In this document: piece by piece, positions 1 to 54,811 of the stretch | Layout: each line of letters starts with the position of its first letter | Numbering within the stretch: the stretch's first letter is position 1 | Assembly (NCBI GenBank): GCA_964412525.1 | Contig: CAYPOX010000003.1 | Location: forward strand, 1-54,811 | Length of the DNA: 54,811 nt | Reading direction: 5' to 3' | From: an uncultured Caulobacterales bacterium | GTDB lineage: Bacteria; Pseudomonadota; Alphaproteobacteria; Caulobacterales; CAYPOX01 | Position numbers and translations under genes: made by a program | The notes under the pieces: generated by a model | Told to the model about the DNA's origin: nothing | Databases searched by the model: none | The model's input: only the letters and a program-made list of their open reading frames with translations

Positions 1-1284
1 GTCGCGGCTCGAGGTCGACGGCGGACGCATCCAGGGGGCGGCCACGCTGACGCCATCGACCTGGCCGAAGATCGCGAACGTTTCCAACGCCTCTTGGATC
101 GTTTGGGCCTCAAACAACCCCGGAACGCGATCGCGCGCTCGCGCGACGAGGCGATCACAGGCGCGGCCATCGTCGGTTATCCCGTGCTGTTGCGTCCATC
201 TTACGTTCTTGGCGGGCGCGCCATGCGGGTTGTGCATGACGACGCGGAGTTGGCGGAATATGTCGATCAAGCGGTCGTCGTAAGCGGTTCGAATCCGGTT
301 CTGATCGACGCATTTCTCCGGGACGCGGTCGAGGTGGATGTGGACGCCGTGAGCGACGGGGAGACCGTGGTGATCGCCGGCGTGCTCGAACACATTGAGG
401 AAGCGGGCGTGCATTCGGGCGATTCGGCGTGCTCCATGCCGCCTTATACGCTCAGCGACTCCGTCGTTGTGGAATTGAGAGCCCAAACCGCCCAATTGGC
501 CAAGGCGCTTGGCGTCATTGGTCTGATGAATGTGCAGTTCGCGATCCAAGGCGACGACATCTACATTTTGGAGGTGAACCCGCGCGCCAGTCGAACAGTG
601 CCTTTCGTCGCGAAAGCGGCCGGCCGGCCGATCGCGAAGATCGCCATGCACGCCATGCTCGGACGTGCGTTGACGGAGGCGGAGCGTGCGGAGCCGACGC
701 CGCTCGGAACCGCGGTGAAAGAGGTGGTGTTTCCGTTCGCGCGTTTCGCCGGCGTCGATACGGTGCTCGGTCCGGAGATGCGCTCAACCGGCGAAGTCAT
801 GGGGCTGGACGTCGACTTCGATCGTGCGCGGGCGAAGAGCCTAATCGCCGCCGGCGTCAAAGTCCCGACCCAGGGATGCGTGTTCGTCTCGGTGCGCGAT
901 CAAGACAAAGAGACCATTACCGAGATCGCAGAGAAGCTGATTGAGTTGGGCTTTTCGGTCGTGGCCACGGGCGGCACGGCGGAGCATCTTGCGGCGTTGG
1001 GCGTGCCGGTTCGCCGAATCAATAAGGTTTTGGAGGGGCGCCCCCATATCGTCGACGCCTTGAAGAACGGCGAGATCGATTTGATCTTCAACACGACGGA
1101 AGGCGCGCAATCCCTGAAGGATTCGTTCTCCATTCGGCGCACGGCGCTCGCCCAGAAAGTGCCGTGCATCACCACACTTCCAGGCGCGCGCGCGGCGGTT
1201 CGCGCCATCCAGTGCCTGCAAGCCGATGAGCTGCAAGCGAAACCGTTGCAGGCCTATGGGCCGACGTCGAACGGCGCCGCTTGA
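1..1284 (+). CDS. carB: carbamoyl-phosphate synthase large subunit, C-terminal part (5' end lies left of the window)
   Basis: Frame 1 is open from base 1. The translation contains DLAEDRERFQRLLDRLGLKQP, VLLRPSYVLGGRAM and ILEVNPRASRTVPF (second ATP-grasp), plus the MGS-like tail VFVSVRDQDK...VATGGTA. Stop TGA at 1282-1284. Confidence 0.92.
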   Translation, partial: VAARGRRRTHPGGGHADAIDLAEDRERFQRLLDRLGLKQPRNAIARSRDEAITGAAIVGYPVLLRPSYVLGGRAMRVVHDDAELAEYVDQAVVVSGSNPVLIDAFLRDAVEVDVDAVSDGETVVIAGVLEHIEEAGVHSGDSACSMPPYTLSDSVVVELRAQTAQLAKALGVIGLMNVQFAIQGDDIYILEVNPRASRTVPFVAKAAGRPIAKIAMHAMLGRALTEAERAEPTPLGTAVKEVVFPFARFAGVDTVLGPEMRSTGEVMGLDVDFDRARAKSLIAAGVKVPTQGCVFVSVRDQDKETITEIAEKLIELGFSVVATGGTAEHLAALGVPVRRINKVLEGRPHIVDALKNGEIDLIFNTTEGAQSLKDSFSIRRTALAQKVPCITTLPGARAAVRAIQCLQADELQAKPLQAYGPTSNGAA

Positions 1285-1369
1285 AGGCGCCCGTCCGCGC
1301 CATTAGTCTACGTGGCTCGCTTTCGCACGAGGGTCCCTTCATCCCCTTTCTGGAGTCACAATCGCCTTT

Positions 1370-1843
1370 ATGGAACGCATACCCATGACCGCCGCTGGCT
1401 ACGGCATGCTTGAGTCTGAATTGAAACGTTTGAAGAATGTCGAGCGCCCAGCCGTCATCCAGCAAATCGCAGAGGCGCGCAGCCACGGCGATCTGTCCGA
1501 AAACGCCGAATATCACGCGGCGAAGGAGAAGCAGAGCTTTATTGAGGGGCGTCTGCAGGAACTGGAGGACCAAATCGCCCGCGCCGAGGTCATCGACCCG
1601 ACAAAGCTTTCCGGAGAGTCGGTGAAGTTCGGCGCGACGGTGACCTTGGTGGACGAAGACACCGAAGAAGAGGTCAAATATCAGATCGTGGGCGACGTGG
1701 AGGCGGACGTGAAACTCGGCCGTATCTCCATCTCCTCGCCGATCGCTCGCGCGCTGATCGGCAAAGCCGTCGGCGATTCGGTGGAGGTGGCGACGCCGGG
1801 CGGCGGTCGCTCCTATGAAATCTTGATGGTCGAGTATCGCTGA
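1370..1843 (+). CDS. greA: transcription elongation factor GreA
   Basis: 157 aa. Contains [49 protein letters not shown], the typical GreA coiled-coil, plus the C-terminal FKBP-like domain. Confidence 0.95.
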
Positions 1844-1847
1844 CCCC

Positions 1848-2849
1848 CTGCCCGGCCCGGCCTCCATTTGGACCGTCACCGACGGTCGCGCCGGGATTGA
1901 AAACCAGGCTCTGGGTCTGGCCGAGGCGATACGCGCGGAGCGACCGACAGCGACCATCGCGACCAAACGAATCGGTTTGACCTCCCCTTGGCGCGCCGCG
2001 CCCGCGCCGGTCGTGTTGGCGGCGGGAGATCCCTTCAAGCGGCTTGCACCGGGATCGGACACGCTCGCCGCGCCATGGCCGGACATTTGGATCGGGTGCG
2101 GCCGCGCCAGCGTGCCCTTGTCCGCGTCCGCGCACGCTCGCGGCGACAGTCCAGGCATGGTCGTCCAACTGCAGAATCCGCGCATCTCCGCCAAGCATTT
2201 CGATTTGGTGATCGCACCGGATCACGACCGACTGTCCGGACGAAACATCGTGTCGATTCTTGGGGCGACCCACCGTGTCCGCCGTGCGGATGCGCTCGCC
2301 GACGCGGAGACGCTGGCCCCGTTCATCGCGCATCTTCCCCGCCCGCATATCGCGGTGCTGATCGGCGGCGCCACCAAGCGCGCCAAGCTCGACGCGCCGA
2401 CGGTTTTCCAATGGATCGACGCCCTTCACGCCCTGACGGAGACGGGCGCCGGCTTGATGATCACCACATCCCGGCGGACAGGCGCGATGGCCGAGTCACG
2501 GCTGCGCACCGCGCTTGAAGGTCGACCGGTCTTGTTTTGGGACGGGCGCCCGATCGGGTCGTTGGAGAATCCCTATCGGGCCTTTCTTGGCGCGGCGGAT
2601 CATATTCTCGTGACGTCGGAATCGGTGAACATGGCGACCGAAGCCGCCGCCATGGGCAAACCGGTTCATTTTCTCGAGGGCGCAGATCCCTCTCCAAAGT
2701 TGCAACGCTTTCGCGAGGCCTTGATCGAGCGGGGCATGGCGCGCCCGCTCGACCTACCTTTGCAAAGCTGGAAACCCGCCCCGATGGATGAGACCCGGCG
2801 CGCGGCGCACGCGGTCTTGCAAGCGTGGGACGCTCGCGGGCACACTTGA
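1848..2849 (+). CDS. ELM1/DUF1022-family protein (mitochondrial fission ELM1-like); start codon unresolved
   Basis: The conserved family N-terminus IWTVTDGRAGIENQALGLAEAI is encoded at 1866-1931, in the same frame as ORF 1977..2849. That frame is closed by TGA at 1824. Between 1827 and 1866 it contains no ATG, GTG or TTG, only CTG at 1848 and ATT at 1866. Confidence 0.7.
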   Translation: MPGPASIWTVTDGRAGIENQALGLAEAIRAERPTATIATKRIGLTSPWRAAPAPVVLAAGDPFKRLAPGSDTLAAPWPDIWIGCGRASVPLSASAHARGDSPGMVVQLQNPRISAKHFDLVIAPDHDRLSGRNIVSILGATHRVRRADALADAETLAPFIAHLPRPHIAVLIGGATKRAKLDAPTVFQWIDALHALTETGAGLMITTSRRTGAMAESRLRTALEGRPVLFWDGRPIGSLENPYRAFLGAADHILVTSESVNMATEAAAMGKPVHFLEGADPSPKLQRFREALIERGMARPLDLPLQSWKPAPMDETRRAAHAVLQAWDARGHT

Positions 2850-2927
2850 ACCTCCGGCCTCAAACCCCATTTCCGCGGCCGAGACCGCGCCGGACGCCTC
2901 GGCGCGCATAGAGAAAGCGAGGCAGTC

Positions 2928-3896
2928 ATGAGCGACGTACGACGCGCACCGGTGATCATCGTCGGCGGAGGCCCCGCGGGCTACACCGCCGCCATCTATG
3001 CGGCGCGCGCCATGCTGCAGCCGATCGTCATTGAGGGCATGCAGCCGGGCGGACAACTGACGATCACCACCGATGTCGAGAACTATCCCGGCTTCGCAGA
3101 TGTCATCCAAGGCCCTTGGCTCATGGAGCAAATGAAGGCGCAGGCGGCTCATGTCGGATCCGAAATGGTTTCGGATCATATTGTCAACGCCGACCTCTCC
3201 CACCGGCCCTTTCGGCTTGAAGGCGATTCCGGCGCGATTTACGAAGCCGATACGCTGATCATCGCAACAGGCGCCCAAGCCAAATGGCTTGGCCTGCCGT
3301 CGGAAGAGCGCTATCGCGGCTTCGGCGTTTCGGCCTGCGCCACCTGCGATGGATTTTTCTATCGCGGCAAGCGCGTCATCGTGGTGGGCGGCGGCAACAC
3401 CGCCGTGGAAGAAGCGCTGTTCCTGACGAATTTCGCCGAGAAGGTGACTCTCGTACACCGGAGGGACAGCCTGCGGGCGGAGAAGATCCTTCAACAACGC
3501 CTCCTCAATCACCCCAAGGTCGAGGTCATTTGGAATGCTGTGGTCGAGGAAGTGCTGGGCGGCGGGGAACCCGCCGCGGTCACAGGCGCACGTCTCAAAG
3601 ACACGAAAGACGGTCGAAGCTGGGACGTCGACGCGGACGGCGTGTTCATCGCGATCGGCCACGCTCCGGCCACCTCGCTTTTTTCCGAACAGTTGGAGAC
3701 CAAGCAAGGCGGGTACATCATCACCGAACCTGACTCGACGGCGACGAGCACGCCGGGCGTGTTCGCGGCGGGCGACGTCACCGACGACATATACCGCCAA
3801 GCGGTGACGGCGGCGGGCATGGGCTGCATGGCGGCGCTCGAAGCCGAAAAGTTCCTCGCCGAGGCCGCCATTGAGCCGGCGCAGGCCGCCGAGTAA
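2928..3896 (+). CDS. trxB: thioredoxin-disulfide reductase
   Basis: 322 aa. Contains VIIVGGGPAGYTAAIYAARA, the redox-active CATCDG motif, and the second Rossmann motif VIVVGGGNTAVEEALFLT. Confidence 0.95.
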   Translation: MSDVRRAPVIIVGGGPAGYTAAIYAARAMLQPIVIEGMQPGGQLTITTDVENYPGFADVIQGPWLMEQMKAQAAHVGSEMVSDHIVNADLSHRPFRLEGDSGAIYEADTLIIATGAQAKWLGLPSEERYRGFGVSACATCDGFFYRGKRVIVVGGGNTAVEEALFLTNFAEKVTLVHRRDSLRAEKILQQRLLNHPKVEVIWNAVVEEVLGGGEPAAVTGARLKDTKDGRSWDVDADGVFIAIGHAPATSLFSEQLETKQGGYIITEPDSTATSTPGVFAAGDVTDDIYRQAVTAAGMGCMAALEAEKFLAEAAIEPAQAAE

Positions 3897-3914
3897 CGCA
3901 CGTCAGGCGACGAC

Positions 3915-4808
3915 ATGGATTGGGAAAAGCTCCGGGCGTTCGCCGCGTCCGCGGAGTCGGGCAGCCTCACCGCTGCGGCGGAGCGCTTGGGCCTCTCCCA
4001 ATCGGCGCTGAGCCGGAAGGTCGCCGCGCTTGAACGGGATCTCTCCACGCCGCTTTTCCATCGGCATGCGCGCGGTCTTGTGCCGACGGGCCCGGGGCAG
4101 CTTCTGCTCGACGTGGTGAAGGATGTCGCGCTGCGTCTCGATCACGCGGAACGGCGGATTCGGGACAGCGGCGCCCGTCCCGTGGGCGATTTGACCGTCA
4201 CGGCGCCCGTCGCGCTGGGCGCCATGTGGCTGACGCCTCGCCTCCAGCCCTTCCTCAACGCGAACCCGGAACTGGACCTGCGGCTCGTGCTCGACGATCG
4301 AGAATTGGACCTTGGCATGTTGGAGGCGGATGTGGCGATCCGCCCCTGGACCCCGACCCAACCGGATCTGATTCGCCGCCGGCTTTTCACCATGACGACC
4401 CATCTCTATGCGGCCGAGGGCTTTTTCGACGGCGAGCCGCCGACAAGCGTCGACGAAATCGATCCTCGACATGTGCTTGCGCTCGGACGCGAAGCTCCGT
4501 CTTGGATGCGCCGGGCGGATTGGCTTGGCGAGGATCGGCGTCACCATGGGCGTCCGGCCCTCGAATGCACGAGTTATGTTGGGCTCGCCCAAGCGGCGCA
4601 GGCCGGCTTAGGCGTGGCGAGTTTGCCGGACTATCTGGCGGCGGCGGCGCCTGGCCTCCGGCGCGTGCTGCCCGATCGCGACGGCCCGTCCTTTGACGTG
4701 TTCATGGTCTACGCGGCGGAACTCAAACGATCCAAACGCCTTTTGGTCCTTGGAGAGTTTCTTTCCGAGGAAGCGCGTCGTTGGAGCGAATGCGCAGGTT
4801 CGCAATGA
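3915..4808 (+). CDS. LysR-family transcriptional regulator
   Basis: N-terminal wHTH (LRAFAASAESGSLTAAAERLGLSQSALSRKVAALERDL) followed by a LysR substrate-binding domain. 297 aa. Confidence 0.9.
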   Translation: MDWEKLRAFAASAESGSLTAAAERLGLSQSALSRKVAALERDLSTPLFHRHARGLVPTGPGQLLLDVVKDVALRLDHAERRIRDSGARPVGDLTVTAPVALGAMWLTPRLQPFLNANPELDLRLVLDDRELDLGMLEADVAIRPWTPTQPDLIRRRLFTMTTHLYAAEGFFDGEPPTSVDEIDPRHVLALGREAPSWMRRADWLGEDRRHHGRPALECTSYVGLAQAAQAGLGVASLPDYLAAAAPGLRRVLPDRDGPSFDVFMVYAAELKRSKRLLVLGEFLSEEARRWSECAGSQ

Positions 4809-4976
4809 TCCGTCGGCGGAGCCATGCATAAAACGCATGGTCGTTATGGTCTGATCTGGGCGCCGCCAACATTCGCGCAACGATACAACACGAACTGGCC
4901 GGTCGTTTTGACCCCTTTTCACGACCGCGAGGCGCGCCTCGGCCGTCCGTTCCCGGATTGGATGTCCAAAACTTAG

Positions 4977-5004
4977 AGCCGGGCCTCAGGGTCCGGCTTT
5001 TTCT
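4977..5004. terminator. candidate bidirectional rho-independent terminator
   Basis: AGCCGGGCC-TCAG-GGTCCGGCT stem (9 bp including one G.U) followed by TTTTTCTTT on the + strand. It lies directly after the stop of the minus-strand aminotransferase (5005) and downstream of the LysR gene. Confidence 0.5.
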
Positions 5005-6231
5005 TTAAGACGCGGCGGCGCTGAACTCCTGAATGCGTTGGCACGCGGTCTGCAACGCCGCGTCGGATGTGGCGTAAGAGATCCGAAAATGTCCTGGCGC
5101 GCCGAACGCTTCACCTGGCACCGCCGCGACATGGGCCTCGTCCAACAAGGCGGCGCAATAGGCCACGTCGCTGTCGATCAAAGCCCCGCCTTTGGAGCGT
5201 TTTCCAGTGAGCGCCTCACACGACGCGAAAACGTAAAACGCGCCCACCGGTGTCTCGGCTGCGAGCCCGTCAGCCTTGCGAATCTCCTGCACGACGAGAT
5301 CGCGCCGACGCTTATAGGCGGCGCGCCAATCGTCCAGAAAATCATGCGCGCCGTTCAATGCGGCGACGGTCGCCCATTGCGCGATCGAGCAGGGATTCGA
5401 CGTGGTTTGCCCCATTAACTTCGCCGCCGCTCGCGCGATCGTCTCGGGCGCGCCGCAATATCCGATACGCCACCCAGTCATGGCGTAGGCCTTGGAGGCG
5501 CCGTTCATGGTGACGATCCGGTCTTTCAAATCGGGCGCGACCGCCGCCATGGTTTCGAAGGCGAAGCCGTCATAGACCAAATGCTCGTAGATATCGTCGG
5601 AAAGGACGAGGATGTCCGGGCGCGTGCGCAGCCACGCGGCCAAAGCGAGCAACTCGTCACGGGTGTAGCCCGCCCCGGAAGGATTGGAGGGGGAGTTCAG
5701 GATGAGCCAGCGCGTGCGGGCCGTCGACGCCGCCTCCAGCTGTTCCGCAAGGGCCTTGAAGCCGTCGTCGGCGCGCGTCTCCACAATGACCGGAACGCCG
5801 TCCGCCAATTGGACCATGGCCGGATAGGACACCCAATAGGGCGTGGGTATGAGCACTTCGTCGCCCGGATTCACAGTCGCGGTCAGCACGTTGTAGAGCA
5901 CCGCTTTGCCGCCGGGACACGCGATGATCTCCGCCGGTTCGTATTCGACGCCATTGTCTCGGCGGAATTTGGCTTGGATCGCCGCTTTCAGTTCCGGCAC
6001 GCCGTCCACGGGCGTGTATTTCGTTTCTCCGCGCCGGATCGCCTCGATCGCCGCCTCTTTGATGTGGTCCGGCGTGTCGAAATCCGGCTCGCCGGCGCTC
6101 AAACTGACGACCGCGACGCCTTGCGCTTTCAATTCGCGCGCTCTTTGCGTGATCGCCATGGTCGCAGAGGGTGCGACCCGGCGAAGGCGTTCCGCCACCC
6201 GCTCAACCACCGACGCCGCCCCCCGCGACAA
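5005..6231 (-). CDS. pyridoxal-phosphate-dependent aminotransferase (aspartate aminotransferase class I)
   Basis: Contains PSATMAITQRARELKAQGVAVVSLSAGEPDFDTP, NSPSNPSGAGY and the SKAYAMTGWRIGY Lys-PLP motif. The start is uncertain: TTG at 6231, or in-frame GTG at 6210 or 6198. Confidence 0.9.
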   Translation of the reverse strand: MSRGAASVVERVAERLRRVAPSATMAITQRARELKAQGVAVVSLSAGEPDFDTPDHIKEAAIEAIRRGETKYTPVDGVPELKAAIQAKFRRDNGVEYEPAEIIACPGGKAVLYNVLTATVNPGDEVLIPTPYWVSYPAMVQLADGVPVIVETRADDGFKALAEQLEAASTARTRWLILNSPSNPSGAGYTRDELLALAAWLRTRPDILVLSDDIYEHLVYDGFAFETMAAVAPDLKDRIVTMNGASKAYAMTGWRIGYCGAPETIARAAAKLMGQTTSNPCSIAQWATVAALNGAHDFLDDWRAAYKRRRDLVVQEIRKADGLAAETPVGAFYVFASCEALTGKRSKGGALIDSDVAYCAALLDEAHVAAVPGEAFGAPGHFRISYATSDAALQTACQRIQEFSAAAS

Positions 6232-6879
6232 TCACCGCGCGCCCTGGCTGCTTGGATTGGTCACCGTCAAGGATTCGACGCCGGGCGCACGCGGCGGATT
6301 CCGAATCGCCCGCGCCAAGCGCAACTCGTTGCGCAGAACATAGGGCGCGGTCGCCACGTCAAGAAAGCGAACCTCCTTGCGCCGAATCATCGTGTCGCCA
6401 TTGATGGTGTACAGGATGCGAATGTCCGCGGGCCGATCGGCCTCGCGCGCGGTGGTGGTTAAGGTCGCATCAACGCGTCCGCCGTTTCGGCTCACGGTGA
6501 TGCGCTCCACATTGTAGCGAAACGCCTCGACGGCGCCTTCGCGCGCATAGGTTTCCGTCACGACCTCGTCCGACGCCGTCACGATCGTCGCCGCGAAAAT
6601 GTACAAGGTGGGATCAAGATAGGTCGTCTCCATCACCGCATAGGAGCCGTCGGCGGGGGTTCGGCCCGTGATCGCCACCGGCACCTGCACGGTTCGGCGC
6701 GGCGCGCTGGTCTCCACATAAGTGATCACGCCGCGCCATTCCCCAGCCAGTTGCGCCAGGAAAATCTCCTTCGGGCCGGGAACGAACGCATCCGGGTCCT
6801 CCGGCTCCGCCGTTTGCGCGCCGGCTGCGGACACGACCAAAAAAGCCGCCCCTAAGATGCCACCGATGGTTTTCAGCAT
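6232..6879 (-). CDS. exported hypothetical protein
   Basis: ATG at 6879 is preceded by a GGAGGA Shine-Dalgarno. Signal peptide MLKTIGGILGAAFLVVSAAGAQT. I recognise no family motif. The longer ORF-track start (7050) would overlap the neighbouring gene. Confidence 0.6.
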   Translation of the reverse strand: MLKTIGGILGAAFLVVSAAGAQTAEPEDPDAFVPGPKEIFLAQLAGEWRGVITYVETSAPRRTVQVPVAITGRTPADGSYAVMETTYLDPTLYIFAATIVTASDEVVTETYAREGAVEAFRYNVERITVSRNGGRVDATLTTTAREADRPADIRILYTINGDTMIRRKEVRFLDVATAPYVLRNELRLARAIRNPPRAPGVESLTVTNPSSQGAR

Positions 6880-6943
6880 GCCGTCCTCCCGCCGTCGCGC
6901 GTGCACATCATGCGCAAACTCGACGCCGCGCGCCAGACGCGCG

Positions 6944-7480
6944 TTAGGATTCAAGCAACTCCTTGATGTTGGCGAGGCTCTGTTCCGCATCGTCCGAAGC
7001 CCAGCCCTTCGATGCGAGCCCGAGATAACGCGCCACGAGATCCCAGCCATATTGCTCGGAGTAGCGCCATGTCAGGCGCGAGCCCGAACCCGAGGGCGCA
7101 ATCAGAAAGCGGTACTCGGGGTCTTGTGCGCCCGCCACTTGCGCGGCGATGACCACACGATCCGGCGGATCCACGTCGATGATCTCAAGGCGCCCGGATC
7201 GCAGGCGCGGATTGTTCGATTCCCATTCCAGCGAAGCGCCGCGCCCTTCAAATGCGCCGGCGAGGGTGAAGCCGGGCGGCGGCGACACGTTCGACCAAGG
7301 GGACCATTGCTTGAACGTTTCAAAGTCGTCGAGCGCGTCGTAAACGCGCTCCGGCGGCGCGTCGATGACGATGTCGCGCTCGACCACGAACTCTGACGTC
7401 ATGAATTGCCCGACGCCGACCAAGAGGATCGCGACCGCCGTCAAAAACAACGTGAACCCACGCCAGATTTTTCTTATCAT
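6944..7480 (-). CDS. SRPBCC-family (polyketide cyclase/START-like) protein with N-terminal TM helix
   Basis: Starts MIRKIWRGFTLFLTAVAILLVGV (TM helix). It continues with ERDIVIDAPPERVYDALDDFETFKQWSPW, typical of SRPBCC/AHSA1-like proteins. Confidence 0.7.
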   Translation of the reverse strand: MIRKIWRGFTLFLTAVAILLVGVGQFMTSEFVVERDIVIDAPPERVYDALDDFETFKQWSPWSNVSPPPGFTLAGAFEGRGASLEWESNNPRLRSGRLEIIDVDPPDRVVIAAQVAGAQDPEYRFLIAPSGSGSRLTWRYSEQYGWDLVARYLGLASKGWASDDAEQSLANIKELLES

Positions 7481-7650
7481 CAGTCGTTCCCCGTCCCGCA
7501 AAGGTTGCGTCTCGCCTCTATGCGCGACGCCCGATTGCATGCGACTTTTGACATATGGTGTTGCGTCGCCCTTCGGCGCGCGTCAACCCTCGCCGATGCA
7601 GGATGGGGTGTGTGAAAGGCCGCATAATCCCTTCGGCCCCGAGGTGTTCG

Positions 7651-8526
7651 ATGTCCCCACGTTTGGAGCGATGGCGTGCGGCGGCGGAGTCGTTCGATCA
7701 CGGCGGACGGCGCTATGCGTATTGGAGCGCAGGCGACCCCGACCGGCCAACCCTTTTTCTGTTTCACGGATTCCCGACCGCCTCGTTTGATTGGAAAAGG
7801 ATCTGGCCCTTCCTGTCTGCGCTGTTCTCGCTCCTGGCGTTCGATTTTCTTGGCTTCGGCTTCTCCGAGAAGCCACGGAAGACCGGTTTCACCATCGCCA
7901 TGCAAGCCGACGCCGCCCAAGCGTTGCTACGACGGATGAGCCGATCGACCTTTCACATCATCGCCCATGATTATGGTGTGACCGTCGCGCAAGAATTGAT
8001 GGCGCGGGACGGCGAGCGCCTTGATCCGCAAATCCGATCCGTTTGTTTCCTGAATGGCGGCATCTTTCCTGAGGCGCACAAAGCGCGACCGCTTCAGAAG
8101 CTCCTGGCGAGCCCCATTGGGCCGTTTCTGACCAAACGCATGACGCAAGAGCGTTTCAGCCAAGAATTCGCGGCGATCTTTGGCGCGGACACCCAACCTG
8201 AGCCGGAGGAACTGCAGGATTTTTGGAGTTTGATCGCCCATGACGACGGCTTCGCGCTCATCCCCAAGCTGCTCCACTACATGCGCGAGAGGCGGACGCA
8301 TCGCGACCGATGGGTGACGCCGCTCATGCGCGTCCATCCTCCGACCCGGCTGATCAACGGCGTGTCGGATCCAATCTCCGGCGAGCACATGGCGGACATG
8401 TTTGAATGGACCGTTCCCCGCGCCGATGTCGTGCGCCTGTCATGCGGCCACTATCCCCAATGGGAAGCGCCCAGGTCGACGCTGCAAGCGATCATGCAGT
8501 TTCACGATCGGATCAGTTCATCGTGA
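7651..8526 (+). CDS. alpha/beta-fold hydrolase
   Basis: ATG at 7651 follows a GAGGTG Shine-Dalgarno. Contains PTLFLFHGFPTASFDW, the nucleophile-elbow-like IIAHDYGV, and a C-terminal CGHYPQWE (His of the triad). Confidence 0.85.
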   Translation: MSPRLERWRAAAESFDHGGRRYAYWSAGDPDRPTLFLFHGFPTASFDWKRIWPFLSALFSLLAFDFLGFGFSEKPRKTGFTIAMQADAAQALLRRMSRSTFHIIAHDYGVTVAQELMARDGERLDPQIRSVCFLNGGIFPEAHKARPLQKLLASPIGPFLTKRMTQERFSQEFAAIFGADTQPEPEELQDFWSLIAHDDGFALIPKLLHYMRERRTHRDRWVTPLMRVHPPTRLINGVSDPISGEHMADMFEWTVPRADVVRLSCGHYPQWEAPRSTLQAIMQFHDRISSS

Positions 8527-8540
8527 TGGATTCGGGAGGC

Positions 8541-9071
8541 TCAACCGCCCAACGCGCTGGAGGCCGCCATGGCGGAACCGAGCGCCGAGGCGTCATCCGC
8601 GCGATAAAGCTCGTCGCGCGTATCCCGGTCGAATACCGCGATCCGCGTGATGTCAGCGCCGCCGGCAAGCGCGTTGGCCGGCAGGGAGTCGAGCCGCGCT
8701 GGCTGCACGTCGGTCGGAACGACGCCCAATTCGACCACGACGGTCGGATCAGCATCGCCCGCAGCCTTTCTTTGCTGTTGGTAAGCCCAGCCGGCTCTCG
8801 GCTCCATCGGAAGCGACACAAGATCGGGATCGTTGAGATCCAACACATAGAGTCGACCGCGGAAATCCTTCGCCAAGACGCCCTCACCGCCTTCTGGAAC
8901 CACAAGCCGAAACGCTCCGGCGACGGGATCATAGGAACCGAGCCGGGCGAAGAAACGCACCGTCAGTTCGCTGGCGCCGCCTTCCGCGGGTTGCGCCTTC
9001 GCCACGCCGGCGGACATAACGAAAGCGGCGATGCAGAACAACGCACCGCCCAATGCACCTCGCTTCGACAC
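8541..9071 (-). CDS. exported hypothetical protein
   Basis: GTG at 9071 lies 6 nt after AAGGAAG. Signal peptide SKRGALGGALFCIAAFVMSAGVAKA/QP. No recognisable family. Confidence 0.55.
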   Translation of the reverse strand: MSKRGALGGALFCIAAFVMSAGVAKAQPAEGGASELTVRFFARLGSYDPVAGAFRLVVPEGGEGVLAKDFRGRLYVLDLNDPDLVSLPMEPRAGWAYQQQRKAAGDADPTVVVELGVVPTDVQPARLDSLPANALAGGADITRIAVFDRDTRDELYRADDASALGSAMAASSALGG

Positions 9072-9325
9072 GACGGACTTCCTTTCTCTGACACTTATCC
9101 AACCAGAAGTCGTAGGCTGTACCACCTTGGCCTAACAAGCCATTAATCAACGACGACCAGACCCGAAAAAACAATGTTATTCAAATGCGTTCAAACCCGA
9201 CGACGATGGGCCTCGCGCTTGAAATTTGTAAACGAGCGATATTGTGGTCACAACAAAAATCATTTATTAACAAATCGTTGACGCTGTGGTCAATTCGTTC
9301 AATTTTCTGACCGGTCCCCTCGCCC

Positions 9326-9772
9326 ATGTCTGAAATCGTCATTCACGTTCCCAATTGTCAGGCGCGCATTGATGCGGCGCGTCGGAGACTGTCGTTCATC
9401 TATCACAGCAATCTTACCAATATCGAAGAAGTGGAAGTTTTGTTCGCAAAAGTTAGCGAGCACTCTTCAGCAATTGATGGCGGGTTTGATCTAATCTCCG
9501 TTTTTAAGTCAAGCATGCGCTCTGTCACCGAGGGCGAACTTTCCCAGTGCCGCGCAGCCTATTCTGCTATGGTCGCGTCAGGTCTGCGTCAGATCATCCG
9601 AGTCGTGGAGCCTGGTTGCCCCTACGAAATCGAGAGATTGGACGCGTTGGCTGAAGAAGCGGAGATCCCGGTCCGGTATGCGCGCGATCTTGACGAAGCC
9701 CATGGCCTGCTGGACGCGCAACCGATCGCTGGAAAAGCGCAGGAAAGCGCCGCCGCCCAGGCGGCGCGCTGA
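9326..9772 (+). CDS. hypothetical protein (compositionally atypical 5' half)
   Basis: 148-aa ORF with an ATG start. The first ~250 nt are visibly lower in GC than the flanking genes. It is preceded by an AT-rich intergenic region. No motif recognised. Confidence 0.5.
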   Translation: MSEIVIHVPNCQARIDAARRRLSFIYHSNLTNIEEVEVLFAKVSEHSSAIDGGFDLISVFKSSMRSVTEGELSQCRAAYSAMVASGLRQIIRVVEPGCPYEIERLDALAEEAEIPVRYARDLDEAHGLLDAQPIAGKAQESAAAQAAR

Positions 9773-10078
9773 ACGGCTGGGCGCGTCATGCCTCCATTCG
9801 AGGCGCCAGACGGGCCGCCAACCACGTTTGGCGGCGCCACGCCGCAAGCCGGACATCACTTTTCCCTCGCTGAATGCGCGTCAACACGTTAACGTCGCAA
9901 TGCGGGCGGCCGGAATACGCCTGATGGATTGATTTGCCTAATCGCGTGCGACGCGCGCGGATTGCGGTCGGCTCCTGATGCATTGACGGCCTTTGTGCGG
10001 GCGAAGCTCGCGAAATGGCGCGCCGACTGTCGCTCGCCCGCTCGACGGATCGGCGCGCATCGCCATCAGGAGACCATT

Positions 10079-10288
10079 ATGGCGACGGGTGTCGTGAAGT
10101 TTTTCGACCAAACCAAGGGGTTCGGTTTCATCAAGCCGGATGACGGCGGCAAGGACGTGTTCGTGCACATCTCCGCCGTGCAGGCGTCTGGACTGCCGCC
10201 GCTTACAGACGGACAAAAAGTCTCGTTCGACACGGAACCGGATCGCCGGGGCAAAGGCCCGAAAGCCGTCAATCTGAAGCTGGCGTAA
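10079..10288 (+). CDS. cspA: cold-shock protein (CspA family)
   Basis: [34 protein letters not shown] carries the RNP1/RNP2 motifs. 69 aa. AGGAGA Shine-Dalgarno upstream, and a long leader upstream as is usual for csp genes. Confidence 0.95.
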
Positions 10289-10419
10289 GGCGAACCGATC
10301 GACCGCCCGCCGCCCCGCGTCGGCTGAAATCGTTGACGCCTGTTAACGAATTGATGAGACTCTCGGCTTAAATATGGAGGGATCGTGAAATTGCAGCACG
10401 CGATCGGGCGAGTCGCATT

Positions 10420-10641
10420 ATGACCATTGATTCTTGTTTCGATATTCGAAAGCGCGATGACGGCGACTGGGAATGGCGCGCTTACGCGGCGGACGGTTCA
10501 CTGCTCGCGCAGGGCGGCGGCTTCAAGAACCGAGAAGCCGCAGAAAAAGACGCGTTGGACGTTCTTGAAAACCTTCCGGGGCATTCGGCCCCTGACGAGA
10601 GCGTGTACGGCGTCGCCTATCAGCCGAGCTGGACCCCTTAG
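10420..10641 (+). CDS. YegP/DUF1508-like small protein
   Basis: 73 aa. DGDWEWRAYAADGSLLAQGGGFKNREAAEKDALDVLENL follows the DUF1508 pattern (W-x-F/W-R-L/A-x-A-x-N/D-G-x-hydrophobic, ...s.eaa..gi). Ends with TAG. Confidence 0.55.
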   Translation: MTIDSCFDIRKRDDGDWEWRAYAADGSLLAQGGGFKNREAAEKDALDVLENLPGHSAPDESVYGVAYQPSWTP

Positions 10642-10716
10642 CGGCGCGCTTACCGCTCGCAATATCGCCGGCGCCGCGCTATATCCCGCCCTCGCCGCAC
10701 AGGAGAGGATGAACCT

Positions 10717-10794
10717 ATGGCGTTTGCATTACTTGGCGCGTTTATCGTCGTTTTCGCGTTGTTGAACCTGATTGAGTTCCGTCGGATCGACTGA
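10717..10794 (+). CDS. candidate 25-aa hydrophobic peptide (MAFALLGAFIVVFALLNLIEFRRID)
   Basis: ATG lies 8 nt after AGGAGAGG. It has a single TM-like helix with a charged tail. It ends 9 nt before the GTG start of the antiporter gene. Too short for statistical support. Confidence 0.3.
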   Translation: MAFALLGAFIVVFALLNLIEFRRID

Positions 10795-10803
10795 CGGCGG
10801 ATC

Positions 10804-11781
10804 GTGCTTTTCGACATTGGAGCCTTCATCGCCGGCCTCGTGATGCTGATCGCCGGGGGGGAGGCGCTTGTCCGCGGCGCAGTGGCGCTAGGGCGCGCCA
10901 TGCGCGTGCCCTCACTGTTGGTGGGGCTGACCGTGGTGGCTTTCGGCACGTCGGCGCCGGAACTGGTCGTATCGATCAACGCGGTCATCCGTGACGCCGC
11001 GGGCGTCGCTTACGGCAATATAGTCGGCTCCAACATCGCCAATGTCGGTTTGGCGTTAAGCCTTCCGGCGCTCATCCACCCTGTTCAGCCACCGCAAAAG
11101 GGCGCCGCGCGCAGCGCCACGGCGATGCTCGTAAGCAGCCTAATATTCGCTGCGTTCATGCTGTTCACAGGCGGCGTGACCGGGGTGTCCGGCGCGATTT
11201 TGATCGCGGGTCTGATCGTTTATCTGGCCGTCCTCTGGCGAGATGCGCGCTCTGGAGATGCGCCTCCAGAGCTCGCCGAATTGGAGGACGACGCGCCCGC
11301 CGACCATGGACCGCGATTGAAAATGGCGGGCTATCTGTTGTTCGGGCTGGTGGCGCTGCCGCTCGGCTCCGATTGGCTGGTCACGGCGGCGATCAATCTG
11401 GCGTCGGATGTCGGCGTCAGCGATGAGGTGATCGGCTTGACGGCTGTGGCCGTCGGTACGTCTCTTCCGGAAATCGCGACGGTGACCGCCTCGGCCCTCA
11501 AGCGCGAATCCGGCCTGACGCTCGGCAATGTCATGGGCTCCAACATCTTCAACGTTCTGGCGGTGGGCGGCGGTCTTGGCGTCGCCGCACAGGCGGCGGG
11601 AAAGACCGCGTCGACGCCGCTGGGCTTTCAATGGGATTTGGGCGCCATGCTCGCCATGGTGGCGCTTTGCGCCGTCGCAGTTTATGTCCGGCGCCCTCTC
11701 GGGCGGGTCGTCGGCGTCAGCCTGCTCGCTTTGTTTTGCGTCTATGTGGTTTCTGTCGGCATACGGAGCTTCAGCGCATGA
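10804..11781 (+). CDS. calcium/sodium (CaCA family, YrbG-like) antiporter
   Basis: Two alpha-repeat motifs (GLTVVAFGTSAPELVVS and GLTAVAVGTSLPEIATV) and about 10 TM segments. 325 aa. Confidence 0.9.
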   Translation: MLFDIGAFIAGLVMLIAGGEALVRGAVALGRAMRVPSLLVGLTVVAFGTSAPELVVSINAVIRDAAGVAYGNIVGSNIANVGLALSLPALIHPVQPPQKGAARSATAMLVSSLIFAAFMLFTGGVTGVSGAILIAGLIVYLAVLWRDARSGDAPPELAELEDDAPADHGPRLKMAGYLLFGLVALPLGSDWLVTAAINLASDVGVSDEVIGLTAVAVGTSLPEIATVTASALKRESGLTLGNVMGSNIFNVLAVGGGLGVAAQAAGKTASTPLGFQWDLGAMLAMVALCAVAVYVRRPLGRVVGVSLLALFCVYVVSVGIRSFSA

Positions 11782-12551
11782 CGGCCCAACCCGTTTTTGA
11801 GCGGAAGGTCGCCTTGATCACGGGCGGGGCCAAGCGATTGGGCCGCGCCATGGCGGAGGGGCTCGCCCAAGACGGCTGGCGCATTGTCCTCCACTATCGC
11901 GGGTCTCGTGGCGACGCCGATGATTTGGTGACCGCCATATGCGGAGCCGGCGGTCAGGCCGCCGCGCTCTCGGCGGATCTGTCGAGCGAAGCGGAAACCG
12001 CCGAGCTCGCCCGCCGCGCCGCCGAGCCGTTCGGACCGCTCGATTTGCTCGTCAACAACGCATCGATTTTTGAGCATGACGACGCGTTCACCTGCGAACG
12101 GGCGGACTGGGACCGCCATATGGAGACCAATCTCCGCGCGCCCTTCGTGCTGTCCCAAGCCTTTGCGCGCCATCGACCGCAAGGGGACGCCCTGATCGTC
12201 AACATGCTGGACCAGCGGGTTTGGAAGCTGACGCCTCAGTTTTTAAGCTACACCCTTTCCAAAGCCGCCTTGTGGACCCTGACGCAGACCTTGGCTCAGG
12301 CGTTCGGCCCCCTAGGCGTCCGCGTCAATGGAATCGGACCCGGCCCCACCATGAGAAACGCGCGCCAGTCGCCGGATGATTTCGCAGAGCAGAGTCGCGC
12401 CACGATCCTTGAACGCGGCGCGACGCCCCACGACGTCGTCAACGCGCTGCGCTTTCTGATCTCAAACTCTTCCGTCACCGGACAGATGATCGCCGTCGAT
12501 GCGGGCCAACACTTGGCCTGGCGCACGCCGGACGTGACGGTGCCCGAATGA
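11778..12551 (+). CDS. short-chain dehydrogenase/reductase (pteridine-reductase/FolM-like by context)
   Basis: ATG at 11778 overlaps the antiporter stop (ATGA). Contains VALITGGAKRLGRAMA, NNAS and YTLSKAAL (the YxxxK catalytic motif). It is directly coupled to folB downstream. Confidence 0.85.
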   Translation: MTAQPVFERKVALITGGAKRLGRAMAEGLAQDGWRIVLHYRGSRGDADDLVTAICGAGGQAAALSADLSSEAETAELARRAAEPFGPLDLLVNNASIFEHDDAFTCERADWDRHMETNLRAPFVLSQAFARHRPQGDALIVNMLDQRVWKLTPQFLSYTLSKAALWTLTQTLAQAFGPLGVRVNGIGPGPTMRNARQSPDDFAEQSRATILERGATPHDVVNALRFLISNSSVTGQMIAVDAGQHLAWRTPDVTVPE

Positions 12552-12964
12552 CCGGCCTCGCCTCTTCAGACGCACCCAATCTTGACGGAGAGCGCGCAAT
12601 CATCGTGCGTGACCTTGATGCGCCCGCGCGCCTGGGCGTCCATCCGCACGAGAAGAACGGACCGCAATTGGTGCGGATCAATCTGCAAATTGCGGTCGTC
12701 GACGCGACCTTTGAGGATCGGATTGATCACGTCACCGACTATGAAACGCTGGTCGCCGACATCCGCAAGGTCGCGCTCAAGGCGCATATCGCGTTGGTGG
12801 AGACTCTGGCCGAACGTGTCATGGGCGTGTGCTTCGATCGTCCTGAAGTGCGCGCCGTTCGGGTTCGGATCGAAAAATTGGAGGCGATCGAGGATTGCGG
12901 CGGCGTCGGAGTGGAGATGTTTCGCCGACGCGGGCCCAGTTCGCTTCGGTCATCCGGCATCTGA
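12548..12964 (+). CDS. folB: dihydroneopterin aldolase family protein
   Basis: ATGA overlap with the SDR gene. Contains RLGVHPHEKNGPQLVRINLQIAV...DYETLVADIRKVA...ALVETLAERV...VRVRIEKL, typical of FolB. Confidence 0.8.
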   Translation: MTGLASSDAPNLDGERAIIVRDLDAPARLGVHPHEKNGPQLVRINLQIAVVDATFEDRIDHVTDYETLVADIRKVALKAHIALVETLAERVMGVCFDRPEVRAVRVRIEKLEAIEDCGGVGVEMFRRRGPSSLRSSGI

Positions 12965-13249
12965 GTTGTGCACACGCCCCGCTTTCGCCGCATCGGCTTG
13001 ACCAAAAGCGCCCGCGAGTCAATCGCATCATCGTGCGTGGCATGGTGGCGCAAGACTAAGTCATTGATTCTTCAACAGTTCAACAATCGACGCATCAAGA
13101 GTCATTCGAGGCGAGATCCTTGGAATCTCCTAGGGTTCCGACGGATCGACCGGTGTTTGTCGACATTGTTATCCACAGCTTGGCGCCTCAATTGGAAGAC
13201 CGCGCGCGGATTCGACGATGTGGCAACAAGTTAACTTCGATCGTCCGAT

Positions 13250-15115
13250 ATGAGAGAAATGGAAGACAAGCCGCGGCGCGGCGTCGATGTCGTCAAAGCG
13301 CATTTGAAGACGCTGCCCGCCAAGCCCGGCGTCTATCGGATGTACGACGCCGACGGCGCGCTGCTCTATGTCGGCAAGGCGAAAAACCTCAAGGCGCGGG
13401 TCGCGAGCTACGCCACGCTTGCAGGGCACAACAACCGCATCGCCACGATGATCGACTCCATTCGATCGATGGAGTTCACCATCACAAATGCGGAAACCGA
13501 GGCGTTGCTCCTTGAAGCGAACCTGATCAAGCGCTTGCGGCCGCGTTTCAACGTCATCCTGCGCGACGACAAGTCGTTTCCCCTGATCCTCATCGCGCGC
13601 GACCATTGGGCGCCTCAGATCCTCAAGCATCGCGGCGCCAAGGCGCGCCCAGGCGACTATTTCGGCCCCTTCGCCTCGGCGGGATCGGTCAATCGCACGC
13701 TCAACACGCTGCAAAAGGCCTTTCTGCTGCGCACATGCTCCGACAGCGTGTTCGAGACGCGCACCCGTCCCTGTTTGTTGCATCAAATCAAACGCTGCGC
13801 GGCCCCCTGCGTCGGCTATGTCAGCGAGGCCGCCTATGGGGAACTTGTGTCGCAAGCGAGGGATTTTCTCAGTGGGCGGAGCGGAAATCTCCGTAAACGG
13901 CTGATTTCGGAGATGGAAGAGGCCGCCCAATCCGAAGCCTTCGAACGCGCGGCGCGCTTGCGGGACCGGATTCGCGCCCTCGCCGCCATTCAGGCGAACC
14001 AAGACATCAATTTAGAGGATCTTCCCGAAGCGGACGTTTTCGCGGTGGCGGCCGCAGGCGGCGCGTCTTGCGTTCAAGCCTATTTCTACCGTGCTGGCCA
14101 GAATTGGGGCAATCGCGCGTATTTCCCCAAACATGAACGAGATGCGGACGAGAAAGCGGTTCTGTCCGCATTTCTCGCGCAATTCTATGATGACCGGGAC
14201 CCACCGAAACTGATCCTTCTCGACCGAGACGTTCCGGATGCAGACCTTCTCTCCGAAGCGCTGACCGTCCGCGCCGGGCGCAAAGTGCAGCTTCTCGCGC
14301 CCCAGCGCGGACGCAAACGCGCTTTGGTGCAAAACGCGGGGGACAATGCGCGCGAAGCGCTCGGTCGGAAGCTGGCCGAAACGGACAGCCAACGCCGTCT
14401 CTTGGATCAGGTTCGCGACGTTTTCGGGCTGGAGGAGACGCCGGAACGGATCGAAATCTATGACAACAGCCATATCCAAGGCACCGATCCCGTCGGCGCC
14501 ATGGTGGTGGCCGGCCCGGACGGATTCGACAAGCGCGCCTATCGAAAGTTCAACATGAAGGCGGCGGACCTGTCGCCGGGCGACGACTACGCGATGATGC
14601 GCGCCATGCTGACCCGACGCTTCAAGCGGATCGGCGGCCCAGACGCCACGGACGCGTCGACGGCGGCCCCGGATCTGATCCTGATCGACGGAGGGCCCGG
14701 CCAGTTGTCCGCCGCTCTGGGCGTGATGGTCGAAGCCGGAGTCGAAAGTCTTCCTGTCGTCGCAATCGCCAAAGGGCCTGACCGCGACGCAGGCCGAGAA
14801 CGCTTTTTCATGCCAGGCCGGGAGGCGTTCGGACTTGACCCGAAAAGTCCCGCTTTGTTCTTCCTCCAAAGGCTTCGCGACGAAGCGCACCGTTTCGCCA
14901 TCGGGGCGCACACCGCCAAGCGGAAGAAGCGAGCCGGTGCAAACCCCTTGGACGATGTCCCTGGTGTGGGCGCGAAGCGAAAATCGGCCCTCCTTCGCCA
15001 TTTCGGATCCGCACGTTCGGTCGCCCGAGCGGGCATGGAGGATCTGGAGTCGGTGGACGGCGTCAGCCGGGAGCTCGCCCAGCGCATCTACGACCATTTC
15101 CACGGGGGCGCGTGA
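13250..15115 (+). CDS. uvrC: excinuclease ABC subunit C
   Basis: GIY-YIG domain (PGVYRMYDADGALLYVGKAKNLKARVASY), UVR domain, endonuclease V-like domain and a C-terminal HhH. 621 aa. Confidence 0.95.
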   Translation: MREMEDKPRRGVDVVKAHLKTLPAKPGVYRMYDADGALLYVGKAKNLKARVASYATLAGHNNRIATMIDSIRSMEFTITNAETEALLLEANLIKRLRPRFNVILRDDKSFPLILIARDHWAPQILKHRGAKARPGDYFGPFASAGSVNRTLNTLQKAFLLRTCSDSVFETRTRPCLLHQIKRCAAPCVGYVSEAAYGELVSQARDFLSGRSGNLRKRLISEMEEAAQSEAFERAARLRDRIRALAAIQANQDINLEDLPEADVFAVAAAGGASCVQAYFYRAGQNWGNRAYFPKHERDADEKAVLSAFLAQFYDDRDPPKLILLDRDVPDADLLSEALTVRAGRKVQLLAPQRGRKRALVQNAGDNAREALGRKLAETDSQRRLLDQVRDVFGLEETPERIEIYDNSHIQGTDPVGAMVVAGPDGFDKRAYRKFNMKAADLSPGDDYAMMRAMLTRRFKRIGGPDATDASTAAPDLILIDGGPGQLSAALGVMVEAGVESLPVVAIAKGPDRDAGRERFFMPGREAFGLDPKSPALFFLQRLRDEAHRFAIGAHTAKRKKRAGANPLDDVPGVGAKRKSALLRHFGSARSVARAGMEDLESVDGVSRELAQRIYDHFHGGA

Positions 15116-15750
15116 CCGATATGCTCCGTTTCCTGCCGAACGCCCTCACTTGGGCGCGGATCGCGCTTGCGCCGCTGGTGGTGGCCGCCGCCGCGGCCGC
15201 GGCCCATGGCTGTGGAGAGGCGTTCGCCCACGCCTGCCCCTCCACAACCTTATTTCAAGGGATCGCATTCAGCCTGTTTGCGGCCACCGGCCTTTTGGAC
15301 GTCGCGGATGGTTGGAGCGCGCGCTTGCTGCGTGCGGAATCCGAGTACGGACGGATGCTTGATCCGGTTGCGGATAAAATCGCCACCGGCGCGGGTCTCC
15401 TTGTCGCCCTGACCTTTGGCGCGCCCGGTCTTTCCGGAGCCGCCTTCCTTGCGCCCGCCACCATCATTTTGGGACGAGATTCGCTCGTGAACGGCATGCG
15501 TGCGGACGCGGCGCGGCGGGGCCGCGACATTCCGCCCTCACGGCTCGCCAAGGCGAAAACGGCCTTGGAGTTCGTGGCCTTGGCGGTCGTGATCGGGGCG
15601 CCGCTCGCGCCGCTGCCGGAGAGGTCGGCCTGGATCGGCTACGCACTCCTTTGGGCCGCGGCGCTGATGGCCGCCGGCACCGGCGCGGCCTATTTCACGT
15701 CGGACATGCGCGCACGGCGACGCTCGCCCCCAAACGACCCTTTGCGCTAG
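15112..15750 (+). CDS. pgsA: CDP-alcohol phosphatidyltransferase (CDP-diacylglycerol--glycerol-3-phosphate 3-phosphatidyltransferase-like)
   Basis: The GTG start overlaps the uvrC stop (GTGA); an alternative ATG lies at 15121. Carries the LPNALTWARI and D-x2-DG-x2-AR...G...D-x3-D signature (DVADGWSARLL...GRMLDPVADK). Ends with TAG. Confidence 0.85.
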   Translation: MTDMLRFLPNALTWARIALAPLVVAAAAAAAHGCGEAFAHACPSTTLFQGIAFSLFAATGLLDVADGWSARLLRAESEYGRMLDPVADKIATGAGLLVALTFGAPGLSGAAFLAPATIILGRDSLVNGMRADAARRGRDIPPSRLAKAKTALEFVALAVVIGAPLAPLPERSAWIGYALLWAAALMAAGTGAAYFTSDMRARRRSPPNDPLR

Positions 15751-15761
15751 TCTGTCCTGCC

Positions 15762-16451
15762 ATGACCGCGCCCGCGCACCTTCTGGTCGTCGATGACGAC
15801 GAGCGCCTGCGAAACCTGATCACGCGCTATCTGCGCGGAGAGGGCTTCCGCGTGACCGCCGCCGCGGACGCCGCAGAGGCGCGCACGCAAATGGGCGCCA
15901 TGCAGTACGATCTCATCGTTCTCGACGTGATGATGCCGGGCGAGTCGGGTCTCGAATTCGCCAGCAGCCTCCGCGCCTTTTCGGACCTGCCTGTTTTGAT
16001 GCTGACCGCCCGGACGTTTCCCGAGGACCGCATCGCCGGCCTGGAGGCGGGCGCCGACGACTATTTGGCGAAGCCCTTCGAACCGCGGGAGTTGGCGTTG
16101 CGCGTCCGCGCGCTCTTGCGCCGGGTCGCGCCGCCCCGGGTCGCCGCGCCGCCAGCCCGCGTGGCCTTCGGGCCCTATCGATTTGACGCCGAAGCGGGCG
16201 TCCTGGAGCGCGACGGCGCGCCGGTGGCCCTCACCGACGCCGAACGCGCCGTCCTGGCGGTTTTGGCGCGGCGTCCCGGGGAGGCGATCAGCCGGCTTCA
16301 ATTGGCGAAAGACGTTGATGCTGAAAACGAGCGCGCGGTCGATGTGCGCGTGGCGCGCCTGCGCCGAAAGATCGAGGACGACGCCCGCGAACCACGACAT
16401 CTCCGAACCGTCCGAGGGGTGGGATACGCGCTCGCCGCGGCTTTCGACTGA
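15762..16451 (+). CDS. OmpR-family response regulator
   Basis: Receiver domain (LLVVDDDERLRNLI...DLIVLDVMMPGESG...LTAR...DDYLAKPF) plus a winged-helix output (RHLRTVRGVGYAL). Confidence 0.9.
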   Translation: MTAPAHLLVVDDDERLRNLITRYLRGEGFRVTAAADAAEARTQMGAMQYDLIVLDVMMPGESGLEFASSLRAFSDLPVLMLTARTFPEDRIAGLEAGADDYLAKPFEPRELALRVRALLRRVAPPRVAAPPARVAFGPYRFDAEAGVLERDGAPVALTDAERAVLAVLARRPGEAISRLQLAKDVDAENERAVDVRVARLRRKIEDDAREPRHLRTVRGVGYALAAAFD

Positions 16452-17740
16452 TGCTGCGTCGTCTCCTCCCAAAGAGCCTTTTTCAGCGCGCGTTCCTCAT
16501 CATCGTGCTGCCGGTCGCCGCCATGCAGGCGATTGTGACATTCGGTTTTTTCGAAAGGCATTGGACCTCCACGACCCAACGATTGGCCGCTTCGGTCGCG
16601 GGCGACGTGGCGTTCGTGATGGAGCTTTGGAAGCGCGGCGACGACGCGGACGCGCTCGCCGCCATGGCCGAGGACGCGGTCGACCTGTCCATGGCCTTTC
16701 GGCCAGGCGAAAGCTTGCCGTCCGGCCCCCGCAACAGCCTAGTTCAGGCGCCCGACGCGTCACTCCGCGCCGAGCTCCGCGCGCGTTTGGACGATCCGTT
16801 CTGGGTCGACGCCACCCGTTACCCCGCTTACGTCGAGATTCGCGTGGCCGTCGACGGCGGCGTGATCCGCTTTCTGATCCTCAAAGACCGCGCATTTGCG
16901 GAGACAGGTTATGTCTTCGTCATTTGGCTGGTCGGGGCCACCCTCACCTTGCTCGCCGTCGCCGCCATTTTCCTTCGCAATCAGGTCAAGCCGATCGTGC
17001 GCCTGGCGCGCGCGGCGGAGGAGTTCGGCAAGGGGCGCGATGTCGAGGGCTTCAAACCCGCAGGCGCGATGGAGGTGCGGCGCGCCGCCGCGGCGTTCAT
17101 CAAAATGCGCGCAAGGATCAAGCGGCACCTCGCCCAAAGGACGGTTTTGCTCGCCGGCGTCGGACATGACCTCCGCACCCCCCTGACACGCCTGAAATTG
17201 GAGCTGGCGATGCTGGGCGATCATCCCGCACGCGCATCCATGGCGGCGGACTTGGAGGACATGGAGCGACTTCTGGAGGATTACCTTGACTTTGCGCGTG
17301 ACCAAACGTCTGCGCCCGCGGAGCCCACGGATCTGACCGCGCTGCTCCAAGAGGCCGCCCTGGAAGCGGCCGCCGAGGGCGCCGTGGTGGAGGTCGACGC
17401 GCCCTCTTCCTTGACCGCGCCGGCGCGCGCGGTCGCCTTGCGTCGATGCGTCGTCAATCTGATCTGCAACGCCGCCCGTCACGCCAAAACCGTCAAAATC
17501 GCCGCCCGCGCCGGGCGCGCACAGGTGGAGATCACCATTGACGACGACGGACCCGGGATCCCGGCGGACATGCGCACAAAAGCCCTCAAGCCGTTCCGAC
17601 AATTGGATGCTAAGGGCTCAGGCGTCGCCGGACTTGGTCTCGCCATCGCTCGCGACATCGCGCTCGCCCATGGCGGCGCATTGACGTTGGAGGACGCACC
17701 GATCGGCGGTTTACGCTGCCGTTTGACTCTCCCGGCGTGA
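16451..17740 (+). CDS. EnvZ-like sensor histidine kinase
   Basis: Its start overlaps the response regulator stop. It has two TM segments, a HAMP domain, an H-box (GVGHDLRTPLTRLKL), an N-box (NLICNAARHA) and G-boxes (DDDGPGIP, GLGLAIARD). Confidence 0.9.
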   Translation: MLRRLLPKSLFQRAFLIIVLPVAAMQAIVTFGFFERHWTSTTQRLAASVAGDVAFVMELWKRGDDADALAAMAEDAVDLSMAFRPGESLPSGPRNSLVQAPDASLRAELRARLDDPFWVDATRYPAYVEIRVAVDGGVIRFLILKDRAFAETGYVFVIWLVGATLTLLAVAAIFLRNQVKPIVRLARAAEEFGKGRDVEGFKPAGAMEVRRAAAAFIKMRARIKRHLAQRTVLLAGVGHDLRTPLTRLKLELAMLGDHPARASMAADLEDMERLLEDYLDFARDQTSAPAEPTDLTALLQEAALEAAAEGAVVEVDAPSSLTAPARAVALRRCVVNLICNAARHAKTVKIAARAGRAQVEITIDDDGPGIPADMRTKALKPFRQLDAKGSGVAGLGLAIARDIALAHGGALTLEDAPIGGLRCRLTLPA

Positions 17741-18340
17741 CGGATCGAGCCGAAGGCCGAGAACTCGACCGCTCGGTCCCTCGAACATCGTGCGAATTTT
17801 TTCGTCTAAAGCCGCCATGGTTTTCGATTGGCCTTCATCGTCGAACACCCAAACGCGCAACACCGCTTCGAAGGTGGAGCTAAGCCGCCGAACCCGGAGG
17901 GCGCCGCGCCATCCGCCGGCGGATACGCCGGACGCCTCAAGCGCGAGACGTGCGAAACGCACCATGGCGCGGAGCACGGGAGCCGCGGCGCTCACCTCCC
18001 AACGCAGGTCGCGAAGCGCCGCCGCCATGGCCGCTTTTTCCCCCTTCATCGCGTCAAAACGCGCCATCACGATTTCAAACAATCGGTCGCGAACCGGGTC
18101 ATGGGGGCCAAAATCTCCGGAGGCGGCCAACATCGCCTGGTCGAGACGCGCGCCATAGAGATCGAGAAGATCCGCAGGAGCCGACACGTCGGGCGGAAGC
18201 TCCGCCAAAGGCTTGCCCGCGCGCTCAGCGATCGCGCGAAGAGTGAGGCCGCGCCAGCCCTCTTGGCCCGCCAAGTCCAACGCCGCGTCCAAAAAGGCGT
18301 CCGCCGCCGAACTGTCTTTCGTCGTCATCATCACCTCCAA
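17711..18340 (-). CDS. TetR-fold protein (TetR/AcrR regulator or COQ9-like)
   Basis: N-terminus FLDAALDLAGQEGWRGLTLRAIAERAG is HTH-like. The C-terminal VWVFDDEGQSKTMAALDEKI resembles the COQ9 / rpsU-divergently-transcribed family. The family assignment is uncertain. Confidence 0.6.
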   Translation of the reverse strand: MEVMMTTKDSSAADAFLDAALDLAGQEGWRGLTLRAIAERAGKPLAELPPDVSAPADLLDLYGARLDQAMLAASGDFGPHDPVRDRLFEIVMARFDAMKGEKAAMAAALRDLRWEVSAAAPVLRAMVRFARLALEASGVSAGGWRGALRVRRLSSTFEAVLRVWVFDDEGQSKTMAALDEKIRTMFEGPSGRVLGLRLDPSRRESQTAA

Positions 18341-18423
18341 GCGCGCTTCCCAAAGTCGAACCGCATTTCGACTCGGATCCCAATGCAGGCCCGTGGCCCG
18401 CGGTGCGGCGCTGCTCCCAGAGA

Positions 18424-18927
18424 TTATGCTTCGCCGACGGTCTCAAACAAGGCGGCGTCCAGCGCGTCGCGGGGCGACTTGCCGGCCCAGACGAGAAAGT
18501 TGAAGGCGGAATGGAACCGTTCGCAGGCGTCGCGCGCCGCGTCGATCACCTGGAGCGCCTGCGGCGCCGTGAAGTGAGCCCCGCCACCCAACGACACGCT
18601 GTGCCGATGGACCAAAATGCCGTTGTCGGACCAAATGTCGAAATTGCCGACAAGAAGACGCTCATTCACCATCACGACGAGCTTGGCCGCCGCGTCAAAC
18701 CGGTTCGAAGGGATCTTCAAATCGAAGCTGGTGCATAGGAGCAGCGTTTCGATTTCGGGGCGCCAGGTGACGAAAACCTGGATATCGCAGGCCGAGCCCG
18801 AGTAGAGCAACCGGATCTCGTCCTCATCGAAACGTTCATATTCGGCGTTGGTTTCGATCGCCGCTCGCTCCACGGCTTCCAAAGGGTCCGCGACGGCGAC
18901 TTCGTGGTCGAGTGCGCTGGTCCGCAT
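18424..18927 (-). CDS. YbjN-domain protein (putative chaperone-like/sensory transduction regulator family)
   Basis: 167 aa. The pattern ...IRLLYSGSACDIQVFVTW...LLLCTSFDLKIP...AAAKLVVMVNERLLVGNFDIW is typical of YbjN/DUF1790-like proteins in alphaproteobacteria. Confidence 0.7.
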   Translation of the reverse strand: MRTSALDHEVAVADPLEAVERAAIETNAEYERFDEDEIRLLYSGSACDIQVFVTWRPEIETLLLCTSFDLKIPSNRFDAAAKLVVMVNERLLVGNFDIWSDNGILVHRHSVSLGGGAHFTAPQALQVIDAARDACERFHSAFNFLVWAGKSPRDALDAALFETVGEA

Positions 18928-19023
18928 GGGGCGCCTCCTTCATGTTCGCGTGCGGGCGTTCGCCGCCCGCCAAGGGCAACCTAATGGTCGTGAGAGATTC
19001 GAGCAAACGCCATTCGGCGCTGT

Positions 19024-19269
19024 TCAGCCCTTCTTGGCCTCGAGTTCGTCGACTCGGGCTTCCAGAGCCTCTACGCGCGCCAAGGCGTCCCGCGCCAGGT
19101 CCGCCATCGCGTCATATTCTTCTCGCGTCACGACGTCCAAGCGGGCCAGGATCCGCTCGGCCTGGGAACGCGCCAAAGCGTCCGCCTCTCGGGCGACGCC
19201 CCGCGCCATGTCCGCGGCGGACAAGGCGGCCTGCGCAAGATCGTCCAAAAACGGATTTCGTGTCTGCAT
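19024..19269 (-). CDS. ubiK: UbiK-family ubiquinone biosynthesis accessory factor (BMFP/DUF526)
   Basis: 81 aa. MQTRNPFLDDLAQ...RILARLDVVTREEYDAMADLARDALARVEALEARVDELE matches the UbiK coiled-coil signature. Confidence 0.75.
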   Translation of the reverse strand: MQTRNPFLDDLAQAALSAADMARGVAREADALARSQAERILARLDVVTREEYDAMADLARDALARVEALEARVDELEAKKG

Positions 19270-19361
19270 GGTTCGACTTCATCCTTCGTGCGAACGTGTG
19301 ATACGCCTCGCGCGCCGTCGGGAGCAACCCCGCGCCGGTCCCAACCGCCCAATGAGCCTTC

Positions 19362-20264
19362 GTGACGCCTGATCTCCTTTCGCCTGGTCTCCCTTACCCA
19401 GAGATTGATCCGGTCCTGATCCGGCTCGGTCCCTTGCCGATTCGTTGGTACGCGCTGGCCTATCTGGCCGGGATCATCGCCGGCTGGCGCTATGCCCGCG
19501 CGCTTGGGGCGCGCATTTCGCTTTGGGACCCGCGCGCGACGCCGTCGGCGACGTCCATCGACGACATGCTGGTCTCCGCAGCTTTCGGCATCATTCTTGG
19601 CGGCCGTCTGGGCTATGTGGCGTTTTATCACCCCGATTGGTTTTTAGGGGATCTGCAAATTTTGTTCGGGCTGTTCTCGGACGGCCTGGCGGGCGTCGGC
19701 GATCGCCTTGCATCCGTGCGCACCTGGCGCATCTGGGATGGCGGCATGGCGTTTCACGGTGGCCTGATCGGCGTCGGGGTCGCTCTGGCGTGGCAGGCGC
19801 GTCGTTCGGCGATTTCGACGCTCGCACTCGCGGACGTGGTGGCGCCGGCCGCGCCGATCGGTCTGTTTTTCGGGCGCGTGGCCAATTTCATCAATGGCGA
19901 GCTCTGGGGCCGGCCGTGGAACGGCCCTTGGTCCATGATCTTTCCCGCCGATCCGTTGCAGGTGCCCCGCCACCCAAGCCAGCTCTATGAGGCGGCGCTG
20001 GAAGGCCTCGTCCTCTTTTTGGCGTTGAGCGCCGCTGTTTGGCTCGGCGGCGCATTGCGGCGGTCGGGACTGACGACCGGGCTATTTCTCGTCGGCTACG
20101 CCCTGGCGCGTCTCCTGGTGGAAGGCGTACGCGAACCGGACGCCCACATGCCCGAATTTCCGCTCGGGCTCACCATGGGCATGATGCTGTCCGTCCCCAT
20201 GGCCATCGTCGGCGTTGCGCTGATCGCCCGCGCATATCGCGAACAACCGGCCGTCATTCGATGA
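19362..20264 (+). CDS. lgt: prolipoprotein diacylglyceryl transferase
   Basis: Contains YPEIDPVLIRLGPLPIRWYALAYLAGI, HGGLIG, RVANFINGELWGRP and PRHPSQLYEAALEGL. Confidence 0.92.
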   Translation: MTPDLLSPGLPYPEIDPVLIRLGPLPIRWYALAYLAGIIAGWRYARALGARISLWDPRATPSATSIDDMLVSAAFGIILGGRLGYVAFYHPDWFLGDLQILFGLFSDGLAGVGDRLASVRTWRIWDGGMAFHGGLIGVGVALAWQARRSAISTLALADVVAPAAPIGLFFGRVANFINGELWGRPWNGPWSMIFPADPLQVPRHPSQLYEAALEGLVLFLALSAAVWLGGALRRSGLTTGLFLVGYALARLLVEGVREPDAHMPEFPLGLTMGMMLSVPMAIVGVALIARAYREQPAVIR

Positions 20265-21358
20265 CGTTGCTAGACGAGACGCCGCTGGAGCACGAGATCG
20301 CCGAGCGAATTCGTATCGAAGGATCGTTGCCGCTCCCAGAATATATGGCGGCTGTGTCCTTCCATCCCAAATACGGACGATACGCGGCCACGGCGCCGGT
20401 CGGCGCGTCCGGGGACTTCACGACGTCGCCGGAGATCAGTCAGATCTTCGGGGAAATGATCGGCCTCGCGCTTGTTCAAGCCTGGGCGGACATGGGCGCG
20501 CCGGACCCGTTTCACCTCATCGAACTCGGTCCGGGACGCGGCACGCTCATGGCGGATCTGCTGCGTGCGGCCGCCTTACGACCCGATTTCATCAAGGCCG
20601 CCCGGCTCGAATTCGTCGAGGGCAGCGCGCCGCTGCGCGCGCTGCAGGCGGAGAAGTTGGGCGGCGCGCCTTTGTCCGCGACCTGGCGCCGCCGGTATGA
20701 AGACACGCCGGAAGGGCCGACCCTATTGGTCGCCAACGAGTTTTTCGATTGCCTGCCGATCCGACAATTCGAGCGTTGCGGCGGCGCGTGGCGCGAGCGC
20801 TGCGTCGTTCTTGACGACCATGACCGTCTGACGTTCGGCCTTCGTCCCGAACCGACCGATCTCTCCAAGACGCTTCCCGAAGACGTGCGCGCGCCGCGCG
20901 AGGGCGATATCTTCGAGTTCTGTCCCGCCGCCTTCGCGTTCGGGCGCGTGTTCGGCGAACGGGCGGCGCGGTTTCCAGCCGCCGCGCTGATCATTGATTA
21001 CGGACACGCCCGGACCGGCTATGGCGACACCCTGCAAGCGATCCACCGACACGGAATCGTGGACGTGTTCAGCCGTCCGGGTGAGGCGGACGTCTCCGCT
21101 TATGTGGATTTTGAGATGCTTGCGCGGGCCGTGGCGCTGGGCGGCGGCCGCCCCTGGCGACCGCTGACCCAAGGAGAGTGGCTCAACGCCGTCGGGGCGA
21201 GGACCCGCGCCGCCGCCCTCGCCGCCGCCACGCCTTCCGCGGCCGACAATATTGAGGCGGGTCTGCGTCGCTTGATCGGCGACGACGCCATGGGCGCGCT
21301 CTTTCTGGCGATGGCCGCGACCCATCGCGGCGCCACGCCGCCCGCAGGCTTCTCATGA
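20261..21358 (+). CDS. class I SAM-dependent methyltransferase (DUF185/NDUFAF7 family)
   Basis: ATG at 20261 overlaps the lgt stop. Contains GDFTTSPEISQIFGEMIG, ELGPGRGTLMADLL and LVANEFFDCLPIRQF. Confidence 0.85.
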   Translation: MTLLDETPLEHEIAERIRIEGSLPLPEYMAAVSFHPKYGRYAATAPVGASGDFTTSPEISQIFGEMIGLALVQAWADMGAPDPFHLIELGPGRGTLMADLLRAAALRPDFIKAARLEFVEGSAPLRALQAEKLGGAPLSATWRRRYEDTPEGPTLLVANEFFDCLPIRQFERCGGAWRERCVVLDDHDRLTFGLRPEPTDLSKTLPEDVRAPREGDIFEFCPAAFAFGRVFGERAARFPAAALIIDYGHARTGYGDTLQAIHRHGIVDVFSRPGEADVSAYVDFEMLARAVALGGGRPWRPLTQGEWLNAVGARTRAAALAAATPSAADNIEAGLRRLIGDDAMGALFLAMAATHRGATPPAGFS

Positions 21359-22128
21359 GAACCGACCGCCCGCCCCTGCGCCATGTCGCGGACGTTCTTC
21401 TTGCACCAGGCGTCCACCATGGCTTTTTCGGGCGCCCGGACGGCGCGTCCCAAGGCGATTTCGCCGGCTTGAACGGCGCCTATGGCGAGGACGAACCCGC
21501 CGCCGTGTCCGCGAACCGCGCCGCGGCGGCGAACGCCTTGGGCGCGGACGCACTGGTCACGGCGCGTCAGGTGCATGGTCTGCGCGCGGTCATCGCGGAC
21601 GCCGCATGGCGCCCTGAGGACGCGCCGGACGCAGACGCCCTGGTGACGACGCAACCCGGCTTGGCCGTCGCCGTCTTGACCGCCGATTGCGCGCCGATCC
21701 TCCTGGCCGACGCCGCCGCGGGCGTGGTCGCCGCCGCCCATGCCGGTTGGCGCGGCGCGACCGCCGGCGTGATTGAATCCGCCTTGGCCGAGATGGAGCG
21801 CGCTGGGGCCGATCGGGCGCGAATCGCGGCGGCCGTGGGGCCCTGCATCGCGCCCCCATCCTATGAGGTGAAGGCCGACTTTCGCGACGCCGTGGCCGCG
21901 GCGGACATCGCAACGCTCGGATTTCTATGGGAAACCGATGCGGGCATGCGTTTCGACCTTCCTGGCTACGCCGCCCATCGCTTGGAGCGCGCCGGCATCG
22001 GCATGGTCGACGCCCTTGCGATCGACGTGCGCGCCCATCATCCGGCTTGGTTCAGTCGGCGCGCCGCCTTGGCCCAGCGGCGCGCGCGCTATGGCGCGAA
22101 CATCGCGGCGATCGCCCGCACGCCATGA
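21355..22128 (+). CDS. pgeF: peptidoglycan editing factor PgeF (YfiH/DUF152 laccase-domain protein)
   Basis: ATGA overlap with the upstream gene. Contains HGFFGR, VHG, DALVT, LTADCAPIL and AAAHAGWRG. Confidence 0.85.
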   Translation: MRTDRPPLRHVADVLLAPGVHHGFFGRPDGASQGDFAGLNGAYGEDEPAAVSANRAAAANALGADALVTARQVHGLRAVIADAAWRPEDAPDADALVTTQPGLAVAVLTADCAPILLADAAAGVVAAAHAGWRGATAGVIESALAEMERAGADRARIAAAVGPCIAPPSYEVKADFRDAVAAADIATLGFLWETDAGMRFDLPGYAAHRLERAGIGMVDALAIDVRAHHPAWFSRRAALAQRRARYGANIAAIARTP

Positions 22129-23015
22129 TGGCGTTGCGGACGGTGTTGGCGTTGACGGCGGTCGTCTTTGCGCTCGCGGCCTGCACCATGGCGTCGCGAA
22201 CCAAGGACATGTTCACGGGCAGCCAAGACATCGCCGCCGCGCGCCCGTTCCAAGGCACGGCGAGGAACGACGCCCTGTTGGACGATCCCCTGTTGCGGGG
22301 CGGTTTGGTGGTGAGCCCGATCGAAGGATTGCCTCCGGCGGACGGGGCCGCGGCGGCCGAGGCCGTGGCCGCCGCCCTGCGCCGACTGGACGTCGCCGCC
22401 GTGGTCGATTCCGCCGACGCCGGGCCTGCGGTTCTTCTTGGACGGCGGATGGCGGGCGATCGGTTGGAATGGACCCTGCGACGCGACGACGGACGCATGA
22501 TCGCGCGGTTTGACGGCGCGGTCGCCCCCTTGCGGCCGGATGACGTCGCTGCGCGCGTGGATCGCGCCATCCGGATGGAGCAAGGCGGCCCCACCAACGT
22601 CGCCGCTGCGACGCCGGTGGCCGTGCGGCCGGTGGAGGGCGCTCCGGGCGACGGCCGAATCGCGCTCACCGTGGCGATCAAGGCGGCCTTGCAGCGGCTC
22701 GACCGCGCGGCGAATCTGCGCGTCATCGACGCGCCGGAGCCGTTCGCGCCGCCGCCCGGCGCCTTTTGGGTGGAGTGCCGCGGGCTGGCCCTGCCCTTGA
22801 ACGAAAGCGCTTTGGGGGTTCGCTTGGAGTGGATCCTGCGGGACCCGAGCGGCGCGTTTGTGGGCCGTGTGGTCCAAGAGAACGTCGTGCCGGCGGACGC
22901 CTTTGACGAGGGCTGGGGCGCGTCGGCCTTTGACGCGGCGATCGCCGCGGCGGAGGGCCTCGCCAACTTGCTTGTCGAAGCGCGCGAGGCGAAGAATGTA
23001 TCGGCGGGCGGATGA
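22125..23015 (+). CDS. lipoprotein of unknown function with internal duplication
   Basis: ATG at 22125 overlaps the pgeF stop. Signal peptide with lipobox [20 protein letters not shown]. There are two similar halves: VSPIEGLPP...ALRRLD...[10 protein letters not shown] and VRPVEGAPG...ALQRLD...[10 protein letters not shown]. Confidence 0.6.
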
Positions 23016-23034
23016 TTCAGGCGGAGGCGCAGCG

Positions 23035-23967
23035 ATGAAGCTGCTTTCGGGCAACTCCAATTTGGCGTTGGCGGATGCGATGTCCGATTATCTCGGCGTT
23101 CGGCCCACCAAAGCCAAGGTGCAGCGCTTCGCGGACAATGAGATTTTCGTCGAAATCCAGGAGAACGTCCGGGGGGAGGACGTCTTCGTCGTCCAGTCGA
23201 CGTCCTATCCGGCGAATGACAATCTCATGGAGCTGTTGATCATGATGGACGCGCTGAAACGCGCGTCCGCGCGCCGAATCACGGCGGTGTTGCCCTATTT
23301 CGGCTACGCCCGTCAGGATCGAAAAACCGGCGGCCGCACGCCGATCTCCGCCAAGCTGGTCGCCAATCTGATCACGACGGCCGGCGCCGACCGCGTTCTG
23401 ACCATGGATCTCCATGCGGGCCAGATCCAAGGCTTTTTCGACGTGCCCACGGACAACCTCTTCGCGGCCCCAGTGGTGGAGCGGGACGTGCGCGAACGCT
23501 TCCATGACGAGCGGCTCATGGTGGTCTCGCCCGATGTGGGCGGCGTGGTGCGCGCCAGGGCGCTGGCCAACCGACTGGAGGCGGACCTCGCCATCGTGGA
23601 CAAGCGCCGGGAGAAGGCGGGCGTGTCCGAAGCCATGAACATCATCGGCGACGTGAAGGACCGGGTCTGCATCCTCCATGACGACATCGTGGATTCCGGC
23701 GGCACTTTGGTGAACGCCGGCGAGGCCCTGCTGGAGGCGGGCGCCGCCTCTGTCGCGGCCTATTGCAGCCATGGCGTGCTTTCGGGCGGGGCGGTGGAGC
23801 GGATCGACAAATCCGATCTCATCGAAGTGGTGGTCACCGACTCGATCGAGGCCACCGAGGCGGTGCGCAGCGGCGCGAAGCTTCGCCAAATGAGCGTGGC
23901 CCCCCTCATCGCCGAAGCCATCCGCCGCATCGCCCACGAGGAGTCAGTTTCGAGCCTGTTTGATTGA
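23035..23967 (+). CDS. prs: ribose-phosphate diphosphokinase
   Basis: Contains [48 protein letters not shown] and [10 protein letters not shown] (PRPP loop). Confidence 0.95.
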
Positions 23968-24457
23968 GGGGGGTGCGGGTCCGGGCCCCGCCAATTGGCG
24001 CACCTGCACTTCAATGGAGGCCCGGCCCTCCTTCATGCGCGAAACCAGCGTTTGGTAACGCACGAAACCACCCAACTCGATGGCGATATCTACAGCCGGC
24101 AAGCGCGCGATCACGTCATTGCTTGCATCGTCATCGCGGCCGAATTCGAATGAAACGATCGGGCCTGCGGCGAAACGCTGGGACGGCACGAGATCCAGTT
24201 TGCCGCCCAGCCCGGTCAGATCAGCCTGAAAGCCCCGATAGGCGATGGAGTCCGCGATGAAGGGCACGAGCTGGAGATCCTCTGCGCCGGTTTATTCCGG
24301 CAAGACCGCCGCACCAAAAGCGACAAACCCGTTCGGCTCTGGGTTGGGCGGCGGCTCGCCAGCATCTTGTGCGCGGGCCACGCCCGTGCCTGCCAACAGG
24401 ATCATGGCGATGGCGGCCGGGCTGCGGCTCCCTGACGCAAGTGAGAATGACTTGCAT
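23944..24457 (-). pseudogene. MipA/OmpV-family outer-membrane protein remnant (in-frame TAA, probable +1 shift after ATG, 3' truncation)
   Basis: ORFs 24292..24642(-) and 23944..24267(-) are in the same frame, separated by TAA (complement of 24292-24294). The read-through gives GFVAFGAAVLPE*TGAEDLQLVPFIADSIAYRGFQ...GPIVSFEFGRDDD...IELGGFVRY. This matches the N-terminal half of MipA proteins, with the stop falling where family members usually have PEY. A clean signal peptide KSFSLASGSRSPAAIAMILLAGTGVARA/QD lies one base out of frame from the ATG at 24457-24455. The homology ends near 24000, abutting prs. Confidence 0.55.
24437..24455. promoter_or_regulatory. perfect 6-bp inverted repeat GCAAGT-N7-ACTTGC upstream of bfd-bfr (candidate operator)
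   Basis: GCAAGT (24437-24442) and ACTTGC (24450-24455) flank GAGAATG. The repeat lies about 32 nt upstream of the bfd ATG. Iron-storage genes are commonly under iron-responsive repressors. No consensus match is claimed. Confidence 0.3.
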
Positions 24458-24486
24458 GCGTAAAAGGACCGGCGTAGGCTGCACCC

Positions 24487-24684
24487 ATGATCGTTTGTAT
24501 CTGCAACCGCATCAATGAACGCATGGTCCGCGCCGCGGCCATGGAAGGGGCCGCCTCGGTGGAGGATGTCCACGACTTTCACGACACCGCCGTGTGCTGC
24601 GGCCAATGCGTCCCCATGATGAAGGAGATGCTGGCGGAGCACGGAGGCTGCGACGCAGCGCCCGCATTGATCCCGGCCGAGTAA
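24487..24684 (+). CDS. bfd: bacterioferritin-associated ferredoxin
   Basis: 65 aa. [11 protein letters not shown]...CCGQC carries the four Cys of the Bfd-type [2Fe-2S] motif. It sits immediately upstream of bfr. Confidence 0.9.
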
Positions 24685-24721
24685 GCGCGTAACGCTCAGG
24701 CTATCCGATCAGGGGGCGCAT

Positions 24722-25213
24722 ATGAAGGCTGATCCAAAAGTCTTGGAATTCTTGAACGCGGTCTTGCGCAATGAGTTGACCGCCATCAACCAATATTTCT
24801 TGCATGCGCGCATGCTGAAGGATTGGGGCGTGCTTGGCCTCGCCGATCATGAGTATCATGAGTCCATTGAAGAGATGAATCACGCCGATTGGGTGATCGA
24901 GCGGATTTTGTTCCTCGAAGGCCTGCCCAATCTTCAAGATTTGAACAAGTTGCGCATCGGCGAGGACGTGAAAGAGATCCTGGAATGCGATCTCGCCTTG
25001 GAGCATGACGCCATTCCCGTGCTGCGCGACGGTATTCACCATGCGGAATCCGTTCGCGACTACGTCTCTCGGGACCTCTTCCGCCGCATCCTCGACAATG
25101 AAGAAGAGCACGTCGATTATCTTGAAACCCAATTGGATCTGATCAACCGCATCGGTCTGGAGCGCTACACCCTCCTCAACGCTCGCTCGAAAGACGAGGA
25201 CGGCGGCGACTGA
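24722..25213 (+). CDS. bfr: bacterioferritin
   Basis: [36 protein letters not shown] contains the heme-ligand Met region. Also contains EEMNHAD and [12 protein letters not shown] (ferroxidase ligands). Confidence 0.95.
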
Positions 25214-25332
25214 CCGCGCGGCGCGGCTTGCGTGCGGGGCGCGGCTTCGCTATAGGCCGGCGCTTACTTCAGTTGACACGAGCGCGCGTCGCGGGGTCCG
25301 CGGGCGCGCGCTAGGACGGAGATCGTCACGCC

Positions 25333-25953
25333 ATGGCGGAGACACATATTTTTGCGGCGGAGCGCCGGGCGCGCACGGGTACGGGCGGGGCGCGCGCAGA
25401 TCGTCGCGCCGGTCTCGTGCCGGCGGTCGTGTATGGCGGCGACGAAGCCCCGATGCACGTCACGGTGCGCTACAACGAAGTGCTGAAGGAGCTCAATAAG
25501 GGCCACCTTCTGGCGACGGTGTATGAGTTGGAGCTTGAGGGCGCCAAACACAAGGTGATCCCCCGGGACGTGCAGGTCGATGTGGTCAAGGATCTCCCGA
25601 CCCATGTCGATTTCCAGCGCGTGTCTGAGTCCACACGCGTTCCTGTCATGGTGCCCGTGCGTTTCAAGAACGAGGACGATTGCCCAGGTTTGAAACGCGG
25701 CGGCGTGTTGGAGGCGGTTCGGCGCGAGGTCGAGTTGCTGTGCCCGGCGGGCTCCATTCCGGACTTCATCGAGGCGGATTTGGCGGGCCTGCAGATCAAC
25801 GACGTGATCCACATTTCGGCCTTCACTTTGCCGTCCAACGTCACCCCGACCATCACGGATCGGAACTTCACCGTCGCCACGATCTCCGCGCCGTCCGGCA
25901 TGAAGATGGATGCGGAAGACGCGGACGAAGCCGACGAGGACGGCGAGGACTGA
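25333..25953 (+). CDS. rplY: 50S ribosomal protein L25/general stress protein Ctc
   Basis: Contains RTGTGGARADRRAGLVPAVVYGG, a Ctc-type C-terminal domain and an acidic tail. Confidence 0.9.
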   Translation: MAETHIFAAERRARTGTGGARADRRAGLVPAVVYGGDEAPMHVTVRYNEVLKELNKGHLLATVYELELEGAKHKVIPRDVQVDVVKDLPTHVDFQRVSESTRVPVMVPVRFKNEDDCPGLKRGGVLEAVRREVELLCPAGSIPDFIEADLAGLQINDVIHISAFTLPSNVTPTITDRNFTVATISAPSGMKMDAEDADEADEDGED

Positions 25954-25972
25954 TCCTCCGCCGCGCCGGGCT

Positions 25973-26713
25973 ATGGTGCTTTTGGTCGGCCTCGGCAATC
26001 CCGGTCCAAAATATGCGGGACACCGACACAATGTGGGCTTCATGGCGATTGATGCGATCGCCGAGGCCCACGGCTTCGGGCCGTTTCGCAAAAAGTTTCA
26101 AGGGGAAATCGCAGACGGCCGCTTGGGCGACGCGCCGGCGCGACTTCTGAAACCGCTGACCTTCATGAACGAATCCGGCCGTTCCGCCGGGGAGGCCGCG
26201 CGCTTCTTCAAAATCCCGAACGACCAGATCATCGTCTTCTATGACGAGTTGGATTTGGCCCCGGGCAAGGTTCGGGTGAAACGCGGCGGCGGCGCCGCAG
26301 GCCATAACGGCATCCGTTCCCTTCACGCCCATTTGGGCCCCGACTATAAGCGCGTGCGGATCGGCATTGGCCATCCGGGCGCGAAGCCGAAGGTGATCGG
26401 CCATGTGCTGGGAGATTTCTCCAAGGCGGATCAGGACTGGCTTCCGGACCTTTTGAACGCGATCGCCGCCGCGGCGCCGCACCTCGCCGCCGGCGCGGAC
26501 GACAAGTTTCAAACCGACATCGCCCATCGCGCGCCCGCGCCCCGCGCCGCGGCGGAGGATGCGCCCCGGACCCTCCCAACGGCCCTCCCGCCGCGCGAAC
26601 CGGCCGCGCCTGCAACGCCCGCGGCCCCTGCCGCGCAATCGCGCGATGGGGTTCGGTCTCCGTCCAGTTCTCCCTTTGATGCGCTCAAAGGCCTTCTCGG
26701 CAAGCGGGATTGA
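25973..26713 (+). CDS. pth: aminoacyl-tRNA (peptidyl-tRNA) hydrolase with Pro/Ala-rich C-terminal extension
   Basis: Contains MVLLVGLGNPGPKYAGHRHNVGFM, FMNESGRS and GGGAAGHNGIRS. About 55 extra low-complexity residues sit at the C-terminus. Confidence 0.9.
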   Translation: MVLLVGLGNPGPKYAGHRHNVGFMAIDAIAEAHGFGPFRKKFQGEIADGRLGDAPARLLKPLTFMNESGRSAGEAARFFKIPNDQIIVFYDELDLAPGKVRVKRGGGAAGHNGIRSLHAHLGPDYKRVRIGIGHPGAKPKVIGHVLGDFSKADQDWLPDLLNAIAAAAPHLAAGADDKFQTDIAHRAPAPRAAAEDAPRTLPTALPPREPAAPATPAAPAAQSRDGVRSPSSSPFDALKGLLGKRD

Positions 26714-26780
26714 CCTGCCCGCCGCCGCTCAAGAGTTTCCGTCCACCGGACCATCATCTCGACTTCAAGTGAGTTTCACC

Positions 26781-27878
26781 ATGGGTTTCAAACTTGGCAT
26801 TGTCGGCCTTCCAAATGTCGGCAAATCGACGCTTTTCAACGCACTGACGCAGACGGCCGCCGCGCAAGCCGAAAACTATCCTTTCTGCACCATCGAGCCG
26901 AATGTGGGCGACGTGGCCGTGCCGGATCCGCGCCTGTTCCAGCTGGCTGACATCGCGAAATCGGCCGAGACGATCCCCGCGCGCATCAATTTCGTGGACA
27001 TCGCGGGGCTGGTCGCCGGGGCGTCCAAGGGCGAAGGGCTGGGCAACCAGTTTCTGGCCAACATCCGCGAAACCGACGCCATCGCCTATGTGCTGCGCTG
27101 TTTCGAGGATGACGACGTCACCCATGTCGCCGGAAAGGTGGATCCGTTGGCGGACGCGGAGACGGTCGAAACCGAACTGATGCTCGCGGATCTCGAAAGC
27201 CTGGAGAAGCGCCGCGCCAATCTTGAGAAAAAGGCGAAGGGGCAAGACAAGGAGGCGAAGGCCTTGCTTCCCCTTGTCGACCGCGCCTTAAGCCTGTTGC
27301 GTGACGGCAAGCCCGCGCGGCTCGCGGAAATCGACGACGACGAACGCCCGCTCTGGCGCTTGCTGCAACTTTTAACGGCGAAACCCGTGCTCTATGTGGC
27401 CAATGTGGATGAAGCGTCGGCCGCAGACGGCAACGATTTATCCCGCCAAGTCGCTGCGCGCGCCGCCCAGGAAGGCGCCTCTTGCGTGGTGATCTCCGCA
27501 AAGATCGAGGCGGAGCTGGCGCAGCTCGACGGCGCGGAGCGATCCGAATATCTCGCCGATCTCGGATTGTCCGAAGCAGGCCTCGATCGATTGATCCGCA
27601 CGGGCTACGAGCTTCTTGGCCTGCGGACCTATTTCACCGCCGGCCCGAAGGAAGCGCGCGCATGGACGATCCACGCCGGGTGGACGGCGCCGAAGGCCGC
27701 CGGCGTAATCCATACGGATTTTGAAAAGGGCTTTATCCGGGCCGAAACGATCACGTTTGAGGACTATGTGAGCCTTGGCGGCGAAGGACCGTCCAAAGAC
27801 GCCGGAAAGATGCGCCTTGAGGGAAAAGATTACATCGTCCAAGAAGGCGATGTGATGCATTTCCGGTTTGCAAATTGA
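26781..27878 (+). CDS. ychF: redox-regulated ATPase YchF
   Basis: Contains MGFKLGIVGLPNVGKSTLFNALT, FVDIAGLVAGASKGEGLGNQFL and a TGS-like C-terminus (GDVMHFRFN-type). Confidence 0.95.
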   Translation: MGFKLGIVGLPNVGKSTLFNALTQTAAAQAENYPFCTIEPNVGDVAVPDPRLFQLADIAKSAETIPARINFVDIAGLVAGASKGEGLGNQFLANIRETDAIAYVLRCFEDDDVTHVAGKVDPLADAETVETELMLADLESLEKRRANLEKKAKGQDKEAKALLPLVDRALSLLRDGKPARLAEIDDDERPLWRLLQLLTAKPVLYVANVDEASAADGNDLSRQVAARAAQEGASCVVISAKIEAELAQLDGAERSEYLADLGLSEAGLDRLIRTGYELLGLRTYFTAGPKEARAWTIHAGWTAPKAAGVIHTDFEKGFIRAETITFEDYVSLGGEGPSKDAGKMRLEGKDYIVQEGDVMHFRFAN

Positions 27879-28001
27879 ATGGCCGTTGCGGGGCGAGGAT
27901 CGGATGGCGCGCATCTTTGGAACACAGCGGACACACATGGCAACGTTTGATCAGATCCGCCCGACGGTCCGCGATCGCCCGCTGATTCTCCGAGCGCGCG
28001 G

Positions 28002-28403
28002 ATGAACCAAGGCGACGTCATCGAACTCGGCCAGTTGGCGCTTGGCGCGGCTGAAATCATCGCATTTGCACGGGCCTATGACCCCCAGCCGCAGCATGTC
28101 GATCAGGAAGCCGCCAAGGCCACCATGCTTGGCGGATTGTGCGCCAGCGGTTGGCACACGGCGGCGGCGCTCAACCGCATGCTGCGCGATGGATTGGGCG
28201 CGCGCCTGCCAGGCTGGCGACTGGCGCGGGCGGATGAAATGGCGTGGAAAGCGCCGCTCTACGCGGATGCGCCGATGACCGTGCGCGCGACTGTCGAAGC
28301 CATGGATGACACAGAGATCCGCATCGCCGTCACGGCGGAAGACGGCGCGGGAACGCCCGCCGCAACGCTTGTCGCCATTTATGCGCCGGAGACGGCGGCG
28401 TGA
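28002..28403 (+). CDS. MaoC-like (hotdog fold) dehydratase subunit
   Basis: 133 aa. FARAYDPQPQHVDQEAAKATMLGGLCASGWHT is typical of the MaoC dehydratase motif region. Confidence 0.75.
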   Translation: MNQGDVIELGQLALGAAEIIAFARAYDPQPQHVDQEAAKATMLGGLCASGWHTAAALNRMLRDGLGARLPGWRLARADEMAWKAPLYADAPMTVRATVEAMDDTEIRIAVTAEDGAGTPAATLVAIYAPETAA

Positions 28404-28807
28404 CGCGTTATGAAGACTTGGTCGTCGGCCATGCCGAAGAGATCGGTGAACATCACTTTTCGGAAGCGGAGATTCGCGACTTCCGGGAACAATTCGATCC
28501 CCTGCCCGATGGCGCGCCTTTGACGGTTTCGCTCTGGCACCTGACCGCGACTTGGATGGGCTTCAACATCCGGCGCGCCCAAGCCCTGTCTGAATCCTAT
28601 ATGTTCTCCCCTGGCGTTCGCGACATTCAGCCCGGCGCGCCCGTGGTTCCGGGAGATCGGATCGCCTTTCGAACGACCATCCTGTCCAAGCGCGAGTCAC
28701 GATCGCGCCAGGGCCTCGGTTTGGTGGAGAACCTTTCGGAGGGGATGCACGCCGACGGCCGCTTGGCCGTTCGTTTCGTCGGCGCGGGATTCATGCCGAT
28801 CGACTGA
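28400..28807 (+). CDS. MaoC-like/hotdog-fold protein (second subunit)
   Basis: Its GTG start overlaps the upstream stop (GTGA). 135 aa, with a hotdog-like pattern (FREQFDPLP...PGDRIAFRTTILSKRESRSRQGLGLVE). Confidence 0.65.
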   Translation: MTRYEDLVVGHAEEIGEHHFSEAEIRDFREQFDPLPDGAPLTVSLWHLTATWMGFNIRRAQALSESYMFSPGVRDIQPGAPVVPGDRIAFRTTILSKRESRSRQGLGLVENLSEGMHADGRLAVRFVGAGFMPID

Positions 28808-28824
28808 GGCCGGATCGCGGACTC

Positions 28825-29352
28825 CTAATGCCCTTCAAACGCGACCAACGCCTCAGCCTTCACGCCTGCGTCCTCAACGCGCGCCAATCCGCCCAGCTCA
28901 GGCAAGTCGATCACGAAACTTGCGCCGACGACATCGCCCCCGACCCGGCGGATCAAATCGATCGCCGCCAAAGCGGTCCCTCCGGTCGCGATCAAATCGT
29001 CCACAAGCAAAACGCGATGGCCATTGGAGATGGCGTCCACATGGAGCTCCACCGTCGCTTGGCCATATTCCAGTTCATAGGTCTGTGCGTGCACGTCTCC
29101 CGGCAGCTTGCCGGCCTTCCGCACGGGCACGAAACCAACAGACAGCTGGTGTGCGATTGCCCCGCCCAAAATGAATCCACGCGCTTCAATGCCGGCGACT
29201 TTGTCGATCTTCGCGCCGGCATGGGGTTGCACCATCAGATCCACCGCCGACCGGAAGGCGCGGGCATTGTTCAACAGGGTGGTGATGTCTCGGAATTGGA
29301 TCCCCGGCTTGGGGAAGTCCGGGATCGTCCGGATCGCGTCTTTCAAATTCAT
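28825..29352 (-). CDS. apt: adenine phosphoribosyltransferase
   Basis: Contains [21 protein letters not shown] and [14 protein letters not shown] (PRPP motif). 175 aa. Ends with TAG. Confidence 0.95.
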
Positions 29353-30233
29353 GAGGCTTTGAGAACCCGTCCCGCCACTGCATCAAGTTTCGCCATCAGC
29401 GTCGGATCGCGCGCCTCCGGTGGGGTGAGAATGGCGTGCTCCAACGCTCGATCCGCTCCAATGGGGCACGACACCCGTGTCGGCCCCAGGATCGGGGCCA
29501 CGGCGCGAACCAATGCGCGCGCTTTGTCGGCGTTGGTGGAAATCACCTTCAAGACGTCCGCCACCTCGACCGAGTCGCCCTCCCGCCAGGAATCGAAATC
29601 CGTCACCATCGCCACGGTCGCATAGGGGATCTCCGCTTCGCGCGCCAGCTTCGCCTCCGGAAGATTGGTCATGCCGATGACGTCGCACCCCCAGGACTTA
29701 TAGAGCCGAGATTCGGCGACCGTCGAGAATTGCGGCCCTTCAATCGCGACGTAGACGCCGCCACGGAACGCCGAGACGCCAATTTCGCCGCAAGCCCTGT
29801 CCAACGCGTCAAGCAGATTGGGGCACACGGGATGGGCCATGGAGACATGCGCCACGCAGCCCAAACCGAAAAAGCTCGTTTCGCGATTGTGCGTCCGGTC
29901 GATGAACTGATCGATCAAAACAAAACTGCCCGGCGGCAAATCCTCACGAAACGAGCCGCATGCGGACAGCGAAATTAAGTCGGTCACGCCGACGCGCTTC
30001 AAGGCGTCAATATTGGCGCGGTAATTGATTTCGCTTGGCGGGACGCGGTGGCCGCGGCCGTGGCGCGGCAGAAACGCCGCACGCACGCCGCCGATCTCGC
30101 CCTGATAAATAGCGTCGGAGGCCTCTCCCCACGGCGTGTCGACGTGGGACCAGCCCGCCCCGACCTCCGAAACGAAAGCCTCGTACAGACCGCTGCCGCC
30201 CAAGATGCCGAGAACGCGTTCCTCGTCCGCCAT
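29349..30233 (-). CDS. mtnP: S-methyl-5'-thioadenosine phosphorylase
   Basis: Contains [32 protein letters not shown] and [30 protein letters not shown]. Confidence 0.9.
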
Positions 30234-30286
30234 CGCCCCGATCCCCCAGCGCCGAAAACGCCGCGGCTAAAGCGAAGGCGCGCGCG

Positions 30287-31117
30287 TCAATGTTCGACGT
30301 TGCGCCAAAGCCGCTTGTAGGACAGGTACAACAAGCCCGCGAGAATGACGAGATAGATCATCGTCACCAGTCCCGTCGCCTTGCGCTGCTCCAATTTGGG
30401 CTCGGCCGCCCAATGGAGAAACGCGGTGACGTCCTTGGCCATCTGATCCGGCGTCGCCTCCACGCCGTCATCATACTCGACGATGCCTGGATAAAGTTGC
30501 TGGGGCATGCCGATCCAACCGCCCGCATAATAGGGATTGTAGTAGAGCCGCTGGGCGAACTAGTCGTCTCTGCCTTCCGGCGGCTCCGCGTCATATCCTA
30601 TGAGCAGCGAGTAGATGTACTCGGGACCGCCCATCCGCGCCTTCGTGATCAAAGACAGATCGACCGGGTAAGCGCCATTGTTGGCGGCGCGGGCCGCAGC
30701 CTGATTGGCGAATGGGGACAAAAACGGATCGGTCGCTTTCCGGGCGCGCATGAACATGTCGCCGTAATCATCCGGACCATCTTCGATCTGATAGGCCCAG
30801 CTCGACGCGATCGTCTGAACATAGGGGTTCTCAGCAGGCGACACGCCCGCTTCATAGAACGGCCCGCCCTTTTGACCCAGATTGCGGTAATAGACGTGCT
30901 CCATTCCGTGGCAGTTCGCGCACACATTTTGGTACACTTTAAGGCCGCGCTGAAGCTGCGCCTTGTCGAACTTCCCAAAGGGCCCATCGAAGCTGAAGGC
31001 GATTTCCTTCGGATGTTTCGCTTCATCCGCGGCGAACGCGCCGCCGGTGAAGGCGGCGGCCGCCAAGGCCGCCGCTGCGATGCTTCGCGTCACTGTCGTC
31101 ACTGTCATCGCCATCAC
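30287..31117 (-). pseudogene. petC: cytochrome c1 of the bc1 complex, interrupted by an in-frame TAG (complement of 30560-30562)
   Basis: The N-terminal piece (30560..31117) has a signal peptide and the CANCH heme site. The C-terminal piece is in the same frame: LYYNPYYAGGWIGMPQQL...DDGVEATPDQMAKDVTAFLHWAAEPKLEQRK plus a TM anchor. The only interruption is ...PPEGRDD-TAG-FAQRLYYNPY... Confidence 0.85.
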
Positions 31118-32376
31118 TCCGCCGGAGCGGCCGCCGCGCCGCCCGATTTCTGCGCCCGCGCCAACACAGCCTGCGAAATCGAGACCGGCAACGGGTTCGG
31201 TTTCTCCACCATGCCGAGCACCGGCAAGATCACGAGGAAGTAGGCGAAATAGTAGATCGTCGCGACCCGACCGATGGTGATGTACGGCTCCTCAGCGACC
31301 GCGCCGCCGACCCACATCAAGACCCCGAACGCGATGACCAGCAGAATGAAGCACTGGCGCGCGACCGGCCGATAGCGCATGGATCGCACCTTCGACGTGT
31401 CGAGCCAGGGCAGCGCGAACCAGATCAGGATCGAACTGAACATGGCGACGACGCCGCCCAGCTTGTCCGGAACCGCCCGCAGGATCGCGTAGAACGGCAG
31501 GAAGTACCATTCCGGCACGATGTGCGCAGGCGTCACCAACGGATCCGCCGGAATATAGTTGTCCGGGTGACCCAACGCATTCGGCATGTAGAACACGAAG
31601 GCCGCAAACAGGATCACGAACAGGGACAGCGCGAAGAAATCTTTCACCGTGTAGTAGGGGTGAAACGGCACCGTGTCCTTCTTCGACTGAACGCCGACGC
31701 CGAGCGGATTGTTGTTGCCCGGTACGTGGAGCGCCCAAACGTGCAGCACGACGACGCCCAAGATCAGGAACGGCACCAGATAGTGCAGTGAGAAGAACCG
31801 CGTCAGGGTCGGGTTGTCGACCGAGAAGCCGCCCCACAACCAGGTGACGATCGAGTTCCCGATGAATGGGATCGCGCCGAACAATTGCGTGATCACGGTT
31901 GCGCCCCAAAAGGACATTTGCCCCCAAGGCAGCACGTAACCCATGAACGCGGCGGCCATCATCAGCAGGAAGATGACCACGCCAAGCATCCAGAGAATTT
32001 CCCGAGGCGCTTTGTAAGACCCGTAATAAAGGCCTCGGAAAATGTGTATGTAGACGGCGAGGAAGAACATGGAGGCGCCGACCGCATGGATGTAGCGCAG
32101 CAACCATCCATAGTTCACATCGCGCATGATGCGTTCGACCGATGCGAAAGCGGTGTTCACATCCGCCGTATAGTGCATGGCCAGCACAATCCCCGTGCCG
32201 ATCTGCACCATCAAGCAGAAGCTGAGGATCGCCCCAAACGTGTACCAATAATTCAGATTCTTCGGCGCTGGAAAATCAACGAAATTATCGTAACCCCAGC
32301 GAACCAGCGGCAGACGGGTGTCGAGCCATTTCTCAAACCCCGTTTTCGGCTGGTAAGTGCTCTCTCCGCTCATCAC
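31114..32376 (-). CDS. petB: cytochrome b
   Basis: 420 aa. Contains [45 protein letters not shown] and [14 protein letters not shown]. The probable start is the ATG at 32373. Confidence 0.95.
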
Positions 32377-32456
32377 GCCCTCTTCGCGTTGAACTCAAAC
32401 TCTCAGCGCACCTAGCGCACGTCGATCCGTTCGACCAGCGACCGACCGCCGCGCGA

Positions 32457-33008
32457 TCAACCAATCTTGATGCGCGTGTCGGACACGTATTCGTATGGCG
32501 GCAGATCCAGATTGCGCGGCGCGGGCCCCTTCCGGATGCGCCCCGCCGTGTCGTAGTGGGAACCGTGGCACGGACAGAACCATCCGTCATAGTCCCCTTG
32601 CTCGCCCAACGGCACGCAACCCAAATGGGTGCAGATGCCGACCATGACGAGAAACTCCTTCTTGAGCTGCCCGTCCGGTCCCGCGATGACGCGTTCATCG
32701 TCCGCCTGCGGATCCGGCAAGGACGAAAGCTCGACCGACTCCGCCGCCGCGATCTCTTCCGGCGTACGCCGCCGGATGAAGATCGGCTTGCCGCGCCAGA
32801 TCGCTTTGATCTGTTGGCCGACCCGCACGCTCGAAATGTCGACCTCGATCGACACAAGCGCGCGCACCGCCGCCGACGGGTTCATTTGATCAATGAACGG
32901 CCAAGCGACAGCCGCGCCGCCGACCGCCGCGAACGCGCCGGTCGCAATGTAGATGAAATCACGTCGCGTCTCGCCCGCGCCGTGTTCGTCCGTCGCCGCA
33001 TCCGTCAT
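32457..33008 (-). CDS. petA: ubiquinol-cytochrome c reductase Rieske iron-sulfur subunit
   Basis: Tat-like N-terminus (TRRDFIY) and Rieske boxes CTHLGC and CPCHGSHYD. Confidence 0.95.
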   Translation of the reverse strand: MTDAATDEHGAGETRRDFIYIATGAFAAVGGAAVAWPFIDQMNPSAAVRALVSIEVDISSVRVGQQIKAIWRGKPIFIRRRTPEEIAAAESVELSSLPDPQADDERVIAGPDGQLKKEFLVMVGICTHLGCVPLGEQGDYDGWFCPCHGSHYDTAGRIRKGPAPRNLDLPPYEYVSDTRIKIG

Positions 33009-33085
33009 GATGCACCTCCTCGCATATATCGAGGATCCGATATCTAACGGCCTCGCCCGCCAAGTCCAGATCGCACCGCCCTATC

Positions 33086-33544
33086 ATGCACCCGCTGCTG
33101 CAATTCGTCCTCGTCCATCCGGATATCCCTCAAAATGTCGGCGCCTGTATCCGATTGGCGGCTTGCTTCGAGGCGACCATGCATGTGGTGGAGCCCTGCG
33201 GCTTTCCTTTCGGACCCGCATCTTGGCGGCGGGTGGCGATGGATTATGAGTCGTTGACGGCCCCTCGGCGGCACGCGTCATGGACTGAGTTTCAAGCGTC
33301 GGCCTCGGGCCGGACCATTCTGTTCACGACCCGAGGCGAGATCGGTCACGCCGAGGTCGCTTACCAATCCGGCGACATCTTAATGTTCGGTTCGGAAAGC
33401 GCCGGCGCGCCGAAGTCGGTTCGCGACGCGGCGGACTTGCGCGTTCGCATTCCCATCGCCAAGGACGCACGGTCTTTGAATTTGGCGACCGCGGTCGCCG
33501 TGGGGCTCGCTGAAGCCCGCCGTCAGCTAGGAGGCTTGCCATGA
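33086..33544 (+). CDS. trmL: tRNA (cytidine/uridine-2'-O)-methyltransferase TrmL (SpoU family)
   Basis: 152 aa. Contains LVHPDIPQNVGACIRLAACF, LMFGSESAG and SLNLATAVAV (SPOUT knot motifs). Confidence 0.85.
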   Translation: MHPLLQFVLVHPDIPQNVGACIRLAACFEATMHVVEPCGFPFGPASWRRVAMDYESLTAPRRHASWTEFQASASGRTILFTTRGEIGHAEVAYQSGDILMFGSESAGAPKSVRDAADLRVRIPIAKDARSLNLATAVAVGLAEARRQLGGLP

Positions 33545-34425
33545 CCGAACCCGCTTCCCTTCGCGATCGCGTGCGCGATCGTTGGCGCGATCTTCGTGAC
33601 CGCTTATGCGGCGCCTTTGAAGCGATCGAAGACGAGGCGGCTGGTCTCGACCTCTACCCGTCGGGCGCGCCGGGGCGTTTTGAGCGCACCGCGTGGCGGC
33701 GTCCGGAGGAGAACGGCCAAGACGCCGGCGGCGGCGTCATGTCCGTCATGCGCGGCCGCGTGTTTGAGAAAGTCGGGGTCAATTTTTCGGAAGTCTTTGG
33801 CGATTTCTCGCCGGAGTTCGCGAAACAGATCCCAGGCGCCGACGAAAATCCGTCTTTTTGGGCCTGCGGCGTTTCGCTCGTCGCGCATATGCGCAATCCG
33901 CGGACGCCTTCGGCGCATATGAATGTGCGGCGTATTGAGACCGCGAAGGGATGGTTTGGAGGCGGGGGCGATTTGAACCCGATGCTCGACGCCATGCGCG
34001 GCCGCGAACATGAAGACGCCGTCGCCTTCCATAATCGCTTCAAGCAGACCTGTGACGCATTTGATCCAAGCTATTACGAGAAATTCGCGGCCTGGGCGGA
34101 CGAGTACTTTTTCAACAAACACCGCAACGAACCGCGCGGCGTCGGCGGGATCTTTTTCGACTATCACGACACCGGCGACGTGGAACGCGATTTCGATTTT
34201 GCTGCGGATGTCGGGCAAGCGTTCCTGGAGGGCTTCACCGCCGCCGTCCGACGTCGCATGGCCGAACCCTGGAGCGCTGAGGAAAAAGAAGAGCAGCTCG
34301 TGCGGAGGGGACGTTACGCCGAGTTCAACTTGGTGTGGGACCGCGGAACGAAATTTGGCCTCAACACAGGCGGCAATGTCGAAGCGATACTGATGTCGCT
34401 GCCGCCCGAAGCGAAGTGGCCATAA
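33541..34425 (+). CDS. hemF: oxygen-dependent coproporphyrinogen III oxidase
   Basis: ATGA overlap with trmL. Contains VFEKVGVNFSEV, HMRNPRTPSAHMNVR, WFGGGGDLNP, RGVGGIFFD and GRYAEFNLVWDRGTKFGL. Confidence 0.95.
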   Translation: MTEPASLRDRVRDRWRDLRDRLCGAFEAIEDEAAGLDLYPSGAPGRFERTAWRRPEENGQDAGGGVMSVMRGRVFEKVGVNFSEVFGDFSPEFAKQIPGADENPSFWACGVSLVAHMRNPRTPSAHMNVRRIETAKGWFGGGGDLNPMLDAMRGREHEDAVAFHNRFKQTCDAFDPSYYEKFAAWADEYFFNKHRNEPRGVGGIFFDYHDTGDVERDFDFAADVGQAFLEGFTAAVRRRMAEPWSAEEKEEQLVRRGRYAEFNLVWDRGTKFGLNTGGNVEAILMSLPPEAKWP

Positions 34426-34758
34426 ACCAAAAAAGAAGATGCTTGCATGTCTGCGGGAGTCACATGGCCTGTGCGGCGCTTAAGTGGATCAAACGGCTTT
34501 CAAAGAACATTGCTCGCATGGCGTTCTACGTCTTTTGGATCGGCCTTCCTATACGTGAGGCGGGTTGCCGGCGCGCGAAATAGCGAGGAGGTTTACAATT
34601 CTTGAGAAACTGCGATCGCTCGTGTCGCATTCGAAAATCGGCAAATGATGGCGTTTGAGGCTTCTAACTTGCTTTAATGAGCGTTGCGCCATGTCGTCAG
34701 CTTACCCATTTTTTAACAAGCACGGCAGTACTGGGAATGAAGTTGATTTGCGGGGCGA

Positions 34759-35172
34759 GTGATGACTGGAAAAGATGACGAGTTTAATTCAACTTATCCG
34801 GATCTTGACGCGGAAGCCGATGGGGATATCAAAGAGATGATACGTGCGCTTGCGGCGGCGGGCGGCGTGTTTTTGGGCGGCGACGACATTTTTGTCCCCG
34901 GGGCCACGATCACCATGATTGCGGATGGGAAGACCATGATCACCGGGCCGGCGGCGGCGGACAAATTGCTCATGGAACGCGATTTGACCGCGCTTGAGTC
35001 CGGGTTTCACACCCTCGTGCGCCTGACGGTCGATCCGCCCTTCGCCGATTCGGCCTCGACATTGCATGTGGCGGATGGCGGCAAGCTTCGCGTCGCCGCG
35101 TCGCTCATCTACAGTGAAGATGGTTGGCGCGTGACCGGGCTGCGCGCCGCACGCGAACACGCGACCGCATGA
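34759..35172 (+). CDS. hypothetical small acidic protein (paralogue-like of the next gene)
   Basis: 137 aa, starting at GTG 34759 or ATG 34762. It follows a ~330-nt low-GC spacer. The C-terminal pattern ...GGKLRVAASLIYSEDGWRVTGLRAAR suggests an NTF2/SnoaL-like fold (inference only). Confidence 0.5.
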   Translation: MMTGKDDEFNSTYPDLDAEADGDIKEMIRALAAAGGVFLGGDDIFVPGATITMIADGKTMITGPAAADKLLMERDLTALESGFHTLVRLTVDPPFADSASTLHVADGGKLRVAASLIYSEDGWRVTGLRAAREHATA

Positions 35173-35288
35173 CCTTGTCGCGAATGCGACCGAGCGTGCA
35201 TCGCCATTAAGGGTTTGTTTTCCTGATGGCCGCAACGTGAAGTGGTCTGAGCGCGAGTCGCGCCTGACAGCGGCCAGAAGGACGACGA

Positions 35289-35723
35289 ATGTTGAACGCG
35301 GCGGTTAAAGGCGACCCATCGATTCTTGATGACGATCCCTCGGACCAGGACTTGGTCCGCGAAGCCGTCGAAATGGTTCTTAACGGGGCTGCGATCGGGG
35401 ATCCGCAACCGGTCGCGCGCCACACCATGCGCGACGCCTGCTGCGTCTTGATTCATCACGGGGGCGCCGTCTCCGTAAGCGTCGCCGATTTGGCGGGCGC
35501 GGTGTTCGCCGCCGGGGAAACGGCGCGCGAGCCCGAGATCGTCTGGCGGCGGCTGAATTGCGACGCCCAAGTGGCGGAAACCGAGGCGGATTTCACAGAA
35601 GCCGGCGGTTCACGCTTGCGCGCCAATATGACCCTCATTCGCCATGGACGGCGCTGGCGGGCGACGACGATCGTGTTGCGCACGGTGGAGACGCCGATTC
35701 GCCGTCAAGGCGCGACGCACTGA
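35289..35723 (+). CDS. hypothetical small protein (similar layout to 34759..35172)
   Basis: 144 aa. It has an acidic N-terminus, and its C-terminal ...GGSRLRANMTLIRHGRRWRATTIVLR parallels the upstream protein. Confidence 0.5.
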   Translation: MLNAAVKGDPSILDDDPSDQDLVREAVEMVLNGAAIGDPQPVARHTMRDACCVLIHHGGAVSVSVADLAGAVFAAGETAREPEIVWRRLNCDAQVAETEADFTEAGGSRLRANMTLIRHGRRWRATTIVLRTVETPIRRQGATH

Positions 35724-35777
35724 TCTTCGTCTGCGGCATGGTTGCAGCGCGCGTCGCGCCGCGGCACACACGTCGTC

Positions 35778-37181
35778 ATGAGCCAAGACGATGACTCCAC
35801 GAATGAACCGCCCCTCACGGTGGGCTGGGAAGAATGGGTGCGGCTGCCGGAACTGAAGATTCCGGCGATCCGCGCCAAGGTTGATACGGGCGCGCGAACA
35901 TCCGCGCTGCACGCCTTCAATGTGACGCCCTATCGCGCCAAAGGGCGCGACCGGGTGCGGTTTGGGCTCCATCCCCTCTTTGATCGACCGGACTTGGAGC
36001 TTTACTGCTCCGCCCCATTGATCGACCAGCGGGAGATCACGAGTTCGAACGGCGAGGTCGAACTTCGCTACGTCATCGAAACCACGATCGAACTGGGCGG
36101 ACGCCGGTGGCCGATCGAACTCTCTCTCGCGAACCGCGAGACGATGGCGTACCGCATGCTGCTCGGCCGCCAGGCCCTGAACGCCCGCGCGGTGGTCGAT
36201 CCGGAACGGTCATGCGTTCAAGGCAATCCGGATTTGGACGCTCTCTATGCGTCCCACGGCGAAGGCGGCGATCCGTCACGCACGCTGCGCGTGGCGCTCC
36301 TCACCCGCGAGCCGAACAGCTATTCCAGCCGTCGGATCGTGGCGGCGACCGAGGCCCGCGAACATATGATCGAAGTGGTCGATACGGCGCGATGCTCCAT
36401 CGCGATCGACGCGGCCACGCCGGAGGTCCGTTTCGACGGCCGCGTCTTGCCCCGATATGACGCGGTGATCCCAAGGATCGGCGCCTCGATCACCCATTAC
36501 GGGGCCGCAGTCGTCCGCCAGTTCGAATTGACTGGCGCTTATGTGTTGAACAGCTCGGACGCGATTTTGCGCTCCCGCGACAAATTGTTGGCTCACCAAT
36601 TGATGGCGCGCTTCGGGATCGGCATGCCCAAGACCGGCTTCGCCCGCAGCCCGAAAGACACCGCCGACCTCATCGGCTCCGTCGGCGGCGCGCCTTTGGT
36701 GGTGAAGCTGTTGTCCGGCACCCACGGCCAGGGCGTCGTTTTGGCGGAGACGGCGAAGGCCGCCGAATCGGTGATCGCCGCGTTTCGCGGCTTGGACGCC
36801 GACTTCCTGGTCCAACGTTTCGTGAAAGAGGCCAGCGGCGAAGACCTTCGCTGCTTCGTCGTCGGGGGCAAGGTCGTCGCGTCCATGCTGCGCAAGGCGG
36901 CCGAGGGCGAATATCGCGCCAACCTCCATCGGGGCGGCGTGGCGCTGAAAGTTCGCCTTTCCAAGGAAGAGCGCGACACCGCGCAACGCGCCGCCCGCGC
37001 CCTTGGGCTTCAGGTTGCGGGCGTCGACATGTTGCGGGGATCCGAAGGCCCAGCCGTGCTGGAGGTGAATTCATCTCCAGGGCTGGAGGGCATCGAGAAG
37101 ACCTCGGGCAAGGATGTCGCTGCGCTGATCGTCGAGCACTTGGAACGGCGCGCGCGCCCGCCGCGCCGGCGAAAAATCTGA
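35778..37181 (+). CDS. rimK: fusion protein: DUF785 retropepsin-like (RimB-type, 'ATP-dependent zinc protease') domain + RimK-family alpha-L-glutamate ligase
   Basis: The N-terminal [33 protein letters not shown]...RFGLHPL...LLGRQAL is the DUF785 domain. From about residue 180 there is a full ATP-grasp: [83 protein letters not shown]. There is no stop between the two parts. An alternative start lies at 35742. Confidence 0.8.
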
Positions 37182-37650
37182 ACGCTCCCCGTTTTCGGGG
37201 GCTGTGAACCGGGTTTCGCGAAGGCCCGCGCCCGCGGGCGACGCAGCCACGGGGCGCCCGCCTGTACGCGCATTGGTCAACGCACGAGGCGTTCAAACCC
37301 GTCTACCATCCGTTTGTTTGCGAGCATGCGTCGCCCGGCGCCAGGGCGGCGCTTTCAATCGTGCCGGTGGGGGCGCGCGAAAACGTCCTTGAGCGCTGTA
37401 TGCGACGTCGCCGTTCACGCCTTGAGTTGGATTGATCCCCCACCCCTCTGGGAAACGCCGTTTCGGAACCCGATTGGGGCGGACGACGCAAAAAGACCTC
37501 GCCGCGCACCGTCGGGGGCGGCGTGAGCATGATGTCACGTTCAATGGCAAACTACGATTCACAATTATTAAATATGCAATCTATGGTTGCCGCCTGCATG
37601 ATTTATTATACTTATGTATATGCCACATAAAATTTTCTTGTCTTTGTAGC

Positions 37651-37660
37651 TGTTTGCATT
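37651..37660 (+). repeat. left copy of 10-bp direct repeat TGTTTGCATT bracketing the yfiR-like/TBDR module
   Basis: An exact 10-mer is also present at 40435-40444. This copy lies in the AT-rich region just upstream of ORF 37666. Confidence 0.35.
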
Positions 37661-37665
37661 ATTAA

Positions 37666-38253
37666 TTGCTTTACAAGGCGCGTTCGGGAAATTGGACAGT
37701 GATCAGAAAACCTACAGGCGTGTTGGGGCTCGTTACGGCCTTCATGATTTCGCCGCCATTCTTTCTTGATCAAGCTCTTGCTCAGGAAGAGGCGTCACGA
37801 ACGTTGTTCACCGCGACACGCGCCCTGCGCTTTGTCGAGTCCGCTGGAAAACAGTCTGTCGCCTCGATCATTTACAATCCAAGTAATCAAACGTCTTTGA
37901 ACGAGGCTCAAGCGATTTTGAGTCACTATAAAGAACGTGATAGCCTGCAAATTGACGGCCAAACCATTCGTCTGTCTTTGACGCCTGTCGACGACGTCTC
38001 AAGCGCCCGCAACGCCCGTATCGCCTATGTCACGCACGGTCTATCCACGGAAACACACAAGGCCCTCGCCGAGGGCTTAGCGGGCGCCGAAGTGATCACC
38101 ATCACCGGCGATCTCGCCTGCGTCGAAAACGGCCACTGCGTCATGGGCGTTCGCGTGATCCCGCGCGTGGAATTTTACATTTCGGAGACTGCCGCTCAAC
38201 GCGCCACCGTGCGTTTTCAGGCCGCCTTCAAGATCTTGGCGAAGGAGCTCTAA
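37666..38253 (+). CDS. YfiR-like (DUF4154) periplasmic protein
   Basis: Signal peptide IRKPTGVLGLVTAFMISPPFFLDQALA (possible GTG start at 37699). The C-terminal AEVITITGDLACVENGHCVMGVRVIPRVEFYISETAAQRATVRFQAAFKILAKE parallels P. aeruginosa YfiR (...VLSISERGTECSVGSMFCLNVGGPRITFEANLDSIARSGVRVHPSVLKLARR), including the Cys pair. Confidence 0.6.
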   Translation: MLYKARSGNWTVIRKPTGVLGLVTAFMISPPFFLDQALAQEEASRTLFTATRALRFVESAGKQSVASIIYNPSNQTSLNEAQAILSHYKERDSLQIDGQTIRLSLTPVDDVSSARNARIAYVTHGLSTETHKALAEGLAGAEVITITGDLACVENGHCVMGVRVIPRVEFYISETAAQRATVRFQAAFKILAKEL

Positions 38254-38255
38254 GC

Positions 38256-40352
38256 ATGCGTAGCGTCCTCATGATTTCGGCCGCGTGTTGGGTCCTAGCC
38301 TCCGCCGATCGCGCACAGGGTCAGTCGCTCGACTATGAAGGCCTCGAAGCAGCCTTCGGCGAACCCATCACCTTGTCCGCAACCGGCGCGCCGAAGACCG
38401 CATCCAGCGCGCCCGCAAATTTGCGCATTATCAGCGGAGAAGACATCCGCCGATCCGGCGCCGTCGATATCGCCGAAGTGCTCGATCGGTTTCCGGGAGT
38501 CCAAGTCACGCGCACGCTCGCCGGCGCACCCGAGGTCTCGATCCGAGGTTACATTCAAGGCATCAACAGACAACTTCTTGTTCTAGTCGATGGCCGTGAA
38601 GTCTACCTCAATCATTTCGCAAGCACGCTGTGGTCCTCATTTCCCGTTTCTATGGAGGAAATCCAACAAATTGAATTGGTTCTTGGCCCCTCGGCCGCGA
38701 TTTTTGGACCCAACGCATATGCGGGCGTCATTAATGTCATTACAAAGAATGCGCTCCCGCAACCAACCAACGCCATCACGCTACGCTACGGAGCTGCAGA
38801 TTTCGCATCCGGCGAAGCCACGGCGACACTCGCTCTCAACGACAACCATGCCGCGCGTTTGGCGATCGGCGGTTTTCGCGCAGACAGCTTTGACGACCCG
38901 AATCTTCCGCCCATCGCCTTCGTCAGGTTCGAAGAACCCGATGCTGGATTCATGGCGTTGCGCAGTTCTCATCGATTCTCGGATGCGCTGAACGGCGTCA
39001 CGGAATTCACTTTTTCGAGGCAAACCGTGACAAACTACTTCCGAAACAATACCCAACCCTTCGACACCTCTCGCTTTACAAGTAAACTTGGTCTCACTTG
39101 GAGTGGCGATTCGACGATCCTCGCGGGTAACGTCGTATATGAACGGACGATCCAAGATTTTGAGTTTGCGACCGTTCCGCGTTTCCGCTTTGAGAACGAC
39201 TATGTTCGCGGCCAGTTGAGCGCCATCCAGGATTTCGGTCGCTGGGGCGTTCTCCGTGGCGGGTTGGAGTACCGACGCGATTCGATGCCGACCGCCGTAG
39301 TCGGGATCGACAACGGTTCGGTTTCGGTCAGCAGCGTGTCCGCCTCCTCGGGTTGGGATGTCAACGTCACGTCTCGGCTTGCATTCAGCGGAGCGTTTCG
39401 GGTCGATGTTTTCGATCAATCCGCGGAACGGACGCCGGTTTTCGCAACCCGCGAAAACAGTTCCGGCGAACGGGTTCGGGCGAGCATCAGCGCCAACGCC
39501 GGCCTGACATTCAATCTGACGAGCAAAGATACGCTTCGATTGTTGTACGGACGCGCCAGCGCTCAACCGAACATTGTTGAGACAAACGCTCTGCAAGGCT
39601 TCAACCCCATTCCAATGGGACCCACGGTTTTCTTCGGCGCCAATCCGGAGTTGGAACCGATGGTGGCGACCAATTACGAGTTCAATTACGTACGGACATT
39701 GACGAGGTTTCGCGGGTCAGCCGGAATAGCGATGTTTTACAGGCAACAACACAAAATCATTGATGCGTTTCCGAATCAATTAGACTTTTTTCCACCTGGA
39801 ACGATATTTAATATCTATGACAATATTGGTGACTCCGAGTCCGTGGGCGGTGAAGTGTTTCTTGAAGGACGCCATCGGGATCATTGGCGATATGGGGTCA
39901 ATTACGCCTTCATTGATATAGAAGATGACTTGTTCGCCACCCTATTCGGCATGCGCGTGCCTCGGATCGGCGTGGACCCCGAAACACAGATCGAGTCCCC
40001 GCTGGAGGACAGCCACTACTTTGAAGGCGGCTCGCCAAAACACGAAGTCAATTTGCATGTCGGATATGAACGCGGCTGCGCCTCGTTCGATCTGTATGGC
40101 GCCTATTTGTCGGATTTCAGGCTACCTTTAACTTATATTAATGAGATTCCGTTTCAGGCGCCCGGATCGTTCAGCAGCGCTTTCATCGACATCGACTCCC
40201 GTTTCGAGCTCGGCGGCCGGCTTGCCTATCGACCGTTCAAGCATGTCGAAGCCGCAATCCAAGTGAACAACGTCTTGGATGACCAGTTCCGCGAAGGCCC
40301 ACTCCAGGAGGCCGAGCGGCGATGGTTCGCCTCCCTCACCGTTCGCTGGTGA
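38256..40352 (+). CDS. TonB-dependent outer-membrane receptor
   Basis: Signal peptide, then plug-domain motifs (PITLSATG, LRIISGEDIRRSGAVDIAEVLDRFPGVQV, SIRGY, VLVDGREVY), a long beta-barrel, and a C-terminal aromatic residue (...SLTVRW). The start lies 2 nt after the upstream stop. Confidence 0.9.
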   Translation: MRSVLMISAACWVLASADRAQGQSLDYEGLEAAFGEPITLSATGAPKTASSAPANLRIISGEDIRRSGAVDIAEVLDRFPGVQVTRTLAGAPEVSIRGYIQGINRQLLVLVDGREVYLNHFASTLWSSFPVSMEEIQQIELVLGPSAAIFGPNAYAGVINVITKNALPQPTNAITLRYGAADFASGEATATLALNDNHAARLAIGGFRADSFDDPNLPPIAFVRFEEPDAGFMALRSSHRFSDALNGVTEFTFSRQTVTNYFRNNTQPFDTSRFTSKLGLTWSGDSTILAGNVVYERTIQDFEFATVPRFRFENDYVRGQLSAIQDFGRWGVLRGGLEYRRDSMPTAVVGIDNGSVSVSSVSASSGWDVNVTSRLAFSGAFRVDVFDQSAERTPVFATRENSSGERVRASISANAGLTFNLTSKDTLRLLYGRASAQPNIVETNALQGFNPIPMGPTVFFGANPELEPMVATNYEFNYVRTLTRFRGSAGIAMFYRQQHKIIDAFPNQLDFFPPGTIFNIYDNIGDSESVGGEVFLEGRHRDHWRYGVNYAFIDIEDDLFATLFGMRVPRIGVDPETQIESPLEDSHYFEGGSPKHEVNLHVGYERGCASFDLYGAYLSDFRLPLTYINEIPFQAPGSFSSAFIDIDSRFELGGRLAYRPFKHVEAAIQVNNVLDDQFREGPLQEAERRWFASLTVRW

Positions 40353-40413
40353 GGAAGGCGACCAAACCCCGGCCGCGTGCGTGACGCCCTCGCCCAACAC
40401 GCGCACGCGGTCG

Positions 40414-40440
40414 GGGACCCGATTGGGTCCCAAATGTTTG
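40414..40440 (+). terminator. candidate rho-independent terminator after the TBDR gene
   Basis: Perfect 7-bp stem GGGACCC-GATT-GGGTCCC (40414-40431) followed by AAATGTTTG. The T-tract is weak. Confidence 0.5.
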
Positions 40441-40444
40441 CATT
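40435..40444 (+). repeat. right copy of 10-bp direct repeat TGTTTGCATT
   Basis: Exact match to 37651-37660. It lies immediately after the terminator hairpin of the TBDR gene. Confidence 0.35.
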
Positions 40445-40600
40445 CGTAAAGCTCTGATTGCGATTGTTTTGTGAGTTTTTGGATCTTTTTCGTCGAAACC
40501 GATATCTGCGGTCGAATACGAATTCCTAACCCTCAGCTTCTAGGACCCATGGCTTAGCCGCGTCGGTTGAGTCGACGCGAATCCGATGAAGGAGGCGCAA

Positions 40601-41077
40601 ATGAGCATTGAACTCGCCGCTCTCGCCGCGGGAGCCGTCACGGCGACCTCCGTGGCCGCCATTACAGGATGGATCGGCCGCGCGCCGGTTGACGGCGCTT
40701 CCTTGCGTCGCGCCGTTGTCTGCAAGACCGGCGACCGTGCGGTCGTGTCCTGCACGATCCATTGCGATGCGGAGCCGGATCCAAGTCGTGGGGCGACGGC
40801 GCGCGCCGTCGCCCGGCAATGGGGCGATCGCGTGGAAGGGCGCATGGGGGCCATCCTCCAGCATGCCGTGAGCGACGCCGCCGAGGGTTTTTCAGCCCAT
40901 GCGGTTCTCCATGACGCGGACGCGTTTCATGCAGCCTGCGAACACATCTTGGCGACGGAGTTCGACCCGCTTGGACGGCGAGTCGCCCGCTTCGAGGTGA
41001 CGGAGACGCGTCTTTTGAAGTCTCTTTCGCCGGTACCAGATCCGAGTTCGGTCGCACCGCCGGCGCTGGCGGCCTAG
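40601..41077 (+). CDS. hypothetical protein with N-terminal hydrophobic segment
   Basis: ATG at 40601 is preceded by AAGGAGG (the ORF-track start at 40586 lies inside that Shine-Dalgarno). N-terminus MSIELAALAAGAVTATSVAAITGW. No family recognised. Confidence 0.45.
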   Translation: MSIELAALAAGAVTATSVAAITGWIGRAPVDGASLRRAVVCKTGDRAVVSCTIHCDAEPDPSRGATARAVARQWGDRVEGRMGAILQHAVSDAAEGFSAHAVLHDADAFHAACEHILATEFDPLGRRVARFEVTETRLLKSLSPVPDPSSVAPPALAA

Positions 41078-41256
41078 ACACGCCGTATCGCCCCGGAGCC
41101 GTCGGCGCACATCGCTCTTGTCAGGTCAAAACGCCCCTTTCTTGTCCGCACATGGCGGGCGGTTCGGATCGTGATCGCATCCATAAGCGTGCATTGAGGG
41201 GTGCGTTCGTGCGCGCGGCGCGCTAGGAGCGTCCGTTCCGATCGCAGCGCGCGCCC

Positions 41257-43869
41257 ATGACCGACCGACCACCCCTCTTCCGACGCCCCATATCCGCTCT
41301 CGCCTTGGCGGCCTTTCGCAAACCGCGGCTGGCCTTGGCGTGCGTGGTGGTCGGGGCGGTGTTGGCCGCGCTTTACGCGGTCATGACGATGTCGGTCTCC
41401 ACCCAAACCACCGATTTGATCGACGCCGACGTTCCCTACCGCCAAGCGTCTTTGGAGTATCGGGCGGCGTTCGGGCGTTCGGCGGACAAAATCGTCGCCG
41501 TGATCGATGCGGAGAGCGCCGAGGAAGCGGATATGGCCGCCTCCCGCCTGCTCCAAGCGCTGCGTGATCGTGAAACGGCGTTTGAAAGCATCGAGGCGCC
41601 CGCCTTCGATCCCTTTTTCCTTCGGAACGGCCTTCTCTATCGGAGCGCGGAGACCCTAGAGCAAACGGTCGACCTTCTCGCCGAAGCTCAAGGCTTCCTG
41701 TCTTCGGTGGCTCAAGAGCCCAATTTGAAAGGATTGTTCGACCCGCTGATCGCGGCGGCCGAAGCCGCCGAGCGCGGCGACATCGACCCGGAAGACGTGA
41801 CGCCCATATTGACCGCCCTTGCGGAGTCCGCGCGCAGCCAAGCGCAAGGCGCACCGCTCGCACTGCCCTGGAGCCAGGTTTTTTCCCGCGGCGCAGCCGA
41901 GTCGGCGCAGCGTTTCATTCTCGTCACGCCGAAACTCGCAAAGACGCGGATCGGCCGCGCCAAGGCCGCCCTCGCCGCCTTTGACGAGGCCATGGACGAG
42001 GCGGCGGCGGCGCGCCCGTCCGCCCGGTTTCGGGCCACAGGCCAGCCCTTGATCCGCCAAGCGGAAGTGGCGGCGGTGTTGGAGGGCCTTTCAACCGCAG
42101 GCCTGGTGTCCTTCATCGCCGTCAGCGCCATCCTGGCCCTCGGCTTACGTTCGGCGATTCTCAGTTTCGCCCTGGGCTTAGCCTTGGTGGCGGGCACGGC
42201 GCTCACGGTCGGCCTCGGCGCGGTCACTGTCGGCCAACTCAATCTTATCTCCGTCGCTTTCATCGTCTTGTTCATCGGCTTGTCTGTGGATTTCGGCATC
42301 CATTTCAGCCTGCGCTTGGCCGAGGAGGCGCGTGCGGGCGCAAAGCCGCAGGACGCCGTCGAAACGGCGGCCTACAGCGTCGGCGGCGCCTTAACCCTTT
42401 CCGCCGCCTGCGCCGCCGCCGGCTTTTTGTCCTTTCTCCCAACGGCCTATCGCGGATTGGCGGAACTCGGCGTGATCGCCGCGGGAGGCATGTTGGTCGC
42501 CTTGCTGCTCAATGTGGTCACCCCCTCAGCCGTCATGGGGTTGAGGGCGCCGAGAGCTCGAGAGACGCCGAAACCGGAAGAGCCCGCACATGGCCTATCT
42601 CAAAGGCTGCGCGCCCATGCGGGGATGGTGACGAGCGCAACCGCGGTGCTCTCCGCCGCGGCGATTTTCGGGGCGATGCAAGCGCGGATCGACGTCAATC
42701 CGCTCAATCTCGCGCCGGTCTCTGAGGCGGTGACGACCTATGAGAGCCTTGCGGCGGACTCACGCACGAACCCTTACGTGTCCAATCACCTGGCGGACAG
42801 CCTTGGGGCCGCGGCGGACCTGAGATCGCGTCTCGCCGAATTGCCCGAAGTTCTGGAGACGCGGGACGTGAGCGTGTTCGTCCCGACAAATCAGGAGTTG
42901 AAACTCCTGATATTGGAGGATCTCGCCTACATCGCGCCGCCGCCGGTCGCCGGCGACGTGGGCGCGGAGGATGACGCCGCGCGCATTGCGGCGATTTCTT
43001 CCCTACGCGACGCAATGGCCGACGCGCCCAATCTCGGCGTCCCAGGCCGCATCCTCAACGCCGCGCTCACCAGCCTGTTGCAGAACGGTCCCGGACCCCG
43101 CGCCGCGTTTGAACGCGACGCCGTCGCGCCCTTGGCGCGTTTGATCGACGTGACGGCCCAAGCGCCGAGCATTGTGGAACTGACGCTCGACGACATCCCG
43201 CAACGGATCCGCGCCGATTGGATCGCGCCGGATGGCCGCGTGCGCGTGGAGGCCACGCCGGCGCAGGACGTCAACGATCCGGACGCGATGCAGGCCTTCG
43301 CGGACGCCGTTTTGAGCGTCGATCCAAAGGCGTCCGGCGCGTCGGTGACGGTGGTCGAGGCTGGCCGAGTGGTGCGGGACTCCTTCATTTTCGCGAGCCT
43401 CGTCTCCGTCATCCTCGTGACGGGGATTTTGGCGATCGTCCTGCGCGATCTGACCGGCGTCGGATTGGCCCTGGCGACACCGATCATCGCGGCGCTTTGG
43501 ACGACCGCCCTGGCGGGAATCACAGGCGTTCCGTTCAATTTCGCCAATGTGATCGTGCTGCCCCTCCTTTTCGGGTTGGGCGCTTCGGCGAGCATTCACA
43601 TGGTCGTGCGCTTTCGGCGTCGGGGCGCCGGCGAAGGCGAAGGCGTCTTCGCCACCTCAACCCCGCTCGCGGTCACTTTGAGCGCGCTGACCACGCTGGC
43701 GTCCTTCGGCAGCCTGCTTCTGTCGCCCCACCGCGGGATGCAAAGCATGGGGTTGCTGCTCACGATCGCGATCGCCGCCATTCTGGTGGTGGCGCTCATC
43801 GCCTTGCCGTCCCTTATGAGCCTGGCCGATCGCCTGCGCGCCGTGCGTCAACGTCACGCCAAGGCGTGA
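41257..43869 (+). CDS. MMPL/RND-superfamily exporter, HpnN-like (hopanoid-transporter-like)
   Basis: 870 aa. The layout is two blocks of TM1, a large periplasmic loop and five TM segments, with SSD-like segments (ISVAFIVLFIGLSVDFGIHF and FANVIVLPLLFGLGASASIHMV). Size and layout match HpnN-type MMPL proteins. Subfamily assignment is not verified. Confidence 0.75.
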   Translation: MTDRPPLFRRPISALALAAFRKPRLALACVVVGAVLAALYAVMTMSVSTQTTDLIDADVPYRQASLEYRAAFGRSADKIVAVIDAESAEEADMAASRLLQALRDRETAFESIEAPAFDPFFLRNGLLYRSAETLEQTVDLLAEAQGFLSSVAQEPNLKGLFDPLIAAAEAAERGDIDPEDVTPILTALAESARSQAQGAPLALPWSQVFSRGAAESAQRFILVTPKLAKTRIGRAKAALAAFDEAMDEAAAARPSARFRATGQPLIRQAEVAAVLEGLSTAGLVSFIAVSAILALGLRSAILSFALGLALVAGTALTVGLGAVTVGQLNLISVAFIVLFIGLSVDFGIHFSLRLAEEARAGAKPQDAVETAAYSVGGALTLSAACAAAGFLSFLPTAYRGLAELGVIAAGGMLVALLLNVVTPSAVMGLRAPRARETPKPEEPAHGLSQRLRAHAGMVTSATAVLSAAAIFGAMQARIDVNPLNLAPVSEAVTTYESLAADSRTNPYVSNHLADSLGAAADLRSRLAELPEVLETRDVSVFVPTNQELKLLILEDLAYIAPPPVAGDVGAEDDAARIAAISSLRDAMADAPNLGVPGRILNAALTSLLQNGPGPRAAFERDAVAPLARLIDVTAQAPSIVELTLDDIPQRIRADWIAPDGRVRVEATPAQDVNDPDAMQAFADAVLSVDPKASGASVTVVEAGRVVRDSFIFASLVSVILVTGILAIVLRDLTGVGLALATPIIAALWTTALAGITGVPFNFANVIVLPLLFGLGASASIHMVVRFRRRGAGEGEGVFATSTPLAVTLSALTTLASFGSLLLSPHRGMQSMGLLLTIAIAAILVVALIALPSLMSLADRLRAVRQRHAKA

Positions 43870-44834
43870 TCCCGCATCCATTGGACCGCATCCGCCAGCG
43901 CGGCGCCGGCGGTGCCGGATCGCAGTCCGAGACGCGCGCGGCTCCAAGACACGTCAAACGGCCGAGCGCGCAAAGCGCTCAACACGCCCGCCTTCGGCGC
44001 CGCCGGCGCGGGCCCGCCCAATGCGGCCAGCCCCTCGCTGGCCGATGCGGCGACAAGCGCCGCGACGTCCGGAATGCGGCGCGTCGGCGCGGCGCGACCG
44101 GAGATTTCCTCCAACTCCGCGAGTATGGCGGACAAACGTCGATTTTCGTCGCCGATCAGATATCGCGCGCCCGCTTCTCCCCGATCACGCGCCGCAATCA
44201 GCCCGTCGGCGAGCGCTCTGACGTCGATCACGTTCATCCATGTCTCGAGAAAGGCCGGGAACCGACCGCGAAGCACGTCCCGGACCAAACGGGTCGGCGG
44301 GGTCATGCCGTGATCGCCTGGACCGATGGGGACGGTCGGCGTGGCGATGACGATGTCCGCGCCGCCCGCGGCCAGGCGCATGGCGGCCGCGTCCGCCCGC
44401 GCCTTTGATTGCGGATAGCCGCGCGGCAACTCTTCGGGCGGCGCGGCGTCCGTTTCCGTCAAAGGCCGCGCCTGCGCGGCGCAGGCCTTTGACGCATACA
44501 CCGTCGGACTGGAGATATGGACCGCGCGCACCCGCCTCTCATGCGCGGCTTCAAAGACCCGCCGCGCGCCATGATGGTTCAAACGTTCGAACACCGCCGC
44601 GTCGCGCGCCCATAGGTGCGGATACGCGGCGCAGTGAAAGACGCTCGTGACCCCTCGCAGCGCCGTATCCAAGACAGCGTCGTCCAAAATCGAGCCCATG
44701 TGCAGATCCGCGCCGTTCAGAGCGTCGCGTGGAGGCTTCAAATCCAAGACCCGGACATGCTCGCCGCGGGCGAGAAGGGCCGCGGCCACATGCGAACCGA
44801 TAAAGCCCGTCCCGCCGGTGACGAGCGCGGTCAC
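43854..44834 (-). CDS. NAD-dependent epimerase/dehydratase (extended SDR; HpnA/3-beta-HSD-like)
   Basis: Contains MTALVTGGTGFIGSHVAAALLARGEHVRVLD and the catalytic YPQSK (YxxxK). 326 aa. The GTG start overlaps the upstream stop (GTGA). The 3' end overlaps the convergent RND gene by 16 nt. Confidence 0.85.
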   Translation of the reverse strand: MTALVTGGTGFIGSHVAAALLARGEHVRVLDLKPPRDALNGADLHMGSILDDAVLDTALRGVTSVFHCAAYPHLWARDAAVFERLNHHGARRVFEAAHERRVRAVHISSPTVYASKACAAQARPLTETDAAPPEELPRGYPQSKARADAAAMRLAAGGADIVIATPTVPIGPGDHGMTPPTRLVRDVLRGRFPAFLETWMNVIDVRALADGLIAARDRGEAGARYLIGDENRRLSAILAELEEISGRAAPTRRIPDVAALVAASASEGLAALGGPAPAAPKAGVLSALRARPFDVSWSRARLGLRSGTAGAALADAVQWMRDHALA

Positions 44835-45976
44835 GACCGCAATCGACAGATCGCAAGGCCGGGCGCCGTCGCCGACCCGACCGCCACGTCGCCGCCGCCC
44901 AGTGCGACGGCGCTTGTCGCCCCGTTCAGCAAATCGCCCTCACGATCGTCGAGCAAGATGCGCGCAGTTGATCCGCTCATCTCCACGATGCGGGACCCGG
45001 AGCGACGGCCTGGGCCGTGGCGCGCCCACGCATAGACAGGCAAATTGTTGTGCAGAGCTGCAAGGACGCGCCCGTCGTCGTCAGCGGTCAAGTTGTCCGG
45101 GGCGCCGGGCAAGCGGATCTCGCCGAATGTCTGAACCGGCAAGGGGCTCTCCTCCAAAATCGCTTCTGGATAAGCGCGCACGGCCCGGCCCCGGGTTTCC
45201 GCCACATAGACGGTCTTTCCCGCCGCGACGACGCCGTTGGCGAAGTGCAGGCCGTCGGCGACGGTGGCCGATCGACCGCTTTCCAGGTCGAAGCGCATCA
45301 CCGACCCGGTGCGCGCGGCGGTCGCCTGCCGCCAGAGAGTCGGCCAAAAGCCGCCGGACGCCCGGTCGAATGTTACATACAGATCGCCGGTCTTCGACCA
45401 CTCCAGGTCATTGGCGCGTATGAAAAACGGGTTGCGCAGGATCGCGCTCGTTCGAAAGGCCCGGGCGTCCGCCGCGTAGACGCGGATCGTCGCATCCGAC
45501 AAGGCGCCGTCGTGATATTGACGCGCAACGACCGCCAATCGGTCATTCTGAAACGCGATCCCGTGGGGCGCGTCGACCTCGAAGTCGCCCAAAGCGGCGC
45601 GGGAGACGCGCAACTCCGCGTCCGCACCCGCCACGCGCGCCACAGGCGCGATGAACACGCCCCCATCCGGGGCGTCCCCCGCTTCGGCGGCCCGACGGTC
45701 ATAAATGGAGAGAAACAGGCGGTCGCGGCCTTGATCGATCGCAAGGTCTTCCGCTTGTCCGGCGAGCGTTTCGCCGGTGTCCGCGTTGATCAGTGGGACG
45801 CGTCGGCACGCGGCGGCGACGTCGAATGCGGCCTGGGGGATCGCAGATTGTTGCGTCCAGGCATAGATCGTCCCGCCTACGGTCAGGGCGGCGATCAGGA
45901 CCAAGAAACGGCGAAACCGCCGGCGCGGACGACACCATGTATTGGGGCGACCGCGATCTTTGAACCGGGCGCTCAC
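44831..45976 (-). CDS. membrane-anchored six-bladed beta-propeller protein (paraoxonase/arylesterase- or SMP-30/strictosidine-synthase-like)
   Basis: N-terminal TM anchor (FLVLIAALTVGGTIYAW). The layout GQAEDLAID...PHGIAF...RANDLEW...FANGVVAAGKTVYVAE...PDNLTADDDG resembles the PON/SGL family. Family assignment is from pattern only. Confidence 0.55.
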   Translation of the reverse strand: MSARFKDRGRPNTWCRPRRRFRRFLVLIAALTVGGTIYAWTQQSAIPQAAFDVAAACRRVPLINADTGETLAGQAEDLAIDQGRDRLFLSIYDRRAAEAGDAPDGGVFIAPVARVAGADAELRVSRAALGDFEVDAPHGIAFQNDRLAVVARQYHDGALSDATIRVYAADARAFRTSAILRNPFFIRANDLEWSKTGDLYVTFDRASGGFWPTLWRQATAARTGSVMRFDLESGRSATVADGLHFANGVVAAGKTVYVAETRGRAVRAYPEAILEESPLPVQTFGEIRLPGAPDNLTADDDGRVLAALHNNLPVYAWARHGPGRRSGSRIVEMSGSTARILLDDREGDLLNGATSAVALGGGDVAVGSATAPGLAICRLRS

Positions 45977-47097
45977 GCAGCCTTCGCATCCGGGCGCTCA
46001 TAGCCCCAGCGGCGAACCCATTCGCCCCAATGCGCCTCCACCTTCGTCGCCGCTTCGTCCGAATAAGCGAAACGGTTCTTCGCAAAGCTCTTCACAGACG
46101 CCAGATAGGTCTCGAAAGCCGGACGGGCCGCTTCAAAGCCGTCGATCTCCAACTGATCATAGATGAAGCGCACCGCGTCGATCGGATCGCGATCCAAACG
46201 CTCATATTCGATCTCGGCCAAAGCGTCCGGCGGTAAGGCGGCCGCGTCCCGTTCATAGACGCGCATCATCCGCGCATAGGTTCGAAGGATCACGCCGTCC
46301 ACGTCCACCTCGGCGAAATCCTGCAGCGCCATCTCCTGGAGAAGCTTTGCGTAGAAATTGCGCATGGAGGCGAACACTTCATAGGGATTGCGGCGGATAT
46401 GGATGAAGCGCGCATCCGGAAACATCGCCCTCAACACGCCCGCGCGGGCTGTGTAAACGGGATTCTTGATCAAAAGACGGCGACCGCCTTGGGTCGCGAT
46501 GATTTTTTTGAAGAAACGCCGCGCCGCCCGCCGCCATTGTGCACGCAAACCGGCGGACGCGCCGTCCATGAACACGCCGCGATCGATCCAAGCGTCGAAG
46601 CGGTGCGGAAAATAGATGCCATGGAAAAACGACAGGGTCGTCATGTTCGCGATCGCCGTTTCATCTTCCTGGGGGCTGTCGCCATGCACGGGGATGGCGT
46701 CGATGAACCGATCCGGGGGAAGGGTCTTGGCGATCGGCCCCTGGAGCCACCGCGCCAAGGTGGTCGTCTCCCACGGCATGCCCGTGTCCACTGGCGGAAC
46801 GAAGGCGAATTGGGGGTCCTTCGCCATGATGTTGTAAAGATGCGTCGTGCCGGAACGCCAATGGCCGAGAATGAAAATTGGGCGCGAGATCGGCGTGCGT
46901 CCCCAACTGAACGGCCCGATCGCTTGATCCAAGACGGTGAAGGGCGCACGGCCGAGGGCCGAAAGCGCGGCGAATGCGGCGCGCATGCGGCTTTCCCTGG
47001 CGACGCCGCCCGAACCGAGATACAGGCGACCCAGAGTCCATAGATCCGCGCCCGCCAAAGGATGTCGCAGTGATCTCCGCATGCTCATGTCCGCCAT
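45973..47097 (-). CDS. sulfotransferase-family protein
   Basis: 5'-PSB-like loop PIFILGHWRSGTTHLYN, then a 3'-PB-like region (RRLLIKNPVYTAR...IHIRRNPYEVFAS). 374 aa. GTGA and 13-nt overlaps with its neighbours. Confidence 0.8.
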   Translation of the reverse strand: MADMSMRRSLRHPLAGADLWTLGRLYLGSGGVARESRMRAAFAALSALGRAPFTVLDQAIGPFSWGRTPISRPIFILGHWRSGTTHLYNIMAKDPQFAFVPPVDTGMPWETTTLARWLQGPIAKTLPPDRFIDAIPVHGDSPQEDETAIANMTTLSFFHGIYFPHRFDAWIDRGVFMDGASAGLRAQWRRAARRFFKKIIATQGGRRLLIKNPVYTARAGVLRAMFPDARFIHIRRNPYEVFASMRNFYAKLLQEMALQDFAEVDVDGVILRTYARMMRVYERDAAALPPDALAEIEYERLDRDPIDAVRFIYDQLEIDGFEAARPAFETYLASVKSFAKNRFAYSDEAATKVEAHWGEWVRRWGYERPDAKAA

Positions 47098-48125
47098 CGC
47101 AAGGTCGCGGGCCGCACCGGGTTCTCAAAAGGAACGCCCTCGTCGACCGCTTTACGCCAAGCGCGCTTTAAGGCGAGATACCAGCGTTGCTGGGCGTCCG
47201 CATCCATCACCAACATCGTTTTGGGCGCAAAGGCGAGCCCGCGGTTTTGCACCGCCACGATCGCCTGATCTTGGCCTAGAAAACGGCGGGCGAGAAGGCT
47301 CATGAGGGGCTTGAAGACGTCCAGAACCGGGTTGGTCCAGTAAAGCAGGTTCAGGGCGCGGGTGCGCGTGGCGCTGATGGGCGTCATGGCCGTCACATTG
47401 GCGATGACATGGCGGCCGACACGGATATGTTCGCAGCGCCATCCGGGAATCCGAAACGTGATCTCCGTGGTGCGATCGCCGCCCAACAATTTGTAAATGA
47501 ACGCGTTGGATGAGGGCGGATGGCGCACCATCCTGAAACCGTCGTCGACGGGTTCGAAAGCCTTGGACTTCAGCTGCAAGGCTTCGGGCGAACGCCACAG
47601 GCGGCTTTGATGGACATAGGGCCCATGGGCCGGGTCGAGCAATCCGAACACCGCATTGTCCATATCCGTTTCAAAGATCAGCTCCGTCGCCACTTTCGGG
47701 CGCACATTGCCCAAGTCCTGCGCGGACGGCGGCTCGTCCGGCCCAGCTCCGGGCGCGCGCACCCACACGATCCCCTGGCGTTCGCGCACGTCATAGACTG
47801 GGGTTCGGAACTTTGAGATATCGACCTCTTGATCCGGCGCAAGCGACGGTACGCCGGCGCAGGTTCCGTCCGTCCGGAACCGCCAGCCGTGAAACGGGCA
47901 GACCAATTCGCGTCCGTCGAACCCGCCCGCCGACAACAGCGCCCCCCGGTGCGGACAGAGATCCTCGACGGCGAAGGCCGCACCGTCCTGGTCGCGGCCC
48001 AGCGCCAAGGGTCGTCCCAAAATGGTCCGCGCCACAACGCGGCCCGTCTTGAGGGCGCGCGCGGGAGCCGCGGCGTACCAGAGCCCGGGCAACGTCTCCG
48101 GTTCAACGGTTTGAGATTCGGTCAC
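47085..48125 (-). CDS. Rieske [2Fe-2S] / mononuclear-iron oxygenase (PaO/LLS1-like class)
   Basis: Rieske motif CPHRGALLS...CPFHGWRF, and a non-heme iron motif LLDPAHGPYVH (D-x2-H-x4-H). Proposed GTG start at 48125 (VTESQTVEPETLPGLWY), because the longer ORF would run through the cca coding region. Confidence 0.8.
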   Translation of the reverse strand: MTESQTVEPETLPGLWYAAAPARALKTGRVVARTILGRPLALGRDQDGAAFAVEDLCPHRGALLSAGGFDGRELVCPFHGWRFRTDGTCAGVPSLAPDQEVDISKFRTPVYDVRERQGIVWVRAPGAGPDEPPSAQDLGNVRPKVATELIFETDMDNAVFGLLDPAHGPYVHQSRLWRSPEALQLKSKAFEPVDDGFRMVRHPPSSNAFIYKLLGGDRTTEITFRIPGWRCEHIRVGRHVIANVTAMTPISATRTRALNLLYWTNPVLDVFKPLMSLLARRFLGQDQAIVAVQNRGLAFAPKTMLVMDADAQQRWYLALKRAWRKAVDEGVPFENPVRPATLRWRT

Positions 48126-49374
48126 GATTCTGTTCCTGCACGATGGCGCGCAGACGGGCCTTAAGGGCGGACGGATCGTCAGGAAACCCCGCCGCCACCC
48201 ACCAATCCTCAACGGCGCGCAGCACCGCGCCGACCGCAGGGCCTTTCGGAGCGCCCGCATCCAAGGCGTCGGTCCCGCTGAGCGGAAATTGCCCGGGCGC
48301 GGACGCGGCGGCGGCGCGGGCTGCGCGCCATGGATCCGGCGCGCCACCGTCGGTTCCCGCCCAAGCGAGCAGCAGGCCGTCGTCAAAGGCCGTGACGCCG
48401 TGGCGGTAAGCGGCGGCGCGCGACGCCTGCGCGGAGGGCGCGCCGTCCGGCGCCGCCGTCCAGGCCGCTTGAAGCCGGTCGCACAGGGCCTTGGAGAGTT
48501 TCAAATGCGCTCCGACGTTCCGGGCGCGGTCCATTGATCCGGTCAGCGCCGCCAGTCGCCGAACGGCGTCGATCTCCGCGTCGCCCGCCTGTTCCAGCGA
48601 GACCAAGCGCGCGGCCCGCGGCCCATCGATGAGATCGGGCGACAACGCCGTCATCACGGAGCGCTCCTGCATCAGGCTCACCGCATGGCGGGGGTCCGGC
48701 GCACCCAGGAGCTTCAACAACTCCTTCCCGATCCGCTCCACCGAGAGTTTCGCCATCCCGTCCTTCAAACGGGCGCAAGCCTCAACTCCGTCCCCGTCGG
48801 CGGGCGGCGCGCCATACCAGGCGAAAAAGCGGAAAAAGCGTAGGATGCGAAGATAGTCCTCTCGGATGCGGGTTTCCGGATCGCCGATGAAGCGGACATA
48901 TCCGGCGGCGGCGTCATCCAAGCCCGACCCGCTCGGATCGAACAGCGTCCCGTCCGACGCCGCATAGAGCGCGTTCATCGTGAAGTCACGCCGCCGCCAA
49001 TCGAGGTCCCAATCCTCCGTGAACGCCACGACCGCGCGCCGGCCGTCCGTCTCGACGTCGGCCCGCAAGCTGGTGATCTCGAAAGCGCGGCCCTCCACCA
49101 CCGCCGTCACGGTTCCGTGGGCGAGTCCGGTGGGCGCAACCTTCACGCCTGAAGCGTCGAGCGCGCCGATGACCGCGTCCGGCGCCAATTGAGTGGCGAG
49201 ATCCACGTCGTCCACCGCACGGCCCATCACGCTGTTTCGAACGCAGCCGCCCACAAACCGCACGCCGCCGGGCTTGACGGCCTCAAGCGCGTCGATCACC
49301 CGCCGCGTCGCCGGCGCGGCGATCCAGCCATGGGTCTGCGGATCGAGGCGCGTGGCGGCGGTCACGCGGTTCAA
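48103..49374 (-). CDS. cca: CCA tRNA nucleotidyltransferase (poly(A) polymerase family)
   Basis: Contains RFVGGCVRNSVMGRAVDDVDLAT, RRDFTMNALY and LRILRFFRFFAWYG. Confidence 0.9.
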   Translation of the reverse strand: MNRVTAATRLDPQTHGWIAAPATRRVIDALEAVKPGGVRFVGGCVRNSVMGRAVDDVDLATQLAPDAVIGALDASGVKVAPTGLAHGTVTAVVEGRAFEITSLRADVETDGRRAVVAFTEDWDLDWRRRDFTMNALYAASDGTLFDPSGSGLDDAAAGYVRFIGDPETRIREDYLRILRFFRFFAWYGAPPADGDGVEACARLKDGMAKLSVERIGKELLKLLGAPDPRHAVSLMQERSVMTALSPDLIDGPRAARLVSLEQAGDAEIDAVRRLAALTGSMDRARNVGAHLKLSKALCDRLQAAWTAAPDGAPSAQASRAAAYRHGVTAFDDGLLLAWAGTDGGAPDPWRAARAAAASAPGQFPLSGTDALDAGAPKGPAVGAVLRAVEDWWVAAGFPDDPSALKARLRAIVQEQNRDRISNR

Positions 49375-49595
49375 GAGTCCTCTGGGTCCGGGATCGCATA
49401 GGTCGGCGCTGGAGGGGCGGAGCCGTCAATGGTCGCGCCCATCACCGCCATGCCGATGATCGCGCCGACCAGACCCGCCGCCGTCAGCGTCTTCATCGGC
49501 CAAGGCGTGGACGGCTTCGCCACCCATCGCGCCAAGGCGTAGGCGACGAACGGGGCGGCGAACAAAATGGCGGCGAGAGTTAATGCGCGGATCAT
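49371..49595 (-). CDS. small two-TM membrane protein of unknown function
   Basis: 74 aa. Contains MIRALTLAAILFAAPFVAYAL and a second helix LTAAGLVGAIIGMAVMG. It has 4-nt overlaps with both neighbours. Confidence 0.55.
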   Translation of the reverse strand: MIRALTLAAILFAAPFVAYALARWVAKPSTPWPMKTLTAAGLVGAIIGMAVMGATIDGSAPPAPTYAIPDPEDS

Positions 49596-50203
49596 GGTTT
49601 GGCGAACGCCGTTTCATACAAGCTGACGAGCATGGCGGCCGTCGCGCCCCAGATATATCGGTCGCGCCAAGGGATGGCGTAGTAACGCCGTATCGCGCCG
49701 CGAAAGGGCTGCGCATGCACCTCATGGCGCGACGGATCCATCAGATCCGCGAGCGGCGCTTCGAACACGTCGTCGACCTCCGCCGGGTCTGGCCTCCAGG
49801 GTTGATTTGGGCGCACCAACCCCACAAAGGGCGCCACTCGAAATCCGGTCACGGTTCGGTAATCCGGCAATCGCCCGAGAACTTCGACCCGATCCCGCGC
49901 CAAGCCGATCTCCTCCTCGGCCTCGCGGAGCGCCGCGTCCAGCGGCGAATGATCGGTTGCGTCGATCCGCCCGCCGGGAAACGCGATCTGCCCGGCGTGC
50001 CGCTTCAACTTCGGGGAGCGCACGGTCAACAGAATCGTGGGACCGCTTGGCCGTTCGACGATCGGAGCCAACACCGCCGCCGGGCGCAGCGCCGCCGCAT
50101 CGTCGGGTTCCTCATGGACGTCGAGATCGAAATCCGATCGAGGCGCGGCGTCCTGCGCGGCCAAGCGCGCACTGACGCCGTCCGGGGTCCAGGATGCGAT
50201 CAT
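49592..50203 (-). CDS. CoA pyrophosphatase (NUDIX hydrolase)
   Basis: Nudix box GQIAFPGGRIDATDHSPLDAALREAEEEIGL, preceded by the LLTVRS CoA-type motif. Confidence 0.85.
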   Translation of the reverse strand: MIASWTPDGVSARLAAQDAAPRSDFDLDVHEEPDDAAALRPAAVLAPIVERPSGPTILLTVRSPKLKRHAGQIAFPGGRIDATDHSPLDAALREAEEEIGLARDRVEVLGRLPDYRTVTGFRVAPFVGLVRPNQPWRPDPAEVDDVFEAPLADLMDPSRHEVHAQPFRGAIRRYYAIPWRDRYIWGATAAMLVSLYETAFAKP

Positions 50204-50772
50204 GCGGGCTCCGGATCGAGCGGGAAAAAGACGCCGCCGCTCCAGACCCCGTCGCGGCCCTCATGGGTTTCAACCCGCTCCGCCAATTCGTAGAACACGG
50301 CGCGAGTGAGGCGCGCGTCGAGGCGGTCACGAACGCGCACATAGGGCGACGGCGCGCCGTCCGCGCCATGCACCGTCCAGAGCGGGCGTTCCCGTCCTGC
50401 GACGGTCCAATCGTCCACATTGGTGCGGAAAGCCAGGACCTGTTCGCGCCCCTCGCCCTCCGCGCACATCTCCACCGCTAGGAACGGCGCGTCGTCCACG
50501 ATGATGCGCACCTTCTCGACGGGGGTCACCAAATGATGATCGCCCTCCCCGTCACGCAGGAGGATGGTCGAAAACAGACGCACCAAACGCGCACGGTTGA
50601 TGGGGGAGTCGCGATACAGCCAGACCCCGTCGCGCCGAATGCGGATCGGCAGATCACCGCAATGCTTCGGGCTCCATTCGTGAATAGGCGGCAGGCCGCC
50701 GCGGCCGGCGGTCTCCGCCTCCCGCGCCAACGCCTTGATGTCAGGTGCGCCCGTGATCATCACGCCGTGCAC
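50200..50772 (-). CDS. DUF1285-domain protein
   Basis: Contains PIRIRRDGVWLYRDSPINRARLVRLFSTILLRDGEGDHHLVTPVEKVRIIVDDAPFLAVEM, characteristic of DUF1285. The DUF1285-NUDIX-cca order is conserved in alphaproteobacteria. Confidence 0.8.
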   Translation of the reverse strand: MHGVMITGAPDIKALAREAETAGRGGLPPIHEWSPKHCGDLPIRIRRDGVWLYRDSPINRARLVRLFSTILLRDGEGDHHLVTPVEKVRIIVDDAPFLAVEMCAEGEGREQVLAFRTNVDDWTVAGRERPLWTVHGADGAPSPYVRVRDRLDARLTRAVFYELAERVETHEGRDGVWSGGVFFPLDPEPA

Positions 50773-50781
50773 ATAAGATGC

Positions 50782-52656
50782 TTATGGGGCCGCCGCCAGA
50801 CAGGCTTCGCACACAACATAACGGCTGCGCGGATCGGGAGCGCGGATCAGAAACGACAGTTGATCGAGAGCCGGTCGGATCGGACGCAGCCACAGGTGAT
50901 CCAAAACCGAGAGCCCCGCCAGCCGCGGCGCGGCCACATTGGCCAAGTTCAGAAGCAACTGTTCGGTGAAGGTGAGCGGCTCTTCGATCACCACCGTGTC
51001 GTAATCGGAGAGCCCGGCCAATTCGGCGGCGGCGGCCACGGCGTCGTCTTGGCCGCCCAACTCGTCCACCAGACCGAGCTGCAACGCACGAGCGCCCAGC
51101 CAAACCCGTCCCTGCGCAATCTGGTCCACCTCCTCGACCGTCATGCCGCGTCCATTGGCGACGCGCTCAAGGAAGTCGCCATAGCCGTCTTCGATCGAGG
51201 CTTGGATGATCCTCCGCGATTGTTCGGTCATCGGCCGGGTGATGTCGAACGCATCCGAATAGGGCGTGTAGGCGACGCCGTCCGACCGCACGCCGATGGC
51301 CTCAAGAGCGCGCGGCGCTTTTGGGATGATCGCAAAGATGCCGATGGATCCGGTCTGGGTGGTGGGATGGGCGAAAATGCGGTCGGCGTCCGCGGCGATC
51401 CAATAGCCGCCGGAGGCTGCATATGTGCCCATGGATACGACCACCGGCTTGCCCGCCGCCTTCACTTGCTCGACGCGATTGCGGATCAGCTCCGACGCGA
51501 AGGCCCCGCCGCCAGGACTGTCGACCCGGATCACCAGCGCCTTCACGTTCGGATTGTTGGCGGCCTCGATGAGCAGGCTCGTGATCGTGTCCGCACCCAT
51601 GACGCCCGCTTCGCTTTCGCCGCCGGCGATGTCGCCGGTGGCGTAGATGACGGCGACCTGGCCGACGCCTTTGCGGACCGGCGCACGCACGGCCTCCACA
51701 TAGTCGTCAAAGGCGACCGAGCGGTATGGCGCGCCGCCATTTTCGCCGCCGCCGAACCGGTCGATCATTTGCGCCTCAAAGCCGGGCACGTCGACCAAAT
51801 GGTCGACGAGGCCCGCGGCGCGCGCCGCTCGGGCGCTGTCGCCGCCCGCCGCTTCGATCAGATCCGCGAAATTCAATGCGTAGCGATCAACATCGGCGGG
51901 ATCGATCCCGCGCCCCTCGGCGATGTGCGCGCGCGCAGCCGACCATAGGCCATCGCCCAACTCGGCCAGATTCTCGCGATACTCCGGCGACATGTTGTTG
52001 CGGATGAAGGGCTCGACCGCCGCCTTGAACGTTCCGACGCGGAAGATCTCCAAGTCGATCCGCGCCTTTTCGAGCAGGTCCGCAAAAAACAAGGGTTGAA
52101 TCGCATAACCGTCCAAAAGGACGTCGCCAATCGCGTGCAGCCAAGCCTCATCAGCGGCCGACGCCACCACTGCGCGCGGTCCGTTGAGATAGTCTCCGAA
52201 CGCGATGACCTCCTTGCCGTCCGCGCGGAAATCGTTGATCGCGTCGGCCACGACAAGCGCATGCGACGTCGACAGTGCGGCCCCAGAGATTTCGATCACC
52301 GCGCCTGCGATCCGGTCGTCGCGCTTCGCCTCTTTCAACGAGCGCACCACGTCTTGGAGAACGACGACAGGCTGATCGGAGCCGAATGGGGACGGCAACG
52401 CGTCTAAGGGACGACGCTTCTCGACCATCACGCCGGCCAAGGAGACCCGGAGGGCGGAGCCGTCCTCCACCACCACGACATCGTTCGAGGACATCGCAGA
52501 GAAGAAGAACACGAGGCCGATCAGAAACAGCACGGTGAGCGCAAACAATGCGGTCCGGGTGAGCAGAAACCAGATCCCGCCAATGATGAACGCGATCCAA
52601 CCCAACGGTCCCCGCTCCAACTTGTCACCTGTCGCCACGTCGCACTCCCATGTCAC
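50782..52656 (-). CDS. sppA: signal peptide peptidase SppA, 67K type (S49 family)
   Basis: 624 aa. N-terminal TM region and two S49 domains. Contains VVSMGTYAASGGYWIA (Ser nucleophile region) and VDELGG. Confidence 0.9.
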   Translation of the reverse strand: MTWECDVATGDKLERGPLGWIAFIIGGIWFLLTRTALFALTVLFLIGLVFFFSAMSSNDVVVVEDGSALRVSLAGVMVEKRRPLDALPSPFGSDQPVVVLQDVVRSLKEAKRDDRIAGAVIEISGAALSTSHALVVADAINDFRADGKEVIAFGDYLNGPRAVVASAADEAWLHAIGDVLLDGYAIQPLFFADLLEKARIDLEIFRVGTFKAAVEPFIRNNMSPEYRENLAELGDGLWSAARAHIAEGRGIDPADVDRYALNFADLIEAAGGDSARAARAAGLVDHLVDVPGFEAQMIDRFGGGENGGAPYRSVAFDDYVEAVRAPVRKGVGQVAVIYATGDIAGGESEAGVMGADTITSLLIEAANNPNVKALVIRVDSPGGGAFASELIRNRVEQVKAAGKPVVVSMGTYAASGGYWIAADADRIFAHPTTQTGSIGIFAIIPKAPRALEAIGVRSDGVAYTPYSDAFDITRPMTEQSRRIIQASIEDGYGDFLERVANGRGMTVEEVDQIAQGRVWLGARALQLGLVDELGGQDDAVAAAAELAGLSDYDTVVIEEPLTFTEQLLLNLANVAAPRLAGLSVLDHLWLRPIRPALDQLSFLIRAPDPRSRYVVCEACLAAAP

Positions 52657-52753
52657 GAATTCGCCCTAGACGGTTACTAATCGTCCGTTAGATCGACAAC
52701 CGAAGGCGCTTCGGGCTTTCCAAGGACGCCTCTCCTCCGCACAGTGTAGGCTT

Positions 52754-53740
52754 ATGAACGCTTCTGACGAGATTTTGAAAGACGTCGAACGGCTTGGCGA
52801 CCGCCTGGCTGCGGCGAAACAAGCGATTTCGGCTTCGATTTTTGGTCAAGATCGCTTGATCGAGCTGTCGCTCGTCACCCTCCTGTCCGGCGGTCACGGC
52901 CTCCTGGTCGGCGCGCCGGGCTTGGCCAAGACCCTGCTTGTGACGACGATCGCGCGCGCCATCGGCCTTGACGCCAAGCGCGTCCAGTTCACGCCGGATC
53001 TGATGCCCTCGGACATTTTGGGCGCCGAGGTGCTTGAAGAAAGCGACAGCGGCGCGCGCGCCTTCCGCTTCATCAAAGGCCCGGTCTTCAGCCAGCTGCT
53101 CATGGCCGACGAAATCAACCGCGCAAGCCCGCGGACCCAGTCGGCGTTGTTGCAGGCCATGCAGGAGCGGCACGTGACGGTGGCCGGCGAACATCACGAT
53201 CTTCCGAAGCCCTTCCATGTTCTCGCGACCCAAAACCCGCTAGAGCAAGAGGGCACCTATCCGCTGCCGGAGGCGCAACTTGATCGCTTTCTGCTTGAGA
53301 TCGACGTGGGATATCCCGACCGAGAGGCCGAGCGGAAAATCTTGATCGAAACCACAGGGCCGCGGCTGGCCGCGCCGGAGGCGGTGATGACCGCACAGGA
53401 TTTGATCGACGGGCAGGAACTGGTGAGGCGCCTGCCGATCGGCGACAGCGTCGTCGACGCGATTCTGACCTTGGTGCGTCGCGGCCGTCCTGGCCCGGAG
53501 GCCGCCGCGGCGGCGCGCGATCACGTCGCCTGGGGCCCCGGGCCGCGCGCCGGCCAAGCCCTGATGCTCTGCTCCCGCGCCCGCGCTTTGCTGGACGGTC
53601 GTCTCTCCCCGTCCATTGATGATGTGGAGGCCCTCGCGGGCCCGGTCCTTCGGCACCGTATGGCGTTGACCTATGGCGCACGCGCCAAGGGCGTGACCGT
53701 GGATCATGTGATCGACGCCCTTTGCGACGAGATCCGGTGA
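52754..53740 (+). CDS. MoxR-family AAA+ ATPase
   Basis: Walker A (GAPGLAKT), Walker B (LLMADEINRASPRTQSALLQAMQE) and ATQNPLEQEGTYPLPEAQLDRF. Confidence 0.92.
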   Translation: MNASDEILKDVERLGDRLAAAKQAISASIFGQDRLIELSLVTLLSGGHGLLVGAPGLAKTLLVTTIARAIGLDAKRVQFTPDLMPSDILGAEVLEESDSGARAFRFIKGPVFSQLLMADEINRASPRTQSALLQAMQERHVTVAGEHHDLPKPFHVLATQNPLEQEGTYPLPEAQLDRFLLEIDVGYPDREAERKILIETTGPRLAAPEAVMTAQDLIDGQELVRRLPIGDSVVDAILTLVRRGRPGPEAAAAARDHVAWGPGPRAGQALMLCSRARALLDGRLSPSIDDVEALAGPVLRHRMALTYGARAKGVTVDHVIDALCDEIR

Positions 53741-54654
53741 GCGTTCCGCCGCCCTACGACCACCGCGACGCCCATCGGCGTTGGACGCCTTTGCGCGAGG
53801 AAGCGGCGCTACTGGCGGCCGCGTTTCCTCCGCTCGCGGCGCGCCCACGCCGGACGGGACCGTCTTTGCAAGGCCCGCACGGACGCCGCCGGCCCGGGCC
53901 GGGCGACGCGTTTTGGCAATTCCGTCGGAGCCGGCCCGGCGACCCGTCCAGCTCCATCGATTGGCGGCGTTCGGCGCGATCGGATCACCTGTTCGTTCGC
54001 GAACGGGAATGGGAGGCCTCTCAAACGGTTTGGATTTGGCGGGACGCCAGCGCGTCCATGCAATGGCGCTCGGACGAGGCCGTCCCCACCAAGTCTTGGC
54101 GCGCTTCAGTTCTTGCGGTGGCGCTCGCCACCCTTCTCGTGGAAGGCGGAGAGCGCATCGGCGCGCCGACCTCTGCGGCGGAGCCCGGCGGCGGCCGGCC
54201 AGCGCTGCGGCGTTTCGCCTTCGCAGCTTCGGACGACGCCGACTACGGGGCGAATTTACCGCAGCCGGACGATCTCGGACGGGACGCGGTGGTCGTCATG
54301 ATCGGCGATTTTCTCGACGCGCCGGATGTTGCGGCCGCCTTTGTGCGCACCTGCGCAGATCGCGGATTGCCGGGCTGCGCTTGCCAAGTTCTCGATCCCG
54401 CCGAGTTGGATTTTCCTTTCCGCGGCCGGACGCGCTTCGAGGATGTCGAGTCCCGTGACGATTTGTTAGCCGGTCGGGCGGAGTCTTTGGCGATGGAGTA
54501 TAAGCACGCCATGGACGCGCTTCGAGCCGAACTCTCGGACATCTTCGCGCAAGCCGGCTGGCCGATTACGTTGCACCGCACGGATGCGCCGCCTCGAAAG
54601 GCGCTGTTGGCGTTGCATCGGGCTTTGGCCGACAGCGGCGGGTTGCGGCGATGA
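53737..54654 (+). CDS. DUF58-domain protein (MoxR-associated, vWA-like)
   Basis: The GTG start overlaps the moxR stop (GTGA); an alternative TTG lies at 53722. Contains FWQFRRSRPGD, IDWRRSARSDHLFVRERE and VWIWRDASASM. Confidence 0.8.
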   Translation: MSVPPPYDHRDAHRRWTPLREEAALLAAAFPPLAARPRRTGPSLQGPHGRRRPGPGDAFWQFRRSRPGDPSSSIDWRRSARSDHLFVREREWEASQTVWIWRDASASMQWRSDEAVPTKSWRASVLAVALATLLVEGGERIGAPTSAAEPGGGRPALRRFAFAASDDADYGANLPQPDDLGRDAVVVMIGDFLDAPDVAAAFVRTCADRGLPGCACQVLDPAELDFPFRGRTRFEDVESRDDLLAGRAESLAMEYKHAMDALRAELSDIFAQAGWPITLHRTDAPPRKALLALHRALADSGGLRR

Positions 54655-54811
54655 CGGCCTTCGGTCCGATCGCCTTCGCCGCGCCCTGGGCGCTGGCGGC
54701 GCTGTTGACGTTGCCGGCGATTTGGTGGCTCGCCCGCGCCACGCCGCCGCCGCCACGGCGTCAAAGCTTTCCGGCCCTTCGACTCCTTTTGGGCGTGCGC
54801 AAGGAAGACGA
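54651..54811 (+). CDS. BatA-type N-terminal double-TM domain protein (5' part; continues right of the window)
   Basis: ATGA overlap with the DUF58 gene. Contains FAAPWALAALLTLPAIWWLAR...RRQSFPALRLLL, typical of the aerotolerance-operon BatA_N / TIGR02226-type N-terminus. Confidence 0.6.
   Translation, partial: MTAFGPIAFAAPWALAALLTLPAIWWLARATPPPPRRQSFPALRLLLGVRKED

Follow-up and report, generated by a model that had tools for sequence, protein, structure and literature searches.

The stretch of DNA analysed here (the window, 54.8 kb in length) carries on its minus strand a petA-petB-petC operon. Here, the genes for the Rieske protein and for cytochrome b lie directly upstream of petC and on the same strand. 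The features of the operon are as follows, with the codons and residues of petC counted from the ATG at 31114.

32457..33008, minus strand: petA, the Rieske iron-sulfur subunit, 183 amino acids, intact (TIGR01416 positions 2-176 of 176, E 1e-68).
31114..32376, minus strand: petB, cytochrome b, 420 amino acids, intact, with its TGA stop at 31116..31114 (matches to the cytochrome b families).
31117, 31114 or 31108 (alternative starts) to 30287 (end), minus strand: petC overall (reading of the frame).
30563..31117, minus strand: N-terminal piece of petC, 182-185 codons depending on the start chosen (reading of the frame; 253 bits against a cytochrome c1 HMM).
30908..30922, minus strand: CANCH haem-attachment motif, with C65, C68 and H69 (invariant columns).
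30560..30562, minus strand: in-frame TAG, codon 185, inside ACTAGT (reading of the sequence).
30290..30559, minus strand: C-terminal piece of petC, 90 codons, in the same frame as the N-terminal piece (match to PF02167, HMM).
30506..30508, minus strand: codon of M203, aligned with the sixth axial haem ligand (alignment to chicken c1).
30317..30373, minus strand: C-terminal hydrophobic stretch, putative membrane anchor, at approximately residues 248-266, GLVTMIYLVILAGLLYLSY (aligned to the anchor region of the homologues).
30287..30289, minus strand: terminal TGA stop of petC, after the C-terminal piece.

In its minus-strand frame, petC reads ...LLIGYDAEPPEGRDD-TAG-FAQRLYYNPYYAGGWIGMPQQL..., with the TAG at 30562..30560. 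A first-pass annotation of this DNA had proposed that the open reading frames 30560..31117 and 30287..30508 lie in one and the same frame, with nothing but the TAG between them, and direct reading of the sequence agrees. The same annotation had placed the TAG 17 codons before the axial Met; 17 codons do indeed intervene, but the Met itself is the 18th codon past the TAG. Its description of petA and petB as intact is borne out by the end-to-end match of petA to TIGR01416, by the cytochrome b family matches of petB, and by the small number and conservative nature of the deviations at conserved columns in both. The ATGA overlap that it reported between petB and petC, however, does not exist. The actual junction is GAG-TGA-TGG.

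This junction offers three candidate starts for petC. A GTG at 31117 overlaps the petB stop as GTGA, an ATG at 31114 has one base in common with that stop, and an ATG at 31108 is preceded, 8 nt upstream, by GGAG. The ATG at 31108 is the likeliest start of petC; it is also the start of the 182-amino acid product recorded for the contig (P0001), which carries PF02167. The N-terminal piece holds the haem-binding domain together with an N-terminus that, judged by eye, looks like a Sec signal peptide.

By its sequence, petC belongs to the cytochrome c1 family. An HMM of 119 homologues gives the N-terminal piece 253 bits, the C-terminal piece 148 bits, and the two joined 408-409 bits. The C-terminal piece matches Pfam PF02167 over positions 134-218 of 219 (E 7e-33), and c1 chains from the PDB match at E 4e-56. 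The CXXCH motif by which haem is attached is present, its columns (C65, C68 and H69) being invariant. M203 aligns, also in an invariant column, with M160 of chicken c1, the known sixth haem ligand of that protein; the codon for M203 lies past the TAG. In Rba. capsulatus, haem c1 has M183 as its sixth axial ligand (PMC2807467). In all homologues, the anchor aligns with the hydrophobic stretch GLVTMIYLVILAGLLYLSY, which is likewise encoded past the TAG and whose hydrophobicity suggests a membrane anchor helix. Thus, PF02167, the HMM and the alignment to chicken c1 all agree with the earlier proposal that the part downstream of the TAG is the conserved c1 block, with its Met ligand and its anchor. 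What petC does not have, of course, is one uninterrupted frame, the TAG standing at 30562..30560. The recorded gene is a disrupted copy.

The TAG aside, petC does not have the look of a decaying gene. Taking as conserved those columns that are kept in at least 93% of 120 c1 sequences, petC deviates at none of 65, while its homologues deviate at 0-6. For petA and petB, conserved columns were defined with relatives from 160 fetched loci. Here, petB deviates at two of 143 columns, both times conservatively, and petA at one of 55, again conservatively. The marks of an old pseudogene are missing from petC: the lesion is single, no conserved residue is lost, and the codons past the TAG are preferred ones. 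An operon that is otherwise under purifying selection implies, in turn, that the change to TAG is very young. The first-pass annotation had seen no decay in the approximately 90 codons past the TAG, and the absence of any deviation at the 65 columns, with Met ligand and anchor both in place, says the same.

The TAG sits in a variable loop between GY..PPEG and YYNPY. Its column was located by counting back from YYNPY in 113 homologues, where it holds T (41), E (33), D (11), Q (10), K (7) or S (3). Nearly half of the homologues (53 of 113) hold E, Q, K or S, residues with codons one substitution from TAG, since GAG, CAG, AAG and TCG are each a single step away. In mitochondrial c1, the column corresponds to V142 of the chicken protein and to a Ser in two others. 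The closest relatives have D or E, and this makes GAG (Glu) the likeliest ancestor of the TAG codon.

The five codons that follow the TAG (TTC GCC CAG CGG CTC) are all preferred, with RSCU values of 1.0-1.6. The loop that they help to form is somewhat odd. Before YYNPY (around 30536..30550, minus strand, codons 189-193) it has 16 residues, against 12-15 in the 113 homologues, and four codons past the TAG it has an Arg (CGG, one substitution from GGG) where 103 of 113 homologues have Gly. The length of the loop and its Arg could mean that the local sequence is not fully reliable.

The TAG also lies within the only ACTAGT of the window (a SpeI-type palindrome, 30559..30564). CTAG as such is approximately 9-fold under-represented in the window: base composition would predict 183 occurrences and a Markov estimate 34, but only 20 are observed. 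On a rough estimate, chance alone would place about 9% of TAG codons in such a 6-bp palindrome, and the ACTAGT context is therefore not significant. Local repeats are limited to two words of 11-12 nt that recur elsewhere in the window; each lies at least 16 nt upstream of the TAG, and no such repeat covers the TAG.

The quality of the contig can be judged from the genes that surround the operon. A Pfam and NCBIfam survey of approximately 50 open reading frames over the 54.8 kb finds approximately 45 genes that are covered in full by their profiles and free of frameshifts. These include greA, a trxB-like gene, uvrC, lgt, prs, the gene for ribosomal protein L25, pth, ychF and apt, as well as the gene for MTA phosphorylase, trmL, hemF, a rimK fusion, sppA and a moxR-like gene. 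Among them, too, is carB, of which only the 3' part is present, cut by the start of the contig. The profile of hemF is covered to position 270 of 294; this C-terminal shortfall was considered as damage and rejected as natural, the protein ending ...ILMSLPPEAKWP. An open reading frame opposite prs (23017..23943, minus strand) was set aside by Pfam as antisense. Further, the frameshift-free survey leads us to reject the idea of a generally poor assembly. The contig is of good quality, and the TAG in petC is an isolated, fresh lesion.

Two of the surveyed regions have features of their own. The open reading frame 35742..37181 (plus strand) fuses a retropepsin-like putative ATP-dependent zinc protease (PF05618, "Zn_protease") to RimK_N and the RimK ATP-grasp domain; upstream of it, in the same frame and with a TGA between them, lies the open reading frame 35268..35723, which matches no family. 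Between greA and the thioredoxin-reductase-like gene lies the open reading frame 1827..2849 (plus strand), which matches "Mitochondrial fission ELM1" (PF06258) over positions 1-304 of 304 (E 4e-86).

The sole other disrupted gene in the window is a remnant of a gene for a MipA-like outer-membrane protein, at approximately 23944..24405 on the minus strand, with an in-frame TAA at 24294..24292 (...AAVLPE-TAA-TGAEDL...). MipA proteins presumably carry Tyr at the position of this TAA. The Pfam MipA profile matches the remnant over positions 2-95 of 221 only, a region that spans the TAA, and the C-terminal half is missing where the open reading frame abuts the 3' end of prs (23967). The remnant is probably an old pseudogene. 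Its in-frame TAA indicates that this genome does accumulate real nonsense lesions.

The lineage from which the window comes (G+C 64%) appears to be undescribed. The best identity found for its c1 is 58% in a protein search of 5.8 billion sequences; contig scans give 50% as the best in GTDB species genomes and 54% in JGI metagenomes. Its cytochrome b and Rieske protein reach 70% and 63%, respectively. The best matches come from Maricaulales, Caulobacterales and Rhodobiaceae-like bacteria. Look-ups of the exact product find the petC protein in no other contig, and the genome, metagenome and protein collections searched hold no close relative and no second assembly of the petC locus. In the literature, we found no report of a natural nonsense allele of c1; one match on "premature stop codon" concerned znuC rather than c1.

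The simplest account of these observations is that a single-base substitution turned a sense codon in a variable periplasmic loop of petC into TAG. The ancestral codon would most likely have been GAG (Glu) or CAG (Gln). Translation ending at the TAG would deliver an exported fragment of approximately 156 amino acids, which would retain CXXCH. Both the sixth ligand and the anchor are encoded past the TAG, and so a stop there removes them, as had been claimed. A c1 without its anchor is not known to assemble. Mutants in the sixth ligand have an altered haem c1 potential, and low-potential forms of c1 are non-functional (PMC2807467). Having neither the Met ligand nor the anchor, the fragment could not support a working bc1 complex, and none could form from this allele. 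The allele would be dominant in the sampled population, and the cell would presumably live on another quinol-oxidising route.

One alternative to this account is that full-length c1 is still made, the TAG being decoded through an amber suppressor tRNA, as pyrrolysine or by leaky read-through. The TAG does lie in a variable loop where nearly any residue is probably tolerated, the part downstream of it is perfectly preserved, and a tRNA with a CUA anticodon could lie in the genome outside the window. However, of 160 related loci taken from genomes and metagenomes, 159 have an uninterrupted c1 and one is cut by the end of a contig; none of the 159 complete c1 genes thus contains a stop, and the TAG is not conserved. 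TAG is, further, a normal terminator here: apt, two genes (1.2 kb) downstream, ends with a TAG exactly where the NF002634 equivalog ends (positions 9-182 of 182). No other in-frame TAG occurs in the approximately 45 profile-checked genes of the window, and the 54.8 kb contain no tRNA, no match to Rfam and no pyl gene among the Pfam matches. The 96 nt that begin with the stop fold no better than shuffled sequences (z 0.47; equal or better folding in 135 of 200 shuffles). Last, we know of no TAG reassignment or pyrrolysine in Alphaproteobacteria. Decoding of the TAG is therefore most unlikely. No more credit can be given to a compensated double frameshift or local misassembly, in which approximately 13-20 nt around the TAG would be out of register and ...RD?LVRPGLYYNPY... 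would be the correct reading. Over the TAG, the alternative frame gives LVRP, the removal of one C restores GL before YYNPY, and LVRPGLYYNPY fits the family motif RPGL. Against the c1 HMM, such a variant gains 5.9 bits over the in-frame reading in which X takes the place of the stop, and when 15,950 double-shift variants were scanned over the gene, the best gains were all at the TAG site. Both directions of shift gain there, however, so that the gains reveal no more than a poor score of the in-frame loop. The alternative frame also relies on very rare codons (CTA twice, RSCU 0.09, plus CCA, GCT and GTT), while the in-frame codons are preferred, and this difference of 7.5 bits cancels the gain in HMM score. 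Two indels are needed where one substitution is enough, and no other gene of the window has an indel. The LVRPGL reading was rejected on the balance of +5.9 HMM bits, -7.5 bits of codon usage and two indels. Also rejected was a small inversion over the TAG: among 2094 stop-free variants, none gains more than 3.6 bits. The rejection of the double frameshift, the unchanged frame and the preferred frame-0 codons past the TAG support the earlier view of the lesion as a substitution rather than an indel. A c1 that is naturally split into two separate polypeptides that assemble may be all but dismissed. An ATG does open the downstream open reading frame, at 30508, but this ATG is the ligand Met itself, and as the first in-frame start past the TAG it makes a two-polypeptide c1 not credible. 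Nothing like a Shine-Dalgarno sequence can be seen upstream of it, the downstream piece would be without YYNPY and without an export signal, and neither the 160 related loci nor the top 120 database matches include a split c1.

Taken together, all readings besides a real allele and an artefact deserve only a small share of belief. The artefact is another matter. In this reading, the organism would have a sense codon, and the T of TAG in this one-off metagenomic contig would come from an error in base calling or consensus, or from the mixing of strains. An error predicts a gene that is perfect on either side of the stop, which is what is found; the petC protein is known from one contig, and no second assembly of it was found; and the Arg in place of a 91%-conserved Gly, four codons downstream, could mark a locally poor stretch. 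On the other side, approximately 45 checked genes in 54.8 kb have no frameshift and no other fresh stop, indicating a low error rate, and only about one random substitution in 20, by our estimate, gives a stop codon. So many clean genes make an error-rich assembly unlikely, and this tips the balance slightly towards a real allele. Against the real allele it must be said that a null in a core respiratory gene without further decay would have to be extremely recent, just like an error. A genuine young null allele and an error of consensus or base calling predict, of course, the same sequence, and with no second assembly and no close relative in the collections searched, these tests do not separate the two. 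Of the three explanations offered by the first-pass annotation, then, suppression has become unlikely, given the unconserved TAG, the end of apt, and the want of a downstream structure or of a tRNA in the window, while recent nonsense mutation and artefact continue to stand side by side. An artefact is a serious possibility, to be held with rather less than even confidence. A real recent null allele is slightly more likely than a sequence error, and to the reading of the TAG as a genuine, very recent loss-of-function allele of petC, made by a single substitution, we assign a probability of roughly 0.5. The lesion is a point change, with no decay about it and no recoding signals. It has the look of an ordinary point lesion rather than of a recoding signal, be it a sequence error or a very young knockout allele.

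These features can be set beside known systems. Like the c1 of alphaproteobacterial and mitochondrial bc1 complexes (PF02167; PetC of Rhodobacter capsulatus, chicken c1, bovine CYC1), this one belongs to a petA-petB-petC operon, and has a signal-peptide-like N-terminus, a CXXCH, a YYNPY...G-M-P block, a WAAEP, a C-terminal anchor and all 65 of the highly conserved columns. Unlike them, it has one TAG (0 of 159 complete relatives), a 16-residue loop, an Arg for Gly, and no more than 58% identity. It resembles young nonsense pseudogenes and segregating bacterial null alleles in having a single premature stop, no other damage and intact flanks, but differs from typical young nonsense pseudogenes in being a core respiratory gene that is known from one contig. 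As written, its product would be without the Met ligand, as are the engineered Met183 mutants of Rhodobacter c1, except that these change one residue while the petC product would lose the whole C-terminal third, including the anchor. All that it has in common with programmed amber decoding (pyrrolysine, suppressor tRNAs, TAG-recoded phages) is an in-frame TAG in a gene whose function would need read-through. In contrast to such systems, its stop is not conserved, a TAG terminator is nearby, the checked genes have no other in-frame TAG, the window has no tRNA, and no structure follows the stop.

A lone premature stop in one metagenomic contig is an ordinary phenomenon, and neither a real allele nor an error opens a new question. 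Read-through, unlikely as it is, would be the one case of wider interest, for then an uncultured, deep-branching alphaproteobacterium would use a suppressor tRNA, or some other read-through mechanism encoded outside the window, to make full-length c1 from an apparently broken gene. Should the TAG be an error, the recorded 182-amino acid "cytochrome c1" is a truncated call, and its annotation should say that the gene is disrupted or of low quality. If the TAG is real, however, the bc1 complex has just been lost from a natural population of an alphaproteobacterial lineage that appears undescribed. The cells must then respire via another quinol-oxidising route, which would be a small point on respiratory flexibility.

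What the first reader, a model, noticed from the sequence alone, without database searches (positions are those of the whole stretch)
43854..48125. Translationally coupled Rieske oxygenase - sulfotransferase - PON-like propeller - SDR epimerase/dehydratase string appended to the cca operon
**Arrangement.** Four minus-strand genes overlap one another and the housekeeping cca gene:
- cca stop 48103 against Rieske GTG 48125.
- A 13-nt overlap at 47085/47097.
- GTGA overlaps at 45973-45976 and at 44831-44834.

**Predicted chemistry.** The four functions form a coherent tailoring series:
- Hydroxylation or desaturation, from the Rieske motif CPHRG...CPFHGW plus the D-x2-H-x4-H iron site.
- PAPS-dependent sulfation, from the RSGTT loop.
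- A membrane-anchored six-bladed lactonase/esterase-like propeller.
- An extended-SDR oxidoreductase (GGTGFIGS, YxxxK).

**Comparison.** A Rieske oxygenase paired with an NAD(P) SDR recalls the bacterial sterol C-4 demethylation pair SdmA/SdmB. The string ends 16 nt inside a convergent HpnN-like lipid exporter. I do not recognise this four-gene combination as any described pathway.

**Hypothesis.** The cluster modifies (hydroxylates and sulfates) a hopanoid, sterol-like or other envelope lipid that the neighbouring exporter then moves.
Basis: partly seen in the sequence, partly recalled or inferred. Interest (0 to 1): 0.7.

Follow-up and report, generated by a model that had tools for sequence, protein, structure and literature searches.

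The report
Sulfotransferase module in hopanoid gene clusters
Three of the four genes (a sulfotransferase, a paraoxonase-like enzyme and an HpnA-type reductase) form a conserved unit that sits beside hopanoid lipid genes in dozens of mostly marine bacteria, which points to an undescribed sulfated hopanoid, while the Rieske oxygenase belongs with the neighbouring cca gene.

Summary
The gene string is real. All stated overlaps and motifs are present, apart from the sulfotransferase start.

It is a composite of two parts.

**Hopanoid module (43854-47097, minus strand).** It holds a Stf-type PAPS sulfotransferase, a membrane-anchored PON1-like Ca2+ propeller and an HpnA-family SDR. The order sulfotransferase, propeller, SDR recurs in 62 of 80 related genomic loci. 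In 38 of the 49 trio loci with at least 6 kb of downstream sequence it lies beside hpnB/C/D/E/G/H, ispH, shc or hpnN. In the window it converges on an HpnN-like exporter.

**Rieske oxygenase (47085-48125).**
- It is absent from all 80 of those loci.
- Five of 87 loci found through its own homologs place it directly after cca.
- Only one of the 87, its closest relative, has a sulfotransferase after it.
- It belongs to the SppA-DUF1285-NUDIX-cca synteny block.

The SdmA/SdmB analogy fails: 69 and 113 bits against cut-offs of 600.

Best reading: the trio tailors the hopanoid side chain, probably by O-sulfation, and HpnN exports the product. The full-text searches found no report of sulfated hopanoids or of these genes as hopanoid-associated.

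This is a new variant of a known kind, of moderate to high interest.

The parts
43854..44834 (-). HpnA-family extended SDR (326 aa; GGTGFIGS, YPQSK). Third gene of the conserved trio.
   Evidence: Pfam Epimerase at 91.6 bits. The best NCBIfam hit is HpnA TIGR03466 at 255 bits, below the 367.65 cut-off; SdmB scores only 113 bits. A homolog follows the sulfotransferase in 68 of 80 loci, next to hpnB and hpnC.
44831..45976 (-). Membrane-anchored PON1-like six-bladed Ca2+ propeller (381 aa; predicted TM helix at residues 19-44). Second gene of the trio.
   Evidence: Pfam SGL at 38 bits. The family profile A3 hits PON1 1v04 at E 1.4e-29. The AF2 model has pLDDT 78 and its top Foldseek hits are PON1, at E 3.5e-18 and TM 0.76. 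E76, D77, H138, N189, N247, D294 and N295 are invariant or nearly so. 51 of 63 homologs carry a lipobox-like N-terminus.
45973..47097 (-). Stf-type PAPS-dependent sulfotransferase. First gene of the trio. The likely start is ATG 47082 or 47088, not 47097.
   Evidence: Sulfotransfer_3 at 120 bits. The HWRSGTTH loop and R236/S244 are invariant. The AF2 model has pLDDT 88.5 and its top folds are mycobacterial Stf1 (2zq5) and Stf9 (2z6v). More than 2600 homologs were found, and relatives occur in at least 596 of the matched genome stretches.
41257..43869 (+). HpnN-like RND (HAE3) hopanoid exporter, convergent with the SDR and overlapping it by 16 nt.
   Evidence: TIGR03480 HpnN at 721.5 bits over its full length (cut-off 751.85) and MMPL domains. 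The same convergent SDR/HpnN layout occurs in L038 and L057, and HpnN lies within 10 kb of the trio in further loci.
47085..48125 (-). Alpha3-type Rieske non-haem iron oxygenase (346 aa) of unknown substrate. It belongs to the cca synteny block, not to the conserved trio.
   Evidence: Rieske at 77.6 bits plus VanA_C. The closest solved relatives are SxtT and SxtDIOX at about 102 bits. It lies directly downstream of cca in L083, L087, L167, L168 and L169. It is absent from all 80 trio loci.
48103..49374 (-). CCA tRNA nucleotidyltransferase (housekeeping).
   Evidence: PolyA_pol plus PolyA_pol_RNAbd; the best NCBIfam hit is PRK13299 at 144 bits, below its 290 cut-off.
49371..52656 (-). Upstream part of the same tightly packed gene chain: SppA, DUF1285, NUDIX CoA pyrophosphatase and a 74-aa membrane ORF.
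   Evidence: The same order is found in L083 and L168.

Best explanation
The string is a juxtaposition of two units.

**Unit A, 48125-52656 (shown by synteny).** This is a housekeeping block: SppA, DUF1285, NUDIX, a small membrane ORF, cca and a Rieske monooxygenase of unknown substrate. It recurs in related Alphaproteobacteria.

**Unit B, 41257-47097 (association shown, chemistry inferred).** This is a hopanoid side-chain tailoring and export module. The proposed steps are:
1. The HpnA-family SDR carries out an NAD(P)-dependent redox step on the ribose-derived C35 side chain. One example would be making or exposing the hydroxyl of bacteriohopanetetrol from ribosylhopane.
2. The cytoplasmic Stf-type sulfotransferase transfers sulfate from PAPS to a side-chain hydroxyl, giving an anionic sulfo-bacteriohopanepolyol.
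3. HpnN carries the lipid towards the outer membrane.
4. The membrane- or lipid-anchored periplasmic PON1-like Ca2+ hydrolase then acts on the exported lipid at the membrane surface. It would hydrolyse a lactone or ester, for instance a ribonolactone-type side chain or an acyl ester.

Sulfotransferase-HpnA pairs also exist without the propeller. That makes this pair the functional core and the propeller an accessory.
For: **The trio is conserved.**
- The order sulfotransferase, propeller, SDR occurs on one strand in 62 of 80 loci from different species (L054 and L058 counted by eye).
- A close relative, L170, keeps it at 75-87% identity.

**The trio is linked to hopanoid genes.**
- 38 of the 49 trio loci with at least 6 kb of downstream sequence carry two or more hpn genes.
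- In relatives, HpnB scores 485 bits, HpnH 535 bits and SHC 806 bits, all above their curated cut-offs.
- shc lies inside the cluster in 12 loci.
- Every trio SDR tested has HpnA as its best family, at 150-353 bits.
- HpnN is convergent on the SDR in L038 and L057, as in the window.

**The enzymes look active.**
- The PAPS loops of the sulfotransferase are invariant, and its fold matches Stf1 and Stf9.
- The propeller keeps the PON1 Ca2+ ligands and H115, the PON1 fold, and an N-terminal anchor or lipobox plus a conserved terminal Cys pair.

**The Rieske gene is separate.**

**Literature.**
- hpnA and hpnB are stated to have no established function (PMC12583986).
- Neither that paper nor the microsynteny study PMC12324291 reports these genes as hopanoid-associated.
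Against: - There is no biochemical evidence. No sulfated hopanoid was found in the full-text searches.
- The window has no shc or hpnB-H genes, and the rest of this genome is not visible.
- All trio SDRs score below the HpnA curated cut-off.
- Several trio-carrying genera (Amphiplicatus, Hyphococcus, Marinicaulis) are reported to lack shc (PMC12583986). Their clusters have no shc between hpnE and hpnG. The substrate there may not be a cyclised hopanoid.
- The sulfotransferase is cytoplasmic and the propeller is predicted to be periplasmic, so the order of steps is a guess.
- The Rieske-sulfotransferase junction, with a 4-nt overlap, is shared with the closest relative L167. A lineage-specific recruitment of the Rieske enzyme cannot be excluded.
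Confidence: 0.6

Rival explanations
1. All four genes form one pathway. The Rieske oxygenase hydroxylates or desaturates a hopanoid or sterol-like lipid, the sulfotransferase sulfates the new hydroxyl, and the propeller and SDR finish the job before HpnN exports the product.
For: - The Rieske stop and the sulfotransferase start are 2 nt apart or overlap by 4 nt in the window.
- The same junction, with a 4-nt overlap, exists in L167, the closest Rieske relative at 64% identity.
- The closest solved relatives, SxtT and SxtDIOX, hydroxylate non-aromatic C-H bonds (their chemistry is from general knowledge).
- A hydroxylase plus a Stf-type sulfotransferase is the logic of mycobacterial sulfomenaquinone synthesis (Cyp128/Stf3, from general knowledge). 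One homolog carries that annotation at JGI (P0021).
Against: - None of the 80 sulfotransferase or trio loci has a Rieske homolog within 10 kb.
- 86 of the 87 Rieske loci have no sulfotransferase, propeller, SDR or hpn gene.
- The Rieske gene follows cca in five genomes, four of them without the trio.
- Elsewhere its neighbours are ribF, hisI, an ABC transporter or an alpha/beta hydrolase.
- The coupling chain also includes plainly unrelated housekeeping genes.
- No reductase or ferredoxin partner is adjacent.
Confidence: 0.17
2. The trio acts on something other than a cyclised hopanoid. Candidates are an acyclic squalene-derived lipid, a carotenoid (carotenoid sulfates exist in some Alphaproteobacteria, from general knowledge) or a glycolipid sugar made by HpnB. 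On this reading its place beside the hpn genes reflects shared isoprenoid supply or co-regulation.
For: - Amphiplicatus, Hyphococcus and Marinicaulis clusters lack shc, and these genera are reported to have no shc at all.
- HpnB also shows weak similarity to the carotenoid glycosyltransferase CruG (84-89 bits).
- The sulfotransferase gives a weak hit to the Nod-factor sulfotransferase NoeE (25 bits).
- About 10 trio loci have no hpn gene within 10 kb.
Against: - HpnH (adenosylhopane synthase, 535 bits) and HpnG are in the same clusters.
- 12 clusters do contain shc.
- The SDR's best family is always HpnA.
- In the window the only lipid gene beside the trio is HpnN.
Confidence: 0.15
3. Sulfation is transient. 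As in the CurM and olefin-synthase sulfotransferase domains or in retinol dehydratase, the sulfate activates a side-chain hydroxyl as a leaving group for elimination or ring closure. One outcome would be a 32,35-anhydro-type ether, so the final lipid would carry no sulfate.
For: - The family profile hits the olefin-synthase (4gox, E 3.8e-10) and CurM (4gbm) sulfotransferase domains.
- Foldseek also lists retinol dehydratase.
- No sulfated hopanoid has been reported despite broad BHP surveys.
Against: - The closest structural relatives are Stf1 and Stf9, not CurM.
- There is no adjacent thioesterase-like partner.
- The idea rests on inference alone.
Confidence: 0.06
4. The Rieske protein and the SDR are an SdmA/SdmB-type sterol C-4 demethylation pair.
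For: SdmA and SdmB are the first and second best NCBIfam hits for the Rieske protein and the SDR respectively.
Against: - The scores are 69 and 113 bits against cut-offs of 600.
- The SdmA match covers only the generic Rieske domain (residues 15-126).
- The SDR scores more than twice as high on HpnA.
- The two genes are not adjacent and are not co-conserved.
Confidence: 0.02

Closest known systems
Hopanoid (hpn) biosynthetic gene clusters: the hpnA-hpnB-hpnH-ispH and hpnCDE(F)G blocks with the HpnN exporter (Zymomonas, Rhodopseudomonas, Burkholderia)
   Same: The SDR is HpnA-like. In relatives it lies next to hpnB, hpnC-E, hpnG, hpnH, ispH and sometimes shc. An HpnN-like RND gene is adjacent in the window.
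   Different: Canonical clusters, as described in PMC12583986 and PMC12324291, list no sulfotransferase or PON-like gene. The trio SDRs fall below the HpnA curated cut-off. In the window the module is detached from the biosynthetic core.
Mycobacterial Stf sulfotransferases (Stf1 and Stf9 structures; Stf3/Cyp128 sulfomenaquinone pathway)
   Same: They share the Sulfotransfer_3 fold and PAPS loops, and give the best structural matches. In both cases a cytoplasmic enzyme is thought to sulfate a membrane isoprenoid lipid that is then exported.
   Different: Identity is only about 17-19%. No P450 partner is present. The lipid context here is hopanoid, not menaquinone or trehalose.
Serum paraoxonase PON1 (six-bladed Ca2+ lactonase anchored to HDL by its N-terminal helix)
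   Same: They share the fold, the Ca2+ ligands (E53, D54, N168, N224, D269, N270), H115, an N-to-C-terminal Cys pair and an N-terminal hydrophobic anchor. The PON1 residue roles and its E53/D54 region come from general knowledge.
   Different: It is bacterial and predicted to be periplasmic, mostly as a lipoprotein. PON1 H134 is replaced by a conserved Arg. Identity is about 18% and the substrate is unknown.
SdmA/SdmB bacterial sterol C-4 demethylase pair
   Same: Both involve a Rieske oxygenase and an extended SDR of the 3beta-HSD/HpnA superfamily.
   Different: The scores are far below the cut-offs. The two genes are not adjacent to each other and not co-conserved. The context is hopanoid, not sterol.
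Rieske monooxygenases SxtT and SxtDIOX (GxtA) and the VanA/DdmC-type alpha3 oxygenases
   Same: They share the domain layout (Rieske plus a VanA_C-like catalytic domain), and these are the best sequence matches among solved structures.
   Different: Similarity is only about 102 bits. There is no toxin or aromatic-catabolic context, and the neighbours are housekeeping genes.

Membership tests
HpnA (TIGR03466, hopanoid-associated SDR) | Score at or above the curated cut-off (367.65 bits) | tested here: not met
   The window SDR scores 255 bits. Trio SDRs from other loci score 150-353 bits, all below the cut-off.
HpnA (TIGR03466, hopanoid-associated SDR) | HpnA is the best-scoring family, over the full length | tested here: met
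   HpnA is the top hit, covering residues 1-324 of 326. The next hit, SdmB, scores 113 bits.
HpnA (TIGR03466, hopanoid-associated SDR) | Location in an hpn cluster next to hpnB and hpnC | tested here: met
   This holds for the orthologs in relatives. In the window only HpnN is adjacent.
HpnN (TIGR03480, hopanoid RND exporter) | Score at or above the curated cut-off (751.85 bits), full-length RND/MMPL architecture | tested here: inconclusive
   721.5 bits over residues 14-855, just under the cut-off. The equivalog NF052374 scores 552 bits against a cut-off of 1100. Two MMPL stretches are present.
PAPS-dependent sulfotransferase, Sulfotransfer_3 / mycobacterial Stf type | Pfam score above gathering threshold; 5'-phosphosulfate loop and 3'-phosphate Arg/Ser; sulfotransferase fold | tested here: met
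   120 bits against a threshold of 27. HWRSGTTH, R236 and S244 are invariant. The model has pLDDT 88.5 and its top hits are Stf1 and Stf9.
Paraoxonase/arylesterase-type six-bladed Ca2+ propeller | Six-bladed propeller fold closest to PON1 | tested here: met
   The profile hits PON1 at E 1.4e-29. The top 10 Foldseek hits are all PON1, with TM 0.72-0.76 normalised to the target.
Paraoxonase/arylesterase-type six-bladed Ca2+ propeller | Catalytic and structural Ca2+ ligands (PON1 E53, D54, N168, D169, N224, D269, N270) | tested here: met
   E76, D77, N189, N247, D294 and N295 are invariant or nearly so in 42 sequences, and the window protein has D190 beside N189. N168, N224, D269 and N270 are aligned. 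The E53/D54 equivalence rests on the GAEDL motif and my own knowledge of PON1.
Paraoxonase/arylesterase-type six-bladed Ca2+ propeller | His115-His134 dyad | tested here: not met
   H138 matches H115 and is nearly invariant. The H134 position is Arg in 40 of 42 sequences.
Paraoxonase/arylesterase-type six-bladed Ca2+ propeller | Pfam Arylesterase (PF01731) hit | tested here: not met
   The window protein hits only SGL PF08450. One distant homolog, P0244, carries PF01731.
SdmA/SdmB sterol C-4 demethylase | Equivalog scores of at least 600 bits for both proteins | tested here: not met
   SdmA 69 bits (Rieske domain only) and SdmB 113 bits.
SdmA/SdmB sterol C-4 demethylase | Oxidosqualene cyclase and sterol genes in the genome | not testable with these tools
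   Only this 54.8-kb contig is available, and it has no cyclase.
Rieske non-haem iron oxygenase (alpha subunit) | CxH...CxxH Rieske centre plus a mononuclear Fe site of two His and a carboxylate | tested here: met
   C57, H59, C76, H79 and D164, H167, H172 are invariant, with D308 or D310 as candidate carboxylates. Pfam gives Rieske plus VanA_C.
Rieske non-haem iron oxygenase (alpha subunit) | Cognate reductase or ferredoxin nearby | tested here: not met
   None was found in the flanking genes of the window.
One four-gene tailoring operon (Rieske + sulfotransferase + propeller + SDR) | Co-conservation of all four genes across genomes | tested here: not met
   None of the 80 trio loci has the Rieske gene. 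One of the 87 Rieske loci has a sulfotransferase.

The most novel reading that the evidence does not exclude
Marine Alphaproteobacteria (Parvularculaceae, Hyphococcus, Amphiplicatus, Marinicaulis, Iodidimonas and relatives), and some Verrucomicrobiota that carry only the sulfotransferase-HpnA pair, make a so far undetected class of sulfated bacteriohopanepolyols.

In this reading HpnA supplies the hydroxyl that a dedicated Stf-type sulfotransferase esterifies, and a PON-like lipoprotein remodels the lipid in the envelope. That would give the first function for HpnA, a new anionic hopanoid head group and a new biomarker class.
Probability: 0.4. Interest if true: 0.78.

Novelty: new variant of a known kind. 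Interest (0 to 1): 0.62.

Why it matters
- Hopanoids are major bacterial membrane lipids and geological biomarkers. Their known polar head groups are polyols, amines, sugars, cyclitol ethers and nucleosides; I know of no sulfate esters (my own knowledge).
- hpnA and hpnB have had no established function for more than 25 years (PMC12583986).
- A sulfotransferase and a paraoxonase-like lipoprotein are locked to hpnA in at least 62 species. This gives a concrete, testable prediction of a new hopanoid class and a handle on HpnA.
- Testing is practical because several carriers are cultured type strains.
- It also shows that translational coupling in a compact genome can link unrelated genes. Here a housekeeping cca-Rieske block is fused to a lipid module.

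Tried and rejected
**Searches that led nowhere**
- Exact-sequence look-ups of the window's own proteins and of P0062 found nothing.
- The word-indexed homolog search for the propeller returned only 4 proteins. I built the family alignment from locus translations instead. The exhaustive search later showed 658 representative clusters at E <= 1e-30.
- The promoter and terminator scan of 40.3-53 kb was at background level and uninformative.

**Ideas rejected**
VanA_C was hit instead.
- SdmA/SdmB membership was rejected on scores.
- No hpnB/C/D/E/G/H, ispH or shc is present anywhere in the window by tblastn. The PNP_UDP_1 gene at 29349-30233 gave no tblastn match to HpnG.
- A tRNA-related role for the Rieske protein was considered because of its link with cca. 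Elsewhere its neighbours are ribF, hisI, an ABC transporter or a hydrolase, so nothing specific supports that role.

**Question left open**

Full report
**1. Observation**

ORF listing and the sequence itself confirm four minus-strand genes.
- SDR, 43854-44834.
- Propeller, 44831-45976.
- Sulfotransferase, 45973-47097.
- Rieske ORF from 47085, with the proposed GTG start at 48125.
- GTGA overlaps lie at 44831-44834 and 45973-45976.
- The cca stop at 48103 lies 23 nt inside the Rieske ORF.
- The convergent RND gene 41257-43869 overlaps the SDR end by 16 nt.

Pfam gives Epimerase and 3Beta_HSD for the SDR, SGL for the propeller, Sulfotransfer_3 for the sulfotransferase, and Rieske plus VanA_C (not PaO) for the oxygenase. 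cca matches PolyA_pol and the RND gene matches MMPL.

Two corrections follow.
- Sulfotransferase homologs start about two residues before the invariant HPL motif (L167), and the database gene call is 369 aa (P0001). The true start is therefore probably ATG 47082, 2 nt after the Rieske stop, or ATG 47088, which gives an ATGA overlap. It is probably not 47097.
- The chain of overlapping or abutting genes continues upstream through a 74-aa membrane ORF (49371-49595), NUDIX (49592-50203), DUF1285 (50200-50772) and SppA (50782-52656). That makes nine genes, several plainly unrelated, so coupling does not by itself define a pathway.

**2. What the trio is**

The SDR's best NCBIfam family is HpnA (255 bits, cut-off 367.65). 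SdmB reaches only 113 bits against a cut-off of 600. The RND protein is HpnN-like, at 721.5 bits against 751.85.

The sulfotransferase has more than 2600 homologs at about 45-56% identity. In Amphiplicatus metriothermophilus its ortholog heads the following gene order:
- sulfotransferase, a 366-aa protein, then the SDR;
- next to hpnB (485 bits), hpnC, hpnD, hpnE, hpnG, hpnH (535 bits) and ispH.

A scan of one genome per species returned 80 loci, out of at least 596 matched stretches that encode a relative. tblastn of these loci and the tallies show:
- the trio in the same order and on the same strand in 62 of 80 loci;
- two or more hpn genes in 38 of the 49 trio loci that have at least 6 kb of downstream sequence;
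- shc (806 bits in L046) inside the cluster in 12 loci;
- HpnN convergent on the SDR in L038 and L057, exactly as in the window;
- sulfotransferase-SDR pairs without a propeller in L025 and in the Verrucomicrobiota loci L044, L055 and L060.

Every trio SDR tested has HpnA as its best family, at 150-353 bits. A short contig from a close relative (L170) keeps the trio at 75-87% identity.

**3. The propeller**

- A 42-sequence family profile hits PON1 at E 1.4e-29 over 264 residues.
- An AF2 model (pLDDT 78) has PON1 as its ten best Foldseek hits, at E 3.5e-18.
- Invariant or nearly invariant residues E76, D77, H138, N189, N247, D294 and N295 correspond to PON1 E53, D54, H115, N168, N224, D269 and N270. 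PON1 H134 is replaced by a conserved Arg.
- C57 and C377 are conserved, like the PON1 disulfide that links its N- and C-terminal regions.
- Most homologs begin with a lipobox-like signal (51 of 63 by a crude pattern). The window protein instead has a predicted anchor helix at residues 19-44.

The enzyme is therefore predicted to be extracytoplasmic and membrane-tethered. The family is large, with 658 representative clusters at E <= 1e-30.

**4. The sulfotransferase**

The PAPS loops are invariant. The model (pLDDT 88.5) is closest to mycobacterial Stf1 and Stf9, followed by tyrosylprotein, olefin-synthase and CurM sulfotransferases. One homolog carries the JGI name of the Stf3 reaction. That is a lead only.

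**5. The Rieske gene**

No Rieske homolog occurs in any of the 80 trio loci.

From the Rieske side, 87 loci were examined. These were 80 from a metagenome scan and 7 from exact look-ups.
- None carries the full trio or any hpn gene.
- Five (L083, L087, L167, L168 and L169) have the Rieske gene directly after cca. Four of these were retrieved through its closest homologs (55-64% identity) and the fifth is the best hit of the metagenome scan (53%).
- L083 and L168 reproduce the whole SppA-DUF1285-NUDIX-cca-Rieske order of the window. L168 also has the small ORF and the divergent MoxR gene.
- Only L167, the closest relative, continues with a sulfotransferase start that overlaps the Rieske stop by 4 nt.
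- Elsewhere the neighbours are ribF, hisI, an amino-acid ABC transporter or an alpha/beta hydrolase.

The closest solved relatives are SxtT and SxtDIOX at about 102 bits. The match to SdmA is 69 bits and covers the Rieske domain only.

The Rieske gene is therefore part of a housekeeping synteny block onto which the hopanoid module was joined, in the sub-lineage of the window and L167. A lineage-specific recruitment remains possible, and I rate it at about 0.17.

**6. Mechanism**

What is shown:
- The trio is conserved and linked to hpn clusters and to HpnN.
- The catalytic residues are intact.
- The sulfotransferase and the SDR have no export signal, whereas the propeller does.

What is inferred:
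1. The HpnA-type SDR performs a redox step on the ribose-derived side chain.
2. The sulfotransferase O-sulfates a side-chain hydroxyl.
3. HpnN exports the anionic lipid.
4. The PON-like hydrolase acts on it at the periplasmic membrane surface.

The rivals are the four-gene model, a non-hopanoid substrate, and sulfate used as a transient leaving group.

The non-hopanoid rival gains weight from an unexplained observation. The clusters in Amphiplicatus, Hyphococcus and Marinicaulis lack shc. A recent survey lists these genera as having no shc at all (PMC12583986). Yet they encode a high-scoring HpnH.

**7. Comparison with what is known, and novelty**

Full-text searches found no paper linking hopanoids with a sulfotransferase, and none on sulfated hopanoids.

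The 2025 alphaproteobacterial survey states that hpnA, hpnB and hpnL have no established function. It found no obvious further candidate genes near hpn clusters. The 2025 microsynteny study reports hpnL, hpnM, hpnS and hpnT, but no sulfotransferase or PON-like family.

The module is thus a new variant of a known kind: a hopanoid cluster with unreported tailoring enzymes.

The rest of the window is ordinary chromosome (carB fragment, trxB, uvrC, prs, ychF, cytochrome bc1, hemF, rimK, a TonB-dependent receptor). It has no other hopanoid gene.

**8. Verdict**

- Observation: confirmed.
- Interpretation: partly supported. The hopanoid and sulfation idea and the exporter link hold for three genes. 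The Rieske and SdmA/B parts do not.
- Interest: 0.62.

Noticed in passing
L001/L010 (Amphiplicatus), L005, L018, L028 (Hyphococcus), L021, L031 (Marinicaulis): region from hpnE to hpnG: These hpn clusters have hpnB, C, D, E, G, H and ispH but no shc between hpnE and hpnG. PMC12583986 lists these genera as lacking shc altogether, yet HpnH scores 535 bits against a cut-off of 225. What HpnH acts on there is unexplained.
   Followed up: partly
window 43854-52656, minus strand: Nine consecutive genes, from SppA to the SDR, are separated by at most 9 nt or overlap. The chain mixes housekeeping and lipid genes and includes a 74-aa two-helix membrane ORF (49371-49595). An 82-aa ORF sits in the same position in L168.
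   Followed up: partly
L024:13223-14092, L005:13174-14121 and 12 other loci: A protein of about 290-315 aa with no Pfam or NCBIfam match directly follows the HpnA-like SDR on the same strand in 14 loci. It is often followed by a universal stress protein. It may be a fourth member of the module in Hyphococcus and Marinicaulis-type genomes.
   Followed up: no
L001 4276-9833 and about 26-30 other loci, upstream of the sulfotransferase: A TamB and Omp85 (TamA-like) pair lies divergently just upstream of the sulfotransferase in many Parvularculaceae-type loci. This may be lineage synteny or a link to envelope lipid transport.
   Followed up: no
L044, L055, L060 (Verrucomicrobiota) and L025: Sulfotransferase-HpnA-like SDR pairs occur without the propeller. 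The SDR in L060 scores 353 bits on HpnA, the highest seen. This suggests the sulfotransferase-SDR pair is the functional core.
   Followed up: partly
L088-L166 (metagenome contigs with the Rieske homolog): The Rieske family is widespread, with 524 confirmed metagenome matches. It often lies between ribF (divergent) and hisI. It looks like a conserved orphan oxygenase among core genes, and its substrate is unknown.
   Followed up: partly
window 44831-45976 (propeller residues 186 and 208): A second Cys pair, present in 39 of 42 family members, is replaced by Ile and Gly in the window protein. The lipobox is replaced by an uncleaved-looking anchor helix.
   Followed up: no
window 35742-37181: A single ORF combines a RimB-type retropepsin-like domain (residues 25-164) with RimK (residues 183-473), the S6 glutamate ligase.
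   Followed up: no
window 40586-41077 and 37666-38253: Two ORFs (163 and 195 aa) flank the TonB-dependent receptor, upstream of hpnN. The 163-aa ORF has no match in Pfam or NCBIfam; the 195-aa ORF had none in NCBIfam, the only library tried. No homolog was seen in the other trio loci.
   Followed up: no
window 1977-2849: A protein of the Mito_fiss_Elm1 family (PF06258, 266 bits) lies among housekeeping genes.
   Followed up: no
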